A stretch of 64,000 nucleotides of DNA from Candidatus Algichlamydia australiensis (GCA_033977065.1 JAXCHI010000003.1:544001-608000); one strand, 5' to 3'; shown: positions 1 to 64,000, counted from the first letter of the stretch. Translations and numbers: made by a program. The notes: a model not told the origin generated them from the letters alone.

Positions 1-958
1 TATTTTGATGCACGTCTAACCGCTCGCGTAGAAGAGCGCTTTTGATCTCTTCCTCTTTTTCTTTAAAAGCGACGGCCTGTTTTTCTACATGATCCTTCAA
101 GTGAAAAAGGCGCCAAACTCCTTTAGGATTAGCTCGTGACTTCTGATTTTCAGGTAGGCTTACTTCTCCGACATCAAGGGCGGCAAGAACTTGCTTGTGC
201 ATCGGTGAGAGTTTTGTGCTCTCTACAACATAATCGTTTCCAACGCGAATCTTTACGCCTTCAAACTCCTCTCTTACTTTTTCAGCCGCCTCGCTTAGGC
301 CGGTTAGGCCGGCGGAGAGAAGAGAAGAGGCGCGTTTTGCTGCTTCTTCGCACAGTTTCTCATCGCTGCCAGATACAGAAAGAACTTGATAAGTGTAGAG
401 GTCGGAGTTAGGGTTTTTTTCTTTAATAATAGCATAGCTATCTTTAATTTTTTGTGGGCCGACGTCTTGCAACGCTTTTGAGTGGACAAAGTAGCCGGTG
501 AGCTTGCCAACAACCAGCTGCTCGTGAATATGCTCTTTTGCCTCTTCATAAGTGAGGTGGAGTTTGTCAAGATTTGCCATGATATTGGGGCCAAAGCGCT
601 CTTCCATCTCCTCACGCACCTCGCCGTCGCTCACTTCCATCTTTTTTTCTTCAGCTTCTTTTAAGATGAACTGGTTGTTGACCATTTCATCTAAGGTCAC
701 GCGCCAATTGCCCATGTAATACTGGTAGAGAGAGGCTTTAGAGTCAAAAGCTGCAGGCCAGTAGCGGTGGAGGAAGAGATCCATACGCTTGACAACGTCC
801 ATTAAAGAAAAAGTTTTATCAAAAACTTTTACCAACGGACGATTGTTAATGATGATGTGCTGCTCTTCTGCTTTGGGTAGAAAAGAAGAGTAGGGGGCCT
901 CCTCCTCAGCCATGAGGGGAAAGGCTAAAACTAGGATAGGGAGAAATCGTTTCAACAT
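1..958 (-). CDS. Partial (3' end outside window) exported protein, SurA N-terminal/chaperone-like
   Basis: Not in ORF track because it runs off the edge. Hand translation from ATG 958: MLKRFLPILVLAFPLMAEE (signal peptide)...INNRPLVKVFDKTFSLMDVVKRMD...WRVTLDEMVNNQFILKEAEEKKMEVSDGEVREEMEERFG, resembling SurA_N helices. Confidence 0.6.
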   Translation of the reverse strand, partial: MLKRFLPILVLAFPLMAEEEAPYSSFLPKAEEQHIIINNRPLVKVFDKTFSLMDVVKRMDLFLHRYWPAAFDSKASLYQYYMGNWRVTLDEMVNNQFILKEAEEKKMEVSDGEVREEMEERFGPNIMANLDKLHLTYEEAKEHIHEQLVVGKLTGYFVHSKALQDVGPQKIKDSYAIIKEKNPNSDLYTYQVLSVSGSDEKLCEEAAKRASSLLSAGLTGLSEAAEKVREEFEGVKIRVGNDYVVESTKLSPMHKQVLAALDVGEVSLPENQKSRANPKGVWRLFHLKDHVEKQAVAFKEKEEEIKSALLRERLDVHQN

Positions 959-1015
959 ATGATAGAATTTTATGTGGTCTCGTGATAATTTAAAAGGAAA
1001 AAACCACTATCAAAA

Positions 1016-1495
1016 TTGTTTTTTAGACGTTTCGTTGGGGCTATTGGCCGAATTTTAATCAGTGTTGTCTTCATCATCTCAGCCCTAAATAAAGTATTTA
1101 ATTGGGATGAGGTTCTTGAAGGGGTGATCACAAACCTTAATGAGTGGCTCTTTTATGGTGTCTACTATCCCTGGTTGGACCAAGCCTTAGAATTAATGAT
1201 GGATTTTGCTCCACCAATTTTAGCTGTTGTAACAGCGCTTGAGCTAGTAGGAGGCATTTCGCTTCTCCTTGGAATTCGCCCTCGAGTTGGGGCCGGTCTC
1301 ATTATTTTATTTTTGATTCCAACAACGTTTTTCTACCATCCCTTCTGGTTTTTTTATGGAGATGAGCGAGAAGTGCAGCTCATGATGTTTTTAAAAAATT
1401 GTGCAATCATTGGGGGATTGCTTCACGTCACCTCCATTGGCCGTGTGATCAAAAAGTCAGAAATTCTTGATGCGATATCTCGGTCTAATAGTTAG
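1016..1495 (+). CDS. DoxX family membrane protein
   Basis: GRILISVVFIISALNK...ELVGGISLLLG...FLKNCAIIGGLL, a typical DoxX pattern. Confidence 0.85.
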   Translation: MFFRRFVGAIGRILISVVFIISALNKVFNWDEVLEGVITNLNEWLFYGVYYPWLDQALELMMDFAPPILAVVTALELVGGISLLLGIRPRVGAGLIILFLIPTTFFYHPFWFFYGDEREVQLMMFLKNCAIIGGLLHVTSIGRVIKKSEILDAISRSNS

Positions 1496-2951
1496 CTTTT
1501 TTCTTGTTGCGTTTGGGCAGCCCTACTTCAACAAAGGGCTTGCTGTTGTTGGCGCTCTACTTGGTTTTGGGATTTTCTTCCACGCGCTTTTGCAGTTCAA
1601 AAGGCGTTTTTTAGTCGCGTCGCTCTGGTTTACCGCGGTGCAGCTCATTGATCTAATCTGGTTTTGCACGCCAAAATATCATGGTCCAATGATCATTTTG
1701 GTGTGGGTTTTGATCTCTCTTTGGTTGGGAGTGCAGTTTGGCGCGATAAAGTGGTGTTTGCCAAACCAGGGCAAGCCGCAAGTAAAACACGCTCTTGCTG
1801 CGGCCTCTTTTTGCACGCTTACAGAGTTTGCGCGCTATTTTGTTTTTTGCGGGTTCGCCTTTAATCCTGCAGGTCTTCCTTGGACAGCGTCGCTCTACTC
1901 TCTGCAATGCGTCTCTTTTTTTGGAATATTGGGGTTTACATTTTGGACGATTTTTTTGGGAGTCATTTTTGCAGCGGGTAAACGTCACCTTTTTCTTGCA
2001 TCTGCTGCTCTCCCATTTCTACTTGGAGCGCTTCTCTATTACCCAAGGAAGAGAGGAGCAGAGAGGGAAAAGGAGAGTTTGAAAGCTCTTCTTGTACAGA
2101 CAGGGTTGAAACAGGAGCAGAAGATGCCGATGCCAGGCTTTTACTCCTCTTTTATTCCTCCGATTGAGCAGTGGCAACATTTGCTCTCTTTGATTCCAAA
2201 AGATCAGGAATTTGATTTGGTTGTTCTTCCCGAAGCGGCTTTTCCATATGGGGCGCATCAAGTCATTTTCCCCAATCAAGAGACAAATGGTGACTACGCA
2301 AGAGAGTTGAGAAGATTCTTAGGTGCTGATTTGCTCGTTGGTCTAGACGATTCAGATGAAAAAGGAAATCATAATGCAGCTTTCTTTTTTACCGAAAAAG
2401 AGAGAGAGCGTTATGAGAAGCGCGTGCTTGTCCCCCTTGGTGAGTACCTTCCTTTTGCGGGATTGCGGAAGCTCGCAGCAAAATATGGGCTCACACAATT
2501 TTTTACTGAAGGGAGAGAGGCAAAAGTTTTTTATGGCAGAGTTCCTCTCTCTCCAACAATTTGTTATGAAGAGTGCTATCCTCACCTTGTGCGTCAGGGC
2601 CGAAGAAAGGGGGCGGAGCTTTTTGTAAACATCACAAACGATGGGTTCTACCCAGACTCTATTTTGCCCAAGGTCCATTTTGCTCACGGCCTGGTGCGTA
2701 GCGTCGAAAATGGAGTGCCTGTTTTACGCTCGTGCAACACGGGTGTGACGGCAGCAGTTGATAGTCTAGGAAGAGTGCAAGGAAAAATAGAAGGAGAGTG
2801 GGAGAAGCGAGGACTTGTCACCCAAGTTCCCATGTTCACTTATCAAACTCTCTATTCGCGCTTCGGAGATTATCCTCTTCTGTTTTTTTCATTAATAATT
2901 TTGCTATTCTTGCAGTTAAACTCTAAACGAGATAAATTGGATCATTGCTAG
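1470..2951 (+). CDS. lnt: Apolipoprotein N-acyltransferase
   Basis: N-terminal TM helices plus nitrilase fold: LPEAA, YEKRVLVPLGEY, ICYEE, ITNDG, RSCNTGVT; upstream of lpxC as in chlamydiae. Confidence 0.93.
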   Translation: MRYLGLIVSFFLVAFGQPYFNKGLAVVGALLGFGIFFHALLQFKRRFLVASLWFTAVQLIDLIWFCTPKYHGPMIILVWVLISLWLGVQFGAIKWCLPNQGKPQVKHALAAASFCTLTEFARYFVFCGFAFNPAGLPWTASLYSLQCVSFFGILGFTFWTIFLGVIFAAGKRHLFLASAALPFLLGALLYYPRKRGAEREKESLKALLVQTGLKQEQKMPMPGFYSSFIPPIEQWQHLLSLIPKDQEFDLVVLPEAAFPYGAHQVIFPNQETNGDYARELRRFLGADLLVGLDDSDEKGNHNAAFFFTEKERERYEKRVLVPLGEYLPFAGLRKLAAKYGLTQFFTEGREAKVFYGRVPLSPTICYEECYPHLVRQGRRKGAELFVNITNDGFYPDSILPKVHFAHGLVRSVENGVPVLRSCNTGVTAAVDSLGRVQGKIEGEWEKRGLVTQVPMFTYQTLYSRFGDYPLLFFSLIILLFLQLNSKRDKLDHC

Positions 2952-2988
2952 TAATCGAGGTTTCTAGTACAAGGAAAATAACATAAAT

Positions 2989-3915
2989 TTGTATTTGGAG
3001 TCGTCTTTGTCGACCACAACATCCACATCTACGGCTTCTACAAAGACGCCAATCTCTTCTTCTGCAAAAAAGCAGAGAACTTTAAAAAACTACATCACCT
3101 TCGACGGAGTTGGCCTCTTCACAGGCTGCAAATCAGAAGTAACCTTTTGTCCTGCGCCTGCTGGAAGTGGAATCAACTTTATTCGAGTGGACCTACCGGG
3201 CAAGCCGGTTGTGCCAGCATCTGTTGAATATGTTTGCTCCACACCGCGCTGCACTATCTTAGGAAAAGATGATGTCATTGTGCAGAGTGTAGAGCATCTA
3301 ATGGCAGCACTTAAGGCATACGAGATTGACAACCTCAACATCGAGCTTAACGCGCCTGAAATTCCTGCAGGGGATGGGAGCTTTCAATATTTTCTTGAAA
3401 AGATCGAAAAGTGCGGTATTGCAATGCTCTCTGAGTCCAAGCAGATCTATCATCTATCTACACCAATTTTTTGGTCACGCGATGAAGTCCATTTAGTTGC
3501 TCTTCCCTCAGATGATTTTCGAATCAGTTACACTTTGAGTTATCCCAATTCAGAACTTTTAAAAGCGCAGTTTTTTACGACAGAGATCAACCCGGAAGCT
3601 TTTAAAAAGGAGATCGCTCCTTCTCGCACCTTCGCTCTTTATGAGGAGATTGTTCCGCTGATTGAGCAGGGAAATATTAAAGGGGGAACTCTTGAAAATG
3701 GAATCATTATTAAAGGCGATTCTGTTCTCAACCCTGAAGGGTATCGTTTTCCCAACGAACCAGTTCGCCATAAATTAGGAGATCTGGTTGGAGATATCTC
3801 CTTGACACAGCACACCATCTTGATGCACATTATAGCTCTGCGATCAGGTCATTCGTCCAATGTGGCATTGGCTAGAGAGCTTTTGGATCATATCAAGATG
3901 GAGTACTCCCTATGA
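2989..3915 (+). CDS. lpxC: UDP-3-O-acyl-N-acetylglucosamine deacetylase
   Basis: QRTL...GVGLFTG, SVEHLMAAL, EIAPSRTF, NEPVRHK, SGH motifs. Confidence 0.95.
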   Translation: MYLESSLSTTTSTSTASTKTPISSSAKKQRTLKNYITFDGVGLFTGCKSEVTFCPAPAGSGINFIRVDLPGKPVVPASVEYVCSTPRCTILGKDDVIVQSVEHLMAALKAYEIDNLNIELNAPEIPAGDGSFQYFLEKIEKCGIAMLSESKQIYHLSTPIFWSRDEVHLVALPSDDFRISYTLSYPNSELLKAQFFTTEINPEAFKKEIAPSRTFALYEEIVPLIEQGNIKGGTLENGIIIKGDSVLNPEGYRFPNEPVRHKLGDLVGDISLTQHTILMHIIALRSGHSSNVALARELLDHIKMEYSL

Positions 3916-4358
3916 AAGAACCTCTCGATATAAAGAGGATCATGGAGGTTTTACCTCACCGTTACCCGTTTCTACTTGTGGATCGCATCAAAGAGATTGA
4001 TGTCGATGCAGGCACAATTGTCGGAGAGAAATGCGTCTCAATGAACGAACTTTTTTTCCAAGGTCATTTTCCCAATAATCCTGTGATGCCGGGTGTTCTC
4101 ATTATCGAAGCCTTAGCGCAAACCGGGGGAGTGCTCATTCACTATAAAGGCTATACTGAACATCTTGCACTTTTACTCAATGTGAATAATGCAAAATTTC
4201 GAAAGCCTGTAGTTCCAGGCGATCTGCTTACCCTCCACGCAGAAGAGGTGCATTTTAGTGCGCGTGCAGGAAAGATTTCAGCTAAAGCGATGGTTGGAGA
4301 GAGCGTGGCCGCGCAAGCGGAGATTGGCTTTGCACTGATTAAAAAGGAGCAAGAGTAG
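3912..4358 (+). CDS. fabZ: 3-hydroxyacyl-ACP dehydratase
   Basis: LPHRYPFLLVDRI, FFQGHFP, PGVLIIEALAQ. Confidence 0.97.
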   Translation: MKEPLDIKRIMEVLPHRYPFLLVDRIKEIDVDAGTIVGEKCVSMNELFFQGHFPNNPVMPGVLIIEALAQTGGVLIHYKGYTEHLALLLNVNNAKFRKPVVPGDLLTLHAEEVHFSARAGKISAKAMVGESVAAQAEIGFALIKKEQE

Positions 4359-4362
4359 AAGC

Positions 4363-5193
4363 ATGATTGATCCCACAGCAATTATTGAAAAGGGCGCAGA
4401 GCTTGCAGAAGGCGTCACTATCGAGCCTTATGCTGTGATCAAAAAAAATGTGAAGCTTGAAAAAGGCGTTACCATCCGTGCGCACGCTTATATTGATGGC
4501 CACACAACAATTGGAGAGAATACGGTTATCTATCCAAGTGCTTGCATTGGATTAAAAACCCAAGCGCGCAAGTTTGCAGGAGAGACAACTTACGTGAAAA
4601 TTGGTAAGAACTGTGAGATCCGCGAATTTGTTACTGTAAATGCCTCCTTTGATGAGGGATCAACAGTCACAATTGGAGATAATTGTCTCATTATGGCCTA
4701 CTGCCACATCGCGCATCATTGCACACTTGGTAACAATATCACGATGGCAAACAGCGCAATGCTTGCAGGACACGTCACGATTGAAGATCATGCGATTATT
4801 GGGGGAATGACTCCTGTGCACCAATTTTCACGCATAGGCGCCTATGCTATGGTAGGAGGATTTTCTCGCGTTTCTCACGACGTGCCTCCCTATACACTTG
4901 GATCGGGGATTCCCTATCGCTTAGGGGGCCTCAACATCATCGGATTGAAGCGCAACCAATTTTCTGTTGAGACGCGTCGCGCCCTTACCAAAGCTTTTCT
5001 TCTAACCTACCGCCGCGGGCTTACGCTTCCTGAAGCGATCGCCCAGATTGAAGAAGAGCAGCCATCCGATCCTCATGTTTTACACTGGCTTGATTTTTGC
5101 AAAACAACCAAGCGCGGCATCATTGGGTTGGAGGGAGTCACACGTATGCGTCCTGAAGACCTAGAGAATGACAAAGAACTCCTAGAAGTGTAA
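4363..5193 (+). CDS. lpxA: UDP-N-acetylglucosamine O-acyltransferase
   Basis: Hexapeptide repeats, IREFVT, HIAH, HQF motifs; lpxC-fabZ-lpxA order. Confidence 0.96.
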   Translation: MIDPTAIIEKGAELAEGVTIEPYAVIKKNVKLEKGVTIRAHAYIDGHTTIGENTVIYPSACIGLKTQARKFAGETTYVKIGKNCEIREFVTVNASFDEGSTVTIGDNCLIMAYCHIAHHCTLGNNITMANSAMLAGHVTIEDHAIIGGMTPVHQFSRIGAYAMVGGFSRVSHDVPPYTLGSGIPYRLGGLNIIGLKRNQFSVETRRALTKAFLLTYRRGLTLPEAIAQIEEEQPSDPHVLHWLDFCKTTKRGIIGLEGVTRMRPEDLENDKELLEV

Positions 5194-5205
5194 AATAGAG
5201 CGCTT

Positions 5206-6138
5206 ATGCGTATCGTATTTTTTGGAACCCCGCCCGTAGCGGCAAGAATTCTCGCTTCATTATTTGAAACAGAGCATGAAATCGTTGCCGTCATCTCTCG
5301 ACCCGATAAACCAAAGGGACGCTCTAAAAAACTTTTGCCTACTCCTGTCAAGCAGTACATTGAAGAGAATCATCCTGAAGTCCCCCTGTATCAGCCAGCA
5401 AAAGTCTCATCGGATGAGAGTGTCTCCCTTATTCGTTCTTATGAACCCGACCTTTTTGTCGTTGTTGCCTACGGCGCTATCCTAAAACAAACTTTACTTG
5501 ATGTGCCTAAACTTCTTCCCATCAATATCCACTTCTCTCTTCTCCCAAAATATCGTGGAGCAGCCCCCATGCAGCGCTCCATAATGGAAGGAGAGAAAGA
5601 GACAGGTGTCACATTCATGGCGATGGACGCTGGAATGGATACAGGTGATATTTTGCAGGTTGAAAAAATTCCTTTAACTCAAAATCAAACATTACAAGAG
5701 CTTGAAGATTCGCTTACCGATCTATCAATTAAAACATTTCCTTTGTTTTTAAAAAATTTAGAAGAAGGAAAAGTTCAACGACAAAAACAAAATTCAAATT
5801 TAGCAACACACGCAGAAAAAATTTCAAAAGAAGATTGTAAAATTGATTTTACTGGCTCAGCACAATCCATTCACAACCAAATTCGGGGTCTAAGTCCCTT
5901 TCCGGGTGCTTATACATTTGTTGAAATTAATGGTAAACAGCTACGCTTAAAGATTTTACGCAGCAGAGTCTCTGAGCAGTCTGGTGCTCCTTCTCAAATA
6001 CTTTCCTACACCCCTGAGGAGTGGATTGTGGGTTGTGGAATGCAAAGTTTGCAAATTTTAGAAGCGCAGCTGGAAGGAAAAAAAACTTTAAAAACACGCG
6101 ACTTTGTTCGTGGAACTTCTTCCTTAATATTCCTTTAA
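5206..6138 (+). CDS. fmt: Methionyl-tRNA formyltransferase
   Basis: MRIVFFGTP, PDKPKGR, NIHFSLLPKYRGAAP, MDTGD. Confidence 0.97.
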   Translation: MRIVFFGTPPVAARILASLFETEHEIVAVISRPDKPKGRSKKLLPTPVKQYIEENHPEVPLYQPAKVSSDESVSLIRSYEPDLFVVVAYGAILKQTLLDVPKLLPINIHFSLLPKYRGAAPMQRSIMEGEKETGVTFMAMDAGMDTGDILQVEKIPLTQNQTLQELEDSLTDLSIKTFPLFLKNLEEGKVQRQKQNSNLATHAEKISKEDCKIDFTGSAQSIHNQIRGLSPFPGAYTFVEINGKQLRLKILRSRVSEQSGAPSQILSYTPEEWIVGCGMQSLQILEAQLEGKKTLKTRDFVRGTSSLIFL

Positions 6139-6183
6139 CAATAATTTTCAATCCTCTATAATGTCTGTAAAAAATTATGAGGT

Positions 6184-6972
6184 TTGGGTGTGACGCTATC
6201 TGCAATTTGTTATAATCTTGGAAGTTTTGCCGGCCATATATCTAACTATGTAGGCCCTTTTAGAAGGGATATGGTGAGAATAATCGGTCTTGCGGGCAAG
6301 TGGGCTGAATATGCTGAAACTGGGGATCCAAAAAATTCTAGTCTTGTTAAAAGAGCTAGTCGGGTAGCTAACACGATGGCTATTGGAGAGCTGTTGGCTT
6401 ATATCGCTACGCTAGGTAAAGACCTTAGCCCAGATTGGGATGCAGAAAAGCGGGAGTATAACTGGAGTTTGAGTGCCGAAACCCTCTTGTTTGATGCGGG
6501 CTGTTTCTTCGAGGCTCTTCCCCGTGCTTTTTCAGGAGTGAACTGGCTCCTTGGAAAGGGGTGGAAGATTCCTGGTGGTAAGACTGTGGGAATTGCCGAA
6601 GATGTTGGGGGGCTAGCATTTGCCACAATTTACGGTATACGAGCCTACCGTCAATTTAACAAACCTGAGAAAAGTATTGAGAAAGATGTGTCAGATCTTA
6701 CTAAGAAATTAGGAAAGCAATCTGGTGACACTGTTCATATACTAGTGGATAAAGATCACAAGCAGAAATTAACATCCGCAAGAAAGCTAAAGGCTATTGC
6801 TGGGCTCTTTTTCTCAGGAGCGCTTATTGCTGGGTATGGGCTTTCCCTGCTTACTACATTTAAATTTATCAAACCAGGTATCGAGCCTAAGTTGTGCTCA
6901 TTAGCAAGATCAGCGGTAATTCTGTTTGCAGATCAGCTTAGAAAGTATAATCAACAGTTTGAATTCAAATAG
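6184..6972 (+). CDS. Hypothetical protein with hydrophobic segments (orphan between fmt and rplC)
   Basis: 262-aa ORF; TATAAT and GAGG upstream; start TTG 6184 or GTG 6190; no recognisable family. Confidence 0.7.
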   Translation: MGVTLSAICYNLGSFAGHISNYVGPFRRDMVRIIGLAGKWAEYAETGDPKNSSLVKRASRVANTMAIGELLAYIATLGKDLSPDWDAEKREYNWSLSAETLLFDAGCFFEALPRAFSGVNWLLGKGWKIPGGKTVGIAEDVGGLAFATIYGIRAYRQFNKPEKSIEKDVSDLTKKLGKQSGDTVHILVDKDHKQKLTSARKLKAIAGLFFSGALIAGYGLSLLTTFKFIKPGIEPKLCSLARSAVILFADQLRKYNQQFEFK

Positions 6973-6982
6973 GAGAAGAATT

Positions 6983-7837
6983 TTGGCGGAAGCAATTGAA
7001 CAAAGAAATATTTTTGAAAAAAGTCTTGATCTGTGTGAAGCTACGGTAGGAGGGTCTAATCCACACAGTAAGTTAGCGAATTTAGTACAAAAGTCAGCAA
7101 TATCTGCAAACTATCTTGGATTCGATCCCGATGGGGCAACTTCTGCGTTTTTAAATGTTAGCTCAATGGCTAAAGTATTTATGTCGCCCTTTCTTTCGGC
7201 ACGACATGTAGCTCTTTTTTGTAAGGAGATTTTTGCGTTTCTTAAAGTTGCTGGGGAATATTTTTCTGGAGAAACAGTCACAGGCGAGGATGGAGTCAAG
7301 CGTAAAAAACACACTTTTGAGTCACTTGTCATAGGTAAGAGTAGAGAGACTCTCACAGCAAAAAAGGTGATTAATGTTGCAGGTAAATTAACTCCAGTAA
7401 AAGACGCTTACAATGAACATCAGTCGCTTATGTCTATTGTTCTTCGTCTATCAAAGTGTATGCAAAAGCTGCAGGATTTTGCAGGCATAGTGTATTACTC
7501 AAACATGTCAGGTGGCCCTTTTGTCTCAAATGCTGCTTTGGGTAAGTTCAATAAAGCGAAGTCCATTTCTCAGGTATTCGAATATACAATCGGACTATAT
7601 TGGGATCGAAAGATGATTAGAGATGGCCATAAAGAGGCGAGTTATTTTGATGCAGCTGGTAGCTTCTCTGCCGTTGCAGCTAGTGGGGTCTCTTCGTTTA
7701 GCTTTATCTTCTTAGATAAAAAGAGTAGTCTGGCGAATAAGCTCCAAGGGGCTGTCTGCTTTTTTGCTGTTATGGCGGCGGTAATCCCATTTGCAAAAGA
7801 CTTTTGGAATATGGACAATCCTCCCAAAAAGAAGTGA
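6983..7837 (+). CDS. Hypothetical protein with C-terminal hydrophobic hairpin
   Basis: AGGAG at 6971-6975 places the start at TTG 6983 (track begins at 6926); two hydrophobic segments near the C-terminus. Confidence 0.7.
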   Translation: MAEAIEQRNIFEKSLDLCEATVGGSNPHSKLANLVQKSAISANYLGFDPDGATSAFLNVSSMAKVFMSPFLSARHVALFCKEIFAFLKVAGEYFSGETVTGEDGVKRKKHTFESLVIGKSRETLTAKKVINVAGKLTPVKDAYNEHQSLMSIVLRLSKCMQKLQDFAGIVYYSNMSGGPFVSNAALGKFNKAKSISQVFEYTIGLYWDRKMIRDGHKEASYFDAAGSFSAVAASGVSSFSFIFLDKKSSLANKLQGAVCFFAVMAAVIPFAKDFWNMDNPPKKK

Positions 7838-7977
7838 GCAAAAATCCACTAAAACAGTATGAGTGGTGGATCGTAATGATTCTCTTAGGGACAATGACCG
7901 CAATTGCGGTCATTTCTTTTTTGTCCTCAAAGGCTTACAAAATAAAAATCACAGAGATTGCTGGACCTGAAAGTTAA
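7834..7977 (+). CDS. Putative 47-aa single-pass membrane protein
   Basis: GTGA overlap with the upstream stop; MSKNPLKQYEWWIVMILLGTMTAIAVISFLSSKAYKIKITEIAGPES; below the ORF-track cutoff. Confidence 0.45.
   Translation: MSKNPLKQYEWWIVMILLGTMTAIAVISFLSSKAYKIKITEIAGPES
7893..7923 (+). terminator. Possible intrinsic terminator
   Basis: Perfect 22-bp palindrome AATGACCGCAATTGCGGTCATT (7893-7914) followed by a T-rich tract; lies inside the putative small ORF. Confidence 0.45.
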
Positions 7978-7990
7978 GGCGTGCTATAGT
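7962..7990 (+). promoter_or_regulatory. Sigma66/sigma70-type promoter of the ribosomal protein operon
   Basis: TGGACC-17 nt-TATAGT with extended TG, ~250 nt upstream of rplC. Confidence 0.5.
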
Positions 7991-8240
7991 GGTCGTTCCG
8001 AAGGGTGTAACGAGCCCTTTCTCACGGCAGAAAATTTGGAAAGAAGAAAAATACAAAATTTCTTTCGTCTATTTTTTTAAAACAAAATTTTAATTTAACT
8101 CAGGCAAGTTAGTTTGGCGAAGTTTATCCCGATTGCTTGTCTAAAATTGTGTAAGTTGTTATGCTTTCGCAATAGGCTCTCGATAAGAGCAGTAGAAAAC
8201 ACCGACCGCGAAAGCTGGTTCGTTTTGAATAGAGGCAAAT

Positions 8241-8912
8241 ATGACCTTCATAAAAGGTAGAAAAAGTTTTAAGTTGTTAGGCCGCAAATTGGGCATGACA
8301 AAAGTGTTTGATGAGACAGGTGGTCTCATTCCATGCACTGTTATCCGCATTGAGCCCAATGTTGTGATCCAAAAGAAAGAGAAAGCAAGCGATGGATACG
8401 ACGCTGTTCAAGTTGGCGCATTTTCGCTAAATAAGTCTCAAAAAAAGAATATGGCAAAACCTGTTGCCGGACATTTCGCTGCTGCTAAGCAGGAGCAAAA
8501 AAAACTTTTAAAAGAGTTTCACGTAGAAGACCTTTCTCAATACGAAGTCGGCCAAGAGCTCTCTGTCGCTCTTTTTCAAGATGTGACACATGTTGATGTT
8601 GTGGGCACGTCTAAAGGTAAAGGTTTCCAGGGAGTAATGAAGCGTCACGGATTTAAAGGTGGACGCGCTTCTCACGGTTCAGGAAATCACCGTGAGATGG
8701 GATCTACTGGTATGTGCTCTTATCCTGGTCGCACTTTCAAAAAGAAGAAGATGCCTGGCCACATGGGTGATGTGCGCGTTACAATGGAAGGCTTAAAAGT
8801 TGTCAAGTGTGACGAGGAGCGCGGCTTGCTAATTGTAAAAGGGGCTGTTCCTGGATCAAATGGTGGCACTGTCTACGTTCGTAAGGCTCTGAAGAGGTAC
8901 AACAATGGCTAA
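8241..8912 (+). CDS. rplC: 50S ribosomal protein L3
   Basis: LGRKLGMT, GYDAVQVG, SKGKGFQGVMKRH, KMPGHMG. Confidence 0.98.
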   Translation: MTFIKGRKSFKLLGRKLGMTKVFDETGGLIPCTVIRIEPNVVIQKKEKASDGYDAVQVGAFSLNKSQKKNMAKPVAGHFAAAKQEQKKLLKEFHVEDLSQYEVGQELSVALFQDVTHVDVVGTSKGKGFQGVMKRHGFKGGRASHGSGNHREMGSTGMCSYPGRTFKKKKMPGHMGDVRVTMEGLKVVKCDEERGLLIVKGAVPGSNGGTVYVRKALKRYNNG

Positions 8913-9546
8913 TCTAAAAAAATACGATATTGATGGAAAAGAGGTAGGAGAGGTTGAAGTTAAGGACGCACTTCTCGAGACAGCCCTCTCTTCACAGACA
9001 ATCAAAAACTATCTTGTTGCTCTACGCAACAACACTAGACAGTGGTCTGCAAACACTAAAGGCAAAGCGGAAGTTAAGCACTCAAATGCAAAGCCTCGCC
9101 CTCAAAAGGGGACAGGTAATGCGCGTCAAGGTAGCTTAGCCTCCCCGCAATTTCGTGGTGGTGGAATTGTTCACGGTCCAAAGCCAAAAAAAGAGCTGCA
9201 ATTCAAAGTCAATCGTAAAGAGAAGAAAGCGGTCATTCGCGCTCTTCTTGCAGAAAAGGTCAAAGAGGGAAAGATCCGCCTTCTTGTAACAGAAGAGATC
9301 AAGACTCCAAAAACCAAACCAATGGTTGACTTCATGAGAGCTCTCCAAATTCACGGAAAACGCTCTCTATTTTTAACAGGAACGGAAGGGAAAAACTTTC
9401 CTCTAAGTATCCGCAATATTCCTAGAACTGAGTTCACTCCAGTTGGAGCTCTGAATGGACACGACGTAGCACTCTCGCAAGAGATCGTTGTCACAGAATC
9501 AGCTTTGGATGGTCTACTACGAGCATTGGGAGGCGACAATGAGTAA
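8905..9546 (+). CDS. rplD: 50S ribosomal protein L4
   Basis: KPRPQKGTGNARQGS, FRGGGIVHGPKP. Confidence 0.98.
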   Translation: MANLKKYDIDGKEVGEVEVKDALLETALSSQTIKNYLVALRNNTRQWSANTKGKAEVKHSNAKPRPQKGTGNARQGSLASPQFRGGGIVHGPKPKKELQFKVNRKEKKAVIRALLAEKVKEGKIRLLVTEEIKTPKTKPMVDFMRALQIHGKRSLFLTGTEGKNFPLSIRNIPRTEFTPVGALNGHDVALSQEIVVTESALDGLLRALGGDNE

Positions 9547-9877
9547 AAGAGATCCTTATCAAATTATTAAATCACGTTACATCACTGAAAAAGCAACTAT
9601 CCTAGAAGGTCTAGAAAAAGCAGAGAGCAACCCTTCAACAAAGCGTTGCAATCAGCCTAAAGTTGTTTTCCATGTTGATGTTAACGCAAATAAACAAGAA
9701 ATTCGAAGAGCGGTCGAAGAGATCTATCGCGAAGAAGGCGTCAAAGTAACGGATGTAAATACAATTCTTTTGAAGCCAAAAGCAAAGCGTGTTCGAGGTA
9801 GACCTGGAAAGACGATTCGAAAGAAAAAAGCTATTGTCACTCTTAGAGCGGGAGATCGCATCGGAGGAAGGAACTAA
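9539..9877 (+). CDS. rplW: 50S ribosomal protein L23
   Basis: [26 protein letters not shown] 9539 after GGAGG. Confidence 0.97.
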
Positions 9878-9879
9878 CA

Positions 9880-10722
9880 ATGGTTAAGAAGTTTAAACCG
9901 ACAACTCCAGGACAGCGTAGACTGATCCTGCCGAGCAACGAAGAGCTAACACGTGTTGGAAAAACCCGTAAGACGGTTAAACCGACAAAAACTCTTCTTT
10001 TGAAGAAAAGACGCGGAAGCGGGCGCAACCACCATGGCCACATCACATGTCGCCACAAGGGTGGAGGCCATAAGCAGCACTACCGCATTATCGATTTTAA
10101 GAGAGATAAAGATGGCATTGATGCAAAGATCGCCTCTGTTGAGTACGATCCAAACCGCTCTTGCCACATCGCTCTTCTCCACTACTTAGACGGAGAAAAG
10201 CGCTACATTTTGGCTCCGCAAGGTGTAAAAGTTGGCCAAATGGTCAAGTCAGGCAAAGAGGCAAATTTCAAGCCAGGTTGTGCAATGGAGTTGCGCGACA
10301 TGCCTGTGGGCTCTGTTGTCCACAACATTGAAATGCGCCCTGGCGGAGGAGGAAAACTTGTCCGCTCTGCTGGACTCTCTGCACAATATCTTGCTCGCAG
10401 CGGAGGCTATGCCACTTTGAAGATGCCATCAGGCGAAACACGTCTTGTAAATGAGAAGTGTCGCGCTACATTTGGGGCCCTCTCAAATGCAGAGCATGCT
10501 CTTCGTATTGAAGGGAAAGCGGGCCGCAATCGTTGGAAGGGAAAGAGACCAACTGTTCGTGGAACTGCCATGAACCCGGTTGATCACCCGCACGGTGGTG
10601 GTGAAGGTCGCCAAAACAGTTACATTCCGCAGACGCCTTGGGCAAAACAGACCAAGGGTATGAAGACGCGTCGTAAGAAGAAAACGAAAAAGTGGATCGT
10701 AAAAGATCGTAGGAAGAAATAA
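9880..10722 (+). CDS. rplB: 50S ribosomal protein L2
   Basis: [24 protein letters not shown]. Confidence 0.99.
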
Positions 10723-10724
10723 TT

Positions 10725-10979
10725 ATGGGTAGAAGATCACTAAGAAAAGGTCCTTTTGTTGACCACCATCTTCTGGAAAAAGTGAAAAAGAAGACAGGTC
10801 GTCCAATTCGCACATGGTCAAGACGTTCAATGATCATGCCAGAAATGGTAGGAGAGACGTTTGAAGTACACAACGGTCGTAAATTTATTACTGTCTACGT
10901 ATCGGAAAACATGGTGGGTCATAAGCTAGGAGAGTTTTCTCCAACTAGACTCTACAAAGGTCACACGCAGAAAAAGTAG
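10725..10979 (+). CDS. rpsS: 30S ribosomal protein S19
   Basis: [25 protein letters not shown]. Confidence 0.99.
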
Positions 10980-10990
10980 GATAAGATTCG

Positions 10991-11329
10991 ATGAGAGAAG
11001 CGTTAGCAAAAACAAAATATGTAAGAATCAGTCCGCGCAAGGCGCGCCTTGCTGCTGGACTTATCCGAAGCAAAAAAGTTCAAGAAGCTAAAAACCAGCT
11101 TACTTTTGCTGGTTCTAAAGCAGGAAGACTTTTAATGAAGACACTTGATAGTGCTATTGCAAATGCAGAGACACTATTCGAACTTTCAAGAGAAGAGCTA
11201 GTTGTTCGTGAGGTACGTATTGATTGCGGCCCCACTATGAAAAGAGCGAAATCAAAGTGCCGCGGTGGACGTACACCGATTAATAAAAGAACAAGCCACT
11301 TCACTGTTGTCGTAGGACCGAAGGAGTAA
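10991..11329 (+). CDS. rplV: 50S ribosomal protein L22
   Basis: [21 protein letters not shown]. Confidence 0.98.
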
Positions 11330-11337
11330 GGAAGAGA

Positions 11338-11961
11338 ATGGGACAAAAAACATCTCCAATAGCATTTAGACTCAAAGAGAAAAAAGGATTTAGCTCTTTC
11401 TGGTTTGCAACAAAACACGAGTACGGAGCCCTCATTGGTGAAGATGAGAGAATCCGTAGATATTTAAGAAAGAGATCCTCATGCCAGGCAGCATCTAAAT
11501 TTTTGATCCGCCGCATGAGCGGAAAAGTTGAAGTCACGATCTTCACAGCTCGTCCCGGTCTTGTGATCGGAAAAAAGGGAGCTGAGATCGATCTTCTTAA
11601 AAAAGGACTCGCGAAACTTACAGGCAAAGATGTTTGGATTGAAGTGCAAGAGGTCAAGAGACCTGATCGCAATGCGAAACTTGTTGCTGAAAACATCGCC
11701 TTCCAGCTAAAACGCAGAGCTTCGTTCAGAAGGGCCTTGAAAAAAGCTCTTCAACAAGCGATTGATGCAGGCGCAGAAGGAATCCGTGTGCAAGTTTCAG
11801 GACGTATCGGTGGTGCAGAGATTGCGCGTACCGAGTGGTACAAAGAAAAACGAATTCCTCTCCACACGATCCGCGCCGATATTGATTACGGCACAGCACG
11901 TGCGGAAACGACTTATGGCGCGATTGGCGTAAAAGTCTGGATTAACAACGGGGAACAGTAA
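11338..11961 (+). CDS. rpsC: 30S ribosomal protein S3
   Basis: MGQK, RPGLVIGKKG, SGRIGGAEIARTE, PLHTIRADIDY. Confidence 0.99.
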   Translation: MGQKTSPIAFRLKEKKGFSSFWFATKHEYGALIGEDERIRRYLRKRSSCQAASKFLIRRMSGKVEVTIFTARPGLVIGKKGAEIDLLKKGLAKLTGKDVWIEVQEVKRPDRNAKLVAENIAFQLKRRASFRRALKKALQQAIDAGAEGIRVQVSGRIGGAEIARTEWYKEKRIPLHTIRADIDYGTARAETTYGAIGVKVWINNGEQ

Positions 11962-11964
11962 GAG

Positions 11965-12384
11965 ATGAAAATTCCGAACAAAGTTAAATATCGAAAGCAG
12001 CAGAAAGGTTCTCTAAGAGGAGTTTCAAAAGGTGCCCAGTTCGTAGACTTTGGCGATTTTGGCATGCAAGCTTTAGGACGTGGACGTGTTACTGCACAGC
12101 AAATCGAAGCGTGCCGTGTTGCGATTAATCGCTTCTTAAGCAGAAAGGGTAAAGTTTGGATTCGCATTTTTCCAGACAAACCCGTTTCAAAGAAGCCAGC
12201 AGAGACGCGTATGGGTAAAGGTAAAGGCGCTCCCGACCATTGGGTAGCTCAAATTAAACCGGGACGCATCCTCTTTGAAGTAGGGGGAGATATTACAAAA
12301 GAAGCGGCGCAGCAAGCTTTGGTTAGAGCAGCTGCTAAGCTTCCAATTAAAACGAGATTTGTTTCTCGATTGGAGCAGGTGTAG
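11965..12384 (+). CDS. rplP: 50S ribosomal protein L16
   Basis: [21 protein letters not shown]. Confidence 0.99.
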
Positions 12385-12389
12385 AAGCT

Positions 12390-12599
12390 ATGCAGAAGAT
12401 GGAAGAATTATTAGCACAATCGGAAGAAGAGTTAGTCTTAGCGGCCTCTGATCTGAGTCGAGAATTATTTAAACTCCGTACAGAACTTGCGGAAGAGAAA
12501 AAACTATCACAACCTCACTTAGTTGGGGCAAAACGCCGCGAGCGCGCAAGAGTATTGACGGCTCTGCAGCAGAAGAAAGCAGCAAGGAGCAAATCATGA
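12390..12599 (+). CDS. rpmC: 50S ribosomal protein L29
   Basis: ELFKLR...PH...ARVLT; position between rplP and rpsQ. Confidence 0.93.
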
Positions 12600-12844
12600 A
12601 AGAGCGAGCTCATAGAAAAGAGCGAGTCGGTGTTGTTGTATCAGACAAGATGAACAAGACTGTTGTCGTAAAAGTTGGCCGCAAAAAGCCCCACCCACAA
12701 TATCAGAAAATTGTTGTTTATAACAAAAAATACTATGCTCATTGCGAAAATCCTGATGTGAAAGTGGGAACAACTGTCAAAATTATGGAGACACGACCTC
12801 TCTCAAAACTAAAGAGATGGCGTGTGACTGAGGTACTAGCATGA
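12596..12844 (+). CDS. rpsQ: 30S ribosomal protein S17
   Basis: [22 protein letters not shown]. Confidence 0.98.
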
Positions 12845-13209
12845 TTCAAGAAGAAACGGATTTAGAAGTTGCAGATAACACAGGCGCAAAGCGAGTGCGC
12901 TGCTTTCGTATCCCTAAGGGATCAAAGCGTCGCTATGCTCACGTTGGTGATGTGATTGTTTGCTCAGTAAAAGAGTCTGATCCAAAGGCGAGTGTGAAGA
13001 AAGGCGATGTTGTGAAGGCAGTAGTTGTAAGAACACGAGCTCGTATTGGAAGAAAGGACGGTTCCAAACTGAAGTTTTTCGACAATAGTTGTGTGATCAT
13101 TGATGAGAAGCAAAACCCAAAGGGATCTCGTATTTTTGGACCTGTAGCGCGTGAAGTTCGTGAAGCGGGTTTTGTGAAAATTTGTTCTCTTGCACCGGAG
13201 GTTATCTAA
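12841..13209 (+). CDS. rplN: 50S ribosomal protein L14
   Basis: MIQ...[24 protein letters not shown]. Confidence 0.99.
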
Positions 13210-13213
13210 AATC

Positions 13214-13540
13214 ATGAGTAAGTGGATTAAAACAGATGACAAGGTTCTTGTTAGATCGGGAAACGACAAAGGTCGTATAGGAAAAGTTTTAGCACGCAAC
13301 AAGACTCGTATTGTTGTTCAGGGTGTAAACGTTCGTAAAAAGCACATGCGCAAAAGAGACCAGAAGTCTGGTGGTGAGATCATTGAAGTTGAGCGTCCGA
13401 TTCATATTTCAAATGTCTCCTTTTGTAGCAAGAGCGACAAACCTGTGCGAATTAAAGTTAAACAGAAAGAGAATGGTACGAAGGATCTCTACTACCTAGA
13501 GGGTGGAAAAGAGGTCGTGATCCGTACTGTGGGAAAGTAA
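13214..13540 (+). CDS. rplX: 50S ribosomal protein L24
   Basis: [30 protein letters not shown] at 13214. Confidence 0.97.
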
Positions 13541-13541
13541 A

Positions 13542-14090
13542 ATGGCTGAATCACGAATAAAGAAAAAATACAATGAAGAGGTTAAGACCAAGCTTCAAGA
13601 GAAGTTTGGATACAAAAACCCGATGCTGATTCCGAAGCTTAAAAAGATCGTGATTAGTATGGGCGTTGCAGAAGCCTCAAAAGACAAAAATGCCATGCAG
13701 CAGATTGAAAAAGAGCTTGCACTCTTATCAGGGCAAATTCCTATTAAACGTGTTGCTAAAAAATCAGTTGCTAATTTCAAGTTGCGTGAAGGACAAGTGA
13801 TCGGATTTAAACTGACACTTCGAGGCAATAGAATGTGGGACTTTTTTGATCGATTTACCAATATTGTAAGTCCTCGTATTCGTGACTTTAGAGGGTTTCC
13901 TCGCAAGTGCGATGGGAGTGGAAACTATTCACTAGGAATTGACGATCAACAAGTATTTCCCGAATTGAATTTGGACGATGTTGTCAAAGTGCAGGGGATG
14001 AATATTACCTTTGTCACAAGTAGCAGCACTGATGACGAGTGTCGTGAGTTATTAACCCATCTCGGAATGCCTTACAAGAAAGCGAGTTAA
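13542..14090 (+). CDS. rplE: 50S ribosomal protein L5
   Basis: [31 protein letters not shown]. Confidence 0.99.
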
Positions 14091-14102
14091 CGGAGTATAA
14101 AT

Positions 14103-14486
14103 ATGGATCCTATAGCAGAATTTTTAACACGAGTGCGAAATGCCAAAAATGCAAGGCATCGTCACCTCGAGATTCGCTTTAGCAAGATGAAAGAACAGAT
14201 TGCAAAGAACTTAAAAGAGAAAGGCTTCATTGATAGCTATCTTGTAAATGAGAAGCAGGGTCTCATGCGTGTTTTCCTAAAGTATGGGAAAGATCGCGAG
14301 CCGGCAATTCAAGGATTGATGCGTATTTCAAGACCTGGTTGTCGCAAATATGTTGATGCAGATAGCATTCCAACCGTTATGGGTGGGATCGGATCTGTAA
14401 TCCTCTCTACGCCAAAGGGAGTGATTGATGGTGAAACGGCTAAAAAGGAGCGAGTCGGCGGAGAGCTCCTCTGCAAAGTCTGGTAA
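14103..14486 (+). CDS. rpsH: 30S ribosomal protein S8
   Basis: DPIAEFLTRVRNA, SRPG, STPKG, GGELLC. Confidence 0.98.
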   Translation: MDPIAEFLTRVRNAKNARHRHLEIRFSKMKEQIAKNLKEKGFIDSYLVNEKQGLMRVFLKYGKDREPAIQGLMRISRPGCRKYVDADSIPTVMGGIGSVILSTPKGVIDGETAKKERVGGELLCKVW

Positions 14487-14493
14487 TTAAGAT

Positions 14494-15033
14494 ATGTCAA
14501 GATTAGGAAAACGACCCATTCCTCTACCACAAGGTGTAGAGATTAAAAGAGAAAAGAGCAAACTTTCTGTGAAAGGCAAGCTTGGCAACTTAGAACTTGA
14601 CGTTCCTGAAGGAATAGAAGTGACCGTTGCGGATGGTAGCATTGTTGTTGAGCTGAAAGAAGGAAAATTACCTGGGCCTATGCATGGACTCTACCGCTCT
14701 TTGATTCAAAATGCAGTTACTGGAACAAGCCAAGGCTTCACAAAAGAGCTGACGCTCATTGGTGTTGGATTTAAAGCTGCTGTGAAGGGAGAGGTATTGG
14801 ATGTAGCTGTTGGCTTTTCCCATCCCTGCCAAGTCACGATTCCTAAAGGAGTCACAGTAAAAGTTGAAAAAAATACAAGCATTCTCATTTCAGGTGTAGA
14901 CAAACAAGTCGTTGGCCAGTTTGCCTCCGATGTGCGCGCACTGCGTAAACCAGAACCCTATAAAGGTAAAGGAATTCGTTACAAAGACGAGTACGTCAGA
15001 AAGAAAGCGGGTAAGGCTGCAAAAGGTAAATAA
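14494..15033 (+). CDS. rplF: 50S ribosomal protein L6
   Basis: MSRLGKRPI, PEPYKGKGIRY. Confidence 0.99.
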   Translation: MSRLGKRPIPLPQGVEIKREKSKLSVKGKLGNLELDVPEGIEVTVADGSIVVELKEGKLPGPMHGLYRSLIQNAVTGTSQGFTKELTLIGVGFKAAVKGEVLDVAVGFSHPCQVTIPKGVTVKVEKNTSILISGVDKQVVGQFASDVRALRKPEPYKGKGIRYKDEYVRKKAGKAAKGK

Positions 15034-15037
15034 GAAA

Positions 15038-15409
15038 ATGGATTTAGAACTAATTAAGCGAAACAAGAAGAGAAAAAAGCGCGCCCTTCGCAATCATAAG
15101 CGCGTGCGAGGAAGTAGTGCTCGTCCAAGGCTTTCTGTCTTCAAAAGTAACTCACACATTGGAGCTCAAATTATTGATGACGAGAACCAGTGTACGCTCG
15201 TGAGTTTTAGCACCCTTTCCAAAGAAGTAAAGGGAACAGAAAATGCGAAAAAAAGTATGAGCTCAGCCCAATTTGTAGGGGAGAAGCTCGGCACTCTTGC
15301 AAAAGAAAAAGAGATCACTACCGTTGTCTTTGATCGCGGACGTTTTAAATATCACGGATTGCTAAAAGAGCTCGCTGATGGAGCTCGCAAAGCAGGATTG
15401 CAATTTTAA
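15038..15409 (+). CDS. rplR: 50S ribosomal protein L18
   Basis: RPRLSVFKSN, VVFDRG, YHG, ARKAGLQF; ATG at 15038. Confidence 0.97.
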   Translation: MDLELIKRNKKRKKRALRNHKRVRGSSARPRLSVFKSNSHIGAQIIDDENQCTLVSFSTLSKEVKGTENAKKSMSSAQFVGEKLGTLAKEKEITTVVFDRGRFKYHGLLKELADGARKAGLQF

Positions 15410-15418
15410 GGAACTCTC

Positions 15419-15919
15419 ATGGCGAAAAAACAGAAAAGAGAAAAAGAAATTCAAGAAAGTGATCTTCAAGAGAAAGTCCTTTTTATCAACCGCTGCTCAA
15501 AAGTCGTAAAGGGTGGGCGTAAATTTAGTTTTTCAGCTCTAGTCCTTGTAGGGGATGGAAATGGACGCATTGGCCTTGGCTTTGCTAAAGCTAACGAAGT
15601 TGCTGACTGCATCAAAAAAGCAGGACAAGCAGCTCGCAAGGAGATGGTCACATTTGAGATGGACGGAACCACAATCCCTCACGAAATTCGTGTTCAGTGG
15701 GATGGAGCTGTTGTCATGCTAAAGCCTGCAAAGCCTGGTACAGGAATTATTGCAGGTTCAAAAACACGTTCGGTACTTGAAGTCGGTGGTCTAAAAGATG
15801 TGATTGCAAAGAGCCTTGGTTCTAACAATCCCATTAACCTTGCAAGAGCAACGGTCAAAGGCCTTCTGCAATTGAAAAATAAAGAACAGATACTAGCTGC
15901 TAGAGGAAAAACATCATGA
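15419..15919 (+). CDS. rpsE: 30S ribosomal protein S5
   Basis: KVVKGGRKFSFSALV, GTGIIAG, KSLGSNNP. Confidence 0.99.
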   Translation: MAKKQKREKEIQESDLQEKVLFINRCSKVVKGGRKFSFSALVLVGDGNGRIGLGFAKANEVADCIKKAGQAARKEMVTFEMDGTTIPHEIRVQWDGAVVMLKPAKPGTGIIAGSKTRSVLEVGGLKDVIAKSLGSNNPINLARATVKGLLQLKNKEQILAARGKTS

Positions 15920-16368
15920 ATCTATCCAATTTGAAAAACAACCTAGGAACGCGTAAAAAACGCATGCGTGTAGGTCGCGGTACAGGTTGCAAAAAGGGTA
16001 AGACTTGCGGTAAAGGTACAAAAGGCCAAAAAGCAAGACAAGGTTATAAATCGCGCTATGGTAAAGAGGGTGGACAACTTCCCCTCTATCAAAAACTTCC
16101 TTGCCGTGGTTTTACACGCGGAAGATTTCGTAAAGAACACTTTGCCCTAAATCTTGATCGCATCGAAGAAAATTTCAACGATGGCGAGACAGTGAACTTT
16201 GAGACACTAATTGCAAAAGGTTTTGTCTCTAAAAAACTTCCTGGTGGACTAAAAATTATTGGGAATGGCGACCTTAAGAAAAAGGTTGTAATCGAAGCAA
16301 ACCGCTACTCAAAAAGTGCTGCTGAAAAGCTCGAGAAAGCGGGAATAGAGTATAAAACCTTAACATAA
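15916..16368 (+). CDS. rplO: 50S ribosomal protein L15
   Basis: RVGRG...GKTCGKG.KGQKAR, EGGQLPL. Confidence 0.98.
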   Translation: MNLSNLKNNLGTRKKRMRVGRGTGCKKGKTCGKGTKGQKARQGYKSRYGKEGGQLPLYQKLPCRGFTRGRFRKEHFALNLDRIEENFNDGETVNFETLIAKGFVSKKLPGGLKIIGNGDLKKKVVIEANRYSKSAAEKLEKAGIEYKTLT

Positions 16369-16378
16369 AGTGTGCTAG

Positions 16379-17755
16379 ATGGTTGGAGCAATTCGTAAGA
16401 TCTTCTCGGATCCGACATTAAAGGAAAAAATTGTATTTACATTACTCATGCTTCTTGTCTGTCGCATTGGTTCTTTTATACCAGTTCCTGGGATCAATGG
16501 AGATGAAGCGGTAAAAATATTTAAATACACCATTGGAGGAGGGCAGAACCTCTTTCAGCTAATGGATATATTTTCAGGCGGAGCCTTTGCCCAAATGAAG
16601 ATTATTGCGCTTGGTGTAACGCCCTACATCTCTGCATCGATCATCATGCAGCTTCTCGTTGCTTTGATGCCCTCGTTTCAAAGAGAGATGCGTGAAAATC
16701 AAGAAGCAGGCAAGCGTAAAATGGGAAAGTGGATTCGCATTATGACGCTCTTCCTCGCACTGTTTCAGTCTCTTCTTTTTGCTCGCTACGCGGTTTCTAT
16801 TAATAACTCAAGTCCTGGAATCATCGTTCCTGAAATTGCTTCGGTTACAGCATTTGGAGTGCCGTGGCTCTTCTTCCTTATTATGATGGTAACCATGACA
16901 ACAGGATCCCTATTTCTTATGTGGATAGGGGAGCAGATTACCGAGAGAGGAATTGGTAATGGAATTAGTATGATCATTACTATTGGTATTCTCTCTTCTC
17001 TACCAAGAACACTAGGGACTGTGATCCGCCAGTTGAACCTCGACTCTCAAGAGCCAGGTCAGCTCTCCTTTTCATCACTTCTTGTTCTCTTTGCTGTATT
17101 TGTGGGGATTATTGTAGGGACTATTCTGATTATCCAAGGTGTTCGAAAAATTCCTCTGCAATACGCAAGACGTGTTGTTGGTCGTCATGAAGTACAAGGT
17201 GGAAGTGCGCACATCCCATTAAAAGTAAACTATGCTGGTGTGATTCCTGTCATTTTTGCCTCATCCCTTCTTATGTTTCCTGGAACAATTGCGCAGTTTA
17301 TTGGAAAAGGAAACTGGTTAGGAAGAGTCGCATCGATGCTCACTCCCGGCAATATGGTCTATACATGTGCCTATGTTGCATTGATTATATTTTTTACTTA
17401 CTTTTGGACCGCAACGCAGTTCCAGCCAGATCAGATCGCTTCTGATATGAAAAAGAACGGAGCATTTATACCAGGTGTAAGGCAGGGAAAGCCGACAAGA
17501 GATTTTTTAGAAGGGACCATGAACCGCATCACACTTGTAGGAGCTCTCTTTCTAGCATTTATAGCTATATTACCAACCATTGTAGGTCGTGTTTTGGGGC
17601 TTGACGCCTCGATTAGCCACTTTTTTGGAGGGACCTCTCTCCTGATCTTGGTTGGGGTCATCTTAGATACTACTAAGCAGATTGAGTCTCAATTGCTTAC
17701 CAAACGCTATGATGGCTTTATGAAGAAGAAAAAAATCAGGGCAAAGAGTTTGTGA
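16379..17755 (+). CDS. secY: Preprotein translocase subunit SecY
   Basis: [56 protein letters not shown]. Confidence 0.99.
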
Positions 17756-17805
17756 AGAAAGCCCTAAGATGATAAAATAAGTCCAAAATTCAAAGGAAAT
17801 TAGAG

Positions 17806-18183
17806 ATGCCCAGAGTTATCGGAGTCGACATTCCAGGAAAGAAAAGATTAGTAATTAGCCTGCAGTACATTTATGGTCTTGGCCCTAAGCTTGCAGAAGA
17901 GGTAATTGCAAAATTAAAATTTGATCCCAATATGCATGCAGAAAAGCTGACAGAGGAGCAGATCTCTGCGCTAAACGCCATATTGCAGAATGACTACATT
18001 GTGGAAGGGAATAAGCGTCGCGAAGTGCGCGCCAATATTCAACGCCTTATTTCAATAAACGCCTATAGAGGTTTGCGCCATCGTTCCAAGTTACCAGTAC
18101 GTGGACAGAGAACGCGTTGCAATGCGAGAACGCGAAAAGGCAAAAAGAAAACAGTAGCTGGTAAGAAACAAGTTGGTAAGTAG
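17806..18183 (+). CDS. rpsM: 30S ribosomal protein S13
   Basis: YRGLRH, LPVRGQRT, NARTRKG. Confidence 0.99.
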   Translation: MPRVIGVDIPGKKRLVISLQYIYGLGPKLAEEVIAKLKFDPNMHAEKLTEEQISALNAILQNDYIVEGNKRREVRANIQRLISINAYRGLRHRSKLPVRGQRTRCNARTRKGKKKTVAGKKQVGK

Positions 18184-18191
18184 GAATAGAC

Positions 18192-18629
18192 ATGGCTAAG
18201 CAAGAAAAAAAGAGTACAACTAAAGCCCCAATGAAAGGTGGTACCAAATCAACAGGACGTGTTCGCAAAAAACAGCAGAAGTCTGTCCCAGCGGGCGTTG
18301 TTCATGTAAAAGCAACCTTCAACAATACCATTGTAACGATAACAGATCTTTTAGGAAATGTCGTTGCTTGGGCTTCAGCAGGTAAATCAGGATTTTCAGG
18401 GTCGCGTAAATCATCAGGATTTGCTGCAACTGTCGCTGCGCAAAAAGCGTCAAAAGATGCGATGACTCATGGAATGAGAGAAGTAGAAATCAATATTAGC
18501 GGTTCTGGAGCGGGTAGAGAGTCAGCAGTAAAAGGCGTTCAAAGCGCAGGTCTTGCTGTTACCATGATACGTGATGTAACCCCAATTCCTCACAACGGAT
18601 GTCGCAGCAGAAAAAAGAGAAGAGTTTAG
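18192..18629 (+). CDS. rpsK: 30S ribosomal protein S11
   Basis: TFNNTIVT, GRESA, DVTPIPHNGCR. Confidence 0.99.
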   Translation: MAKQEKKSTTKAPMKGGTKSTGRVRKKQQKSVPAGVVHVKATFNNTIVTITDLLGNVVAWASAGKSGFSGSRKSSGFAATVAAQKASKDAMTHGMREVEINISGSGAGRESAVKGVQSAGLAVTMIRDVTPIPHNGCRSRKKRRV

Positions 18630-18639
18630 GAGTTTGAAG

Positions 18640-19743
18640 ATGACAGTTAAGTATGGCAAATTTGAACTGCCGACAAAAATTAAGAAAGAGAAAGAGACAA
18701 ATACCTACGGGAAGTTTATTGCTGAGCCCTTTGAAAGAGGTTATGGTCACACTATTGGCAATGGCTTGAGAAGAATTCTTCTTACATCTCTTGAAGCGCC
18801 TGCGATCGTCTCCATCAAAATTGAGGGAGTTTCGCACGGATTTATGGCGATTGAGGGAGTTGTTGAAGACATGACCCATATCATTCTCAACTTCAAAGAG
18901 GTTCTTTTAAAGAAGCATGCGCAGTCTGATATGAACCGTGAACCTACACCCGTCTCAAAAACCATTGACGTTACTGATGAGATGATCGAGAAGTCAAATG
19001 GTGGCTATGAAGTCACTGTAAAAGACATCTTTTCTGACGATCGCTATGAGCTGGTTAATCCAGATCACAAACTGTTTACTGTAACAAAACCGATGACTAA
19101 AAGAATCGACTTAAAAGTAGCAATTAGTCGCGGTTACACTCCATCAGAGAGACAAGATATTCCTGGAAAAGTTGTAGATGAAATTGTACTTGATGCGATT
19201 TTCTCGCCCGTGCGACTTGTAAACTATCACGTTGAAAACACACGTGTTTTAGGGGATGTTGATTTTGATCGCCTGATTCTTGAAATCACAACAGATGGAA
19301 GAATCACACCACAGGAAGCTCTCTCATTTGCAACCCAAATTGGAATTCACCATTTTGAGTGCTTTCAGAACCTAAAGTACCAAACCATTTCATTTGAGGA
19401 AGAAGCTGGAAGACGCGATAGTGACCGTGAGGAACTACTCTCAAAACTCTCCCTTAAGATTAATGAAATCGAGCTCTCAGTTCGTTCTACAAACTGCCTA
19501 TCTCAAGCAAATATTGAGACAATTGGCGAACTTGTTGTAATGCCTGAGATGGACATGTTGAAATTCCGTAACTTTGGTAAGAAGTCTCTTCATGAGATTA
19601 AAGATAAACTTGAAGAGATGGGCCTCTACCTTGGTATGGACCTCTCTAAGTTTGACATTACACAAGAGAACGTGGCGGAAATCATCGCAGAGTATAGAAA
19701 AAATAATGGCGCGAGTGCAGCTGCCGAAACAAACCCAGAGTAG
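18640..19743 (+). CDS. rpoA: RNA polymerase subunit alpha
   Basis: EPFERGYGHTIGNGLRR, ELSVRSTNCL, NFGKKSL; ATG 18640 follows AGGAG. Confidence 0.99.
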   Translation: MTVKYGKFELPTKIKKEKETNTYGKFIAEPFERGYGHTIGNGLRRILLTSLEAPAIVSIKIEGVSHGFMAIEGVVEDMTHIILNFKEVLLKKHAQSDMNREPTPVSKTIDVTDEMIEKSNGGYEVTVKDIFSDDRYELVNPDHKLFTVTKPMTKRIDLKVAISRGYTPSERQDIPGKVVDEIVLDAIFSPVRLVNYHVENTRVLGDVDFDRLILEITTDGRITPQEALSFATQIGIHHFECFQNLKYQTISFEEEAGRRDSDREELLSKLSLKINEIELSVRSTNCLSQANIETIGELVVMPEMDMLKFRNFGKKSLHEIKDKLEEMGLYLGMDLSKFDITQENVAEIIAEYRKNNGASAAAETNPE

Positions 19744-19749
19744 AAGAAT

Positions 19750-20169
19750 ATGAGACACGGAAAACATACCTTTAAAATTGGCAGAACCTCTTCTCACAGA
19801 CGCTGCATGATGGCGAACATGATGAAATCTCTTATCCTTCATGGTCGCATTGAAACAACAGTGCGCAAAGGAAAAGAGCTAAAGCGTGAAGCAGATAAAC
19901 TCATCACAACAGCAAAAAAAGGTGGGCTAACAGCTACACGCCGTGCTGCTGCTGAGCTGATGGTCTCCTACAACAAGCTAACCGCAAAAGAAGCACGTAG
20001 TGCAAAGAATGGCAATACAGCTGCTTACAATGGTGATCGTCAGGTTATTGGCAAGCTCTTTGAAGCAAGTGAGCGCAACAAAGAGAGAAACGGAGGCTAC
20101 ACACGTCTAATCCGTCTCACAAATCGCGTTGGTGATAATGCTGAGCGATGCCTTGTTGAACTTGTTTAG
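19750..20169 (+). CDS. rplQ: 50S ribosomal protein L17
   Basis: MRH...GRTSSHR, IETT, RNGGYTR, RVGDNA. Confidence 0.98.
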   Translation: MRHGKHTFKIGRTSSHRRCMMANMMKSLILHGRIETTVRKGKELKREADKLITTAKKGGLTATRRAAAELMVSYNKLTAKEARSAKNGNTAAYNGDRQVIGKLFEASERNKERNGGYTRLIRLTNRVGDNAERCLVELV

Positions 20170-20323
20170 AGGACGTATTCGAATTAAAGTTCTGTCGGTT
20201 TTTCGATTCTTTTGAGCCGAAACCTCGACGAAATTTCATTTGAAGGTACTCTCTTAAACTCATTGCATTTCTTATGTCCTCTTGATACGATCAGAATACG
20301 GATCACTATCAAGAGGATTTTTT

Positions 20324-21331
20324 ATGAAGCCACGCGTTGCTATCAATGGTTTTGGCCGAATCGGCCGCTCAATCTTAAGACTCGCAGCCAATTCAGGGGC
20401 TTTTGAGGTCGTAGCAATTAATGACCTTGTTCCTCCTGATAATCTTGCCTATCTGCTCAAATATGACTCTACACATGGCCGTTTTGGAAAAAAAGTTGAT
20501 CATAAGACTGACTCAATCATTATTGAAGGTCATGAAATTAAAGTTTGCGCTGAGACCGATCCTGCAAAACTCCCTTGGAAAAAATTGAACATCGACTACG
20601 TCATCGAAGCAACAGGGCGCTTCACACAACTTGAAGATGCCCATAAACACATCGAAGCGGGAGCCAAACGTGTTGTTATTTCAGCTCCAGGAAAAGGGGG
20701 AGTCCCTACTTATGTAATGGGAGTTAACCACGAAAAATACGATCCCAACAAAGAGTTTGTTGTTTGCAACGCCTCTTGTACAACTAACTGCCTCGCCCCC
20801 CTAACTAAAATACTCCTGGATAACTTTGGCATTGAAGAGGGGCTTATGACAACCGTACACAGTGTTACCGCCTCTCAGCCTACTGTTGACTGTCCATCAA
20901 AAAAAGACTTTAGAGGCGGCCGCGCGGCCAGCCTCAATATCATCCCTGCCTCAACAGGAGCAGCTAAGGCAGTAGCTCTCTGTATTCCTGAAATTCAGGG
21001 CAAACTTACAGGAATGGCTTTTCGTGTACCTACAGCTGACGTGTCTGCCGTTGATCTGACAGTAAAGCTGACGAAATCAACAGATTATGATACAATATGT
21101 CATGTGGTTAAAGAGGCCTCAATGACCACAATGAAGGGGATTATGGGCTATACAGAAGACCAAGTGGTCTCTACAGATTTCCTCGGTTCTACCTACTCGT
21201 CCATCTTTGACAAAGGAGCGGGAATCGCCCTCAATCCCAACTTTTTTAAACTAATTTCTTGGTATGACAATGAAATTGGCTACTCGCAAAGAGTGATTGA
21301 TTTGATCCTCTACATGGCCTCTGTGGAGTAG
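20324..21331 (+). CDS. gapA: Glyceraldehyde-3-phosphate dehydrogenase, type I
   Basis: [36 protein letters not shown] 20324. Confidence 0.98.
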
Positions 21332-21405
21332 CACTAACAACAGGAGAGGTCTAAGCAATTGCTCTTTTCGATCTAAATTGTTTAGAAACTCCAAGGGAGA
21401 GATCC

Positions 21406-22053
21406 GTGAATTTTACACGAGAACCAATGATTGAAACGATCATCACACCGCGTGATGGATTTAAGCTCATACTTCGCGCGAATCGCGGAGATAAGGAATT
21501 TAACGTAGATGCAGTTGAAGTGGTAAACTTTGGTAATGCGCTCTTTTTTCGCTCAACAGAGCGTCCAAAATCTTTCCTGCTACCAGTAGCAGAATATGAA
21601 GTTGTGGAGACACGAGAAACACGTGTTGTTCTTAAAAACGCTTCTGTTGACAAATCGGTAAAAATTGCCGGTGGTAAAGAGGCAAAAGAAGAGAAAGAGC
21701 CTGCGCCAAAAGAGGCGAAAAAACGCGAGCGTCGTCGCACGCGCCGCCGTCGTGGATCTGCAACAGAAGAGACAGCAGAAGGTGAAGCTGCGCCCACAAA
21801 AGTCTTTACAGGACTTATCCCTCCGCCATCCAATCTCATTTCTGAAGAGGAAAAACCGAAAGAGCCTGATCTTTTCAAAGATCAGTTAGGTGAAGGGGAG
21901 ACTAAGAAAGAGGAGCAGCCTAAAAAGGAAGCAAAACCGGATGAACTCACTCCTGAAAAGGAGCAAGGTCAGCCACCGCTACCACCTTTCGACCATTCGG
22001 ATAAAGCAATACCTGTCATTGCACCGCCGCCAATGCCAAATGAAGAGGAGTAA
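21406..22053 (+). CDS. grgA: Chlamydia-specific transcription factor GrgA (CT504 homologue)
   Basis: N-terminus FTREPMIETIITPRDGFKL...VDAVEVV...KSFLLP..EYEV, basic RRR tract and LIPPP motif match GrgA as I recall it; directly downstream of gapA as in Chlamydia. Confidence 0.85.
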   Translation: MNFTREPMIETIITPRDGFKLILRANRGDKEFNVDAVEVVNFGNALFFRSTERPKSFLLPVAEYEVVETRETRVVLKNASVDKSVKIAGGKEAKEEKEPAPKEAKKRERRRTRRRRGSATEETAEGEAAPTKVFTGLIPPPSNLISEEEKPKEPDLFKDQLGEGETKKEEQPKKEAKPDELTPEKEQGQPPLPPFDHSDKAIPVIAPPPMPNEEE

Positions 22054-22059
22054 AAATCC

Positions 22060-22088
22060 TTGAAACACAAACTCTGAAGGATTATAAT
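22060..22088 (+). promoter_or_regulatory. Promoter of tRNA-Leu
   Basis: TTGAAA-17 nt-TATAAT; the -10 sits in the loop of the inverted repeat ACTCTGAAGG/CCTTCAGAGT, which may also terminate grgA. Confidence 0.7.
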
Positions 22089-22110
22089 TACCCCTTCAGA
22101 GTCTCCATCT

Positions 22111-22195
22111 GCTCGGATGGTGGAATTGGTAGACACAAGGGACTTAAAATCCCTTGACCTTTTAGGTCGTGCGGGTTCAAGTCCCGCTCCGAGTA
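22111..22195 (+). tRNA. tRNA-Leu (anticodon TAA), CCA not encoded
   Basis: GCTCGGA/TCCGAGT acceptor stem, TGGTGGAATTGGTAGAC D arm, AGGGA-CTTAAAA-TCCCT anticodon arm, long variable arm, GGTTCAAGTCC T arm. Confidence 0.97.
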
Positions 22196-22204
22196 ACTTG
22201 TTGA

Positions 22205-22329
22205 TTGGGATCTTTTTCCTTCTAGCACTTTATCTGCTAGACTCTCATCGCTCGGAAAGGTTAGTTTAACCTTCCCTTCGCTCCTCGAGCTACCATCTAA
22301 AGTACTAGAAGAAAAAATCTCTCCAATCC
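22205..22329. repeat. Imperfect foldback element (~125 bp)
   Basis: GATTGG...TTTTTCCTTCTAGCACTTTA pairs with TAAAGTACTAGAAGAAAAAA...CCAATC; inner GGAAAGGTTA/TAACCTTCC hairpin. Confidence 0.55.
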
Positions 22330-22488
22330 CCAAGTTCCTCGCAGCGGGGCTCCGAGTAATTTCGAACGTTAGTAAGAAATAGCAAGAATTAATGCCCATC
22401 TTTGCTTTTGCCTCGCTCGAAAAGACTAATTAAACCTTTCCTTTGAGTAAATTTTGGACTCAGATGTGGGAAACGCGCGTAATTTTTA

Positions 22489-23727
22489 TCACTCTCTTTT
22501 CGCTACGATTGTAATTGAACCGATCCCAACAAGGCTTGGGCCATTAAAAGCGCCTATAAAATAAGTATTGACCTCTCCCTTTCTTTTATTGTGATCTATA
22601 AATACCCGAGGGCCTCCTGCATTAACAACACCAATAAGGTGAGTTAAATTCTCATCCAAAAAAATTCTGTACTCTTTTACATTAGCTCCATCTGGTGGAG
22701 ACCAAGTGATGCGATTGTATAGCTCTGTTTGGGTAAGAAAAATGTTCATTTTACTGCTTCCTAAAATATCCATTGTGAGCGAAGGAGTGACAGCAACTCC
22801 AACCGGCTGAGATCCAACAGGAATACTTCCAATCACTGTGTCTGTGTTTGCATCAATAATAGAGACATTATTGCTAAAACGATTGGCAACATAAGCCTTT
22901 TCTCCATCTGGCGTAAATGCGATTCCATTAGGATTATTTCCTACCTCAATAGTTCCAGTTACAGTGTCTGTAGCGACATCAATGATGTAGATTTCATCAG
23001 TTGGTGCATTGCCTTGTGTACCGACATATAATTTGGTTCCGTCAGGTGATATTGCCATGCTAATTGGTTGATCTCCTACTGGAATAGTATCAATGACTGT
23101 ATCTGTTGCAGTTGCAATCACAGAAACATTATCGCTATTTAAATTTGCGACATACACTTTAGTGCCATCAGGAGTCACAACATCAGTTTCAGCAGGGTTA
23201 TTGCCGACTTGAATGGCTGTCAGTACAGTATTGGATGGAATGTCAATCACAGAAACATTATTCGTAGAAAAATTTGTCACATAAGCTTTTTTTCCATTAG
23301 GTGTAATTGCAATGTCTACAGGGAATGCACCGACAGCGATAGTTCCTGTTTCAATGCCACTTGATACATCAACAACTGAAACTGTGCTATCAAATGCATT
23401 TGTGACATAAGAGGTAATTCCATTTGGGGTAAATGCGCTATTCACTGGAAAATTTCCAACAGAGATCGTATTAATCACTGTATCTGTTCCTGTATCGATT
23501 ACACTGATGTTATCTGTTCCTTCATTCATAACATAAGCAATTGTACCATCAGGTGAAACCTCGACTCCTGTTGGTAAAGAGCCGACTGCGATCGTGTTAA
23601 TAACAGTATCTGTTGATTCATCAATGACAGAAACGCTTGCTCCACTTTGATTTGTGACATAAACTTTGAGCTCTCCAATCAAAGGAATGCAGATACAAGA
23701 GAGGCAAATAACAACCCATTGAAACAT
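22489..23727 (-). CDS. Secreted YncE/YVTN beta-propeller repeat protein
   Basis: Signal peptide plus ~7 repeats of YV[TA]N..S..VSVID..T.TV..TI.VG..P..[IV]A.[ST]PDG; short C-terminal beta domain. Confidence 0.9.
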   Translation of the reverse strand: MFQWVVICLSCICIPLIGELKVYVTNQSGASVSVIDESTDTVINTIAVGSLPTGVEVSPDGTIAYVMNEGTDNISVIDTGTDTVINTISVGNFPVNSAFTPNGITSYVTNAFDSTVSVVDVSSGIETGTIAVGAFPVDIAITPNGKKAYVTNFSTNNVSVIDIPSNTVLTAIQVGNNPAETDVVTPDGTKVYVANLNSDNVSVIATATDTVIDTIPVGDQPISMAISPDGTKLYVGTQGNAPTDEIYIIDVATDTVTGTIEVGNNPNGIAFTPDGEKAYVANRFSNNVSIIDANTDTVIGSIPVGSQPVGVAVTPSLTMDILGSSKMNIFLTQTELYNRITWSPPDGANVKEYRIFLDENLTHLIGVVNAGGPRVFIDHNKRKGEVNTYFIGAFNGPSLVGIGSITIVAKRE

Positions 23728-23837
23728 ATATTTTCTCCTCTTTTGTTGTAATTAGCATTGCAAAACTAATTCAAATTAAAAATCGAAAAAGTTGGCTTTA
23801 ATTACCAAAATTACAGCAAAAACAAAAAATGAATAAC

Positions 23838-23902
23838 TAACTCAAGTCACTACCCAATTTCTTCTATGGAGAGAGGAGGGAAAAACGTAATGACTTGAGT
23901 TA
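23838..23902. mobile_element. Miniature inverted-repeat element (65 bp)
   Basis: TAACTCAAGTCACTAC ... GTAATGACTTGAGTTA, 15/16 complementary, TA at both ends. Confidence 0.5.
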
Positions 23903-24023
23903 ACTATCCGAATAGTACAAGAACAAAGAAGAATCAACAACATATTTCAATCAGACACTCTCTAAAATCGTTCATGCAAATGAAAATATTGGATAAAAAT
24001 ATTTCTGGTGTTACTACTAGGTA

Positions 24024-24632
24024 ATGATTAAGAAAAATATTTTAATATGGAATTTCAAAACTGTGATGTTTTTTCTAATCACTGTTTTTGGCTTCTGTCA
24101 ATGTCAAGCTATCGAAGTTTTATCAGAGGTCAGAGCCGCTTACTATTACCCTACAGACTCTCGGTTTCGCGATATCTACTCAAATGCAGGTCTTTATAGT
24201 TTTGAAACCAGTGTCCAAACTTATAAAAAACTCTACTCGTGGACCAGTATAGGCTTCCTGTATACTTCTGGAAATTCATTAGGTGAAGAGGATAGTACAG
24301 AACTATATATGGTGCCAATAGGACTTGGGTTAAAGTACTTCTTCCATTATCGACGCGTTAAACCCTATCTAGGTGGAGGACTTTTGACCAGTTATGTACA
24401 TATTCATAATGATTCCGCCTATGTCGAGCGCAATCAGTCTGATTGGGTTATTGGAGGAATTGTCAAGACGGGTTTGCTCGCTGATCTTTCAGAGGCTGTA
24501 TTTTTAGATTTTTTCATGGACTATACCTATTTGAGCAAAAATTTCGATAGCTCAAGTCATCGATATGTTATCACGCGTAAAGGGAATCTGAGTGGACTCT
24601 CTTTTGGTGCTGGTCTGGGATATCGCTTCTAA
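24024..24632 (+). CDS. Small outer-membrane beta-barrel protein (OmpW/OmpA-TM-like)
   Basis: Signal peptide, alternating aromatic strands, PYLGGG, C-terminal GAGLGYRF beta signal. Confidence 0.8.
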   Translation: MIKKNILIWNFKTVMFFLITVFGFCQCQAIEVLSEVRAAYYYPTDSRFRDIYSNAGLYSFETSVQTYKKLYSWTSIGFLYTSGNSLGEEDSTELYMVPIGLGLKYFFHYRRVKPYLGGGLLTSYVHIHNDSAYVERNQSDWVIGGIVKTGLLADLSEAVFLDFFMDYTYLSKNFDSSSHRYVITRKGNLSGLSFGAGLGYRF

Positions 24633-24865
24633 TCGACGAATCAATCGCGATGATTTTTCGCAGAAGTTCTGAAGAAACCGGGCTTTTCCAAAAAGCGCAA
24701 GAAATGGGCTAAAATAGGTTCTTCGAAATTGATCGCTTATTTTGTCTCCAATTTTTTCATCTTTAAAAATACAAATGAAATATTTAGACAATCTTTTCGA
24801 TCAATGCTGATGGAGAAAACTTTTTCTGTTACTATATCCCCATATGAATGCGCATTCGCGTATAT

Positions 24866-25030
24866 TAGATAGCGTCGTCAAAAGCATAGAACCATCTTAT
24901 TTTTCATGTTTGGGCTCCATTTTTGTGCTCAAATGAAGCGGAATTTACAAATTCAGCTTCAATTTCCGCACAAAAATAAGCTGCAAACATGAAAAATAAT
25001 CTGATTATAGCCTTTTGACGACACTATCTA
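24866..25030. mobile_element. MITE-like foldback element, family A, copy 1 (165 bp)
   Basis: Terminal IR TAGATAGCGTCGTCAAAA / TTTTGACGACACTATCTA; nested IRs throughout; ~110 bp identical to 42649-42758. Confidence 0.8.
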
Positions 25031-25062
25031 GTTGGAATTGTTCTGTAGCTTTAAAGGGAAGC

Positions 25063-27054
25063 ATGCAAAGAAAAATAACAGTATTTTTTTTAACTTTTTT
25101 GATTATGGGTAATACACAAAGTATGAATATTTTTACTGATATTGCAAAAGAGGAGCTCTGCCGCACTCCTGATTTTATTTCCGCAAAAATCAGTCCTGAT
25201 GGGAAACTGATTGCGAAGATTGGTGCGGATGAATTTGGGATTCCTAATGTAACCGTATCTCCTATTGATGAAGCTGGGGCAGCTTCTCCATGTTTAAGCT
25301 CGTTTAAAACTCCTGAGATTATCCAATTTTTTTGGTCTGCTGATAGTAAAAAAGTTTTACTTCTTAAGGATGAAGAGGGAAAAGGGCAGCTCCATTTGCA
25401 CGGTTTTGATGTAGAGACAAAAGAGCACACACCTTACACAAAACAGTTTTCTCAGGTAAATACAAAAGTGATTAAACTAAGCTCCACAGAGAATGTAGCT
25501 GTTGTGGGATTGAATCATCGAAATCCGCACTTTCATGACTTATATAAACTCAACTTAGATTCTGGCCAGTTTTCCCTTTTGCTTGAAAATGATACTTTTG
25601 CAAATTTTCTTTTTAGCGATGATTTAGAGGCATTTCTTAAAATAAAAATCCACGAAGATGGATCTTGGACTGCTTATTTAGACGATGATACTGTTTTTCT
25701 TAATTTAACGGCTGAAGAGGCATTTGAGACGAAATTTCTTTCGTATAATAACCAGGAAAAGCGGGTGCACTTTTTAGACAACCGTTTTTCCAATACGAAT
25801 CAGTTAACGCAGAAGAGCGTTGAGGCTCCCTATGAAGAAAAAGTTTTAGGCGGGCAAAAGTTTAGCGATGTAGATGAAGTGATCTTTTTCCAAGGAAAGC
25901 CCAAAGCATATGCCTCCTATTACACACAGAAAAAATGGCATACGATCGATTCAAAAATTCAACAAGACATAGATTTTTTGATTGAGAAGGTGGGGAGCAA
26001 TTTTACACTTGTAAGCCTTAATCAGGAGGCTAGTATTTGGATCGTTTCGAACAGCATCCCTGATAAAGGAAACTACTTTTGGATTTTTCAAAGAGATTCT
26101 CATAAACTTACACAAATTTCACCTTCAACCTCCTGCGAGCCGAAAGATTATTCTAAAATGTACGAAATGGTGGTAACAGCAAGAGATGGAAAACAGCTTG
26201 TATGTTACTACACAATTCCAAGAGAATATGATCGAGGCGGCTATCTAGATACTCCGCTTCCTCTTGTAGTCATTCCTCATGGAGGGCCATTTAAAGTACG
26301 AGACAAGTTTGAATTCAACCCCTATCATCAATGGCTTGCGAGTTGTGGGTACGCAGCTCTCAGTGTCAATTTTCGTCTCTCTTCAGGCTTTGGCAAGGAA
26401 TTTGTCAATGCTGGAAATGGAGAATGGGGTGGAAAAGCGCATTTAGACGTAATCGACGCTGTCGAAGCGTGCATAGAAAAAGGTCTAACGGAAAGAGGCA
26501 GGCAGGCTGTTTTTGGCGGTAGCTACGGAGGGTATGAATCTTTGGCCGCGCTAACTTTCACACCTAAATATTTTAACTGCTGTGTAGCAATTTGTGGTCC
26601 TTCTAACTTAAAAACCGTCCTTAAATCCACACCAGAGTTTTGGGAGTTTACCTCTAAGCCACTATCTGACGAAACCATGTTTTTTACCCGGAGAGCCTTT
26701 GTAACTAGTATGGGAGGTGATCCTAATGATGAAGAGGGGGCTAAATATTTGGAAAAGTGTTCTCCGTTGCATCATCTTAATGAGATTCAATCCCCATTAC
26801 TGCTTGTTCATGGCAAAAATGATCATGTTGTGACAGAAAATGAATCTAGGCAAATTTATGATTCCATGAAAAAAAACAATAAGGATGTAACATACATTTT
26901 CTTCCCTAACGAGGGACATCGGTTTGCAAATTATGCAAATAATTTGATGTATTTGGATCAAGCTGAGCAGTTCCTGTCTCAACACTTAGGAGGGAAGTAT
27001 CGTCCAGCTGAAAGATCACTACTTGCGGACTCAACTGGAGAAGTTTTCAGCTAA
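25063..27054 (+). CDS. S9 family prolyl oligopeptidase / acylaminoacyl peptidase
   Basis: Beta-propeller N-terminus; HGGP, GGSYGG, D-HVV, EGH catalytic motifs. Start uncertain (25063-25123); the track start overlaps the MITE. Confidence 0.9.
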   Translation: MQRKITVFFLTFLIMGNTQSMNIFTDIAKEELCRTPDFISAKISPDGKLIAKIGADEFGIPNVTVSPIDEAGAASPCLSSFKTPEIIQFFWSADSKKVLLLKDEEGKGQLHLHGFDVETKEHTPYTKQFSQVNTKVIKLSSTENVAVVGLNHRNPHFHDLYKLNLDSGQFSLLLENDTFANFLFSDDLEAFLKIKIHEDGSWTAYLDDDTVFLNLTAEEAFETKFLSYNNQEKRVHFLDNRFSNTNQLTQKSVEAPYEEKVLGGQKFSDVDEVIFFQGKPKAYASYYTQKKWHTIDSKIQQDIDFLIEKVGSNFTLVSLNQEASIWIVSNSIPDKGNYFWIFQRDSHKLTQISPSTSCEPKDYSKMYEMVVTARDGKQLVCYYTIPREYDRGGYLDTPLPLVVIPHGGPFKVRDKFEFNPYHQWLASCGYAALSVNFRLSSGFGKEFVNAGNGEWGGKAHLDVIDAVEACIEKGLTERGRQAVFGGSYGGYESLAALTFTPKYFNCCVAICGPSNLKTVLKSTPEFWEFTSKPLSDETMFFTRRAFVTSMGGDPNDEEGAKYLEKCSPLHHLNEIQSPLLLVHGKNDHVVTENESRQIYDSMKKNNKDVTYIFFPNEGHRFANYANNLMYLDQAEQFLSQHLGGKYRPAERSLLADSTGEVFS

Positions 27055-27139
27055 TTTTTTGTTATATAATAGGTAATGAGCCCGATGTTACAGCTGTTAT
27101 GTGTGATATTGCTGATGACACATTTAATTATGTTCTAGC

Positions 27140-27196
27140 GGCTCAATTTTAAGGGGGTCATATCCACAAGCTGATATTACCCCCTTAAACTGAGTC
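27140..27196. terminator. Hairpin between convergent genes (terminator or foldback remnant)
   Basis: CTCAATTTTAAGGGGG.CATATC / GATAT.ACCCCCTTAAACTGAG. Confidence 0.45.
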
Positions 27197-27258
27197 CAAA
27201 AATCGACCAAAATAATCCAAAACTCAACGAAAGTTCATTTGAAGACACTCTCTATGTT

Positions 27259-27861
27259 CTATAAAAAACTGGTTAATTTCTCAAATTTTCCTGGAGCGGC
27301 GCGCTGAATATCATCTAAAAAAGCCTCTTTATCAGATGCATTCATATGTGGGAAAAGTCCGTTTAACATGGAAGTTAACTGGTTAGGAGTCATCGCTTTG
27401 TATGTAGGCTCTTCAACCATTCTTAGCTCACTATCAGTATAATGTTTTTGCAATTCGGGTAGAATCGAGGTCTCTTCCTCATGAAGATGCAGTAAATTCT
27501 CCCCAACAAATTTTCTGTAAGTTAAGTAGAGTTGATAACCTTTTTCAACTTTTTTTTCGGGAGAGCTTTCGTTATTAATTGCTTCTAACAAGTCATCAAT
27601 AAGGCGAAAAGTATCATCAAAGCTCTCATGATCTTCATGAGCGTGTAAATGTGCTTTTGAGCCTTTTTTTTCCAGGAGTGGATGAAGACGCTCCTCTTCG
27701 TATTTAGCATGTTCGTGGAGCATATGTGATACTTCCTGCCATTCAGTTTTTACGCTACTCGTTTCCTGATAGCTTCTAAAATCTGTTTTGGCAATAAGGC
27801 GCTCTAATTTGTTAAGGGCAGCACTCACATACTTATGTTCTCTATAAAATTTATATCTCAT
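27259..27861 (-). CDS. Hemerythrin (HHE) domain protein
   Basis: His/Glu ligand spacing EHK...HEHAKYEE...EDH...HLHEEE. Confidence 0.85.
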   Translation of the reverse strand: MRYKFYREHKYVSAALNKLERLIAKTDFRSYQETSSVKTEWQEVSHMLHEHAKYEEERLHPLLEKKGSKAHLHAHEDHESFDDTFRLIDDLLEAINNESSPEKKVEKGYQLYLTYRKFVGENLLHLHEEETSILPELQKHYTDSELRMVEEPTYKAMTPNQLTSMLNGLFPHMNASDKEAFLDDIQRAAPGKFEKLTSFL

Positions 27862-28427
27862 AATTTTTCCTTTTTTGATAAATATCTTTCTAAAATATAG
27901 CCTCTTATTTCATGCAGAGGGTAGGAGGAGGGTTCGAGCATATACTCAAGAGAAATACCCTGTAATAAAGAGCGCATATAAGTGGCTTCAAGTTCAGGGT
28001 TTGAGAAGCCGAGCTCTCGGAACAAACTTTGTTCCATTTCAAATATCTTTTTAAATGTATTTTGAAATTTTTTCATGGCTTCTTGGATAGCTTTGGCTCC
28101 ATCATTACTCAAAAAGAGCAAGTTATAAAGTTTTAGCTTTTCGGTCTCTTCTTGAAGCTCTCGAAGGACGAAGTCGACAAGAAAAATAAGCTTATCTTTT
28201 GCTGATGTTAGCTGACTCATTCCCTCGACAAGTGGCAAAAAGTCCTGCAGTCGTTTTTCTGAAAAGATAACTAGGAGATCTTTTTTGTTTTTAAAGTAGT
28301 GGTAAAAAAGAGCTTTGGAAGTTCCAGCTTCTTTAGTGATGTCTGAGATGCTGCTGCCATGATATCCTTTTTTTGAGAAAACTTTCATGGCGGCATTAAG
28401 AATTACAAGTCTATTTTTATCCTTCAT
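27858..28427 (-). CDS. TetR/AcrR family transcriptional regulator
   Basis: ILNAAMKVFSKKGYHGSSISDITKEAGTSKALFYHYFKNKKDL HTH. Confidence 0.95.
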   Translation of the reverse strand: MKDKNRLVILNAAMKVFSKKGYHGSSISDITKEAGTSKALFYHYFKNKKDLLVIFSEKRLQDFLPLVEGMSQLTSAKDKLIFLVDFVLRELQEETEKLKLYNLLFLSNDGAKAIQEAMKKFQNTFKKIFEMEQSLFRELGFSNPELEATYMRSLLQGISLEYMLEPSSYPLHEIRGYILERYLSKKEKL

Positions 28428-28435
28428 AAACTATG

Positions 28436-28464
28436 ACTATATCAAACGCTGACCGATCGGTCAA
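28436..28464 (-). promoter_or_regulatory. tetR promoter with overlapping palindromic operator
   Basis: Minus strand TTGACC-17 nt-TATAGT; perfect 14-bp palindrome TGACCGATCGGTCA (28450-28463) covers the -35; only 8 nt between the -10 and ATG. Confidence 0.8.
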
Positions 28465-28702
28465 CACAAAGTTCGCTAAAATTGAAATTCTCTTGTTTTG
28501 AAGAATTTTTTTCCAAATAAATATACGTGTGAAGATTAAGCAATTTTCAAAAGTTATTCCAAAGGAGTTTCACCAAAAGATTCTTGATGAAATTTTAGAA
28601 CTGTATGGTGAAAAAACCTCTTCAAAACAGGAAAGTAAAAGAGATCAAATTACCTATTTTGATACAATGTGTAAGGTTATTGTAAAAAAGTAGGAGGTCT
28701 TT

Positions 28703-29533
28703 GTGTCTTTCATCACCGTTCGAGGAAAAAAACTCTACTTTCAAGATCGAGGAGAAGGATTTCCTCTGCTTTTTGGTCATAGCTATTTGTGGTCATCCAA
28801 AATGTGGCAACTGCAACTGGATTTTTTATCAAAACACTTTCGATGTATAGCGACAGATCTTTGGGATCACGGTATCTCCGATCACTTAGGCGAAGAGTTT
28901 AGTTTAGAGTCTTGTGCCGAAGAGCACTGGCAGTTAATGCAGCACTTGGAGGTAGATGAGTTTGCAATGATTGGTCTTTCTGTCGGGGGAATGTGGGGAA
29001 CTCACTTGGCTCTGCAGCATCCAGAAGCAGTAAAAGCTCTGGTTTTGATGGATACTTTTGTGGGATCAGAGCCTAGTGTCTCTCAAAAGCGTTACTTCAA
29101 TCTACTGGATAAATTGGAGAGTGACGGTCGCTTTACGCCAGAATTTTTTGACCTGATTGCTCCTATGTTTTTCTCTCCCCATACTTTTCAAAATCAAAAA
29201 GAGTTGGTTGACAACTTTCGTAAAGAATTACTGGCAGTTGAGAGCGAGAGGATTCCTGGGATTGTAGAAATTGGGCGCAAAATTTTTTCACGAGCAGATC
29301 TGTTGCCCAAATTGAGCACAATTGAGCAGCCCTCTCTTGTGATTGTTGGTAGAGATGACCTTCCTCGTCCACCAAAAGAGTCAGAGCTTATGGCAGAGAG
29401 TTTGCCACACGCAACTTTGCAAATTGTAGAAAATGCGGGACACATCAGTAACTTGGAGCAAATAGAAGAAGTAAATTCTCTTCTTTTCAACTTTATTCAA
29501 ACGGTTTCTCAAAAGATGGAGGTAAACCAATGA
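28703..29533 (+). CDS. Alpha/beta fold hydrolase
   Basis: GHSY oxyanion loop, GLSVGG nucleophile, VGRDD, AGH; AGGAGG RBS. Confidence 0.92.
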   Translation: MSFITVRGKKLYFQDRGEGFPLLFGHSYLWSSKMWQLQLDFLSKHFRCIATDLWDHGISDHLGEEFSLESCAEEHWQLMQHLEVDEFAMIGLSVGGMWGTHLALQHPEAVKALVLMDTFVGSEPSVSQKRYFNLLDKLESDGRFTPEFFDLIAPMFFSPHTFQNQKELVDNFRKELLAVESERIPGIVEIGRKIFSRADLLPKLSTIEQPSLVIVGRDDLPRPPKESELMAESLPHATLQIVENAGHISNLEQIEEVNSLLFNFIQTVSQKMEVNQ

Positions 29534-30345
29534 GAAAGGTTTTTTTAACAGCAGTATTAGGGATGATCGCCCTTTTTTCAGGAGAGGGAAAGATCTCTTT
29601 TTATCCAAATCCTGAGATCGAAGGAGGACAAATTGAGGTTTATTCACAAGTCCCTGACATAACATCGAAAAAGTTGATTGTAACTTTAGGCGGAGCTGAC
29701 AATCCTGGGATTAAGTTTGATGATGAGAGAAGAACTTGGTTTGAACATTGGCTCAATAAAGGCTATTGTGTTGCACTAGTAGCTCTGCCGGGTTTTGGCG
29801 AGAGTTCTGGAAGGCGAGATCTACATGGCCCGCTATCAGTAAAAACTTTAAGTCATGCAATCGATGCCCTGATCGCCGAATATCAAATAGAGCAGACAGG
29901 GGTTATTGGTTTTGGCTATGGAGGGGCGACAGCCCTGCTTTTAACGGCCCAAAGAGATGATATCAACTGCTTAGTTTGTGCTAATGGCCTAGGCAATTTG
30001 CAGCGGATGAAGAACAATCCTTCGTGGATGTCTAGGTTTTTATCCCGGAATTATAATTTCAATTATGAAGATGAAGATGCGCTTCGCGCTCGCGTTCCTT
30101 ATTATCACGTGGATAAGATGCATACTCCACTTTATATTCTTCATCGATTTCCCCATCGTTGGGTTGACTTTGAAGGTGTAAACGAATTTGTGCAAGCAAT
30201 GAGAGAAAAAGGGAGAGAGTGCCAAGTTGCGATCCAACAAAAACGGCCTGAAGATCATCCAACCCGAGTTTCGATGGAAGAAGTTTTAGAAGTAACAGAG
30301 GAGTGGTTTGATCAGCATATGGAGAAAAATGGGCACGGGGTATGA
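29530..30345 (+). CDS. Exported alpha/beta hydrolase-fold protein lacking the nucleophile Ser
   Basis: Signal peptide; LPGFGESSG; nucleophile elbow reads GFGYGG; PLYILH. Confidence 0.7.
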   Translation: MRKVFLTAVLGMIALFSGEGKISFYPNPEIEGGQIEVYSQVPDITSKKLIVTLGGADNPGIKFDDERRTWFEHWLNKGYCVALVALPGFGESSGRRDLHGPLSVKTLSHAIDALIAEYQIEQTGVIGFGYGGATALLLTAQRDDINCLVCANGLGNLQRMKNNPSWMSRFLSRNYNFNYEDEDALRARVPYYHVDKMHTPLYILHRFPHRWVDFEGVNEFVQAMREKGRECQVAIQQKRPEDHPTRVSMEEVLEVTEEWFDQHMEKNGHGV

Positions 30346-31099
30346 CAGAAGCTTTGTAGAGCTTGTCGAATTTATTTATGGGGAAGGGAATCTCTCGCAA
30401 GGTGGGAGTGAGTCGACATTTTCCCAATTTGAAGGGATTGATCTTGAAGGGAAAAAGCTTTTAGATATTGGCTGCGGTCTTGGCGGTCGTGACATGGAGC
30501 TAGTCAAGGCTTTTGATGTTGACGTTACAGGAATTGATCCTGAAGCTTTTTTAATCCAGATGGCAAAAGAGCGCTTGGCGCAGAAAATGATGAAAGGTAG
30601 AGTCGATTTCCAAGTGACTAAGAATCCGCTAACGCTTTTGCAATTTGCAGATGGCTCGTTTGATGTTCTTGCAGCACGTGAGACTCTTTTGCATATTCCT
30701 GTAGAAAAAAAAGAAGCCTATTTCAAGGAGATGTTTCGAGTCTTAAAGCCAGGGGGAAAAATTACTGTCATTGATTGGATTCGCAATCGTCCCTACTCCG
30801 AAACAACCTTGAAAATGATGGAGATGGATGGTGTTGCTTTCAACATGATTCGCTCAGAAGAAGTAAAGGATCTTTTGCAAAATGCTGGTTTTAAAGGCGT
30901 GCAGATCATTGACAAAACTGAGGAAAACATTGCCGATACGGATTATTATGTGCGAAAAATTGAAAATACAAAAGATGAGTTTATTGAACGATTTGGCGCA
31001 GATGAATATGATTATTCTTTACTAAGTTGGAGTCATCAAAAGAGGGCTTTTGAAAATAGGGAAATACAGGTAGTGAAAATAATCGCGGATAAAGAATGA
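30329..31099 (+). CDS. Class I SAM-dependent methyltransferase (phosphoethanolamine/sarcosine N-methyltransferase-like)
   Basis: EFIYGEGNLSQGG, LLDIGCGLGG, FDV...RETLLHI, RVLKPGG; ATG 30329 after GGAG. Confidence 0.85.
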   Translation: MGTGYDRSFVELVEFIYGEGNLSQGGSESTFSQFEGIDLEGKKLLDIGCGLGGRDMELVKAFDVDVTGIDPEAFLIQMAKERLAQKMMKGRVDFQVTKNPLTLLQFADGSFDVLAARETLLHIPVEKKEAYFKEMFRVLKPGGKITVIDWIRNRPYSETTLKMMEMDGVAFNMIRSEEVKDLLQNAGFKGVQIIDKTEENIADTDYYVRKIENTKDEFIERFGADEYDYSLLSWSHQKRAFENREIQVVKIIADKE

Positions 31100-31668
31100 C
31101 ATCATATGAAAACAAAAAATTCCAAAAAGAATTCTTTACAGAAGACTGCATTGCAAATTGCCAGTTTGAGCGTTGCGAGTTTACTGAGACGCATTTTTGG
31201 AATACTAAATTTTCTGATTGTGTATTCAAAAATTGCAACTTGCATTTGGTGAAGTTAGAGGGCTCTCGTCTGCAAAATGTCCTTTTTGAGGATTGCAAGA
31301 TTATTGGGGCTGAGTTTCATAAGTGCGATAAAAGTTTTTTTTCACCGCAATTTAAGAGTTGTATCTTAATGGGATGCAATTTTTCCGACGTGAAGATAAA
31401 ACAAGCAAGCTTTGCAAAATGCAAGATTAAAGAGTGCTTTTTTAATGGGTCGAAGCTTTTAGAATGCGATTTTCGCGAGAGCGATCTGCAGGGGAGTGTT
31501 TTTCATCACGCAGATCTTTCAAAATCAGATTTTCGCGAGGCGGTGAATTACGCGATTAATCCTCTCGTGAATACGGTAAAAAAGGCGCGGTTTTCAATGC
31601 CAGAGGTGCAATCTATGTTGAAATTTTTTGACATTCAAATAGATTCTAATTTCTTTTATGAAACATAG
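31096..31668 (+). CDS. Pentapeptide repeat protein
   Basis: Repeating F..C.F / ADLSKSDFR pentapeptides; C-terminal YAINP...KARFS. Confidence 0.92.
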   Translation: MTSYENKKFQKEFFTEDCIANCQFERCEFTETHFWNTKFSDCVFKNCNLHLVKLEGSRLQNVLFEDCKIIGAEFHKCDKSFFSPQFKSCILMGCNFSDVKIKQASFAKCKIKECFFNGSKLLECDFRESDLQGSVFHHADLSKSDFREAVNYAINPLVNTVKKARFSMPEVQSMLKFFDIQIDSNFFYET

Positions 31669-32606
31669 CCAAACTTCCAGTAAATGAGATAGAAAAAGAG
31701 AGGAGCTGTGAAAATCAAGCTATCAATGCGGTCTAGCAAACCACCATGTCCTGGAAGAAGTCTCCCAAAATCTTTTATTTGTACATCACGTTTTAAGGCA
31801 GACATAGTTACATCTCCCAAAAAACCTCCAACTCCTACCAAAATGCCTACAAAAGTAGCAAAACCAAAGTGGGTTGGTGTTAAAAATGGGCTTAGTAATG
31901 CAGCAAAAATGATCGTTGTTAATATCCCTCCAAAGCAACCTTCATAAGTTTTTTTTGGGCTAATTAATGGAACGATTTTACGCTTTCCAAAAAGCTTTCC
32001 CCAAATATATTGGCTGGCATCATTGATCTCTGTCAAGATTAGTAGATAAAGCACAAGGCCTAAAGGCCCCGCTTCAAATTGCATTTGTGTGGAGTAGGTA
32101 GAGAGAAATGCGATGTAGCTTAAGCTATATCCCATCATCATAATCCCCCAAAACATGGTACCTATAGAGTGTAGGAACTCTTTTGGAGTTCCTGCAATAA
32201 TCATCCTGACAGGAATACAAAGGTAGACGTAAACGGGTATGAAAATTAAAAACCCAATAAAAGAATTTGTGAGGATTAAAAGATACTGGATTGGAAGAGA
32301 AAGGTAGAGCCAAAGTCGTACGCGCTTGTGCTCTGAAAGTTTGGGGACTGCCTGGAAATACTCTTTTAGTGCTAAATAGCTTATTCCCATCCAAAATAGT
32401 GTAATGCACCAATTACGGGTTAGAAAAAGAAGAGCGAATACCCCAAAAATAATCCACCACGCAATCAATCGCTTCTTAAGATCGGAGAACTTTTTTGTGG
32501 GGAAAAGCCAAGCAAAAATTTGAAAAGTAAGCAGGAGTCCTACAAGAGAGAGAAATGTCCAAAATACTGGAGGTGTGAGAAGGGGGAAAAAATTTGTATT
32601 AAACAT
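31656..32606 (-). CDS. Phosphatidate cytidylyltransferase (YnbB/CdsA-like)
   Basis: ND.SQY.WGKLFG, SPKKTYEG, GD...SALKRD..IKDFG.LLPGHGGLLDRIDSL. Confidence 0.93.
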   Translation of the reverse strand: MFNTNFFPLLTPPVFWTFLSLVGLLLTFQIFAWLFPTKKFSDLKKRLIAWWIIFGVFALLFLTRNWCITLFWMGISYLALKEYFQAVPKLSEHKRVRLWLYLSLPIQYLLILTNSFIGFLIFIPVYVYLCIPVRMIIAGTPKEFLHSIGTMFWGIMMMGYSLSYIAFLSTYSTQMQFEAGPLGLVLYLLILTEINDASQYIWGKLFGKRKIVPLISPKKTYEGCFGGILTTIIFAALLSPFLTPTHFGFATFVGILVGVGGFLGDVTMSALKRDVQIKDFGRLLPGHGGLLDRIDSLIFTAPLFFYLIYWKFGYVS

Positions 32607-32628
32607 AAAGATACATTTAGTGCTAAAT

Positions 32629-32657
32629 TTGACGATCTATACTGGATAGTGTAGTAT
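32629..32657 (+). promoter_or_regulatory. Promoter of the rightward lipid operon
   Basis: TTGACG-17 nt-TAGTAT in the 76-bp divergent spacer; ATTTAG-TG-CTAAAT inverted repeat abuts the -35. Confidence 0.55.
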
Positions 32658-32682
32658 TGAAGCGGAAATTTGGCAAATTTTT

Positions 32683-33288
32683 ATGAATGTTGGTCTTTAC
32701 AATTTAAAATATCCGTTTAGGAGAGTAATAAGTTTTTTATTGCCTATTTTTAAAAATATTCATCCCGATGTAGTGAGTTACTCCCTAATTCCGATTGGGA
32801 TTTTGACCGCAATTCTCTTTTTTTATGCTCCAAGTACTCCTTTTTTCTATCTGATTGGGGCACTCTTTATTTTACTCCGAATGATTGTAGGAACTCTTGA
32901 TGGTTTGATTGCCGTGACTTTTAACAAAAGTTCACCAAAAGGGGAGATGATCAATCGCATTGCTCCTGAGGTGTGTGACATGCTTCTGATCACTGCGATT
33001 GTCTACTCTTCTCCAAATTATTTGATACTCGGATCTGCTGTTCTTGCTGCCTGCTGGGCTGTGACATTTTTTGGGCTGATTGGGATTGTTGCAGAAAAAA
33101 AGATTCAAAGCGTTGGGCCTGCTGGGCAAACAGATCGCATTGTCGCGCTGGCTGTTTTCTCTCTTTTTCACTATTTTCAGAAGTTTTTTTCTTTTCACAT
33201 CGATTTTATCTATCTCTTTCTTATCTGGGTTCTAGTTGGAAGTGCTCTAACGCTTTATTTTAGAATTTCCCGGAATTTTTCAAGATGA
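32683..33288 (+). CDS. CDP-alcohol phosphatidyltransferase (YnbA-like)
   Basis: LYNLKYPFRR, HPDVVS, LDGLIA...SPKGEMIN...EVCD (variant of DGxxAR...G...DxxxD), GPAGQTDR. Confidence 0.85.
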   Translation: MNVGLYNLKYPFRRVISFLLPIFKNIHPDVVSYSLIPIGILTAILFFYAPSTPFFYLIGALFILLRMIVGTLDGLIAVTFNKSSPKGEMINRIAPEVCDMLLITAIVYSSPNYLILGSAVLAACWAVTFFGLIGIVAEKKIQSVGPAGQTDRIVALAVFSLFHYFQKFFSFHIDFIYLFLIWVLVGSALTLYFRISRNFSR

Positions 33289-35231
33289 TCGCTAAATCTG
33301 TTCGAAAGAATTACCCTGTTTTAAAGAGCGGAGTTTTTCTCAATCATGCTGCAACAGCACCTGTTTCGTACGGAACGATTCATCGCATGCAGTCTCTCTG
33401 TCGTGAGATGGAGGATCCTCTTGGTAAGCATTTTTATCAGTGGCTCGCAATTGAAGAGGAGACACGACGCATGATCGCTGAACTTCTTGGCACCTCGCCT
33501 TCGGAAATTTCCATTACGCCAAACACCTCTTCAGCTCTCAGTATAGTTGCAAATTGTATCGATTTTCAAATTGGTGATCGGGTACTTGTTCCGCGTAATG
33601 AGTTCCCTTCGAACCGCTATGTTTGGCAAAATTTAAGAGCAAAAGGGGTAGAGTGTACTTTTTTTGATCTTGATCCAACTAAGTCACTGGTTGAACTTCT
33701 TGAAGCTCTCGACCTTACCAATGTACGATTGATTTCTATTAGCCAGGTGAGTTACTTGACAGGACAAAGACATAATTTGCGCGACTTTGGAACCTTTTGC
33801 AAGGAGCGTAAAATTTTTAGTTGTGTAGACGCAATTCAGGCTGTTGGGACTTTTCCAATTGATCTGAAGCAAACTCCTGTCGATTTCTTTGCAGGAGGAG
33901 CGCAAAAATGGCTTCTTGGACCTATTGGGTGTGGCTATCTCTATATCAAGAAAGAGTTAATTGACCAGGTTCGTGTTCCTTTTGTTGGGTGGACAAGTGT
34001 ACGTTATCCTGAAAGTTTTGATGAGATGAAGCTCGAATTTCCCCCTGAGGCGACCAGATTTGAGCCTGGCCTGCCCAATATTGTGGCAATTGCGGGGTTG
34101 AATAACTCTTTGCATGAGTTGAAAAGAGTCGGATGGGAAAAAATTTTTAGCCAGCTACTCCTCTCTTCTCAATATCTCTACGAGGCGATGCAGCAGATCC
34201 AAGGCTTTAAGCCATTAATCCCTGATTTTGATCATATTGGAAGAGTTGTGAGCTTTTCTCTCCCTACAGGAGTGAATCCAAAAAAACTTTTATTAGACCT
34301 AGGAAAGAAGGGGATTACAGTCACAGCAAGGGCCGGGTATATTCGTCTCTCTCCTCACTTTTACAATACAAAAGAGGAGTTGGATAAATTTCTCAATGCG
34401 ATTGATGGTTGCGCGATGCGAAAAAGTATTCGCTATCCTGCTGCAGAAAGACCCTCTCAAAAAAATAATCGCTGGATTTTGCTTAACGGAGCTACAGGAA
34501 CTCTTGGCCGTGAAATAGCACTCTATCTAGCGCAAAAAGGGTTCAATATTAAGGGAATTGGCAGATCTAGGAAAGTTTTAGAAGAGTTAAGAAAAAAGAT
34601 TGGTGCGGGATTTGAATCGTTATGTTTGGACTTTTTGAACGATGGCGCGCTTGAAGATTTTTTGCAGGAAGAGAAAAGAAGATATGCAGCGCTGATTAAT
34701 GTATCCGGTCTATCAGAAGCGGTGCCTTATGAAAACATGGATTTCAAAAAGTTGCGAGAGATGTTTGAAGTCAATTTTTTTGCTCCAGCGAAATTAATGC
34801 AGTTTTACTCTTCGCGTTTTGACTCTGAAAATCCTATTGGCATACTCAATGTTATTTCAGGAACAGGGCGAGTGGGGTATCCCTTATTTGGCGGATTCGG
34901 AGCTAGCTCCGGAGCTCTCTGGACTTTAAGTGAAAGTTTAGAGAGAGAATGGAAAAGAAAAAACATTCCAGTTACTACCTTTATTTCTCCTCCCATGCAT
35001 TCTCCGATGCAGAAGACTCTCGGAAGAGTAATGCTGCGCTACTTTCCGATGAAATCAAAAGGATTTGATTATGCGCATGCGGAAGAGATTGCAAGAGATG
35101 CAGTAGAGGCACTTTTTCTCGGGAAAGGGGTCGTAGATAAGAGGAAGAGTCGGTTTACCGATCTTATGAACAGCTTATTTCCAAACTACATTTCTAATAA
35201 AATCAAAAAAAAATTCTGTAGGGAAAGGTAA
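33285..35231 (+). CDS. Fusion of PLP-dependent aminotransferase class V domain and SDR-like domain
   Basis: FLNHAATAP, EFPSN, VDAIQAVG, QKWLLGP (PLP Lys), RFEPG, IRLSPHFYN; then NGATGTLG Rossmann fold and EVNFF, with FGASS in place of YxxxK. Confidence 0.85.
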   Translation: MIAKSVRKNYPVLKSGVFLNHAATAPVSYGTIHRMQSLCREMEDPLGKHFYQWLAIEEETRRMIAELLGTSPSEISITPNTSSALSIVANCIDFQIGDRVLVPRNEFPSNRYVWQNLRAKGVECTFFDLDPTKSLVELLEALDLTNVRLISISQVSYLTGQRHNLRDFGTFCKERKIFSCVDAIQAVGTFPIDLKQTPVDFFAGGAQKWLLGPIGCGYLYIKKELIDQVRVPFVGWTSVRYPESFDEMKLEFPPEATRFEPGLPNIVAIAGLNNSLHELKRVGWEKIFSQLLLSSQYLYEAMQQIQGFKPLIPDFDHIGRVVSFSLPTGVNPKKLLLDLGKKGITVTARAGYIRLSPHFYNTKEELDKFLNAIDGCAMRKSIRYPAAERPSQKNNRWILLNGATGTLGREIALYLAQKGFNIKGIGRSRKVLEELRKKIGAGFESLCLDFLNDGALEDFLQEEKRRYAALINVSGLSEAVPYENMDFKKLREMFEVNFFAPAKLMQFYSSRFDSENPIGILNVISGTGRVGYPLFGGFGASSGALWTLSESLEREWKRKNIPVTTFISPPMHSPMQKTLGRVMLRYFPMKSKGFDYAHAEEIARDAVEALFLGKGVVDKRKSRFTDLMNSLFPNYISNKIKKKFCRER

Positions 35232-37687
35232 TGGAATCAATACGGTACTTTATTGAAACTTTATGGCAGGAGTATGGTGACAATACCGCAATCATCTCCT
35301 ATCACCGTTTTAAAAGAAGAGAGTACACCTATACAGAAATTTACTCTTTAATAAAAAAATGTGCTGCTTATCTCCAATCAAAAGGTTTGAAAAAAGGGGA
35401 TAAAATCCTTATTTACGCGGAAAACTCACCAGAGTGGGTGGTGATTCTATTGAGTTGTGCCTTGAGCGGGATTGTTCTTGTTCCCATTGATCGCAAATCT
35501 CCAATAAATTTTGCAAAAGCGATTTTTGATCGAACAGAAGCAAAATGGTTGGTTTCGGATCTCCAACAGAATGCGATTACGGCCGATTGCATTCCTATTG
35601 AGACACTTTTTGCTACTATTGCTTCTTTTTCAGGTGACTCTTTAAAAGAAGTGACAATAGTTGCAGATGACCTCTTAGAAATTGTTTTTACATCAGGAAC
35701 TACTTCAGAACCAAAGGGGGTGGTTATTACACACCGGAACTTTGTGGCAAGTATACAGGGGATACGTATGCAGAACCTTTCGTGTAATAATTATTGCCGC
35801 TTTCTTTCCATGCTTCCTTTGAGTCACGTATTGGAGCAAAACGCAGGCTGCCTTTCCATTCTTCGTTTTGGAGGACAAATTGTTTACACAAGGGGCTTAA
35901 GTTTTACTCGCATTGTAGAGGTAATGAGAGAAGAAAAAATTTCTCATATCATCGCAGTTCCTGCGATTTTGGAGCAGTTTGCTAGTAAAATCCAAAAAGA
36001 AATAGAAAAGAAAAGGCTCAAAAAAGTGTTTTCTATCCTTTTTAAAATTCTTAAAATTGCTCCTCAAACAGTGAGAAGAGCTCTTCTATTTGGTATTAGG
36101 CGAAAATTTGGGAAAAATTTGCAGACATTTATTTGTGGAGGAGCACCTTTAGATCAAGAGGTGGAGCTATTTTGGAAGGGAATGGGGGTCGATGTTCTAC
36201 AAGGATATGGTTTAACAGAAAGCAGCGCAATGTGCTGTGTAAACACTTACGCAAAAAGCAAAAGAGGAGCTGTAGGAATTCCCCTTCCTAATCTAAGCTT
36301 GAAGATAGATAAAAATGGGGAGATTTTGCTTAAAGGCGACTCGATTATTAATGAGTACTACAGAAATGAAAAATTAAATAAGGAGGCCTTTACGGAAGGC
36401 TGGTTCCATACTGGTGATGTTGGGCGGATTGATAAAAAAGGATTTCTTTATATCACAGGTCGGTTAAAAGATATGATCTTAACTTCAAACGGGTTGAATG
36501 TGTTTCCAACAGACATCGAAAAAGTGATGACCCGAATTCCGGGGATTGTAGAAGGAGCAGTCTTTGAAGATCCTAAAGCAAAAGGAAAACTTGTTGCAGC
36601 AGTGATTGTTGATGATCAGTATAGAGAACAGAGCGCTTTGGAACAGGTCAATACGCAGCTAGCACCGCACCAAAAACTTGCAAAAATGGTTGAATGGAGT
36701 CGCTCTTCACTACCAAAGACACCCTCCATGAAGCTGAACAGGAAAGAGTTAGCAAAAATTTATCTGGAAGAGCTACTGCAAATTTCAAAAAAGACCTCTC
36801 AAGAAATCGATCCTCTTGTACAAATTCTCTCACAAATTTCTCAGGTCCCAGAAGAGAAGATTAAGCACAATTCTTTAATTGTTAAAGATTTAGGATTAGA
36901 TTCACTCTCTCTAGTTGAACTTGTTCTTGCTTTAGAAGCGCGATTTCGGATTGAAATAGATGAATCAATTTTAACTCAGAATTTAACCCTTTTCGAGCTG
37001 AAAAAAATTCTTACTTCCGATAAGCAGAAAAGACCGATGAAATCAGCTTGTTACATCTATAGCAAGTTTTTTCGCTGGATAAATAGAATTTTCCGGAGCC
37101 TCACAATAAAAATATTGTCAATGCGTGTGAAAGTAGAGGTTATTGGGGAGCTTCCAGCTTTAAAACGTCCCACCATATTTGTTGCCAATCACACAAGCCA
37201 CCTTGATACTTACTCGATCATTTCTGCCGTTTCAGAAGAGGTGCAAAATCACCTGGTTGCAGCTGCTGCGCATGACTATTTTTTTGAAAAACATAAAATA
37301 AGAGGTTTTTTTTTAACTCTTTTCCTACTACCTTTAATCCCATTTTATCGATCAGGCAAATTCTCCCAAAATTTGAAGATGATGAGTAAAGCAATGGGAA
37401 AAAAGAATCACCTTCTTCTTTTTCCTGAAGGTACAAGAAGTCGAACAGGAGAGATGGGTCGATTTAAAAAAGGTATTGGGATGGTCGTAAAAGAGATGGA
37501 TGCTCATGTCATTCCACTCTATATTGAGGGTGCGCATCTTTTGTTACCACCTCAATCAGCTATTCCCCAAAAAGGAAAAATCAAAGTACACATCGGAGAA
37601 AAACTCTCTTTTGAACCGAGTCTTTCAGCAGAAGAGATCACATCTTGTCTCAAGAAGAGTCTTCTTAAATTCAAATTGCAGCCATGA
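35231..37687 (+). CDS. Tridomain acyl-adenylate ligase + acyl carrier protein + PlsC-type acyltransferase
   Basis: FTSGTTSEPKG, QGYGLTE, FHTGD, GRLKD, KTPSMK; DLGLDSL phosphopantetheine Ser; NHTSHLD and FPEGTRS. Confidence 0.92.
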   Translation: MESIRYFIETLWQEYGDNTAIISYHRFKRREYTYTEIYSLIKKCAAYLQSKGLKKGDKILIYAENSPEWVVILLSCALSGIVLVPIDRKSPINFAKAIFDRTEAKWLVSDLQQNAITADCIPIETLFATIASFSGDSLKEVTIVADDLLEIVFTSGTTSEPKGVVITHRNFVASIQGIRMQNLSCNNYCRFLSMLPLSHVLEQNAGCLSILRFGGQIVYTRGLSFTRIVEVMREEKISHIIAVPAILEQFASKIQKEIEKKRLKKVFSILFKILKIAPQTVRRALLFGIRRKFGKNLQTFICGGAPLDQEVELFWKGMGVDVLQGYGLTESSAMCCVNTYAKSKRGAVGIPLPNLSLKIDKNGEILLKGDSIINEYYRNEKLNKEAFTEGWFHTGDVGRIDKKGFLYITGRLKDMILTSNGLNVFPTDIEKVMTRIPGIVEGAVFEDPKAKGKLVAAVIVDDQYREQSALEQVNTQLAPHQKLAKMVEWSRSSLPKTPSMKLNRKELAKIYLEELLQISKKTSQEIDPLVQILSQISQVPEEKIKHNSLIVKDLGLDSLSLVELVLALEARFRIEIDESILTQNLTLFELKKILTSDKQKRPMKSACYIYSKFFRWINRIFRSLTIKILSMRVKVEVIGELPALKRPTIFVANHTSHLDTYSIISAVSEEVQNHLVAAAAHDYFFEKHKIRGFFLTLFLLPLIPFYRSGKFSQNLKMMSKAMGKKNHLLLFPEGTRSRTGEMGRFKKGIGMVVKEMDAHVIPLYIEGAHLLLPPQSAIPQKGKIKVHIGEKLSFEPSLSAEEITSCLKKSLLKFKLQP

Positions 37688-37799
37688 GCAAGCTGTAAAT
37701 TATGCCATTAATCCTCTCGTGGACATGATGAAGAAAGCACATTTTTCGATTTCAGAAACACACTCCATGTTGAAATTTTTTGAAATTCAAATTTCTTGA
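37686..37799 (+). pseudogene. Duplicated 3' fragment of the pentapeptide repeat gene
   Basis: Translates AVNYAINPLVDMMKKAHFSISETHSMLKFFEIQI, 25/34 aa identical to the C-terminus of 31096..31668. Confidence 0.85.
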
Positions 37800-37845
37800 A
37801 AAATTCTAATCCTGGTATGATGGGATCTCAAACGGGAGAAAAATA

Positions 37846-38505
37846 ATGATGAAACACAATCGAATTTTTTTAATCGCATGCTGGCTTTGCTTTGTGCTAA
37901 TTGGCCAATTTTTAAAATTTAGTATACCTGTAGGTGAGCAGTCCGCTTCCCTCTCATGTCTTGCAATTGCACTACCACTTTTAGCCTGTTTTCTACCGGC
38001 AAGAATCTCTCTGCCGATTATTAGTGGCCTCTGGCTTACTTTGCACGCATTTCATCCCATTCCTCTTACAATGGGAATTCCAACACTATTAGCTGCTCTT
38101 TCATGGCGCATTTCTAAAAATAGTGCAGGTGTTAATCGATTATTTCACTTAGCCCTTCCTGCTGCTGCAATCATAGCTTTTGCTTTTTCTTCCTCCGGTG
38201 CAGATGCATGGCCCTATACGCTTTACTGGCTGATTCCGATGGCATGCACATTTTTCAAGCCAAGTCTCTTTTCTCGCGCTCTGCAAAGTACGTTTATGGC
38301 ACATGCAGCGGGTAGCTTGATCTGGGCTTACTTCGTTCCACTTTCTGGCGCGCAGTGGCTAGCACTTATCCCTGTTGTCGCTTTAGAGCGTCTTTTGGCA
38401 GCAGGAGTTGCGATGGCTCTTGTTAAAACGCTATCCGCATTGGAAGTTTCTTTGCCAAACATGCTGCTAAGCTTAAAAAAAAGAACATTAAGTGTTGAAA
38501 GCTAA
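37846..38505 (+). CDS. Polytopic membrane protein, unknown function
   Basis: ~6-7 hydrophobic helices; GGGAG RBS. Confidence 0.75.
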   Translation: MMKHNRIFLIACWLCFVLIGQFLKFSIPVGEQSASLSCLAIALPLLACFLPARISLPIISGLWLTLHAFHPIPLTMGIPTLLAALSWRISKNSAGVNRLFHLALPAAAIIAFAFSSSGADAWPYTLYWLIPMACTFFKPSLFSRALQSTFMAHAAGSLIWAYFVPLSGAQWLALIPVVALERLLAAGVAMALVKTLSALEVSLPNMLLSLKKRTLSVES

Positions 38506-39433
38506 AACCTTTTTTAAGTGGGTTTTATTGCCATTTGCTCTGTTTGCTCGAGATGTCCCAGAGATTTCAAGTTGGACAGAGCCAACTGTTCGCGATTTTG
38601 AAATTTTGCAGGAGCATTTGCAGGAGCAGGCAGAGAGAGATCACGCGCGTTTTTCGGGAACGGTACATCATAAGCGGTTGAAGAGAGTCAATGATTTTTC
38701 TCTTCTGGTTGATGGAAGAATCCCCGAAAAACAGCTTGAAATTTTCAATACAGACGAAGACGATAGGTCGTGCTTAATTGTCACTTACGCCTCATACAAT
38801 GAGAAGTTTATAGAATTTGTTGAGCGGCAAAAGAGAGGTCTTGAGTATGTAAAATATAAAGGCCATTTTCTCTATTGGATTGGTGGATGGCCCTTTATTA
38901 AAGGGGGAGGTCTTGAGGTATTTGATACTCCCTACGCCTTTAAAATTTGCGCTTTGCTAGAGGCACGCGCAATGGGGTATGAGAAAGTGATCTGGCTCGA
39001 TTCAAGGATTTGCCCACTACGAAACCTTAAGCCTGTATTTTGTTTTTTAGATAAAATGCCCATTGTCATGCGCACTAGCATGAATCAAAAACTAGAAAAT
39101 TTTGCCCATCCTTGGGTCTTAGAAGCGTTTGATACAAGCGCAGAAGAATTGAAAAATTGTGTTCACTATGCCACCGGTGTTTTAGGGGTAAATCTCCGTG
39201 ATAAAAGAGTGAATGAGATCCTGGATAAGTACTTTGAGCTTGCAAAAAACCGTGAAGGGTTCATGAACCGCTTCCCTTGCCAAGTTCCCTGGAGCTTGCT
39301 TCTTAAGCGATCTAGTCTTGAGATCAAGTTGCTAAAACCTCTTGTCTCTTTTTCAGGGCAGAGTAATGGTCGTGCTTATTTTAAGTGCGACTATCATGAT
39401 CGTTTTGATTATCCAAATTCTTATAAAAAATAA
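38492..39433 (+). CDS. Exported/anchored hypothetical protein, possibly GT-A glycosyltransferase-like
   Basis: N-terminal signal; YAFK...GYEKVIWLDS motif resembles GT-A-like families. Confidence 0.5.
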   Translation: MLKAKTFFKWVLLPFALFARDVPEISSWTEPTVRDFEILQEHLQEQAERDHARFSGTVHHKRLKRVNDFSLLVDGRIPEKQLEIFNTDEDDRSCLIVTYASYNEKFIEFVERQKRGLEYVKYKGHFLYWIGGWPFIKGGGLEVFDTPYAFKICALLEARAMGYEKVIWLDSRICPLRNLKPVFCFLDKMPIVMRTSMNQKLENFAHPWVLEAFDTSAEELKNCVHYATGVLGVNLRDKRVNEILDKYFELAKNREGFMNRFPCQVPWSLLLKRSSLEIKLLKPLVSFSGQSNGRAYFKCDYHDRFDYPNSYKK

Positions 39434-39490
39434 TTTCACAATAAAGCTCTCTATGAGATAACAGAAATTTGAATGTTTAGAGGTTTTGTT

Positions 39491-40837
39491 ATGAAATTTG
39501 TAGTTTTGGCTCTAGGAATTGCACTTGCATCTGCCAGCGCAGAAGAGATTACGCTACAAGATATTTTAAGTATCAAAGAGCAAATTCGCCAAGATCGTGA
39601 GCAGATTGCAGAGTTAAAAGAGCACCTGCGAGGAAGCGAGCAGGATCGCGATGTTGATATTCTTGAGCTTAAAGCTGTTCTTACACATCAAGAAGAAGAG
39701 ATTGCCCAGCTCAATCAGGAGATTGCAAAAGCAAAAAAAGAGAAGCAGTCACCGGCAAATAAAACTAAGCCGATGGGGTGCGCACCAAAACCTGCTTGCC
39801 CACCAGATCCTTGCTGTGAGCCTGTCTGCTGCCCAAAAGTCTATAAACCTCTACCTCCACCATGTCAGCGCTGTCCGATGGCGATGCGCTATCATCCCGC
39901 CATTGATGAGGAGAGCCAATTTGCGGCACGCGGAGAATTTCTTATTTGGAAGACGGCTGCTAACCCGCTTGATTATGCCCTGCCAAAGCAAGTAAATGAA
40001 ACAGGTGTTGATACAGGTGCGATTGGACCTTATGAAGTTTTAGATTATGATTGGGACCCAGCATTTCGCTTGGCATTGCAATATCGCTTCTGTCCCGATT
40101 TCTGGCAGGCTGAAGTGCAGTACACCTATCTTAGCAACTCGGGATCTGATTCTGTAAATGGAGGAAGCAATCCCAACCCTGCTGCAGGCGAAGCCTTTTT
40201 AACAGGAACTTTTATTCAAGAGACGGGAGAGGCTCTTTCTCGCGCAAGCGCAAGTATCGATTTTGATTACCACGTCTTAGACTTTTATCTTGCTAGACGC
40301 TTTCTTCTAGCTGAGAGTATCATCTTTAAATTCCTTTTTGGAGCATCGGGTGCTTGGATTAACCAAGATCTTGATGTTCGCTATACCGGGTTTGATATCG
40401 CGAGCTCACGCACGACAAATAATTGGAAGTACAATGCTGGTGGAATCAAGGCAGGAATTACAAACGATTGGTTTTTAGGAAAAGGATTTGGCATCTATTC
40501 GCAGCTTGTTTTGGGAGGTTTTATTGGTAACTGGAAAGGAGATGCTAGAAACACCTCAATTGATACAACTGGAACAAGCCAGACCCTAGAAAATTGGACC
40601 TATGAAGATACACGCTTTGCGTTGACAACACAGTTCCAACTCGGTCTCTCGTGGCATTGGCTTTTTGAAAACATCTCTTTGCGTCTTTTTGCTGGGTATG
40701 AGATGAATCCTTGGATCAATATTAACGATATTCGTGCTTCATCTCTGCAAGATGATACGAGACAGCGCTTTTCTCGAATCCATCGCGGCCTCATCTGCCC
40801 ACAAGGTGTTACCCTTAACGCCCAAGTCGGCTTCTAA
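39491..40837 (+). CDS. MOMP-like (Legionella Lpg1974-type) pore-forming outer membrane protein with coiled-coil and Cys/Pro-rich N-terminal extension
   Basis: Signal peptide; GEFLIWK...LDYA...WDPAFR...LFAGYE...W; C-terminal GVTLNAQVGF. Confidence 0.8.
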   Translation: MKFVVLALGIALASASAEEITLQDILSIKEQIRQDREQIAELKEHLRGSEQDRDVDILELKAVLTHQEEEIAQLNQEIAKAKKEKQSPANKTKPMGCAPKPACPPDPCCEPVCCPKVYKPLPPPCQRCPMAMRYHPAIDEESQFAARGEFLIWKTAANPLDYALPKQVNETGVDTGAIGPYEVLDYDWDPAFRLALQYRFCPDFWQAEVQYTYLSNSGSDSVNGGSNPNPAAGEAFLTGTFIQETGEALSRASASIDFDYHVLDFYLARRFLLAESIIFKFLFGASGAWINQDLDVRYTGFDIASSRTTNNWKYNAGGIKAGITNDWFLGKGFGIYSQLVLGGFIGNWKGDARNTSIDTTGTSQTLENWTYEDTRFALTTQFQLGLSWHWLFENISLRLFAGYEMNPWININDIRASSLQDDTRQRFSRIHRGLICPQGVTLNAQVGF

Positions 40838-41544
40838 CCACCTTCTCTCTTAGAAATCTGAGTGTGGGGAATTTGCATTTGTTCTGGAAGCTCTTTGCGG
40901 TGTCCATCTTCGTCTATTTCAACCTGCTCTGGACCGGAGAAGTTCGTGTCTTCCTGTAATGTACATTGAACCATTTCTTTTACTTTATCCATATTAATTT
41001 GAGTTCCTCGATAATCCATAGGCAACCCAATTAAATGTGCTTCATGGAATAATTTGCTGTAGAGCCAAGGTCTTTGAAGTTCGGGATCTGCTTTTATTGC
41101 CATCCTTCGATCTATCGGACTAGTTAGATATTTTTTGCCATTCCAGCCTGGAGGAAGACGAAAGCCTCTTTCATCTATATATTCCTGACAGTAGAGGTGA
41201 GTTCTTTCACGGCTCGGATCAGCCTTTTTAGCGAGTTCACGGTGGTACTCATTGTTCAGATATTCTTCGCCATCCCAACCTGGGGGGAAACAACAGCCTT
41301 TTTCATTAAAGATTTCAAATACATTTTCGAGGGGATTCTCAAGTTGAGCGGAAAGTTTTTGGGTAGCACAGTAAGCGCAGTAGATAGCTGCGAACGTGAC
41401 TGAAGCAACGAGTGCAACTTTAAGTAGCAAATGTTGATCCAGATCGCTTAAAAAGTTCTGATTGAGTACGCGGCTGACTTGCGTAGTCGTAGGTTCAAAT
41501 AATAAATTTATAGTGTTTTTGTCGGCCATTTGCAGTATGTTCAT
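40834..41544 (-). CDS. Hypothetical protein, one TM segment and an internal repeat
   Basis: Hydrophobic VALVASVTFAAIYCAYCA; two copies of E[KR]G...PPGW[DN]G..YL....R..A.KADP...R..LY. Confidence 0.7.
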   Translation of the reverse strand: MNILQMADKNTINLLFEPTTTQVSRVLNQNFLSDLDQHLLLKVALVASVTFAAIYCAYCATQKLSAQLENPLENVFEIFNEKGCCFPPGWDGEEYLNNEYHRELAKKADPSRERTHLYCQEYIDERGFRLPPGWNGKKYLTSPIDRRMAIKADPELQRPWLYSKLFHEAHLIGLPMDYRGTQINMDKVKEMVQCTLQEDTNFSGPEQVEIDEDGHRKELPEQMQIPHTQISKREGG

Positions 41545-41677
41545 TTATTCAACGAAGATTATACTACATCTCTTGATCAATCTCAAAATTAAAATAATTG
41601 ATAGAATACATAAGCTAAAAAAACGCTCTTTTGAAATAAATACTTCAAAAGAGTGTTTCAATTGTTTGTTCTGCTAA

Positions 41678-42340
41678 TTATTTAGATTTACTCAAGTAAC
41701 CATTCAAAATGGCAATGTTTTCATCATTTTTTATTTGCTTTTCATCAATCAAAACAACATCTTTTGGATCTTGGTTTGTATGCATTACTATTTGATTTTT
41801 CTCATTAATAGAAACAAATGCTTTACCTCTATTTGAGAATGCAACTTCGAATGTGCCATTGTTATGGGTTACTCTGGTTCCTCTTCTTCTTGCAGGTTCG
41901 TTTTTAGTAGTGTCTACAGCAATTCTTGAAAAAAGGCTTTCAAGCATAAATTCTTGAGAAACGTTACCAAAAGCAGATGTATCACCAGTTGCTGCATTAA
42001 GCCCCATTTCTGCTAAACTTTTAATATTTTCAGCTCTTTCATCAAAACCATAAGAGGTGTCTACAGCAGTATCTTGGATTCCCATTTCTGCCAAGATTCG
42101 TACAGATTCTTCATCTGTTCTATTTTGAGCAGAGCTCTTATTGTACAAACGGCAAGCATAGACTGCCCCGCCGATAAGAGCAAATGCTGTTAGTGCAACT
42201 ACTCCTACAGCCATTGCTGTTTTTTTATCTACATTTGAAAGAGTCTTTAGAAGATCTTCCTTGCTGTTTGGAATAAGTGCTTTTGCTTGATCTAATAGTT
42301 GTAAGTTTTTAAAATAATTTATTCTACCTTCTAGCATCAT
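41678..42340 (-). CDS. Hypothetical protein, one TM segment and an internal repeat
   Basis: VDKKTAMAVGVVALTAFALIGGAVYAC; repeat LAEMG.....DTS. Confidence 0.7.
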   Translation of the reverse strand: MMLEGRINYFKNLQLLDQAKALIPNSKEDLLKTLSNVDKKTAMAVGVVALTAFALIGGAVYACRLYNKSSAQNRTDEESVRILAEMGIQDTAVDTSYGFDERAENIKSLAEMGLNAATGDTSAFGNVSQEFMLESLFSRIAVDTTKNEPARRRGTRVTHNNGTFEVAFSNRGKAFVSINEKNQIVMHTNQDPKDVVLIDEKQIKNDENIAILNGYLSKSK

Positions 42341-42413
42341 TTAACCTTAGTTTAATTAATTAACTAATGTAATTATAAATAATCTTAGAATTAATATAAA
42401 TATAAAATATTTT

Positions 42414-42614
42414 TTATATTTCGGTGTTGATGCAATTAAAGTCTAATTGTTTGTCCATGTAGTAAGCAGTAGCGAGAGCTAATGCACCGATAAGGGCAAT
42501 AACTGCACCTGCGAATAGGGCTGTCTTTTTGTCTACTGAAGAGTGTGTATCTAAAATAATTTCTTTATACGATGAGTCAGATACTGTTTGGTTGATTAAT
42601 TTTTGTACGCCCAT
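42414..42614 (-). CDS. Short paralog (possibly truncated) of 41678..42340
   Basis: VDKKTALFAGAVIALIGALALATAY; GAGGA RBS. Confidence 0.5.
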   Translation of the reverse strand: MGVQKLINQTVSDSSYKEIILDTHSSVDKKTALFAGAVIALIGALALATAYYMDKQLDFNCINTEI

Positions 42615-42635
42615 TTAACTATCCTCTGTTTATCT

Positions 42636-42789
42636 TAGATAGGCATACAACCATCTTATTTTTCATGTTTGGGCTCCATTTTTGTGCTCAAATGAAGCGG
42701 AATTTACAAATTCAGCTTCAATTTCCGCACAAAAATAAGCTGCAAACATGAAAAATAAGATGGTTGTATGCTTTTGACGACACTATCTT
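42636..42789. mobile_element. MITE-like foldback element, family A, copy 2 (left end partly deleted)
   Basis: ~110 bp identical to 24890-24999, same orientation; right end TTTTGACGACACTATC intact; TTA flanks both ends. Confidence 0.8.
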
Positions 42790-42824
42790 AGTGATATTCT
42801 ATATTAAGAAAGGATTGTCAAAAA

Positions 42825-43988
42825 CTAAAAGAAAGATTTTACTTTTTCAAAAAAAGATTTTTTCTTTGGGGAGTTTTGCGGACCTTCCAGCTTTTGAAAT
42901 TTGGTGAGAAGCTCTTTCTGTTCGCTATTGAGGTGAACAGGGGTTTCAATATGGAGTTGGATAAGGAGGTCTCCGCTTCCTTGTCCATGGACGTTGGGGA
43001 CGCCTTTGCCACGAACGCGCAGGACTTTACCTGGCTGGGAACCTTCGGGAATGGTGAGGAGGTAGGAGCCGTCGAGGGGAGTTGGAATCTCTTTTTTAAT
43101 ACCAAGTGTTGCTTCGGTGAAGGTGATTGGCAGGTCGAGGATGATATCGTCTCCTTCGCGAACGAAAAATTCGTGTGACTTGACTTCGATGTAAACAAAG
43201 AGGTCGCCCGCGGGGCCGCCGTTAACGCCGGCGTCGCCGTGACCGCTCATTTTTAGGCGCATACCGCTATCGATTCCAGCAGGGATGGGCACCTTGACTT
43301 GCTCTTTTGTTTTAATGCGTCCTGCACCGTGACAATCAGGACATGGAGCTGTGATAATGCGTCCTGCGCCATGGCAATCGGGGCAGGTTGTGGGCATGCT
43401 AAAGAAGCCGCGCGACTGGTGGACTTGGCCGTGGCCACCACATGTGGTGCATGTCTTAATATCAGAAGGGGATTTGGCTCCGCTGCCGTCGCAGGTTTTG
43501 CAGTTGGTGTAGTTGGTGATGGCAAGTTCTTTTTCTACACCTTTGAGGGCTTCATTAAAGGTAATGTGGACTGTTACTCGTTTGCTGGTTCCTTTTTGTG
43601 GGGCATCTGCAGCATTCATACCGCCACCACCGCCACCGCCAAAAATGTTTTCAAAGAAGTCAGCACCGCCACCGCCGCCACCTTGGCCGCCAAAGGCGCC
43701 CATAAATGTGCGTAGCGCTTCTTCCATTGAAGGAAATCCCTGCGCGCCAGCCCCACCGCCCATACCGCCTTGAAAGGCGCTTTTGCCGTACTGATCGTAC
43801 ATGCGGCGCTTCTGATCATCGCTTAAAATTTCGTAAGCTTCTGAGATCTCTTTAAACTTTTTTTCCGCTTCACTATCGTCAGGGTTTTTGTCAGGATGGT
43901 ATTTAAGCGCGAGTTTGCGATATGCTTTTTTGATTTCACTATCTGTCGCGTTCTTCTGGACTCCGAGGATGTTGTAATAATCTGACAT
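42825..43988 (-). CDS. dnaJ: Chaperone DnaJ
   Basis: HPD J-domain, G/F region, four CxxCxGxG motifs. Confidence 0.99.
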
Positions 43989-43991
43989 AGG

Positions 43992-44025
43992 AAAAAATGG
44001 AGCAGCTTGGGCACCCCAAGCTGCA
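43992..44025 (-). terminator. Intrinsic terminator-like hairpin between rpsU and dnaJ
   Basis: GCAGCTTGG stem / CCAAGCTGC followed by TCCATTTTTT on the minus strand. Confidence 0.5.
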
Positions 44026-44033
44026 TTTGTGAT

Positions 44034-44216
44034 TTAACGATTTTTCTTTTTATATTTCAGCGCATTCTTAGACTTTTCGCGAGCGCTGTCTGAAGGTTTT
44101 GAGTGGTAGCGTTTCTTCTTGACAGCCTTCAAAATTCCTTCTTTATCAACTTTTTTCTTTAAAGCTCTAAGGGCTTTGTCAATCGGTTCGCCATTGCGTA
44201 CCTTTACCGAGGTCAT
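44034..44216 (-). CDS. rpsU: 30S ribosomal protein S21
   Basis: [18 protein letters not shown]...KPS. Confidence 0.95.
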
Positions 44217-44310
44217 TTAATCACATCCTTTCATCGTTATCGGTTTATGGATTAATTCTAACAGGTCAGGGGTTAATAATCAAAGGGGGCGCAAGGAAAG
44301 TCTGAGTTGT

Positions 44311-44862
44311 TCAGATCTTCCGCAGGTACGGTAGCTTGAGCTCTTTCCAGGTAATTTTTTTCTTAGATGATGCCCGCAAAGCAACTGTTTGGGGAGAGAA
44401 GGGCTGCAAATTTAAATTATGTTTTTGCGCAAGAAGGGGATCAGGTGTGTAAAGAGGCAGGTTTTGCGGCAAATTGTTAGGAGTGATCAACTCAGGTTCA
44501 TCGGCTTGAAGGAGATAGAGGTAACCCGCTTTGGCGTCGGTGATTACGGCTCCACTCTCTTCGTGTAGAGAGCCTTCCAAAGAGCAGAAGGGGATGAGGG
44601 GGATATTGTGGGTGAAGCTTAAGGTTTTAGCAACCATAGCTCCGATACGCGTACCGGTAAACGCTCCAGGTCCGATGCCTATAAGAATATTTTGAACCTC
44701 TTCTAGTGTTACATGGTTTTTTTGAAAAAGGGTGGAAAGTTGCGGCAAAAGTTCTTGAGATTGGCGCTTTGGTGGAACAATTTCACAAAAAGCTATGACA
44801 CTCTTCTCTCGTATCAGAGCAAGATATCCAATCTCTCCACTTGTTTCTATTAACAAATCCAT
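44311..44862 (-). CDS. tsaB: tRNA t6A biosynthesis protein TsaB
   Basis: LIETS, GIGPGAFTGTRIG, DAK. Confidence 0.92.
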   Translation of the reverse strand: MDLLIETSGEIGYLALIREKSVIAFCEIVPPKRQSQELLPQLSTLFQKNHVTLEEVQNILIGIGPGAFTGTRIGAMVAKTLSFTHNIPLIPFCSLEGSLHEESGAVITDAKAGYLYLLQADEPELITPNNLPQNLPLYTPDPLLAQKHNLNLQPFSPQTVALRASSKKKITWKELKLPYLRKI

Positions 44863-44898
44863 CATAATAGAGATATTGTAGCATAAAGGAGGTATTCA

Positions 44899-47370
44899 AT
44901 GCCTCCGCAAACGGAGAATAGGCACGAAATGAGTTTGGATGACGAAAACCAGATTGATACAAATTCTTTGATGGATATTGGAGGAGATGAGGCATCAGAA
45001 GAGGTGCTGCTTCCCACGAGTCACTATCCAGATGATCTCTTTATTTTACCTCTTACTCGGCGTCCCTTTTTCCCAGGTATGGCGGCACCTCTTGTGATTG
45101 AGCCAGGTCCCTACTATGAAGTTTTGAAAATGGTTGCTAAGTCAGAGCACAAACTGCTAGGGCTTTTTATGACCAAGCAGGAAGATGTAGATATCTATAA
45201 GTTGAGAATTTCTGATTTTTACCGCGTTGGGGTTGTGGCGCGTATTTTGCGCATCATTCCCATTGATCAAGGAGGCGCACAAGTTATTCTCAACATGGAG
45301 AAGCGTATCAAGATCAAAAAGAGTGCCAAAAAAGGGCCCCATCTTGCTGCGCAAGTCTCTTATCATGATGATCCTTCTGCAAAAGAGGCGAAGATCATTA
45401 AGGCCTACACGATTAGCATTATTACAACGATTAAAGAGCTGCTTAAGCTCAACCCGCTTTTTAAAGAGGAGCTACAGGTCTTCTTGGGGCACTCTGATTT
45501 TACAGAGCCGGGCAAGCTGGCCGATTTTGCAGTCGCTCTAACAACGGCAACGCGCGAAGAGTTACAAAAAGTTTTGGAGAGCTTGAATCTGCAAGAGCGC
45601 ATTGACCGCGCGCTTGTTTTGCTTAAAAAAGAGCTAGATCTTTCCAAGCTGCAGAGCAGCATTAATCAAAAAATTGAGGCGTCGGTCTCCAAGACACAGC
45701 GCGAATTTTTTCTGCGCGAGCAACTCAAGGCGATTAAGAAAGAGCTTGGCATGGAAAAGGATGAGAAGAGCTCAGATCGCGCCAAGTTTGAAGAGCGATT
45801 GAAGGATAAAAAAGTTCCCGAAGATGTCAACAAGGTCATCAATGATGAACTCGAAAAGTTAAATTTCTTGGAAATTCAGTCGGCTGAGTACTCGGTTGTG
45901 CGCAACTATCTCGACTGGCTCACGATCATTCCTTGGGGAGTGATGAGTCCTGAAAAGCATGATTTGAAACATGCGCAGAAAATTTTGGACGAAGATCACT
46001 ACGGCTTGAAAGATGTGAAAGAGCGCATTTTAGAATTTATTAGTGTGGGGAAACTTTCAGGCGGCGTGAAGGGGAGTATCATCTGTTTTGTTGGCCCTCC
46101 GGGTGTAGGGAAAACAAGCGTTGGCAAAAGTATTGCGCGTGCGCTCAATCGCAAGTTTTTCCGTTTCTCTGTTGGTGGCATGCGCGATGAAGCGGAGATC
46201 AAAGGGCATAGGCGTACTTATGTGGGCGCGATGCCAGGCAAGATGGTGCAGGCGCTAAAGCACGCTGATACAATGAACCCTGTCATCATGATTGATGAAA
46301 TTGATAAGATGGGAGCGAGTTACCAAGGAGATCCCGCATCGGCCATGTTGGAGGTTCTTGATCCTGAGCAAAATATCGATTTTCTTGATCACTATTTGGA
46401 TGTGCGCACCGATCTGTCAAATGTACTTTTTATTACTACAGCCAACGTTCTCGATACAATTCCGGGACCGCTGCGTGACCGGATGGATGTCATCAAACTT
46501 TCCGGCTATATCATGGAAGAAAAAGTGGAGATTGCGCATCGCTATCTTATCCCAAAACATCGCGGTGAGATGGGTCTTAAGCCTAGTGATGTCGCATTTA
46601 CAAAAGATGGAATCCGCGAAATCATCAATGGTTATGCGCGCGAATCTGGAGTACGCTCACTTGAAAAAAACATCAAAAAGATTTTAAGAAAAGTCGCGGT
46701 TGAGGTAGTGAAAGGCAAGGCTAAAAAGAAGATATCGATTTCTAAAACAAGTCTTGCCAAGTACTTGGGCAAACCGATTTTTACGTCGGATCGCTTTTAC
46801 AAAAAAACACCTCCAGGGGTAACCATGGGCCTTGCCTGGACTTCAATGGGCGGTGCCACTCTCTACGTTGAGGCAGTAAAAAATCCTTCAGAAAAGACCT
46901 TGATGAAGCTAACAGGGCAAGCAGGCGATGTGATGAAGGAGTCTTCGCAGATCGCTTGGAGCTTTTTGATGAGCAGGGGTGATGCTTACTTTCCTAAAAA
47001 GAAATTCTTTGAAAAGAGCGAAGTGCACCTCCATATTCCTGAAGGAGCGACACCCAAAGATGGGCCCTCAGCAGGGATTACGATGGTGACCTCCATGCTC
47101 TCACTTCTGCTTGATAAGCCCGTTCGTGAAGATTTAGCCATGACAGGCGAGGTCACGCTCACAGGAAAAGTGCTTCCCATTGGTGGTGTAAAAGAGAAAC
47201 TTATTGCTGCGCGCCGCTCCAAAGCAAAGACTTTGATTTTTCCCGAGGAAAATCGTCGGGACTATGAAGAGCTTCCCACTTATTTGAAAAAGGGGTTGAA
47301 AGTAAATTTTGTGAGCCACTACGATGACGTCTTTAAAGTTGCTTTTCCTAAAAAAAGAGGAAAGAAATGA
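44899..47370 (+). CDS. lon: ATP-dependent protease La
   Basis: [29 protein letters not shown]. Confidence 0.99.
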
Positions 47371-47861
47371 GTTTCGAAGAGCAGGCACAAAAAAAGATTG
47401 TGGATCGAAAAAAATTGGGAGATTGGGCCGATGCCATGCGACTCGAAGGACGCACTATTGCGACGATCAATGGCTCGTTTGATCTTTTGCATGCAGGTCA
47501 CTTAGAAATTCTTTTTGAAGCGTCTCTCCAAGCAGATCAACTGCTTGTGCTGCTGAACACGGACGAATCTATCAAGAATTACAAAGGAGCTGATCGCCCG
47601 CTTATACCGCTGAAATATCGCCAGCAAATGGTGGCTGCATTGACTTTTGTTGACTACGTCTCCTCATTTTCAGAATCCGATCCATGCAAAGTTTTAGAGG
47701 TTATTCGCCCGCATGTACATATCAATGGCAGTGAGTATGGCGATGATTGCATTGAAGCTGAGACCGTAAAAAAAGGTGGGGGAAAACTGCATCTTTTTGC
47801 GCGTATTCCAGGACTTTCTACCAGTACCATTTTAGAAAAAATGAGGATGACATGCGTTTAG
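47367..47861 (+). CDS. Adenylyl/cytidylyltransferase (RfaE domain II-like)
   Basis: NGSFDLLHAGH, LNTDESI, KG..RP, STS. Confidence 0.88.
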   Translation: MSFEEQAQKKIVDRKKLGDWADAMRLEGRTIATINGSFDLLHAGHLEILFEASLQADQLLVLLNTDESIKNYKGADRPLIPLKYRQQMVAALTFVDYVSSFSESDPCKVLEVIRPHVHINGSEYGDDCIEAETVKKGGGKLHLFARIPGLSTSTILEKMRMTCV

Positions 47862-48943
47862 TAGGAGAATTTTCAAATGAGTTGGATGCGCAAGTTTTTT
47901 CTGGGTTTTTAACCCGTCGCGGCATCAAGAGTAAACCGGAAGGAGCCGCTGTTTGGGTTGAAGATGAAGAGATGCATGCGGATGCGCTCGACCACTACCA
48001 ACATTTTGTCATGCATCCACAAGATGCGCGTTATGAAGTCGTACGCTCTGGGTTACTTGCCGTGCCAAAAGAAAAAATTAAGCCACAAGTTGCTCCCCCT
48101 GTGAAGAAACAGACCCCTATTACGACTTTTATTATCCTCCTATGCACAGCGCTCTTTTTTTGGCAGCTGATGCAGCGTATGGAGATGAGTCCAGTGAGTA
48201 TGCAAGTGAAAGATACAGTTGCTCTTACGCCTATTGAGGGCGCTCTTCTCTATGACTATCCTGAAGCTTTCGCCTATGCCACAGAACTTTTTGAGATAAC
48301 AGCAATCAAACAACCTGAAGAGTTACAAAATCTCCCGCCAAAAGAGGCAGAACTCTGGAATAAAGCGACTACCACGCCCTATTGGCAAGGGATCTACGAC
48401 ATCATCCTCAAATGGCCTGAGGCAAATGATCAATTCAATCTGCCGATGTTTGTGAAGATCCGTGCAGGAGAGATCTACCGCACAATTACACCAATTGTGA
48501 TGCATGGCGGCTTTCTGCATATTCTCTTCAACATGCTTTGGCTTTTTCTACTTGGCAGAATGGTGGAAGAGCGCATTGGTGTCGCGCGTTACCTCGCTCT
48601 GTCGCTTATTGTGGCTATTGTCTCTAACACAGTGCAATATCTCATGAGTGGTCCCGCCTTTCTCGGCTACTCGGGTGTCATCACAGGTCTTGCTGGCTTC
48701 ATCTGGTATCGCCAGCGCAAAGCGCCTTGGGAAGGTTACCCTTTGCAAAAAGCGACTGCGATCTTTCTTGGTGTCTTTATTTTTGGCATGATGGGCTTCC
48801 AAATTGTTCTTTTTATCTTGCAGCGCTTTTTTCAAATTGAGTGGAACTTGCGAATTGCTAACTCCGCTCACGTTGTGGGTGCCTTAGTTGGTATCTTCCT
48901 CGCCCGCTTTCCTCTTTTTACCAAACAGCGAGCAAAAAAATGA
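47852..48943 (+). CDS. Rhomboid family intramembrane serine protease (GlpG-like)
   Basis: [17 protein letters not shown]; GlpG-like N-terminal domain. Confidence 0.92.
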
Positions 48944-49845
48944 GCGTGCGAGATCTGACCATTCTCGGATGCTCCTCCCAGCATCCCACTCGTCTGCGTA
49001 ACCACGGCGCCTATCTTCTTCGCTGGAATGAAGAGGGTTTCCTGTTTGATCCAGGCGAAGGCACTCAGCGTCAATTTATCTTTGCAGAAATCGCCCCACC
49101 AACCGTTACGCGCATCCTTATCAGCCACTTTCACGGCGACCACTGTCTCGGTCTTGGCTCTATGCTTATGCGCCTCAATCTCGATCGCGTCAACCACCCC
49201 ATTCACTGCTACTATCCTGCATCGGGAAAAAAATACTTTGACCGCCTGCGCTACGGTACGATCTATCACGAAGCGATTGAAGTTATCGAACACCCCATTA
49301 AAGAAGGGGGCGTGGTTCATGACGATGGCAAATTCAAAATTGAAGCGCAGTTTCTCAAACATGGTGTAGACAATGTCGGCTATCGCATCACCGAAGCGGA
49401 TACACGTAAATACGACAAAGAAAAACTCAAAAAACTCGGTATCCAGGGCGAGCGCATGCGCGCCTTTGTAAAGGATGAGAAAATTACCATCGGTGATAAA
49501 ACCATTCAACTAGATGACGTAAGCTGGATCCGTAAAGGCGATACCTTTGCCTCTGTTATCGACACCCGTATCTGTCCCGCAGCTGTGGAGATTGCTCGCA
49601 ATGCTAAAATGCTTCTTTGCGAGGCGACCTACCTTGAAGAGCATAGAGAGTTAGCTCACAACTACTTTCATATGACCGCGAAACAGGCGGCGCAAATTTC
49701 TAAAGACGCCAACGTGGAGCAGCTAATCATGACTCACTTTTCCGCACGCTACCGCGATATTGAACCCTTTGAAAAGCAAGCGCGCGAGATCTTTCCCAAC
49801 GCTTTCGCCGCTGACGACTTCAAACGCTTCCCTTTCCCTCGATGA
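48940..49845 (+). CDS. rnz: Ribonuclease Z
   Basis: [27 protein letters not shown]. Confidence 0.95.
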
Positions 49846-50141
49846 AAAACAAAATGAGACCCATACACCCAGGCGAAATTCTAAAGAAAGAATTAGATGA
49901 AGTAGGATTGCTAGTAAATATTTTAGCGCAGAAGTTGTCGCTATCGGTAGATCAAATGCTTTCCATTCTCAGTAGTAAGACTCCAATTACGCGAAAAATA
50001 GCTACGGGGCTATCTCGATTTTTTGGAACTTCGCCTCAGTTTTGGCTAAACTTGCAGTCATCTTACAATTTGAAAGTTGCCCTTAGAGAAAAGGGCAAAG
50101 AGATCGAAAAAGAAGTCCTTCCTCGTAAAGATGGAGCTTAA
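49842..50141 (+). CDS. higA: HigA family antitoxin (no adjacent HigB)
   Basis: PIHPGEIL...[16 protein letters not shown]. Confidence 0.9.
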
Positions 50142-50283
50142 AATTCTGAGTGGTAAGTATCCAATCAATCAATAGATTAAAATTATTTTTAATAATAAAA
50201 TAAATAATTTAAAAAAATATTTCTATTTTTATTATTTTTTTGCTATAATATATCTGAGCTTTTTAAACTCCCAGGGAGGAATT

Positions 50284-50691
50284 ATGTCAGTAAACTATCA
50301 AAATCCTTTTATAAGAGGCTATCAAGATCCTATTGTAAAAGGCCTTGCCTATTCTGCAGCGGGATTTAATGGGGTTGTTGGACTAGCTGGACTAGCGTTT
50401 CAATTAAGAGATGGGAATCGAGAGCAGGCAGTACGAGGTATAGAAGGTCCTATAACTCGCAACATAGGAGAAAAGACAGGAAAATTTGTAGGGAGATGTG
50501 CCAGGAGAGTAGAAATTTTTTCTATTCCTTTTATCCTCAATCTCGGACTAGCCATTTCATCTCCATTTCTTTCAGCTCGAACGAATCTTCTTCTAAATGG
50601 GTCTGTTGCACTAGTAAATTTAATTGGACTATACATGCTTGATTCGGCTCTGGGTTCGATGTGTTGTGGTGGTTCCGATGGGCCGTATTAA
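50284..50691 (+). CDS. Small hypothetical membrane protein
   Basis: GGAGG RBS and TATAAT upstream; ~3 hydrophobic segments; AGFNGVVGLAGL. Confidence 0.7.
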   Translation: MSVNYQNPFIRGYQDPIVKGLAYSAAGFNGVVGLAGLAFQLRDGNREQAVRGIEGPITRNIGEKTGKFVGRCARRVEIFSIPFILNLGLAISSPFLSARTNLLLNGSVALVNLIGLYMLDSALGSMCCGGSDGPY

Positions 50692-50700
50692 GTGTATTAA

Positions 50701-50963
50701 CTATTTTGTTTTTTGATGATTTTATGGACTTCTGAAGAGATTTCTGCAATTTCGCTCAAAATCAAATCTGTTTGCTCGCTATTTACCAGGATCTGTTTTA
50801 AGACCTGTGAGAGTAGCGAGCTTTCTTTTTCCTGATACTCGCTGCTTGAAACAGAGAGGCTTCATGATCATTCAGGGCAAAAGGCAGAGCAACCCAATTC
50901 CAAATCAATAGGGTCGTCTGCTTTTTTAGAGTTTTTACGCAAATCAAAGAGAAGTAAAATCAA
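50701..50963 (-). pseudogene. Degenerate copy of 51444..51845
   Basis: Nucleotide-level match to 51444-51804 with a 4-nt and a ~98-nt deletion; 5' end missing. Confidence 0.85.
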
Positions 50964-51093
50964 AAAGATACAGATTGAAATTTTAAGTAGTAAGTTTTGA
51001 AGAAGTTAATGACATAAAAATCATTTACATTGTTTTCATTTATCAATCCCTTTATAATTGAAGGGAATAAAAATTAAACAATTTGAGGGAAGT

Positions 51094-51409
51094 ATGTCAA
51101 CACAATGTACAATTGCTGCATTTAATGGGCTTGTTGGTTTAGCTGCATTAGGCGCTACAATCGGTGGAATCAAAAAATGGTGGTACTAAAATAAACGGTA
51201 CTGAAAATAAAACGATTGATCTTAGCCGTCGTCTATTATTAGCGGAGTCATTTTTTCTTATGGGAGCGTCAATAGTAGGTGGTCTACCTTGCAAAGTGGG
51301 TTCAAATATAACTTTAATTGGGGGGTTCGTTTCTGGAATGACTATTGTTTCTCTTGCAAAGTATACTATGGTGTATCCATCTAATATCCAACAAGGAAAA
51401 CAAAGCTAA
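51094..51409 (+). pseudogene. Frameshifted paralog of 50284..50691
   Basis: GAGGG RBS; MSTQCTIAAFNGLVGLAAL resembles SAAGFNGVVGLAGL; one extra A in the A6 run at 51172-51177 separates it from the 51164..51409 frame. Confidence 0.65.
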
Positions 51410-51443
51410 CTTTTGGTGCTGTTTTTAGACGAGGCGACTACAA

Positions 51444-51845
51444 TTAGTGATTTCCGATAATCTTATGGATTTCAGAGGAGATCTCTGTAATATCACCCAA
51501 AATCAAGTCAGTTTGCTCGCTATTTGCCAGGATTTGTTTTAAGACCTGTGAGAGTAGTGAGCTTTCTTTTTCCTGATACTCACGCGCTGCTTGGAAAAGA
51601 GAGGCCTCATGATCGTTAAGGGCAAAGGGAAGAGCAAGCCAATTCCAAATCAAATGAGCATCATAAGAGAGAGACTCATCCGAAGTCTTTTCTGTTTCTT
51701 TCGAAATTTTTTCTAATTCAATGCAGATTTCTGAAGTCTCTTTAAGGATGTTAGGGTCGTTTGCTTTTTTAGGGTTTTTGCGCAAATCAAAGAGAAGTAA
51801 AATCAATTTATCTAAAGATTGGGAAAAATGTTTCTCTTGTTCCAT
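51444..51845 (-). CDS. Hypothetical helical protein
   Basis: Intact ORF downstream of hicB with a decayed paralog nearby. Confidence 0.7.
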   Translation of the reverse strand: MEQEKHFSQSLDKLILLLFDLRKNPKKANDPNILKETSEICIELEKISKETEKTSDESLSYDAHLIWNWLALPFALNDHEASLFQAAREYQEKESSLLSQVLKQILANSEQTDLILGDITEISSEIHKIIGNH

Positions 51846-51887
51846 ACTTGCATGATGCACGAGAAACTCATTTTCTCAAAAACATTA

Positions 51888-52271
51888 TTAAGCACTATCT
51901 CGAAATTTCTCAATTCCTTCGTCAATTAGATTATCAATCGTTTTACTAATAGATTTTTTCCAATTTCGAGCTAATTTTGCTATGTGATAATGCCGTTCTT
52001 GCGTAGTGCGGTAGGCAATATTTCCTTTGAATTTTTCTTTTTGAATTGGCACAGGAACAGGTTCACCATTTTTTAGATAAAGATAAATGGCAGCCTCGAT
52101 GGCCTCTTTGATATTTTCCATTGCTTCTTCAACTGTGTCACCATCGGTACAAACGCCTGGTAATTCGTTCACACGAACAATAAAATAGGTGGTACCATCT
52201 TGCTTTTCTGTTTCAATGGTATAGGTCCAATTGAGATTGATATAGTAGTTTATTTCTTTTTTAGTAACCAT
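51888..52271 (-). CDS. hicB: HicB family antitoxin
   Basis: YFIVRVNELPGVCTDGDTVEEAMENIKEAI...PVP...FKG RHH-like tail; ATG 52271 after GAGGAGG. Confidence 0.92.
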   Translation of the reverse strand: MVTKKEINYYINLNWTYTIETEKQDGTTYFIVRVNELPGVCTDGDTVEEAMENIKEAIEAAIYLYLKNGEPVPVPIQKEKFKGNIAYRTTQERHYHIAKLARNWKKSISKTIDNLIDEGIEKFRDSA

Positions 52272-52655
52272 GATCGCGTAACACCTCCTCGAGGGAACAC
52301 TGAACAACTCAGACTTTTTAATAAGGCTCTAAGAATTGGACCAAATCGGTTTTTCGAACTCGCTAACTCTTCAGGAGTTAGCTCCGTTTTCCAAAACCAA
52401 TTTTGCCTCAATTTTTAAAACCTTATTAAAAAGAGCAGTTGTTCACTGTCTCCCTAGGTCCCTTATTTGATAGGGTAATAATTGTGGGCGACATTTCAAG
52501 GAAATATTTTTTGGGTAGCCAGTTTTCCTATAAATGTGATGAGAGCCACTAACTTTTTTTTCAAAGCCCAGTCTGAACAGTATCTTCTCTGCTTCAGGAA
52601 AGGTAACACTGTTTCCCAATAGTATCTTTTCAATAAGTTTCTCAATCTTGCTCAC
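52261..52655 (-). pseudogene. hicA: HicA toxin interrupted by a foldback element
   Basis: LFRLGF...SGSHHIY...PYQIRDL; the likely native tail LEEVLRDHGY* lies at 52293-52261 beyond the insertion. Confidence 0.85.
52292..52455. mobile_element. MITE-like foldback element, family B (164 bp)
   Basis: AGGGAACACTGAACAACT...TTTTTAATAAGG / CCTTATTAAAAA...AGTTGTTCACTGTCTCCCT; inserted within hicA. Confidence 0.85.
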
Positions 52656-52658
52656 ACT

Positions 52659-52690
52659 ATAATGATATCAAATACGATATCATTATGCAA
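52659..52690 (-). promoter_or_regulatory. hicAB promoter and operator
   Basis: TTGCAT-17 nt-TATCAT, with GTG 6 nt downstream; 11-bp inverted repeat ATAATGATATC-N6-GATATCATTAT. Confidence 0.75.
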
Positions 52691-53387
52691 GTTGTTTTGT
52701 AAATGGTTTGCCATAAGCGATTTGCCCACCAGTAATTGCAAACGCGTTGGCAACATTGAGGGAATTTTTGCTACCTAGGAGCGGAATTTGAACAGCAATT
52801 GTGCATTTTTTTAGCATTTTTTCTGAGACGCCATACTCCTCATTACCAAGTACAAGGGTGAAACTTTCTGGAAAATCAAAGTCGAATACTGAGGGAGCGC
52901 CTTTAACGGTTTCAAGCGCAATGAGGGGGTGGGGCATCGTTTCAAGATCGCGCGAGCAGGGGACGATGTGACTCGTTCCCATCGCGGCATCTTGTACTTT
53001 TTTATTGTCGATGTAAGGAGTTTTTTCGGAAAAGTAGACGCTGCCGAGGCGGAACGCTTCGGTTGTGCGCAAGATGCTGCCGACGTTGTGAGCGGAGCGC
53101 AAGTCGTCTAGGTATATACCGATAGGGCCGAAAGGAGTGTTGGAGGGGCGATCACCTTTACGGATGAGGAGGTTGTGTTCGGCAAGGGAAATTTTAGCTT
53201 TTTCGGCATGCTCGTGATGGCGGTTGGCAAATTCTTCGTGTGTGTTTGCAGGTGGCAATTTTAGAAGTTTTTCGATGTTGCGATAGAAATTGGGCTGATT
53301 GTCAACAAGATTGCGTAGGTTTTCAAGGGCAAGCTTGTGCTGTTTTCTTTCTGGCAAAGCGAGAAACTTGCGCTCGGAGAAGTTCAT
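52683..53387 (-). CDS. TrmH/SpoU family RNA methyltransferase
   Basis: LDDLRSAHNVGSILRT, LGNEEYGV, IPLLG.KNSLNV. Confidence 0.93.
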   Translation of the reverse strand: MNFSERKFLALPERKQHKLALENLRNLVDNQPNFYRNIEKLLKLPPANTHEEFANRHHEHAEKAKISLAEHNLLIRKGDRPSNTPFGPIGIYLDDLRSAHNVGSILRTTEAFRLGSVYFSEKTPYIDNKKVQDAAMGTSHIVPCSRDLETMPHPLIALETVKGAPSVFDFDFPESFTLVLGNEEYGVSEKMLKKCTIAVQIPLLGSKNSLNVANAFAITGGQIAYGKPFTKQLA

Positions 53388-54967
53388 GACTTGCTAGCAA
53401 GATATTCTTCAAGCGGTCCGGCAAAGACGTGAACACCATCACTTTCAAAAGCAACAATTTTTGTAGCCACTTCTTTGAGGAGGTCGCGGTCGTGCGCGGC
53501 AAAGACGGCTGTGCCTTGAAATTCATGCAGGCCCCAAGCAAGGGCTGAGACGGATTCAAGATCGAGGTGGTTGTTGGGTTCATCGAGGATGAGGGTGTTG
53601 TGATGAAAGAGCATCAGGCGTGCAAAGAGCAGTCGTGCGGTTTCTCCACCAGAGAGGTTGGCAATTTTTTTAAAGGCGTCATCGCCACCAAAGAGCATTT
53701 TGCCCAGTACGGAGCGAATCTCTTCATCAAAAACTCCCTGTTTTTGTGAGCGCAACCAGTCAAAAGCGGTGATGTCTTGCGTTTTGTCAATGGAGTCGTT
53801 GTGATTTTGGGGCATGTAGCCGATGTCTACATTGTGACCGAGCGCAAGTTTACCGCGATCTTTTTCAAGGTGACCTGCGAGCAGGCGGAGCAAGGTCGTT
53901 TTTCCCATTCCGTTATTTCCAATCACGCCAACTTTATCACCACGATGCACTTCAAGATCGAGTTTGTTGAGCACTTGGTTCTCATCAAAGGCTTTGGAGA
54001 GGCCTTCTGCTGAGATGACGATTTGACCAGAGGCCTTTTCGGGTGGGTAGAAGCGAATGTAGGGGCGGTCAATATTGGATTTTTTCAGCTCTTGCGGTTG
54101 GAGACGATTCAGTTCGCGCACGCGTGACTGCACTTGTGAGGCGCGTGTTCCTGCGCTAAATTTGCTAATAAACTCTTTTAGCTGCGCCGCCTTTTTTGAT
54201 TTGGCTTTATTTTGATCTTCTACACTTTTGCGCACAGAGGTTTTTGCAACGAGCATCTGGTCGTAGTTACCTGGGTAGGTGATGATGGTGTCGTAATCGA
54301 TATCTGCGATGTGAGTCGTGATGCTATTTAAAAAGTGACGGTCGTGAGAAATCACAATCAGAGTGCCGGAATAATTTTTTAAGAATCCTTCTAACCAGGT
54401 GATGGAGGTCAGGTCAAGATGGTTTGTTGGCTCATCAAGGAGGAGAGCTTCCGGATCACCAAAGATCGCTTGGCAGAGAAGCGCGCGGAACTGCAGGTCA
54501 GTAGGGATCTCGTGCATCTTTTTCTCATGGAGTTCTTTGCTAAGACCCATACCCATTAAGAGCTGCTCTGCAATGCTATCTGCGCTATAACCATCTTCTT
54601 CGGCAACAATCTCTTCAAGTTCACCAAGGCGCATGCCTACTTCGTCAGTCATCTCTTGTTCGTAGAGGCGGTCGCGCTCTTCAAATGTTTTCCAGAGACG
54701 CTCATTGCCCATAATAACGGCGTCAAGCACGCGATAATCTGCAAAATCTTCAATATTCTGCCGCAAGAAGCCGACTTTTTTGGGCATAACTACTTTGCCA
54801 CTTGTGGGCTCAAGCAGACCCATCATGATTTTCATCAAAGTCGATTTACCGGCGCCATTCGGGCCCGTGAGGCCGTAACGGTTACCGGGATTAAATGCGG
54901 CGCAGACATCGTCAAACAAAAGACGTGTGCCCATCTTCTTAGAAATTTGTTCAAGTACTACTGACAT
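53384..54967 (-). CDS. ABC-F family ATPase (YbiT-like)
   Basis: Two ABC domains (GPNGAGKST, LDEPTNHLD; GNNGMGKTT, LSGGE, LDEPNNHLD), no TM segments. Confidence 0.95.
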   Translation of the reverse strand: MSVVLEQISKKMGTRLLFDDVCAAFNPGNRYGLTGPNGAGKSTLMKIMMGLLEPTSGKVVMPKKVGFLRQNIEDFADYRVLDAVIMGNERLWKTFEERDRLYEQEMTDEVGMRLGELEEIVAEEDGYSADSIAEQLLMGMGLSKELHEKKMHEIPTDLQFRALLCQAIFGDPEALLLDEPTNHLDLTSITWLEGFLKNYSGTLIVISHDRHFLNSITTHIADIDYDTIITYPGNYDQMLVAKTSVRKSVEDQNKAKSKKAAQLKEFISKFSAGTRASQVQSRVRELNRLQPQELKKSNIDRPYIRFYPPEKASGQIVISAEGLSKAFDENQVLNKLDLEVHRGDKVGVIGNNGMGKTTLLRLLAGHLEKDRGKLALGHNVDIGYMPQNHNDSIDKTQDITAFDWLRSQKQGVFDEEIRSVLGKMLFGGDDAFKKIANLSGGETARLLFARLMLFHHNTLILDEPNNHLDLESVSALAWGLHEFQGTAVFAAHDRDLLKEVATKIVAFESDGVHVFAGPLEEYLASKS

Positions 54968-54986
54968 AATATCCAATTATCTTACC

Positions 54987-55150
54987 ATGAACCTATCCGG
55001 ATAAACAAGTTTTTGTCTTTTTCCCTCATTTTGGCCAATTTTTACGATCTTTTTTCAAGAAACTTTTCTAAGTTGCTTTCAAAAAGATCCCCAAAATTGT
55101 CTCAAAATGAGAGATAAATCCTAAAAACAGCTTTATCCGGATAGGTTCAT
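54987..55150. mobile_element. MITE-like foldback element, family C (164 bp)
   Basis: Perfect 19-bp terminal IR ATGAACCTATCCGGATAAA / TTTATCCGGATAGGTTCAT with nested internal IRs. Confidence 0.85.
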
Positions 55151-55170
55151 AGAGAGAAGGGGAGTTCAAG

Positions 55171-56091
55171 GTGGGAAATAAAAATTTAAATCAAGCAAGT
55201 AAAGAATATTTGCAAATGCTGCAGGCAGTAAAAGATGCCTCTTCGCATACTTTACGCAACTATGAGATCGATTTAGAAAAATTTATTGCAACTCTGCCCC
55301 CTCTAGTAAAATTGGAGAGTGTGACGCCTCGTCAGGTGCGCACTTTTTTAATGGAGATGACGATGGAGGGCTTGGCAAAGCGCACGATTCATCGCCGTCT
55401 CTCCTCCCTCCGCTCTTTTTTCAAATTTTGTCTCCAACAGGGTTGGCTGAACAAGAGCCCCATGGAAGAAATTGGCGCGCCGAAATTGGACAAACCACTT
55501 CCTAAATCTGTCTCCTACCAGGAAGTTGAGCGGCTTTTTGCGCAGCCAGAGACAAAAGAAATTTTGGGTTTTCGCGATCGCGTGATTTTAGAACTTTTTT
55601 ATAGTTCGGGCTTGCGTCTTTCAGAGCTTGTGGGACTGAACCGTGAAGATTGCGATTTCAATTCTCATCGTCTGCGCATACGTGGAAAAGGGAAAAAGGA
55701 GCGCATTGTGCCGATGACAAAAACAGCAGCTAAGTGGATTCGGAATTACTTAGATCACCCTCTGCGTCATGTTGATGAAAAAGAGCGTAAGGCGGAGCGC
55801 GATAATCAAGCAATTTTTTTAAATAAATGGGGAAATCGCCTTTCAGATCGCTCTGTCGAGCGCTTAGTGAAAAACTATCTTCGTCAGAGTGGTCTCGCAG
55901 AAAAGATCACACCGCACACCATTCGTCACTCGATTGCCACGCATTGGCTAGAAAATGGAATGGATCTCAAAACGATTCAAAGACTTCTTGGTCATAGCAA
56001 TCTTTCTACAACGACGATTTACACAAAAGTTTCTACAAAATTAAAGCGTGAAGTTTATGAGAAGGCTCACCCTCGAGCTAAGAAGAAGTGA
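55171..56091 (+). CDS. xerC: Tyrosine recombinase XerC
   Basis: GLRLSEL, GKGKKER, HTIRHS, LLGH, TTIY; divergent from ABC-F as in Chlamydia. Confidence 0.9.
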   Translation: MGNKNLNQASKEYLQMLQAVKDASSHTLRNYEIDLEKFIATLPPLVKLESVTPRQVRTFLMEMTMEGLAKRTIHRRLSSLRSFFKFCLQQGWLNKSPMEEIGAPKLDKPLPKSVSYQEVERLFAQPETKEILGFRDRVILELFYSSGLRLSELVGLNREDCDFNSHRLRIRGKGKKERIVPMTKTAAKWIRNYLDHPLRHVDEKERKAERDNQAIFLNKWGNRLSDRSVERLVKNYLRQSGLAEKITPHTIRHSIATHWLENGMDLKTIQRLLGHSNLSTTTIYTKVSTKLKREVYEKAHPRAKKK

Positions 56092-56104
56092 AAGTGGGGG
56101 AATT

Positions 56105-56204
56105 CGTCTCCATCTCGCTGCGCCAAATTGAAAATCAGCCGCCAAGCCGTATAATTACACTGTCATGGCGGCTGATTTTCAATTTTGCTTTGCGATATGA
56201 AGCC
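56105..56204. repeat. Foldback element between convergent xerC and rnpB
   Basis: Perfect 20-bp IR AAATTGAAAATCAGCCGCCA (56125-56144) / TGGCGGCTGATTTTCAATTT (56166-56185) with imperfect outer arms. Confidence 0.65.
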
Positions 56205-56247
56205 GCTATGCCGCTTCGCGCTTCAATAATATTTTTTGAAAAAAGTA

Positions 56248-56582
56248 GGGAGAGCGATAAGCCGGATTCTGTCGTGGGCAATCATTCATCTAGGGGTCAT
56301 ATCGCTATGACCCTCAAGCGATTTTTGCGGTGGGGCTCCCGGATCCAGGAGAGATTCCCTTTGCTCTTGCTTCAGATAGGGTTTGTCGCTCCCTAAGATT
56401 TCTCAAAGGTGAGGTTGGTACCTGATACCAACGTTTTCAGCCTGTTGCGAAAAGGGGTTTCGCACGGAATGTTTTCTGTGACACTTTCCGTAGCCTTTCG
56501 GCCCCCAGTCTTTCACTGGTATCTGATCCTGTGAAGTCCAGACTTTCCTCCTTGCAAACGCAAGGCGATTGCCTGCTCTCCC
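56248..56582 (-). ncRNA. rnpB: RNase P RNA, bacterial type A
   Basis: GGGAGAGC/GCTCTCCC P1; GAGGAAAGTCTGGAC, GGAAAGTGTCACAGAAAA, CTAGATGAATGATTG, ACAGAATCCGGCTTAT; downstream of cdsZ. Confidence 0.96.
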
Positions 56583-56652
56583 AAAAAATTTAAACTCAAG
56601 CTGCTGCTCCCATCTCTTTCTCCATAGGAGAAATTGGGTAGCAATTTGAATT

Positions 56653-57429
56653 TTATGATGGAGTCGTTGTGCGACGACGGCGACGACGTGTTGGCTTCGC
56701 CTCGTCTTCAAACGCTTCGCTCTCCTGCCAGTAGTGGATACGTGAACAGTGCTCGCAGAAGACCAAATTTTCTCCCTTACGAACGAGGTTTTCGTGCTGC
56801 GGAGTGAGCGTAATATGGCAGCCGCTGCAGGTGCGATTTTCAAGGGGTACAACAACACGATCTTTCTTGTTGCGAAGAAGGCGTTCGTATACATGGAGTA
56901 TGCTCTCATCTGCATCAACTGCAAGCTTATCGCGCTGCGCTTTTAGCTCAGATCCCTCAGAATTTACTTGAGAGATACTATTTTGAATTTCAACTTCTAG
57001 CTCTTGGCTCGAGGTGGCAGTAGAACTAGCACTCTCCTCGATTTTTGCCAAGATCTCTTCTTCAATAACTTTTTTGTCGACAAGTTCAGAGAGCTCGTTT
57101 TCCCCCTGGACCTTTTGACGCTCTACTTGAGTCATTTCTTGTGTCAAGGCGTTAAACTCCTCTACCTTTTTAACAGCAGACTGCTTCGCCTCAAGCTCTT
57201 TCATGTGAGTTGAGAGCTCCTCAATCTTCTCCTCTTTTTGGGAGATTAGGGAAGAGAGCTCTTCGACTTCTTCTTTTTTAGCAGACATCTGCTCATCAAG
57301 TTCTGTACGCAAAGATTTGATTTGATCGAGCTCTTTTTGTCTCTGGCGCTTGACGCGCATGAGCTGGATCATTTTGATATCAAGTTCTTGGATATCTAAT
57401 ATTTTTTTTAATGCTTCGAGGATTTTCAA
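56653..57429 (-). CDS. cdsZ: Coiled-coil C4 zinc-ribbon protein CdsZ (CT398/HP0958 family)
   Basis: IQELDIKMI, long coiled coil, CSGCH...FCEHCSRIHYW, Arg-rich tail. Confidence 0.9.
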   Translation of the reverse strand: MKILEALKKILDIQELDIKMIQLMRVKRQRQKELDQIKSLRTELDEQMSAKKEEVEELSSLISQKEEKIEELSTHMKELEAKQSAVKKVEEFNALTQEMTQVERQKVQGENELSELVDKKVIEEEILAKIEESASSTATSSQELEVEIQNSISQVNSEGSELKAQRDKLAVDADESILHVYERLLRNKKDRVVVPLENRTCSGCHITLTPQHENLVRKGENLVFCEHCSRIHYWQESEAFEDEAKPTRRRRRRTTTPS

Positions 57430-57540
57430 GTTAGACTCCCAGTTAAAGAGTAGTTTAACTGTGAATTTGATTAAATTTCAAGAAGAAAAACTAGACCATT
57501 TTCATCTGGAGTAAGCAGTTGATTTTCAATACAAATATTT

Positions 57541-57930
57541 TTAATTATGGGGGGCAATAGGGGGATCATTGGGAAATAGTACTTTTACACTTTTGAGAAG
57601 ATTTTCCTCTGAGATAGGGGAAAATGAAGCAACTTCTGTAATAGTGCGCTCTCTGGTTGAACGGAGGGTGCTAGAAAATAGCTTTTTGCGACTTTCAATT
57701 TCAGTGAAGAAAAATTCAATTTTTTCTGGATTGTGTCCTTTTGCGTGTGCAAAAATCAGAGATAGCAGAGCATTTTGCGCCGAAAGTCGCAGGTCTCTAC
57801 ATGCATCTGCCAAGTATAAAAGCTCATCGCTTGAAAGTTCGATAATGAGTTTGTAGATTTCTGTAGGTACGCTTTCGTGATAGTTTAAAAAATTAACCAA
57901 GATTAGACGGAGGTGATTTTTTTCTCTCAA
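57541..57930 (-). CDS. Hypothetical protein
   Basis: 129-aa ORF, helical composition, no family recognised. Confidence 0.45.
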   Translation of the reverse strand: MREKNHLRLILVNFLNYHESVPTEIYKLIIELSSDELLYLADACRDLRLSAQNALLSLIFAHAKGHNPEKIEFFFTEIESRKKLFSSTLRSTRERTITEVASFSPISEENLLKSVKVLFPNDPPIAPHN

Positions 57931-57969
57931 CCTAAGAACTAGTACTCTGTAACAGAAAATTTTAGTATT

Positions 57970-58074
57970 ATTTTTACGTCAAAGCCTCGGGATTGAACTA
58001 TCGAAAATCACCTCGTATTTGATTAATACTAGGTGACTTGCGATAGCCCAATCGCGAGGCTTTGACGTAAAAAT
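57970..58074. repeat. Foldback element (105 bp)
   Basis: Perfect 20-bp IR ATTTTTACGTCAAAGCCTCG / CGAGGCTTTGACGTAAAAAT, with imperfect pairing continuing to a short loop. Confidence 0.75.
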
Positions 58075-58396
58075 GGATCCCAAACGTGAAAAGTAAAGCG
58101 ATTGTATGTGATTGAAAAAGCTGTCTAGACCTTGCAAAGTTTTCTGCAAAACAAAAAAAAACAGCCGCGCAAGCGACGTGAAAGGGGCCCCTCCCGAAAC
58201 AAAGTGGAGGGTGGGGAATGAACGCGCGATGCGCTCGATGGCTTCAGATTGGCTTTGAAAAATTGCGGTGCAGGAGGAAGAAGTAGTGCTTTGCACGGTT
58301 TTCCGACGAAACGCAATTTGGCATGCCAAGGTGAAGCTCAAAGGGCAGCGGGGATTTGCCCGACTGTCTCTATTGGCTGTTTTTTTAAATTAAACA

Positions 58397-58699
58397 CTAA
58401 GATTTTCTGTTACAAAGTACTAGGGGTTTGCATTCAAGTTTATGGGTTAGACATCCCAAAAGCAGACTGCAGTATCCGTTTGGATTAAGCCAATTGAACT
58501 CTCTGTCAAATTTTTCCTCACCTTTAAGGAATTCCTTAAATTTGTTTAGCTCTTCTGGGGCAAAAGGTTTGTTACCGTCGAGTTTGTCTATTAGCTGATT
58601 AAGGGTAATAGGCGGGTAAGGTAACTGAGATGTCGTTTCATGCGGTATATCAAGAAAATTTCCAATCATAAATTTACGAAGTTTTAAGAAATTGTACAC
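58397..58699 (-). CDS. Hypothetical protein (uncertain)
   Basis: 100-aa ORF divergent from glyA; no motif. Confidence 0.3.
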   Translation of the reverse strand: MYNFLKLRKFMIGNFLDIPHETTSQLPYPPITLNQLIDKLDGNKPFAPEELNKFKEFLKGEEKFDREFNWLNPNGYCSLLLGCLTHKLECKPLVLCNRKS

Positions 58700-58754
58700 C
58701 AGTTGAGGATTTTAAGGATAGATTTGCTATTATCTGGAAAAAAGGATTGGCTTC

Positions 58755-60242
58755 ATGGATTTTTTAAAAAACTATTTTTCTTCGACTCCTGAAGATAAAA
58801 GAAAGAGCAGTGCAATTAGTATTTTGGCGGGTTTGGATCACCTCCATTCGCAGAGTCCCAAGATTGCAGCAGCAATTGTGAGTGAGCTTCAGGCGCAGCG
58901 TTCTAATTTGAAGATGATTGCGTCAGAGAATTACTGTTCACTTGCTGTACAGCTGGCTATGGGAAATTGGCTCACTGATAAATACAGTGAGGGGGCAGTT
59001 CGCAAGCGCTTTTATGCAGGATGTGAAAATGTCGATACGATTGAAGAGATGGCGGTCCATGAATTAAAAGAAATTTATGGTTGTGATCACGCCTATGTGC
59101 AGCCGCACTCTGGAGCAGATGCTAACTTGGTCGCTCTCTGGTCCATTCTGGTGGGGCGTGTCCAAAGCAAGGAGCTTGAGAAGTTGGGTGCAAAATCACC
59201 CGACGCGCTTTCTGTAGAGGATTATGAGAAGGTGCGTCAAGTTTTGGTGTCGCAAAAGATGCTTGGTATGGGGTTGAATAGTGGGGGGCATTTAACACAC
59301 GGGTATCGCCACAATATTTCTTCGAAAATGATCCAAAGTTTTTCCTATGAAGTGAATCCTGAGACGGGACTGCTTGATTATGCAGAAATTGAGAGAAGGG
59401 CAAAAGAGGTCCAGCCGCTTGTGTTGATCGCGGGATATTCAGCTTACTCCAGGTTGATCAACTTTGCGAAAATGCGCGAGATTGCCGATAGCGTTGGGGC
59501 GGTTTTGTGGGTTGATATGGCGCACTTTTCTGGTCTTGTTGCCGGTAAAGTGATGCAGGGTGAGTATAATCCGATTCCTTATGCACAGATGGTTACTTCA
59601 ACAACGCATAAGACGCTGCGCGGTCCGCGAGGTGGGATGGTTTTGTGCCAGTCTGAATTCAAAGAGATGGTCGATAAAGGGTGTCCACTTGCTCTTGGTG
59701 GGCCGCTTCCTCATGTAATGGCAGCAAAGGCGATTGCATTCCAAGAGGCGAATACTAAAGAGTTTCAAAACTACTCTCAGCAGATTGTCAAAAATTCCCA
59801 AGCTTTGGCCGAGGCCATGAAGGAGAGGGGGGCAAAAGTTTTGACAGGCGGTACAGATAACCACATGGCAATTGTTGATGTGCAAACAAGTTATGGAATT
59901 TCAGGGCGCCAGGCAGAACTTGCTCTAAAGGAGGCGAACTTAACGATTAATCGCAATACAGTCCCTGGTGATGTAAATGGGCCTTGGTACACATCGGGTA
60001 TTCGTTTTGGTACGCCTGCGTTGACAACTCTTGGCTTAAAAGAGGCTGAGATGGAGCGCATTGGTGGATTGCTAGATCAGCTTTTGCGCGCTTGTGAGCC
60101 GGTTGAGGGAAGTAAAGCAAAATATAGTGTTGATTCTAAGGTCATGGAGCATGTACGAGGTGAAGTGAAAGAAATTTTAAAATCTTTTCCTCTCTATCCT
60201 GAACTCGTCATTGACGAAGTGGCAGCGCCCCATGTATTCTGA
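58755..60242 (+). CDS. glyA: Serine hydroxymethyltransferase, long chlamydial type
   Basis: [41 protein letters not shown]. Confidence 0.98.
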
Positions 60243-60261
60243 GGAAAAGGAGATATTCGAT

Positions 60262-60864
60262 ATGAGCGATGAAGATGAGAAGAAAGAGAAGAGAGCGAGT
60301 GGCACAATTCAAGATAAAATTGACGAAATGCTTTTGCAGCATCGCCGCATCTTTTTCTCCTCTCCAGTGATGGATGATAGTGCAAAAGAGGTGATTCGCA
60401 AGCTCTGGTATCTGGAGTTGAAAGATCCAGGTAAGCCAATTCTTTTTATCATCAATTCACCCGGCGGCTCGGTCGATTCTGGTTTTGCGATCTGGGATCA
60501 AATCAAGATGATGACTTCCCCAGTGACAACTCTTGTTACAGGTCTTGCCGCGTCGATGGGCTCTGTATTGAGCTTGGTTGCGGGCAAAGGACGTCGTTTT
60601 GCTACACCTTATGCAAGAATCATGATTCACCAACCGGCGATTCATGGCGTGATCCAAGGTCAAGCGACAGATTTGGAAATTCAGGCAAAAGAGATTATTA
60701 AAACACGCAAAACTTTAGTTGATCTTTATACTTCTCAGACAGGTCAAGATGAGAAGGCTGTTGAAAAGGCTTTAGATCGTGATACTTGGTATAGTGCTAA
60801 AGAGGCTCTAGAGTTTGGTTTGCTTGATGGTATTGTGGAGTCCTATACTGATCTGAAGATGTAA
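60262..60864 (+). CDS. clpP: ATP-dependent Clp protease proteolytic subunit (ClpP1 position)
   Basis: INSPGG, AASMG, MIHQP, DRD; AAGGAG RBS before ATG 60262. Confidence 0.96.
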
Positions 60865-61650
60865 ATGAAGTTTATAAAAATTGAGGGGGCGGGCAATGAC
60901 TTCATCGTAATGGAGGGGCCTGTCCTAGTTAAATCGGAGATTGTGCGGCTGTGCGATCGTCGAAAAGGGATTGGGGCTGACGGCCTCATTTTTGTTTCTG
61001 AATCGGCTTGCGCCGATATAAAATTTATTTATTACAACGCGGATGGTTCCCGGGCCGACTTTTGCGGAAATGGATTGCGCGCAACTGCACGTTATATGGG
61101 GTATAATTGCACGATTGAGTCCGATTGTGGGCTCCATTTTGCAAAATTTTTTGGGAAAGAGATTGCAGTTAACGTCCCTTCACCAAAATTTATAAAAAAG
61201 AATTTTTTTTATACCGACGAAGGAGCTTTACACTATGTACATGTCGGTGTTCCTCATGCAATTTTGCATATAAAGAATTTTGAACAGTTTAACTATTTAG
61301 CAAAAAAATTGCGTCACGATCCTCGTTTTGGGGAGGCTGGGGCAAATATTCACTTTTCAAAAGAGTTAGAAGATGGCAAAATAGAGGTGCGAACCTTTGA
61401 GCGCGGTGTAGAAGGGGAAACTTTTGCATGTGGAAGTGGTGGTGCAGCAGTTTTTTTAACTTTTAATGCAAAAGAGGCGACCATTTGCTTTAGAAGTGGC
61501 GATGAGGTGCGCTACTTTTATGAGGGCAAGTATCTCATGATGCAGGGGCCTGCGCGTAAAATTTTTACTGGAGAAATCGATGCTAATTGGCATACCGAAA
61601 GAGATCAAGATTCACGAATACCGAGTGGGGGCTACTCCGAGCAAAGTTAA
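60865..61650 (+). CDS. dapF: Diaminopimelate epimerase
   Basis: GAGNDF, GIGADG, CGNG, GVPH, ERGVEGET.ACGSG. Confidence 0.96.
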   Translation: MKFIKIEGAGNDFIVMEGPVLVKSEIVRLCDRRKGIGADGLIFVSESACADIKFIYYNADGSRADFCGNGLRATARYMGYNCTIESDCGLHFAKFFGKEIAVNVPSPKFIKKNFFYTDEGALHYVHVGVPHAILHIKNFEQFNYLAKKLRHDPRFGEAGANIHFSKELEDGKIEVRTFERGVEGETFACGSGGAAVFLTFNAKEATICFRSGDEVRYFYEGKYLMMQGPARKIFTGEIDANWHTERDQDSRIPSGGYSEQS

Positions 61651-62692
61651 ACTTTTAATTGATGCAGGGCATCAAGTCATTATTGAAACTGGTGCTGCCG
61701 AAAAGATCGGTTTCCCTGATAGCGCCTATGAAGCTGCAGGTGCAAAAATTGTTCCGAGCGCTAAAGAAGTCTATGAGGCGGAACTTGTGATCAAGGTAAA
61801 AGAGCCACAAGAGCCAGAGTATGGACTTTTGAAAAAAGGGCAGACGCTATTTTGTTACCTCCATCTCGCACCCGATGCAAAGCAGACGGAAGCTCTTGTC
61901 AAAAGTGGTGTAACGGCAATCGCCTATGAGACTGTTTTTGATCAAATGGGGCGACTGCCTCTGTTGACGCCAATGAGTGAGTTGGCTGGGCGTATTGCAA
62001 TTCAAGCTGGAGCAACAGCTCTACAAATGGCCTATGGAGGCAAAGGTGTTTTACTCGGCGGTGTTCCCGGAGTATTACCGGGAAAAGTAGTTGTAATTGG
62101 TGGCGGTGTTGTAGGGACCCACGCGGCACGCATGGCAATGGGCCTTGGAGCCGATGTTACGGTACTTGATCGCGATCTCAATCGTTTGCGCGACATTGAT
62201 GTCGACTTTAATTTCCGCATGAAAACGCTCTTTTCAAGTCCACAAAATGTAGAAAGAGTTTTACAGGATGCAGATCTTGTTGTGGGGGCCGTACTGATTC
62301 CTGGAAAATCGGCGCCACGTCTTGTGACAAAAGAGATGTTGCAGTTGATGGAGAAGGGCTCTGTACTTGTTGACGTGGCAATCGATCAGGGGGGGTGCTT
62401 TGAGACATCACGACCTACGACACATAGTGATCCACGTTACGAGGTAGATGGCGTTGTTCACTACTGTGTAACCAATATGCCGGGAGCGTGTGCCAAGACG
62501 GCAACAGAAGCCTTAACAAGTGCAACGATCCCTTATACGCAGAAGTTAGTTGAGATGGGCGTAAGCCAAGCGCTCCTCTCCGATAAAGGATTTTTACAAG
62601 GACTCAATGTCTGTAATGGTCGGGTGACAAATGAACATGTCGCTGCAGATCTAGGTTACGACTATGTGTCCCCAGAGGAGATATTAAAATAG
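61580..62692 (+). CDS. ald: Alanine dehydrogenase
   Basis: [43 protein letters not shown]. Confidence 0.96.
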
Positions 62693-62696
62693 TACT

Positions 62697-64000
62697 GTGC
62701 ATCCATTTCCCTTTGAAGATTTAGACCGAGAAAAAGGAGTAGAGCTTTTAAAGAAAAAAGCTTTAGGTGAAGTTCTTTTTTCTCAAGGGACTTATCAAGT
62801 GGAAGTGGTAGATGAGGAGAGCTTTTGGCCCTTTTTACAGGTTAGCGATGAGGGAGAACTCAAAGATGGTTTTTGCACCTGTGAAACTTATGATGAGAAG
62901 CGCTCTTGCTCTCATTTGGCAGCCTCATACTTAATGATCATGCGGGATGAAAAAGCTCCGCTCCATTTACGTTTTCAAGACTCTCTGTTCTGTTTTCTTT
63001 GCAAGATGGCTTCACGTCGCCATGGTTATGAACCCGATGCGATTCATGTAAAAGAGGAGGGGGTTTTTGAAGCGAAATCTCTTTCTGGAAAAGAGCTCTT
63101 TTCTCTTAAATTAAAGAGCGAAACCGGTAAGAAAATTCTCAATGATCTGCTCTATAATCGACCGGTTGAAACTGAAGAGACCTCGTTAAAATTTTCTAAT
63201 CTACCTGCCGATGAGTTAGAGGCGTGGCGTGAAGGCAGACCTAGCGAATCCCTCAAATTTGAACTCTCTTTCTGGGCAGACCTGGCCAAACAGTTAATTT
63301 TATGGGTAGAGCAAAAGCAGAACTATAAAGTTGAATTTTCAAAAGAAGAGTTACCGAAACGCATTTGCATCACCTTCCCCGATCTAGAGCTTGTTTTTTA
63401 TATTGCGCGGGTCAATTGGCCTGAGCTCATCCCAACGCTTTGTAGTGTTAACTCGCCCCTTGAAGTCCGCGAGATGGAAGAGTGCGCAATTGAGAAAATC
63501 ACTTACGATAAAGAGGCGAAAAAATTTCAAATCCTCTCTAAAAACTTTGAGGGTTTACCGAAAGGCAAAGAGGGGATACAGGTAGGGGACTATCTCTACC
63601 ATCCAGGGGTAGGATTTTTTATGCAGCCAAGTGATGACCTGCTTACAAAAAAGGAGATCCCCCAAAATTTGATCGCAGAAACGCTCTTAAGACACGCCCC
63701 AATAATTGAGAGGCATCTGCAGGGCACAAAGATTACTTCATCAAAGCGCAAAGCGCGCTACTCGCTCTACATCGACGATGAGGGAAGTCTGCATGTAAAA
63801 CTCTATCTCTTTTCACCCGAAGATTTTGATCTGCCTACTTCATGTTATTACGGCCCTTGGGTCTACATAGAAAATCGCGGGTTTTTCCTTACAGAAGAGC
63901 AACTTTTCGAAGCAGAAAAGCGCGTAGTACCTTGGGATAAGGTGGGAGAGTTTGTCACACGACACCGGCAGTGGCTCTCTGAATTTGAAGGGTTTGGGAT
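62697..64000 (+). CDS. Partial SWIM zinc-finger protein, probably the N-terminus of a SNF2-family helicase
   Basis: Runs off the window. Hand translation from GTG 62697: ...FSQGTYQVEV...FWPFLQ...FCTC(x8)CSHLAA SWIM motif; the helicase part is inferred, not seen. Confidence 0.7.
   Translation, partial: MHPFPFEDLDREKGVELLKKKALGEVLFSQGTYQVEVVDEESFWPFLQVSDEGELKDGFCTCETYDEKRSCSHLAASYLMIMRDEKAPLHLRFQDSLFCFLCKMASRRHGYEPDAIHVKEEGVFEAKSLSGKELFSLKLKSETGKKILNDLLYNRPVETEETSLKFSNLPADELEAWREGRPSESLKFELSFWADLAKQLILWVEQKQNYKVEFSKEELPKRICITFPDLELVFYIARVNWPELIPTLCSVNSPLEVREMEECAIEKITYDKEAKKFQILSKNFEGLPKGKEGIQVGDYLYHPGVGFFMQPSDDLLTKKEIPQNLIAETLLRHAPIIERHLQGTKITSSKRKARYSLYIDDEGSLHVKLYLFSPEDFDLPTSCYYGPWVYIENRGFFLTEEQLFEAEKRVVPWDKVGEFVTRHRQWLSEFEGFG

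Follow-up and report, generated by a model that had tools for sequence, protein, structure and literature searches.

The four-gene cassette between positions 31656 and 37687 of the window (the whole 64,000-nucleotide stretch of Candidatus Algichlamydia australiensis DNA analysed here) may represent an accessory, ynb-type lipid head-group module that was inserted as one block and is fed by an ElbD-like fatty-acid activating acyltransferase. We assign this reading a probability of about 0.45. New here are the exact bracketing of the cassette by a 101-nt direct repeat, the loss of the catalytic Tyr and Lys from its SDR domain, and a PLP domain that resembles C-DES and has no Cys loop. The features of the locus are as follows.

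31096..31668, plus strand: pentapeptide-repeat gene, 190 aa (Pfam Pentapeptide_4/Pentapeptide)
31540..31640, plus strand: left copy of the direct repeat, 101 nt, in the 3' end of the pentapeptide gene
31656..32606, minus strand: ynbB-type CTP:phosphatidate cytidylyltransferase paralogue, 316 aa (CTP_transf_1, 207 bits)
32607..32682, no strand: divergent intergenic spacer, 76 bp (from the ORF coordinates)
32683..33288, plus strand: YnbA-like CDP-alcohol transferase ('YnbA2'), 201 aa (CDP-OH_P_transf, 23.5 bits)
33285..35231, plus strand: PLP-SDR fusion ORF (Aminotran_5 and adh_short)
33285..34439, plus strand: PLP class-V domain of the fusion (Aminotran_5, 165 bits)
34470..35231, plus strand: SDR-like domain of the fusion (adh_short, 78.5 bits)
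35231..37687, plus strand: adenylation-ACP-PlsC protein, 818 aa (Pfam AMP-binding, AMP-binding_C, PP-binding and Acyltransferase)
37692..37792, plus strand: right copy of the direct repeat, non-coding, left over from the 3' end of the pentapeptide gene

The four-gene arrangement described by the first-pass annotation is exact to the base in the ORF calls, in its coordinates, its 76-bp spacer and its overlaps; the starts and stops of the three plus-strand genes overlap by 4 nt and then by 1 nt. The reading frames of all four genes are open. The spacer contains one promoter-like hexamer pair on each strand, and the total count of such pairs in the region is at chance level.

The two repeat copies share 76% identity at a spacing of 6152 (repeat search, family D1; pairwise blastn E 1e-18), and the right copy begins 4 nt past the stop codon of the acyltransferase gene. 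The final 28 nt of the pentapeptide gene extend into the inserted block. Its orthologue in the same-genus genome G001 (68% identical) ends in ...FFDIQIS and the window copy in ...FFDIQIDSNFFYET, while one frame of the right repeat copy reads ...AVNYAINPLVDMMKKAHFSISETHSMLKFFEIQIS before a stop codon, an ending like that of the G001 gene. The repeat thus appears to mark the insertion of the cassette as a single 6.05-kb block into the 3' end of the pentapeptide-repeat gene. An empty insertion site was found neither in a relative nor in two contig runs. The base composition of the cassette is not atypical (GC 0.393 vs a genome mean of 0.421, the 13th percentile), and its tetranucleotide distance is unremarkable. 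The earlier proposal of an acquired origin is therefore strengthened by the bracketing repeat but gains no signal of recent transfer from base composition. A clean insertion scar of this kind suggests that such lipid modules travel as units.

The genome retains its housekeeping counterparts. A second CdsA is encoded at a uppS-cdsA-cmk/plsC locus, three more CDP-alcohol transferases and three more PlsC domains lie outside the cassette, and a separate Aas-like PlsC-PP-binding-AMP-binding protein of 904 aa is present (G000:C2:141086-143800), as is AcpS. Because the uppS-cdsA-cmk/plsC locus, the other transferases and the Aas-like enzyme are all retained, the cassette is accessory; it is not the organism's sole source of cdsA, pgsA and plsC, in agreement with its initial description as a stand-alone pathway.

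Three other chlamydial genomes (G167, G187 and G081) have the identical four genes, with order and orientation preserved. In a fourth (G218) the start of the layout matches and the contig then ends, and the metagenome contig L031 has the full layout too. The orthologues in the four genomes show 44-65% identity with the layout kept. This recurrence means that the gene set is no chance neighbourhood, and it upholds the suggestion that the genes form one unit. A YnbA-like gene lies immediately upstream of the PLP-SDR fusion in 22 of the 22 metagenome fusion loci that possess upstream DNA and in all seven genome loci; none of the seven chlamydial PLP-only genes has an adjoining YnbA-like gene. YnbB is present in 15 of 25 metagenome loci and in all seven genome loci, and PlsC adjoins in 14 related loci, the window excluded (nine stand-alone, five fused). 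Most loci with the YnbA-like/PLP-SDR core have a plain PlsC or no PlsC. Among fusion-bearing loci, the adenylation-ACP part is confined to the window, L031 and L127-L129, most core lineages being without it, and the full adenylation-ACP-PlsC protein occurs in one of 40 relatives. Within the phylum, a PLP homologue is found in 14 of 299 other genomes, so that the module is rare and patchy; cultured strains of Bdellovibrio have the core. The gene set had been presented as unusual and undescribed. It has relatives, however, in the ynb operon family and in sister clusters with a YnbC-type hydrolase and Methyltransf_20, and is a variant within that family. Among the ORFs at 25-42 kb of the window, no YnbC-type hydrolase, Methyltransf_20 or YnbD-type PAP2/DSP phosphatase was detected, so that the locus is not an operon of the ynbABCD type, and the hydrolases and methyltransferase encoded upstream of the cassette are not YnbC homologues.

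The cytidylyltransferase is 46% identical to E. coli YnbB over 277 aa (E 4e-75), whereas its match to the CdsA of the same genome is confined to the C-terminal 132 aa (42%), and it scores 103 bits against the NCBIfam CdsA equivalog, for which the cut-off is 385. Its full-length similarity is thus to YnbB rather than to the housekeeping CdsA. Proteins of the CTP_transf_1 family carry a C-terminal cytidylyltransferase signature, and the corresponding stretch, SALKRDVQIKDFGRLLPGHGGLLDRIDS, aligns residue for residue with E. coli YnbB. By sequence, the cassette enzyme is a YnbB orthologue, which substantiates the likeness to E. coli ynbA/ynbB first noted for this locus. According to the accessible text of PMC6362211, overproduction of E. 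coli YnbB yields more of the glycolipid MPIase, and YnbB is unable to replace CdsA. Together, these two properties point to a dedicated, non-bulk lipid role.

The YnbA-like protein matches the CDP-OH_P_transf profile marginally (23.5 bits against a Pfam cut-off of 22) and shares 22% identity over 109 aa with E. coli YnbA (E 1e-7). Its AF2 model (pLDDT 84.7) has the family fold, with the phosphatidylinositol-phosphate (PIP) synthases, AF2299 and DIPPS (also PgsA1) as the best Foldseek matches at TMq 0.70-0.76; DIPPS is also its only PDB match by sequence profile (E 0.0017). The profile score and the predicted fold place it among the CDP-alcohol transferases. The full motif of these enzymes is D-x2-D-G-x2-A-R-x8-G-x3-D-x3-D, a pattern also seen in the DIPPS alignment. 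In the window protein D73, G74, A77 and G87 are kept, while the first, third and fourth aspartates are G70, N91 and P95, respectively, and the arginine is V78. With three of the four motif aspartates replaced, its chemistry may differ. YnbA2 belongs to a distinct transferase subfamily, with the motif GTLDGLIA...G-x3-NRxxPExCD, and is the constant companion of the PLP-SDR fusion.

In the fusion, Aminotran_5 covers residues 17-369 (165 bits in Pfam). By sequence, the PLP domain matches 5b7s (E 1e-33) and C-DES (E 2e-23) in the PDB, and its best Foldseek TM-score is to C-DES (TMt 0.87, rmsd 2.1). The PLP lysine K208, F107 and the carboxylate-binding R354 are conserved in 87 of 87 fusions, and in all 87, as in 33 of 33 PLP-only relatives, Phe stands where SufS and C-DES have their PLP-stacking His. 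A desulfurase of the SufS/CsdA kind is not indicated, since alignment with 5b7s and 8d8s shows no Cys loop in the window domain and F-P at the His positions. The second half of the fusion matches adh_short at residues 397-579 (78.5 bits in Pfam). Classical SDR enzymes have a catalytic Ser-Tyr-Lys set with a YxxxK motif. Here S525 is kept, the Tyr is F538 and the Lys is S542, and the SDR half is predicted to be catalytically dead; with Tyr and Lys gone, there is no basis for assigning it a redox step. The canonical YxxxK persists in 25 of 87 homologues, all at no more than 39% identity. The Lys loss is common to 62 fusions, maps to a single loss on the tree and coincides across loci with the loss of Methyltransf_20, and the window fusion is one of four among the 87 without the catalytic Tyr. 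Seven relatives have dropped the entire SDR half, and the fusion as such may therefore not matter.

The loss of these SDR residues bears on the other explanations. The cassette could be a decaying or silent relic, no longer productive despite intact frames, as F538 and S542 might suggest together with the rarity of the Tyr loss (4/87) and the patchy distribution among relatives. All four frames are open, however, every other catalytic motif is counted as intact (the replaced transferase aspartates being noted separately), and four other genomes keep the layout at 44-65% identity. Because the Lys loss is old and common to 62 fusions, the condition of the SDR is a stable state rather than recent decay, and we regard a relic as very unlikely.

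Alternatively, the cassette could build an MPIase-like glycolipid anchor, in which YnbB makes a sugar-pyrophosphoryl-diacylglycerol and the PLP-SDR protein, oxidizing first and transaminating second, provides or alters an amino sugar or a polyol phosphate. In addition to the MPIase increase upon YnbB overproduction, CdsA and YnbB of E. coli form GlcNAc-PP-DAG, as stated in the accessible text of PMC6362211. In L031, an NAD-dependent epimerase and a PfkB sugar kinase are encoded in close succession behind ynbB on the same strand; in L043, an MFS transporter and a GFO/IDH/MocA oxidoreductase come after ynbB. The predicted YnbA-like fold is also nearest to enzymes whose acceptor is inositol phosphate. 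By contrast, the PLP domain is of the SufS/C-DES type and not of the DegT sugar-aminotransferase family, and the oxidation would need an SDR that is predicted to be inactive in the window and lacks its Lys throughout the near clade. Moreover, each set of sugar genes is seen in a single locus, and no glycosyltransferase is found by Pfam in the window's cassette, which makes such an anchor unlikely.

The 818-aa protein contains AMP-binding (232 bits), AMP-binding_C, PP-binding (529-589) and Acyltransferase (635-765, 72 bits) domains in Pfam, and its motifs TSGTTSEPKG, GYGLTE, HTGD, LGLDSLS, NHTSHLD and FPEGTR are intact. Aas proteins have an N-terminal PlsC and a C-terminal acyl-ACP synthetase and use a free ACP. 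The order in the window protein is AMP-binding, PP-binding and PlsC, and the genome's separate 904-aa protein is the better candidate for the Aas role. Relatives of ~1400 aa have added NAD_binding_4 and Sterile domains. With acyl-activating, ACP and AGPAT-like domains present and the fatty-acyl reductase absent, the cassette protein is, as judged from its domains, an ElbD-like enzyme that does without the reductase. Such reductase-less homologues in other phyla are already in print, without lipid data in the accessible text (PMC9131029). An ElbD-type ether lipid pathway would accord with those homologues, with the homology to the ~1400-aa proteins that have the ElbD domain set, and with the CDP-alcohol transferases that adjoin elbD homologues in the accessible part of a 2026 preprint. 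It has very little probability, however, as the protein itself has no fatty-acyl reductase domain, the sole nearby reductase-like domain is predicted to be inactive, an AGPS-type gene is not seen among the ORFs scanned at 25-42 kb, and most core loci have a plain PlsC or none.

The combination of a PLP enzyme and a reductase with a neighbouring ACP protein that activates fatty acids also evokes sphingoid or aminolipid synthesis, in which the PLP domain would condense acyl-ACP with an amino acid and the SDR would reduce the ketone, before acylation and addition of a phospho head group. Aminotran_1_2+adh_short fusions score 0.94 in an Atlas feature search, which serves as a lead only. To our knowledge, the condensing enzymes of this route are class I/II alpha-oxoamine synthases, whereas the window PLP domain is of the SufS/C-DES fold; most core loci have no adenylation-ACP part, and the putative ketoreductase is predicted to be dead in the window. 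We consider this route highly improbable. The original idea of a lipid backbone from the PLP enzyme, with which this route agrees, finds no support, and most YnbA-like/PLP-SDR core lineages are without the adenylation-ACP part.

In the preferred head-group reading, the adenylation domain would activate a free fatty acid and load it onto the protein's own ACP, and the PlsC domain would acylate a lyso-glycerophosphate acceptor to give a private pool of phosphatidate. YnbB would turn this phosphatidate into a CDP-activated lipid, from which the YnbA-like transferase would move the phosphatidyl group to a hydroxyl acceptor. Because its predicted fold is nearest to that of the phosphatidylinositol-phosphate synthases, the acceptor is most plausibly a polyol, a sugar or an amino-acid-type phosphate. 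The PLP domain would then use beta-lyase or transaminase chemistry to make or remodel an amino-acid-like portion of the head group. The window clade may be a streamlined offshoot of an older pathway in which an active SDR and Methyltransf_20 also took part.

A more specific and quite improbable extension takes the PLP domain as a cysteine-conjugate C-S beta-lyase acting on the head group built by the YnbA-like enzyme, so that a membrane phospholipid would receive a thiol or another sulfur group from the module. Further processing of that group, for example S-methylation, might fall to the active SDR and the Methyltransf_20 of the older sister clusters. This proposal draws on the SufS/C-DES fold with its C-DES-like short loop, on a nested PLP-only relative (56% identical) whose gene overlaps with one for an EgtB-EgtD-like fusion, a position at which a C-S lyase is required for making ergothioneine, and on the joint loss of the SDR Lys and Methyltransf_20. 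PLP C-S lyases are paired with methyltransferases in other pathways. If true, the proposal would imply a sulfur-bearing class of glycerophospholipids in intracellular and predatory bacteria (Chlamydiota, Legionellales-like Gammaproteobacteria and Bdellovibrio).

The ynbAB pair is widespread, and our analysis defines a second, sharply delimited branch of the family, in which a divergent CDP-alcohol transferase always goes together with a PLP enzyme. This branch exists in two evolutionary states, with an active SDR and Methyltransf_20 or with neither, and some chlamydiae have gained a self-contained acyltransferase that activates fatty acids. The unit is compact, and its natural 'mutants' (dead SDR, PLP-only derivatives) are useful for assigning steps. 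In chlamydiae, the unit points to a membrane lipid peculiar to the lineage, possibly made from scavenged fatty acids; that these come from the host, as first proposed, is an inference.

Our comparison with known systems reveals both shared and divergent features. The window PLP domain has the fold and the PLP-binding Lys and Asp in common with C-DES and SufS/CsdA, and with C-DES also a short loop without a catalytic cysteine; unlike C-DES and SufS, its family has Phe for the PLP-stacking His, and the domain itself is joined to an SDR-like one and linked with a membrane transferase. The predicted YnbA-like fold fits the PIP synthases, AF2299 and DIPPS best (TMq 0.70-0.76), whereas the protein retains only one of the four motif aspartates and has lost the motif arginine. 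With Myxococcus xanthus ElbD, the 818-aa protein shares acyl-activating, ACP and AGPAT-like domains, as well as clear homology to ElbD-type proteins of ~1400 aa, but not the fatty-acyl reductase domain. It resembles Aas in its functional logic, the activation of free fatty acids and re-acylation of lysophospholipids, and differs in its reversed domain order and built-in ACP. As for E. coli ynbABCD, the sole role reported in the accessible text of PMC6362211 is that of YnbB as an auxiliary in MPIase synthesis. E. coli has neither a PLP-SDR protein nor an adenylation-ACP-PlsC protein, and the window transferase belongs to a separate subfamily (NRxxPExCD vs NExxDxxxD in YnbA); both kinds of transferase occur within one operon on contig L036. 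In E. coli and the window alike, a YnbB-type protein stands beside a CDP-alcohol-transferase-like membrane protein (201 aa in the window), the window's sister clusters hold an alpha/beta hydrolase and Methyltransf_20, which are the two domains of YnbC, and both sets are accessory to a housekeeping cdsA.

The favoured reading of the four genes at 31656–37687, at a probability of roughly 0.45, is an accessory pathway of the ynb type for a lipid head group. In the proposed scheme, a self-contained fatty-acid activating acyltransferase would feed the ynb-type head-group pathway, and the part of the head group that resembles an amino acid would be made or remodelled by the PLP class-V domain. No catalytic role is ascribed to the SDR half of the fusion in the window's protein. 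The four reading frames, whose coordinates match those of the first-pass annotation exactly, are arranged as follows (families from Pfam).

31656–32606, minus strand: cytidylyltransferase gene (CTP_transf_1, 207 bits)
76 bp: spacer between the divergent genes
32683–33288, plus strand: YnbA-like transferase gene (CDP-OH_P_transf, 23.5 bits against a cut-off of 22)
33285–35231, plus strand: PLP-SDR fusion gene (Aminotran_5 and adh_short)
35231–37687, plus strand: gene for the 818-aa protein (AMP-binding, AMP-binding_C, PP-binding and Acyltransferase)

The three plus-strand genes overlap by 4 nt and 1 nt, and promoter and terminator scans of the cassette region both returned counts at chance level. 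The two hydrolases (28703, 29530) and the methyltransferase (30308) encoded upstream of the cassette are not a split YnbC (E values of 0.18, 0.31 and 0.011). Downstream, this chlamydial genome encodes a 454-aa protein (39473–40837) that is assigned at 90 bits to the major outer membrane protein family of Legionella and is preceded by two ORFs (37846–38505 and 38492–39433) with no family assigned.

The cassette is bounded by a 101-nt direct repeat (31540–31640 and 37692–37792; 76% identical, pairwise E value 1e-18). The left copy corresponds to the 3' terminus of the pentapeptide-repeat gene (31096–31668, plus strand), which is intact, and the right copy starts 4 nt past the stop codon of the final cassette gene. 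The right copy still encodes the C-terminus of the pentapeptide protein, ending in IQIS and a stop codon, as does the orthologue in G001, a genome of the same genus. By comparison, the intact gene of the window runs into the insert and ends in IQIDSNFFYET. The 6051 bases between the copies contain the four cassette genes only, and no integrase was found within them. The repeat pair is the scar left where a block was inserted at the 3' end of this gene, and the divergence between its copies suggests that the event is old. Composition offers no hint of recent transfer, the cassette being an outlier neither in G+C (0.393 versus a genome mean of 0.421) nor in tetranucleotide distance; this fits either an old event or a donor of similar composition. 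In the window, G+C is 0.37–0.40 over 22000–38000, a stretch that extends far to the left of the cassette, and 0.42–0.47 in the flanks. The G001 pentapeptide gene lies in a different neighbourhood, and thus G001 provides no empty site. The window stretch occurs in only two public runs, DNA contig sets from one study that are labelled dinoflagellate metagenome, and in no listed RNA run; both cassette junctions are bridged in these, and no joint skipping the cassette was found in the two runs.

The first-pass annotation counted its reading as refuted if these genes were the organism's only cdsA, pgsA and plsC, and they are not. The 1.8-Mb genome (7 contigs) carries a second cytidylyltransferase in a locus ordered uppS, cdsA, cmk/plsC, together with three CDP-alcohol transferases and three PlsC domains outside the cassette and one copy of AcpS. 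Furthermore, a 904-aa protein outside the window (G000:C2:141086–143800, locus L147) has the domain order PlsC, PP-binding, AMP-binding, the reverse of that in the 818-aa protein, and is probably a housekeeping Aas-type fatty-acid scavenger. The cassette is accessory to the genome's own lipid genes. The closest named relatives of its proteins come from the environmental chlamydiae Neptunochlamydia, Anoxychlamydiales and Simkania.

The cytidylyltransferase is orthologous to YnbB, with 46% identity to E. coli YnbB over 277 residues (E value 4e-75). By comparison, its identity to the genome's own CdsA is only 42% and confined to the C-terminal 132 residues, and it scores far under the NCBI CdsA cut-off. 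The sole experimental anchor, as reported in PMC6362211, is that overproduced E. coli YnbB increases the MPIase glycolipid and does not substitute for CdsA. An MPIase-like glycolipid as the product of the cassette is the least improbable of the rival readings, though still unlikely. The YnbA-like transferase shares only 22% identity with E. coli YnbA and, in an alignment with 16 sequences, falls in a separate subfamily with an invariant signature of its own. Of the canonical motif, aspartates 1, 3 and 4 are replaced, as is the arginine. The structure predicted for it (pLDDT 84.7) still resembles those of phosphatidylinositol-phosphate synthases, AF2299 and DIPPS, the last of which is also its sole PDB match by sequence profile. 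A search for longer proteins into which the YnbA-like protein is fused found none, which is weak evidence. In the metagenome operon L036:7644–11941, a canonical YnbA, a YnbB-like gene, a divergent YnbA-like gene and a PLP-SDR fusion are consecutive; the presence of both transferase kinds in one operon indicates that they are not interchangeable.

The 818-aa protein keeps all its adenylation, carrier and acyltransferase motifs, and a silent relic, in which the cassette would no longer act, is quite improbable. Homologues of about 1400 aa differ from it in carrying the added ElbD reductase domains, and an ether lipid is the least probable product considered. Reductase-less ElbD-like proteins are mentioned for other phyla in a review (PMC9131029), which gives no lipid data for them, and CDP-alcohol transferases lie beside elbD homologues in sponge symbionts according to a 2026 preprint. 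A contig scan of genomes with the 818-aa protein matched adenylation-domain relatives only, in Clostridia and Rhodobacteraceae. The full protein was found in one of 40 relatives, the genome G030. There, L030:2790–8285 encodes, in one direction, a 482-aa protein that Pfam assigns to no family, a YnbA of the canonical kind, a YnbB and the counterpart of the 818-aa protein; the 16 kb examined contain no PLP-SDR gene.

In sequence, the PLP half of the fusion resembles both the C-S lyase C-DES and the cysteine desulfurases of type II, and in the AF2 model of the fusion (pLDDT 92.3) the top Foldseek TM-score is that of C-DES (0.87 at 2.1 Å). Residue-level alignments reveal that the catalytic-cysteine loop of SufS is absent from the PLP half, as it is from C-DES, and that the two cofactor-adjacent histidines of the desulfurases are replaced by Phe-Pro. 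K208, F107 and R354 are conserved in 87/87 full-length fusions, and their motifs also occur in 33/33 relatives that have the PLP domain only. The PLP half represents a class-V subfamily of its own and is not a desulfurase. A sphingoid-type aminolipid, for which this half would supply the amino-lipid chemistry, is about as improbable as the silent relic; each of these two readings, and likewise the MPIase-like glycolipid and the ether lipid, is contradicted by one or more of the features tested.

With respect to the chemistry that the PLP half would bring to a ynb-type pathway, a PLP-only gene in the chlamydial genome G102 (L134:2501–3691; 56% identity with the PLP domain of the window) overlaps an upstream gene (L134:304–2553) encoding an FGE-sulfatase and Methyltransf_33 fusion, the EgtB and EgtD types. 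Ergothioneine synthesis requires a PLP C-S lyase after the EgtB and EgtD steps, and the locus suggests an ergothioneine-type pathway in G102. The EgtE match of the window's protein is weak (48 bits against an NCBIfam cut-off of 400). Among five chlamydial genomes the EgtD family was found in G102 only, and not in the window's genome, so that the ergothioneine link depends on one locus. This single locus and the C-DES-like loop favour lyase chemistry for the PLP half, and a transaminase reading is kept open by the Phe that replaces the stacking His.

The neighbours of soil PLP-only relatives (tRNA_bind, Glu/Leu/Phe/Val dehydrogenase and DUF2127) gave no pointer to the chemistry. One such relative (L087:8061–11736) lies between a gene with a hemerythrin domain and a pentapeptide-repeat gene 34% identical to that of the window; a hemerythrin gene occurs in the window too (27259–27861), the pentapeptide gene there is the insertion target, and the likeness may be coincidence. 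As a lead only, the nearest ESM Atlas clusters by features are fusions of Aminotran_1_2, another PLP class, with adh_short (one cluster of 105 members labelled Nucleocytoviricota and another of 93 members from Pseudomonadota).

The SDR half retains the canonical YxxxK motif in only 25/87 homologues, each at most 39% identical; in 62/87 another residue, mainly His, Gln or Asn, takes the place of the Lys. At the catalytic positions the window's protein carries F538 and S542 and has therefore lost both catalytic residues.

Co-localisation of the cassette genes, proposed as a check in the first-pass annotation, is seen in other chlamydiae. A PLP homologue (E value 1e-60 or better) occurs in 14 of 299 other genomes of the phylum: four of the 14 (G167, G187, G081 and, on a cut contig, G218) share the window's layout, three have a second layout and seven have a PLP-only gene without ynb neighbours. 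Metagenomes were surveyed by a scan with an alignment of the fusion and by tblastn with the window's proteins. A YnbA-like gene lies immediately upstream in 22/22 fusion-clade loci having upstream DNA; with three more that lack such DNA, YnbB is present in 15 of 25. Several also have an adjoining PlsC, either free-standing or fused to adenylation-ACP. The metagenome relative closest to the window (L031:593–4491) has a tightly packed run after ynbB, on its strand, that encodes an NAD-dependent epimerase, a sugar kinase of the PfkB family and a 210-aa protein assigned to no family. Full-text literature searches for the four-gene combination or the ynbABCD product returned no paper; the supplements of the 2026 preprint might list similar clusters.

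The second layout has the order hydrolase, YnbB, PlsC, Methyltransf_20, YnbA-like, PLP-SDR. Among 15 loci with an SDR that retains YxxxK, Methyltransf_20 immediately precedes the YnbA-like gene in 10, and the remaining five have no upstream DNA. It was found in none of nine loci with a Lys-less SDR, eight of which, including the window, have upstream DNA. In a PLP-domain tree (120 rows, quick IQ-TREE), all 62 Lys-less fusions fall in a single clade (SH-aLRT 97), in which seven PLP-only proteins, that of G102 included, are nested, six among the chlamydiae; the window's PLP domain is sister to the homologue P0122 (support 98) in a chlamydial subclade. Evolution probably began from a cluster that had both Methyltransf_20 and an active SDR; the Lys and the methyltransferase were then lost on a single occasion, and some chlamydiae later lost the SDR domain itself. 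E. coli YnbC is itself a hydrolase joined to Methyltransf_20, and since both types also occur in the second-layout clusters, these correspond to extended ynb operons.
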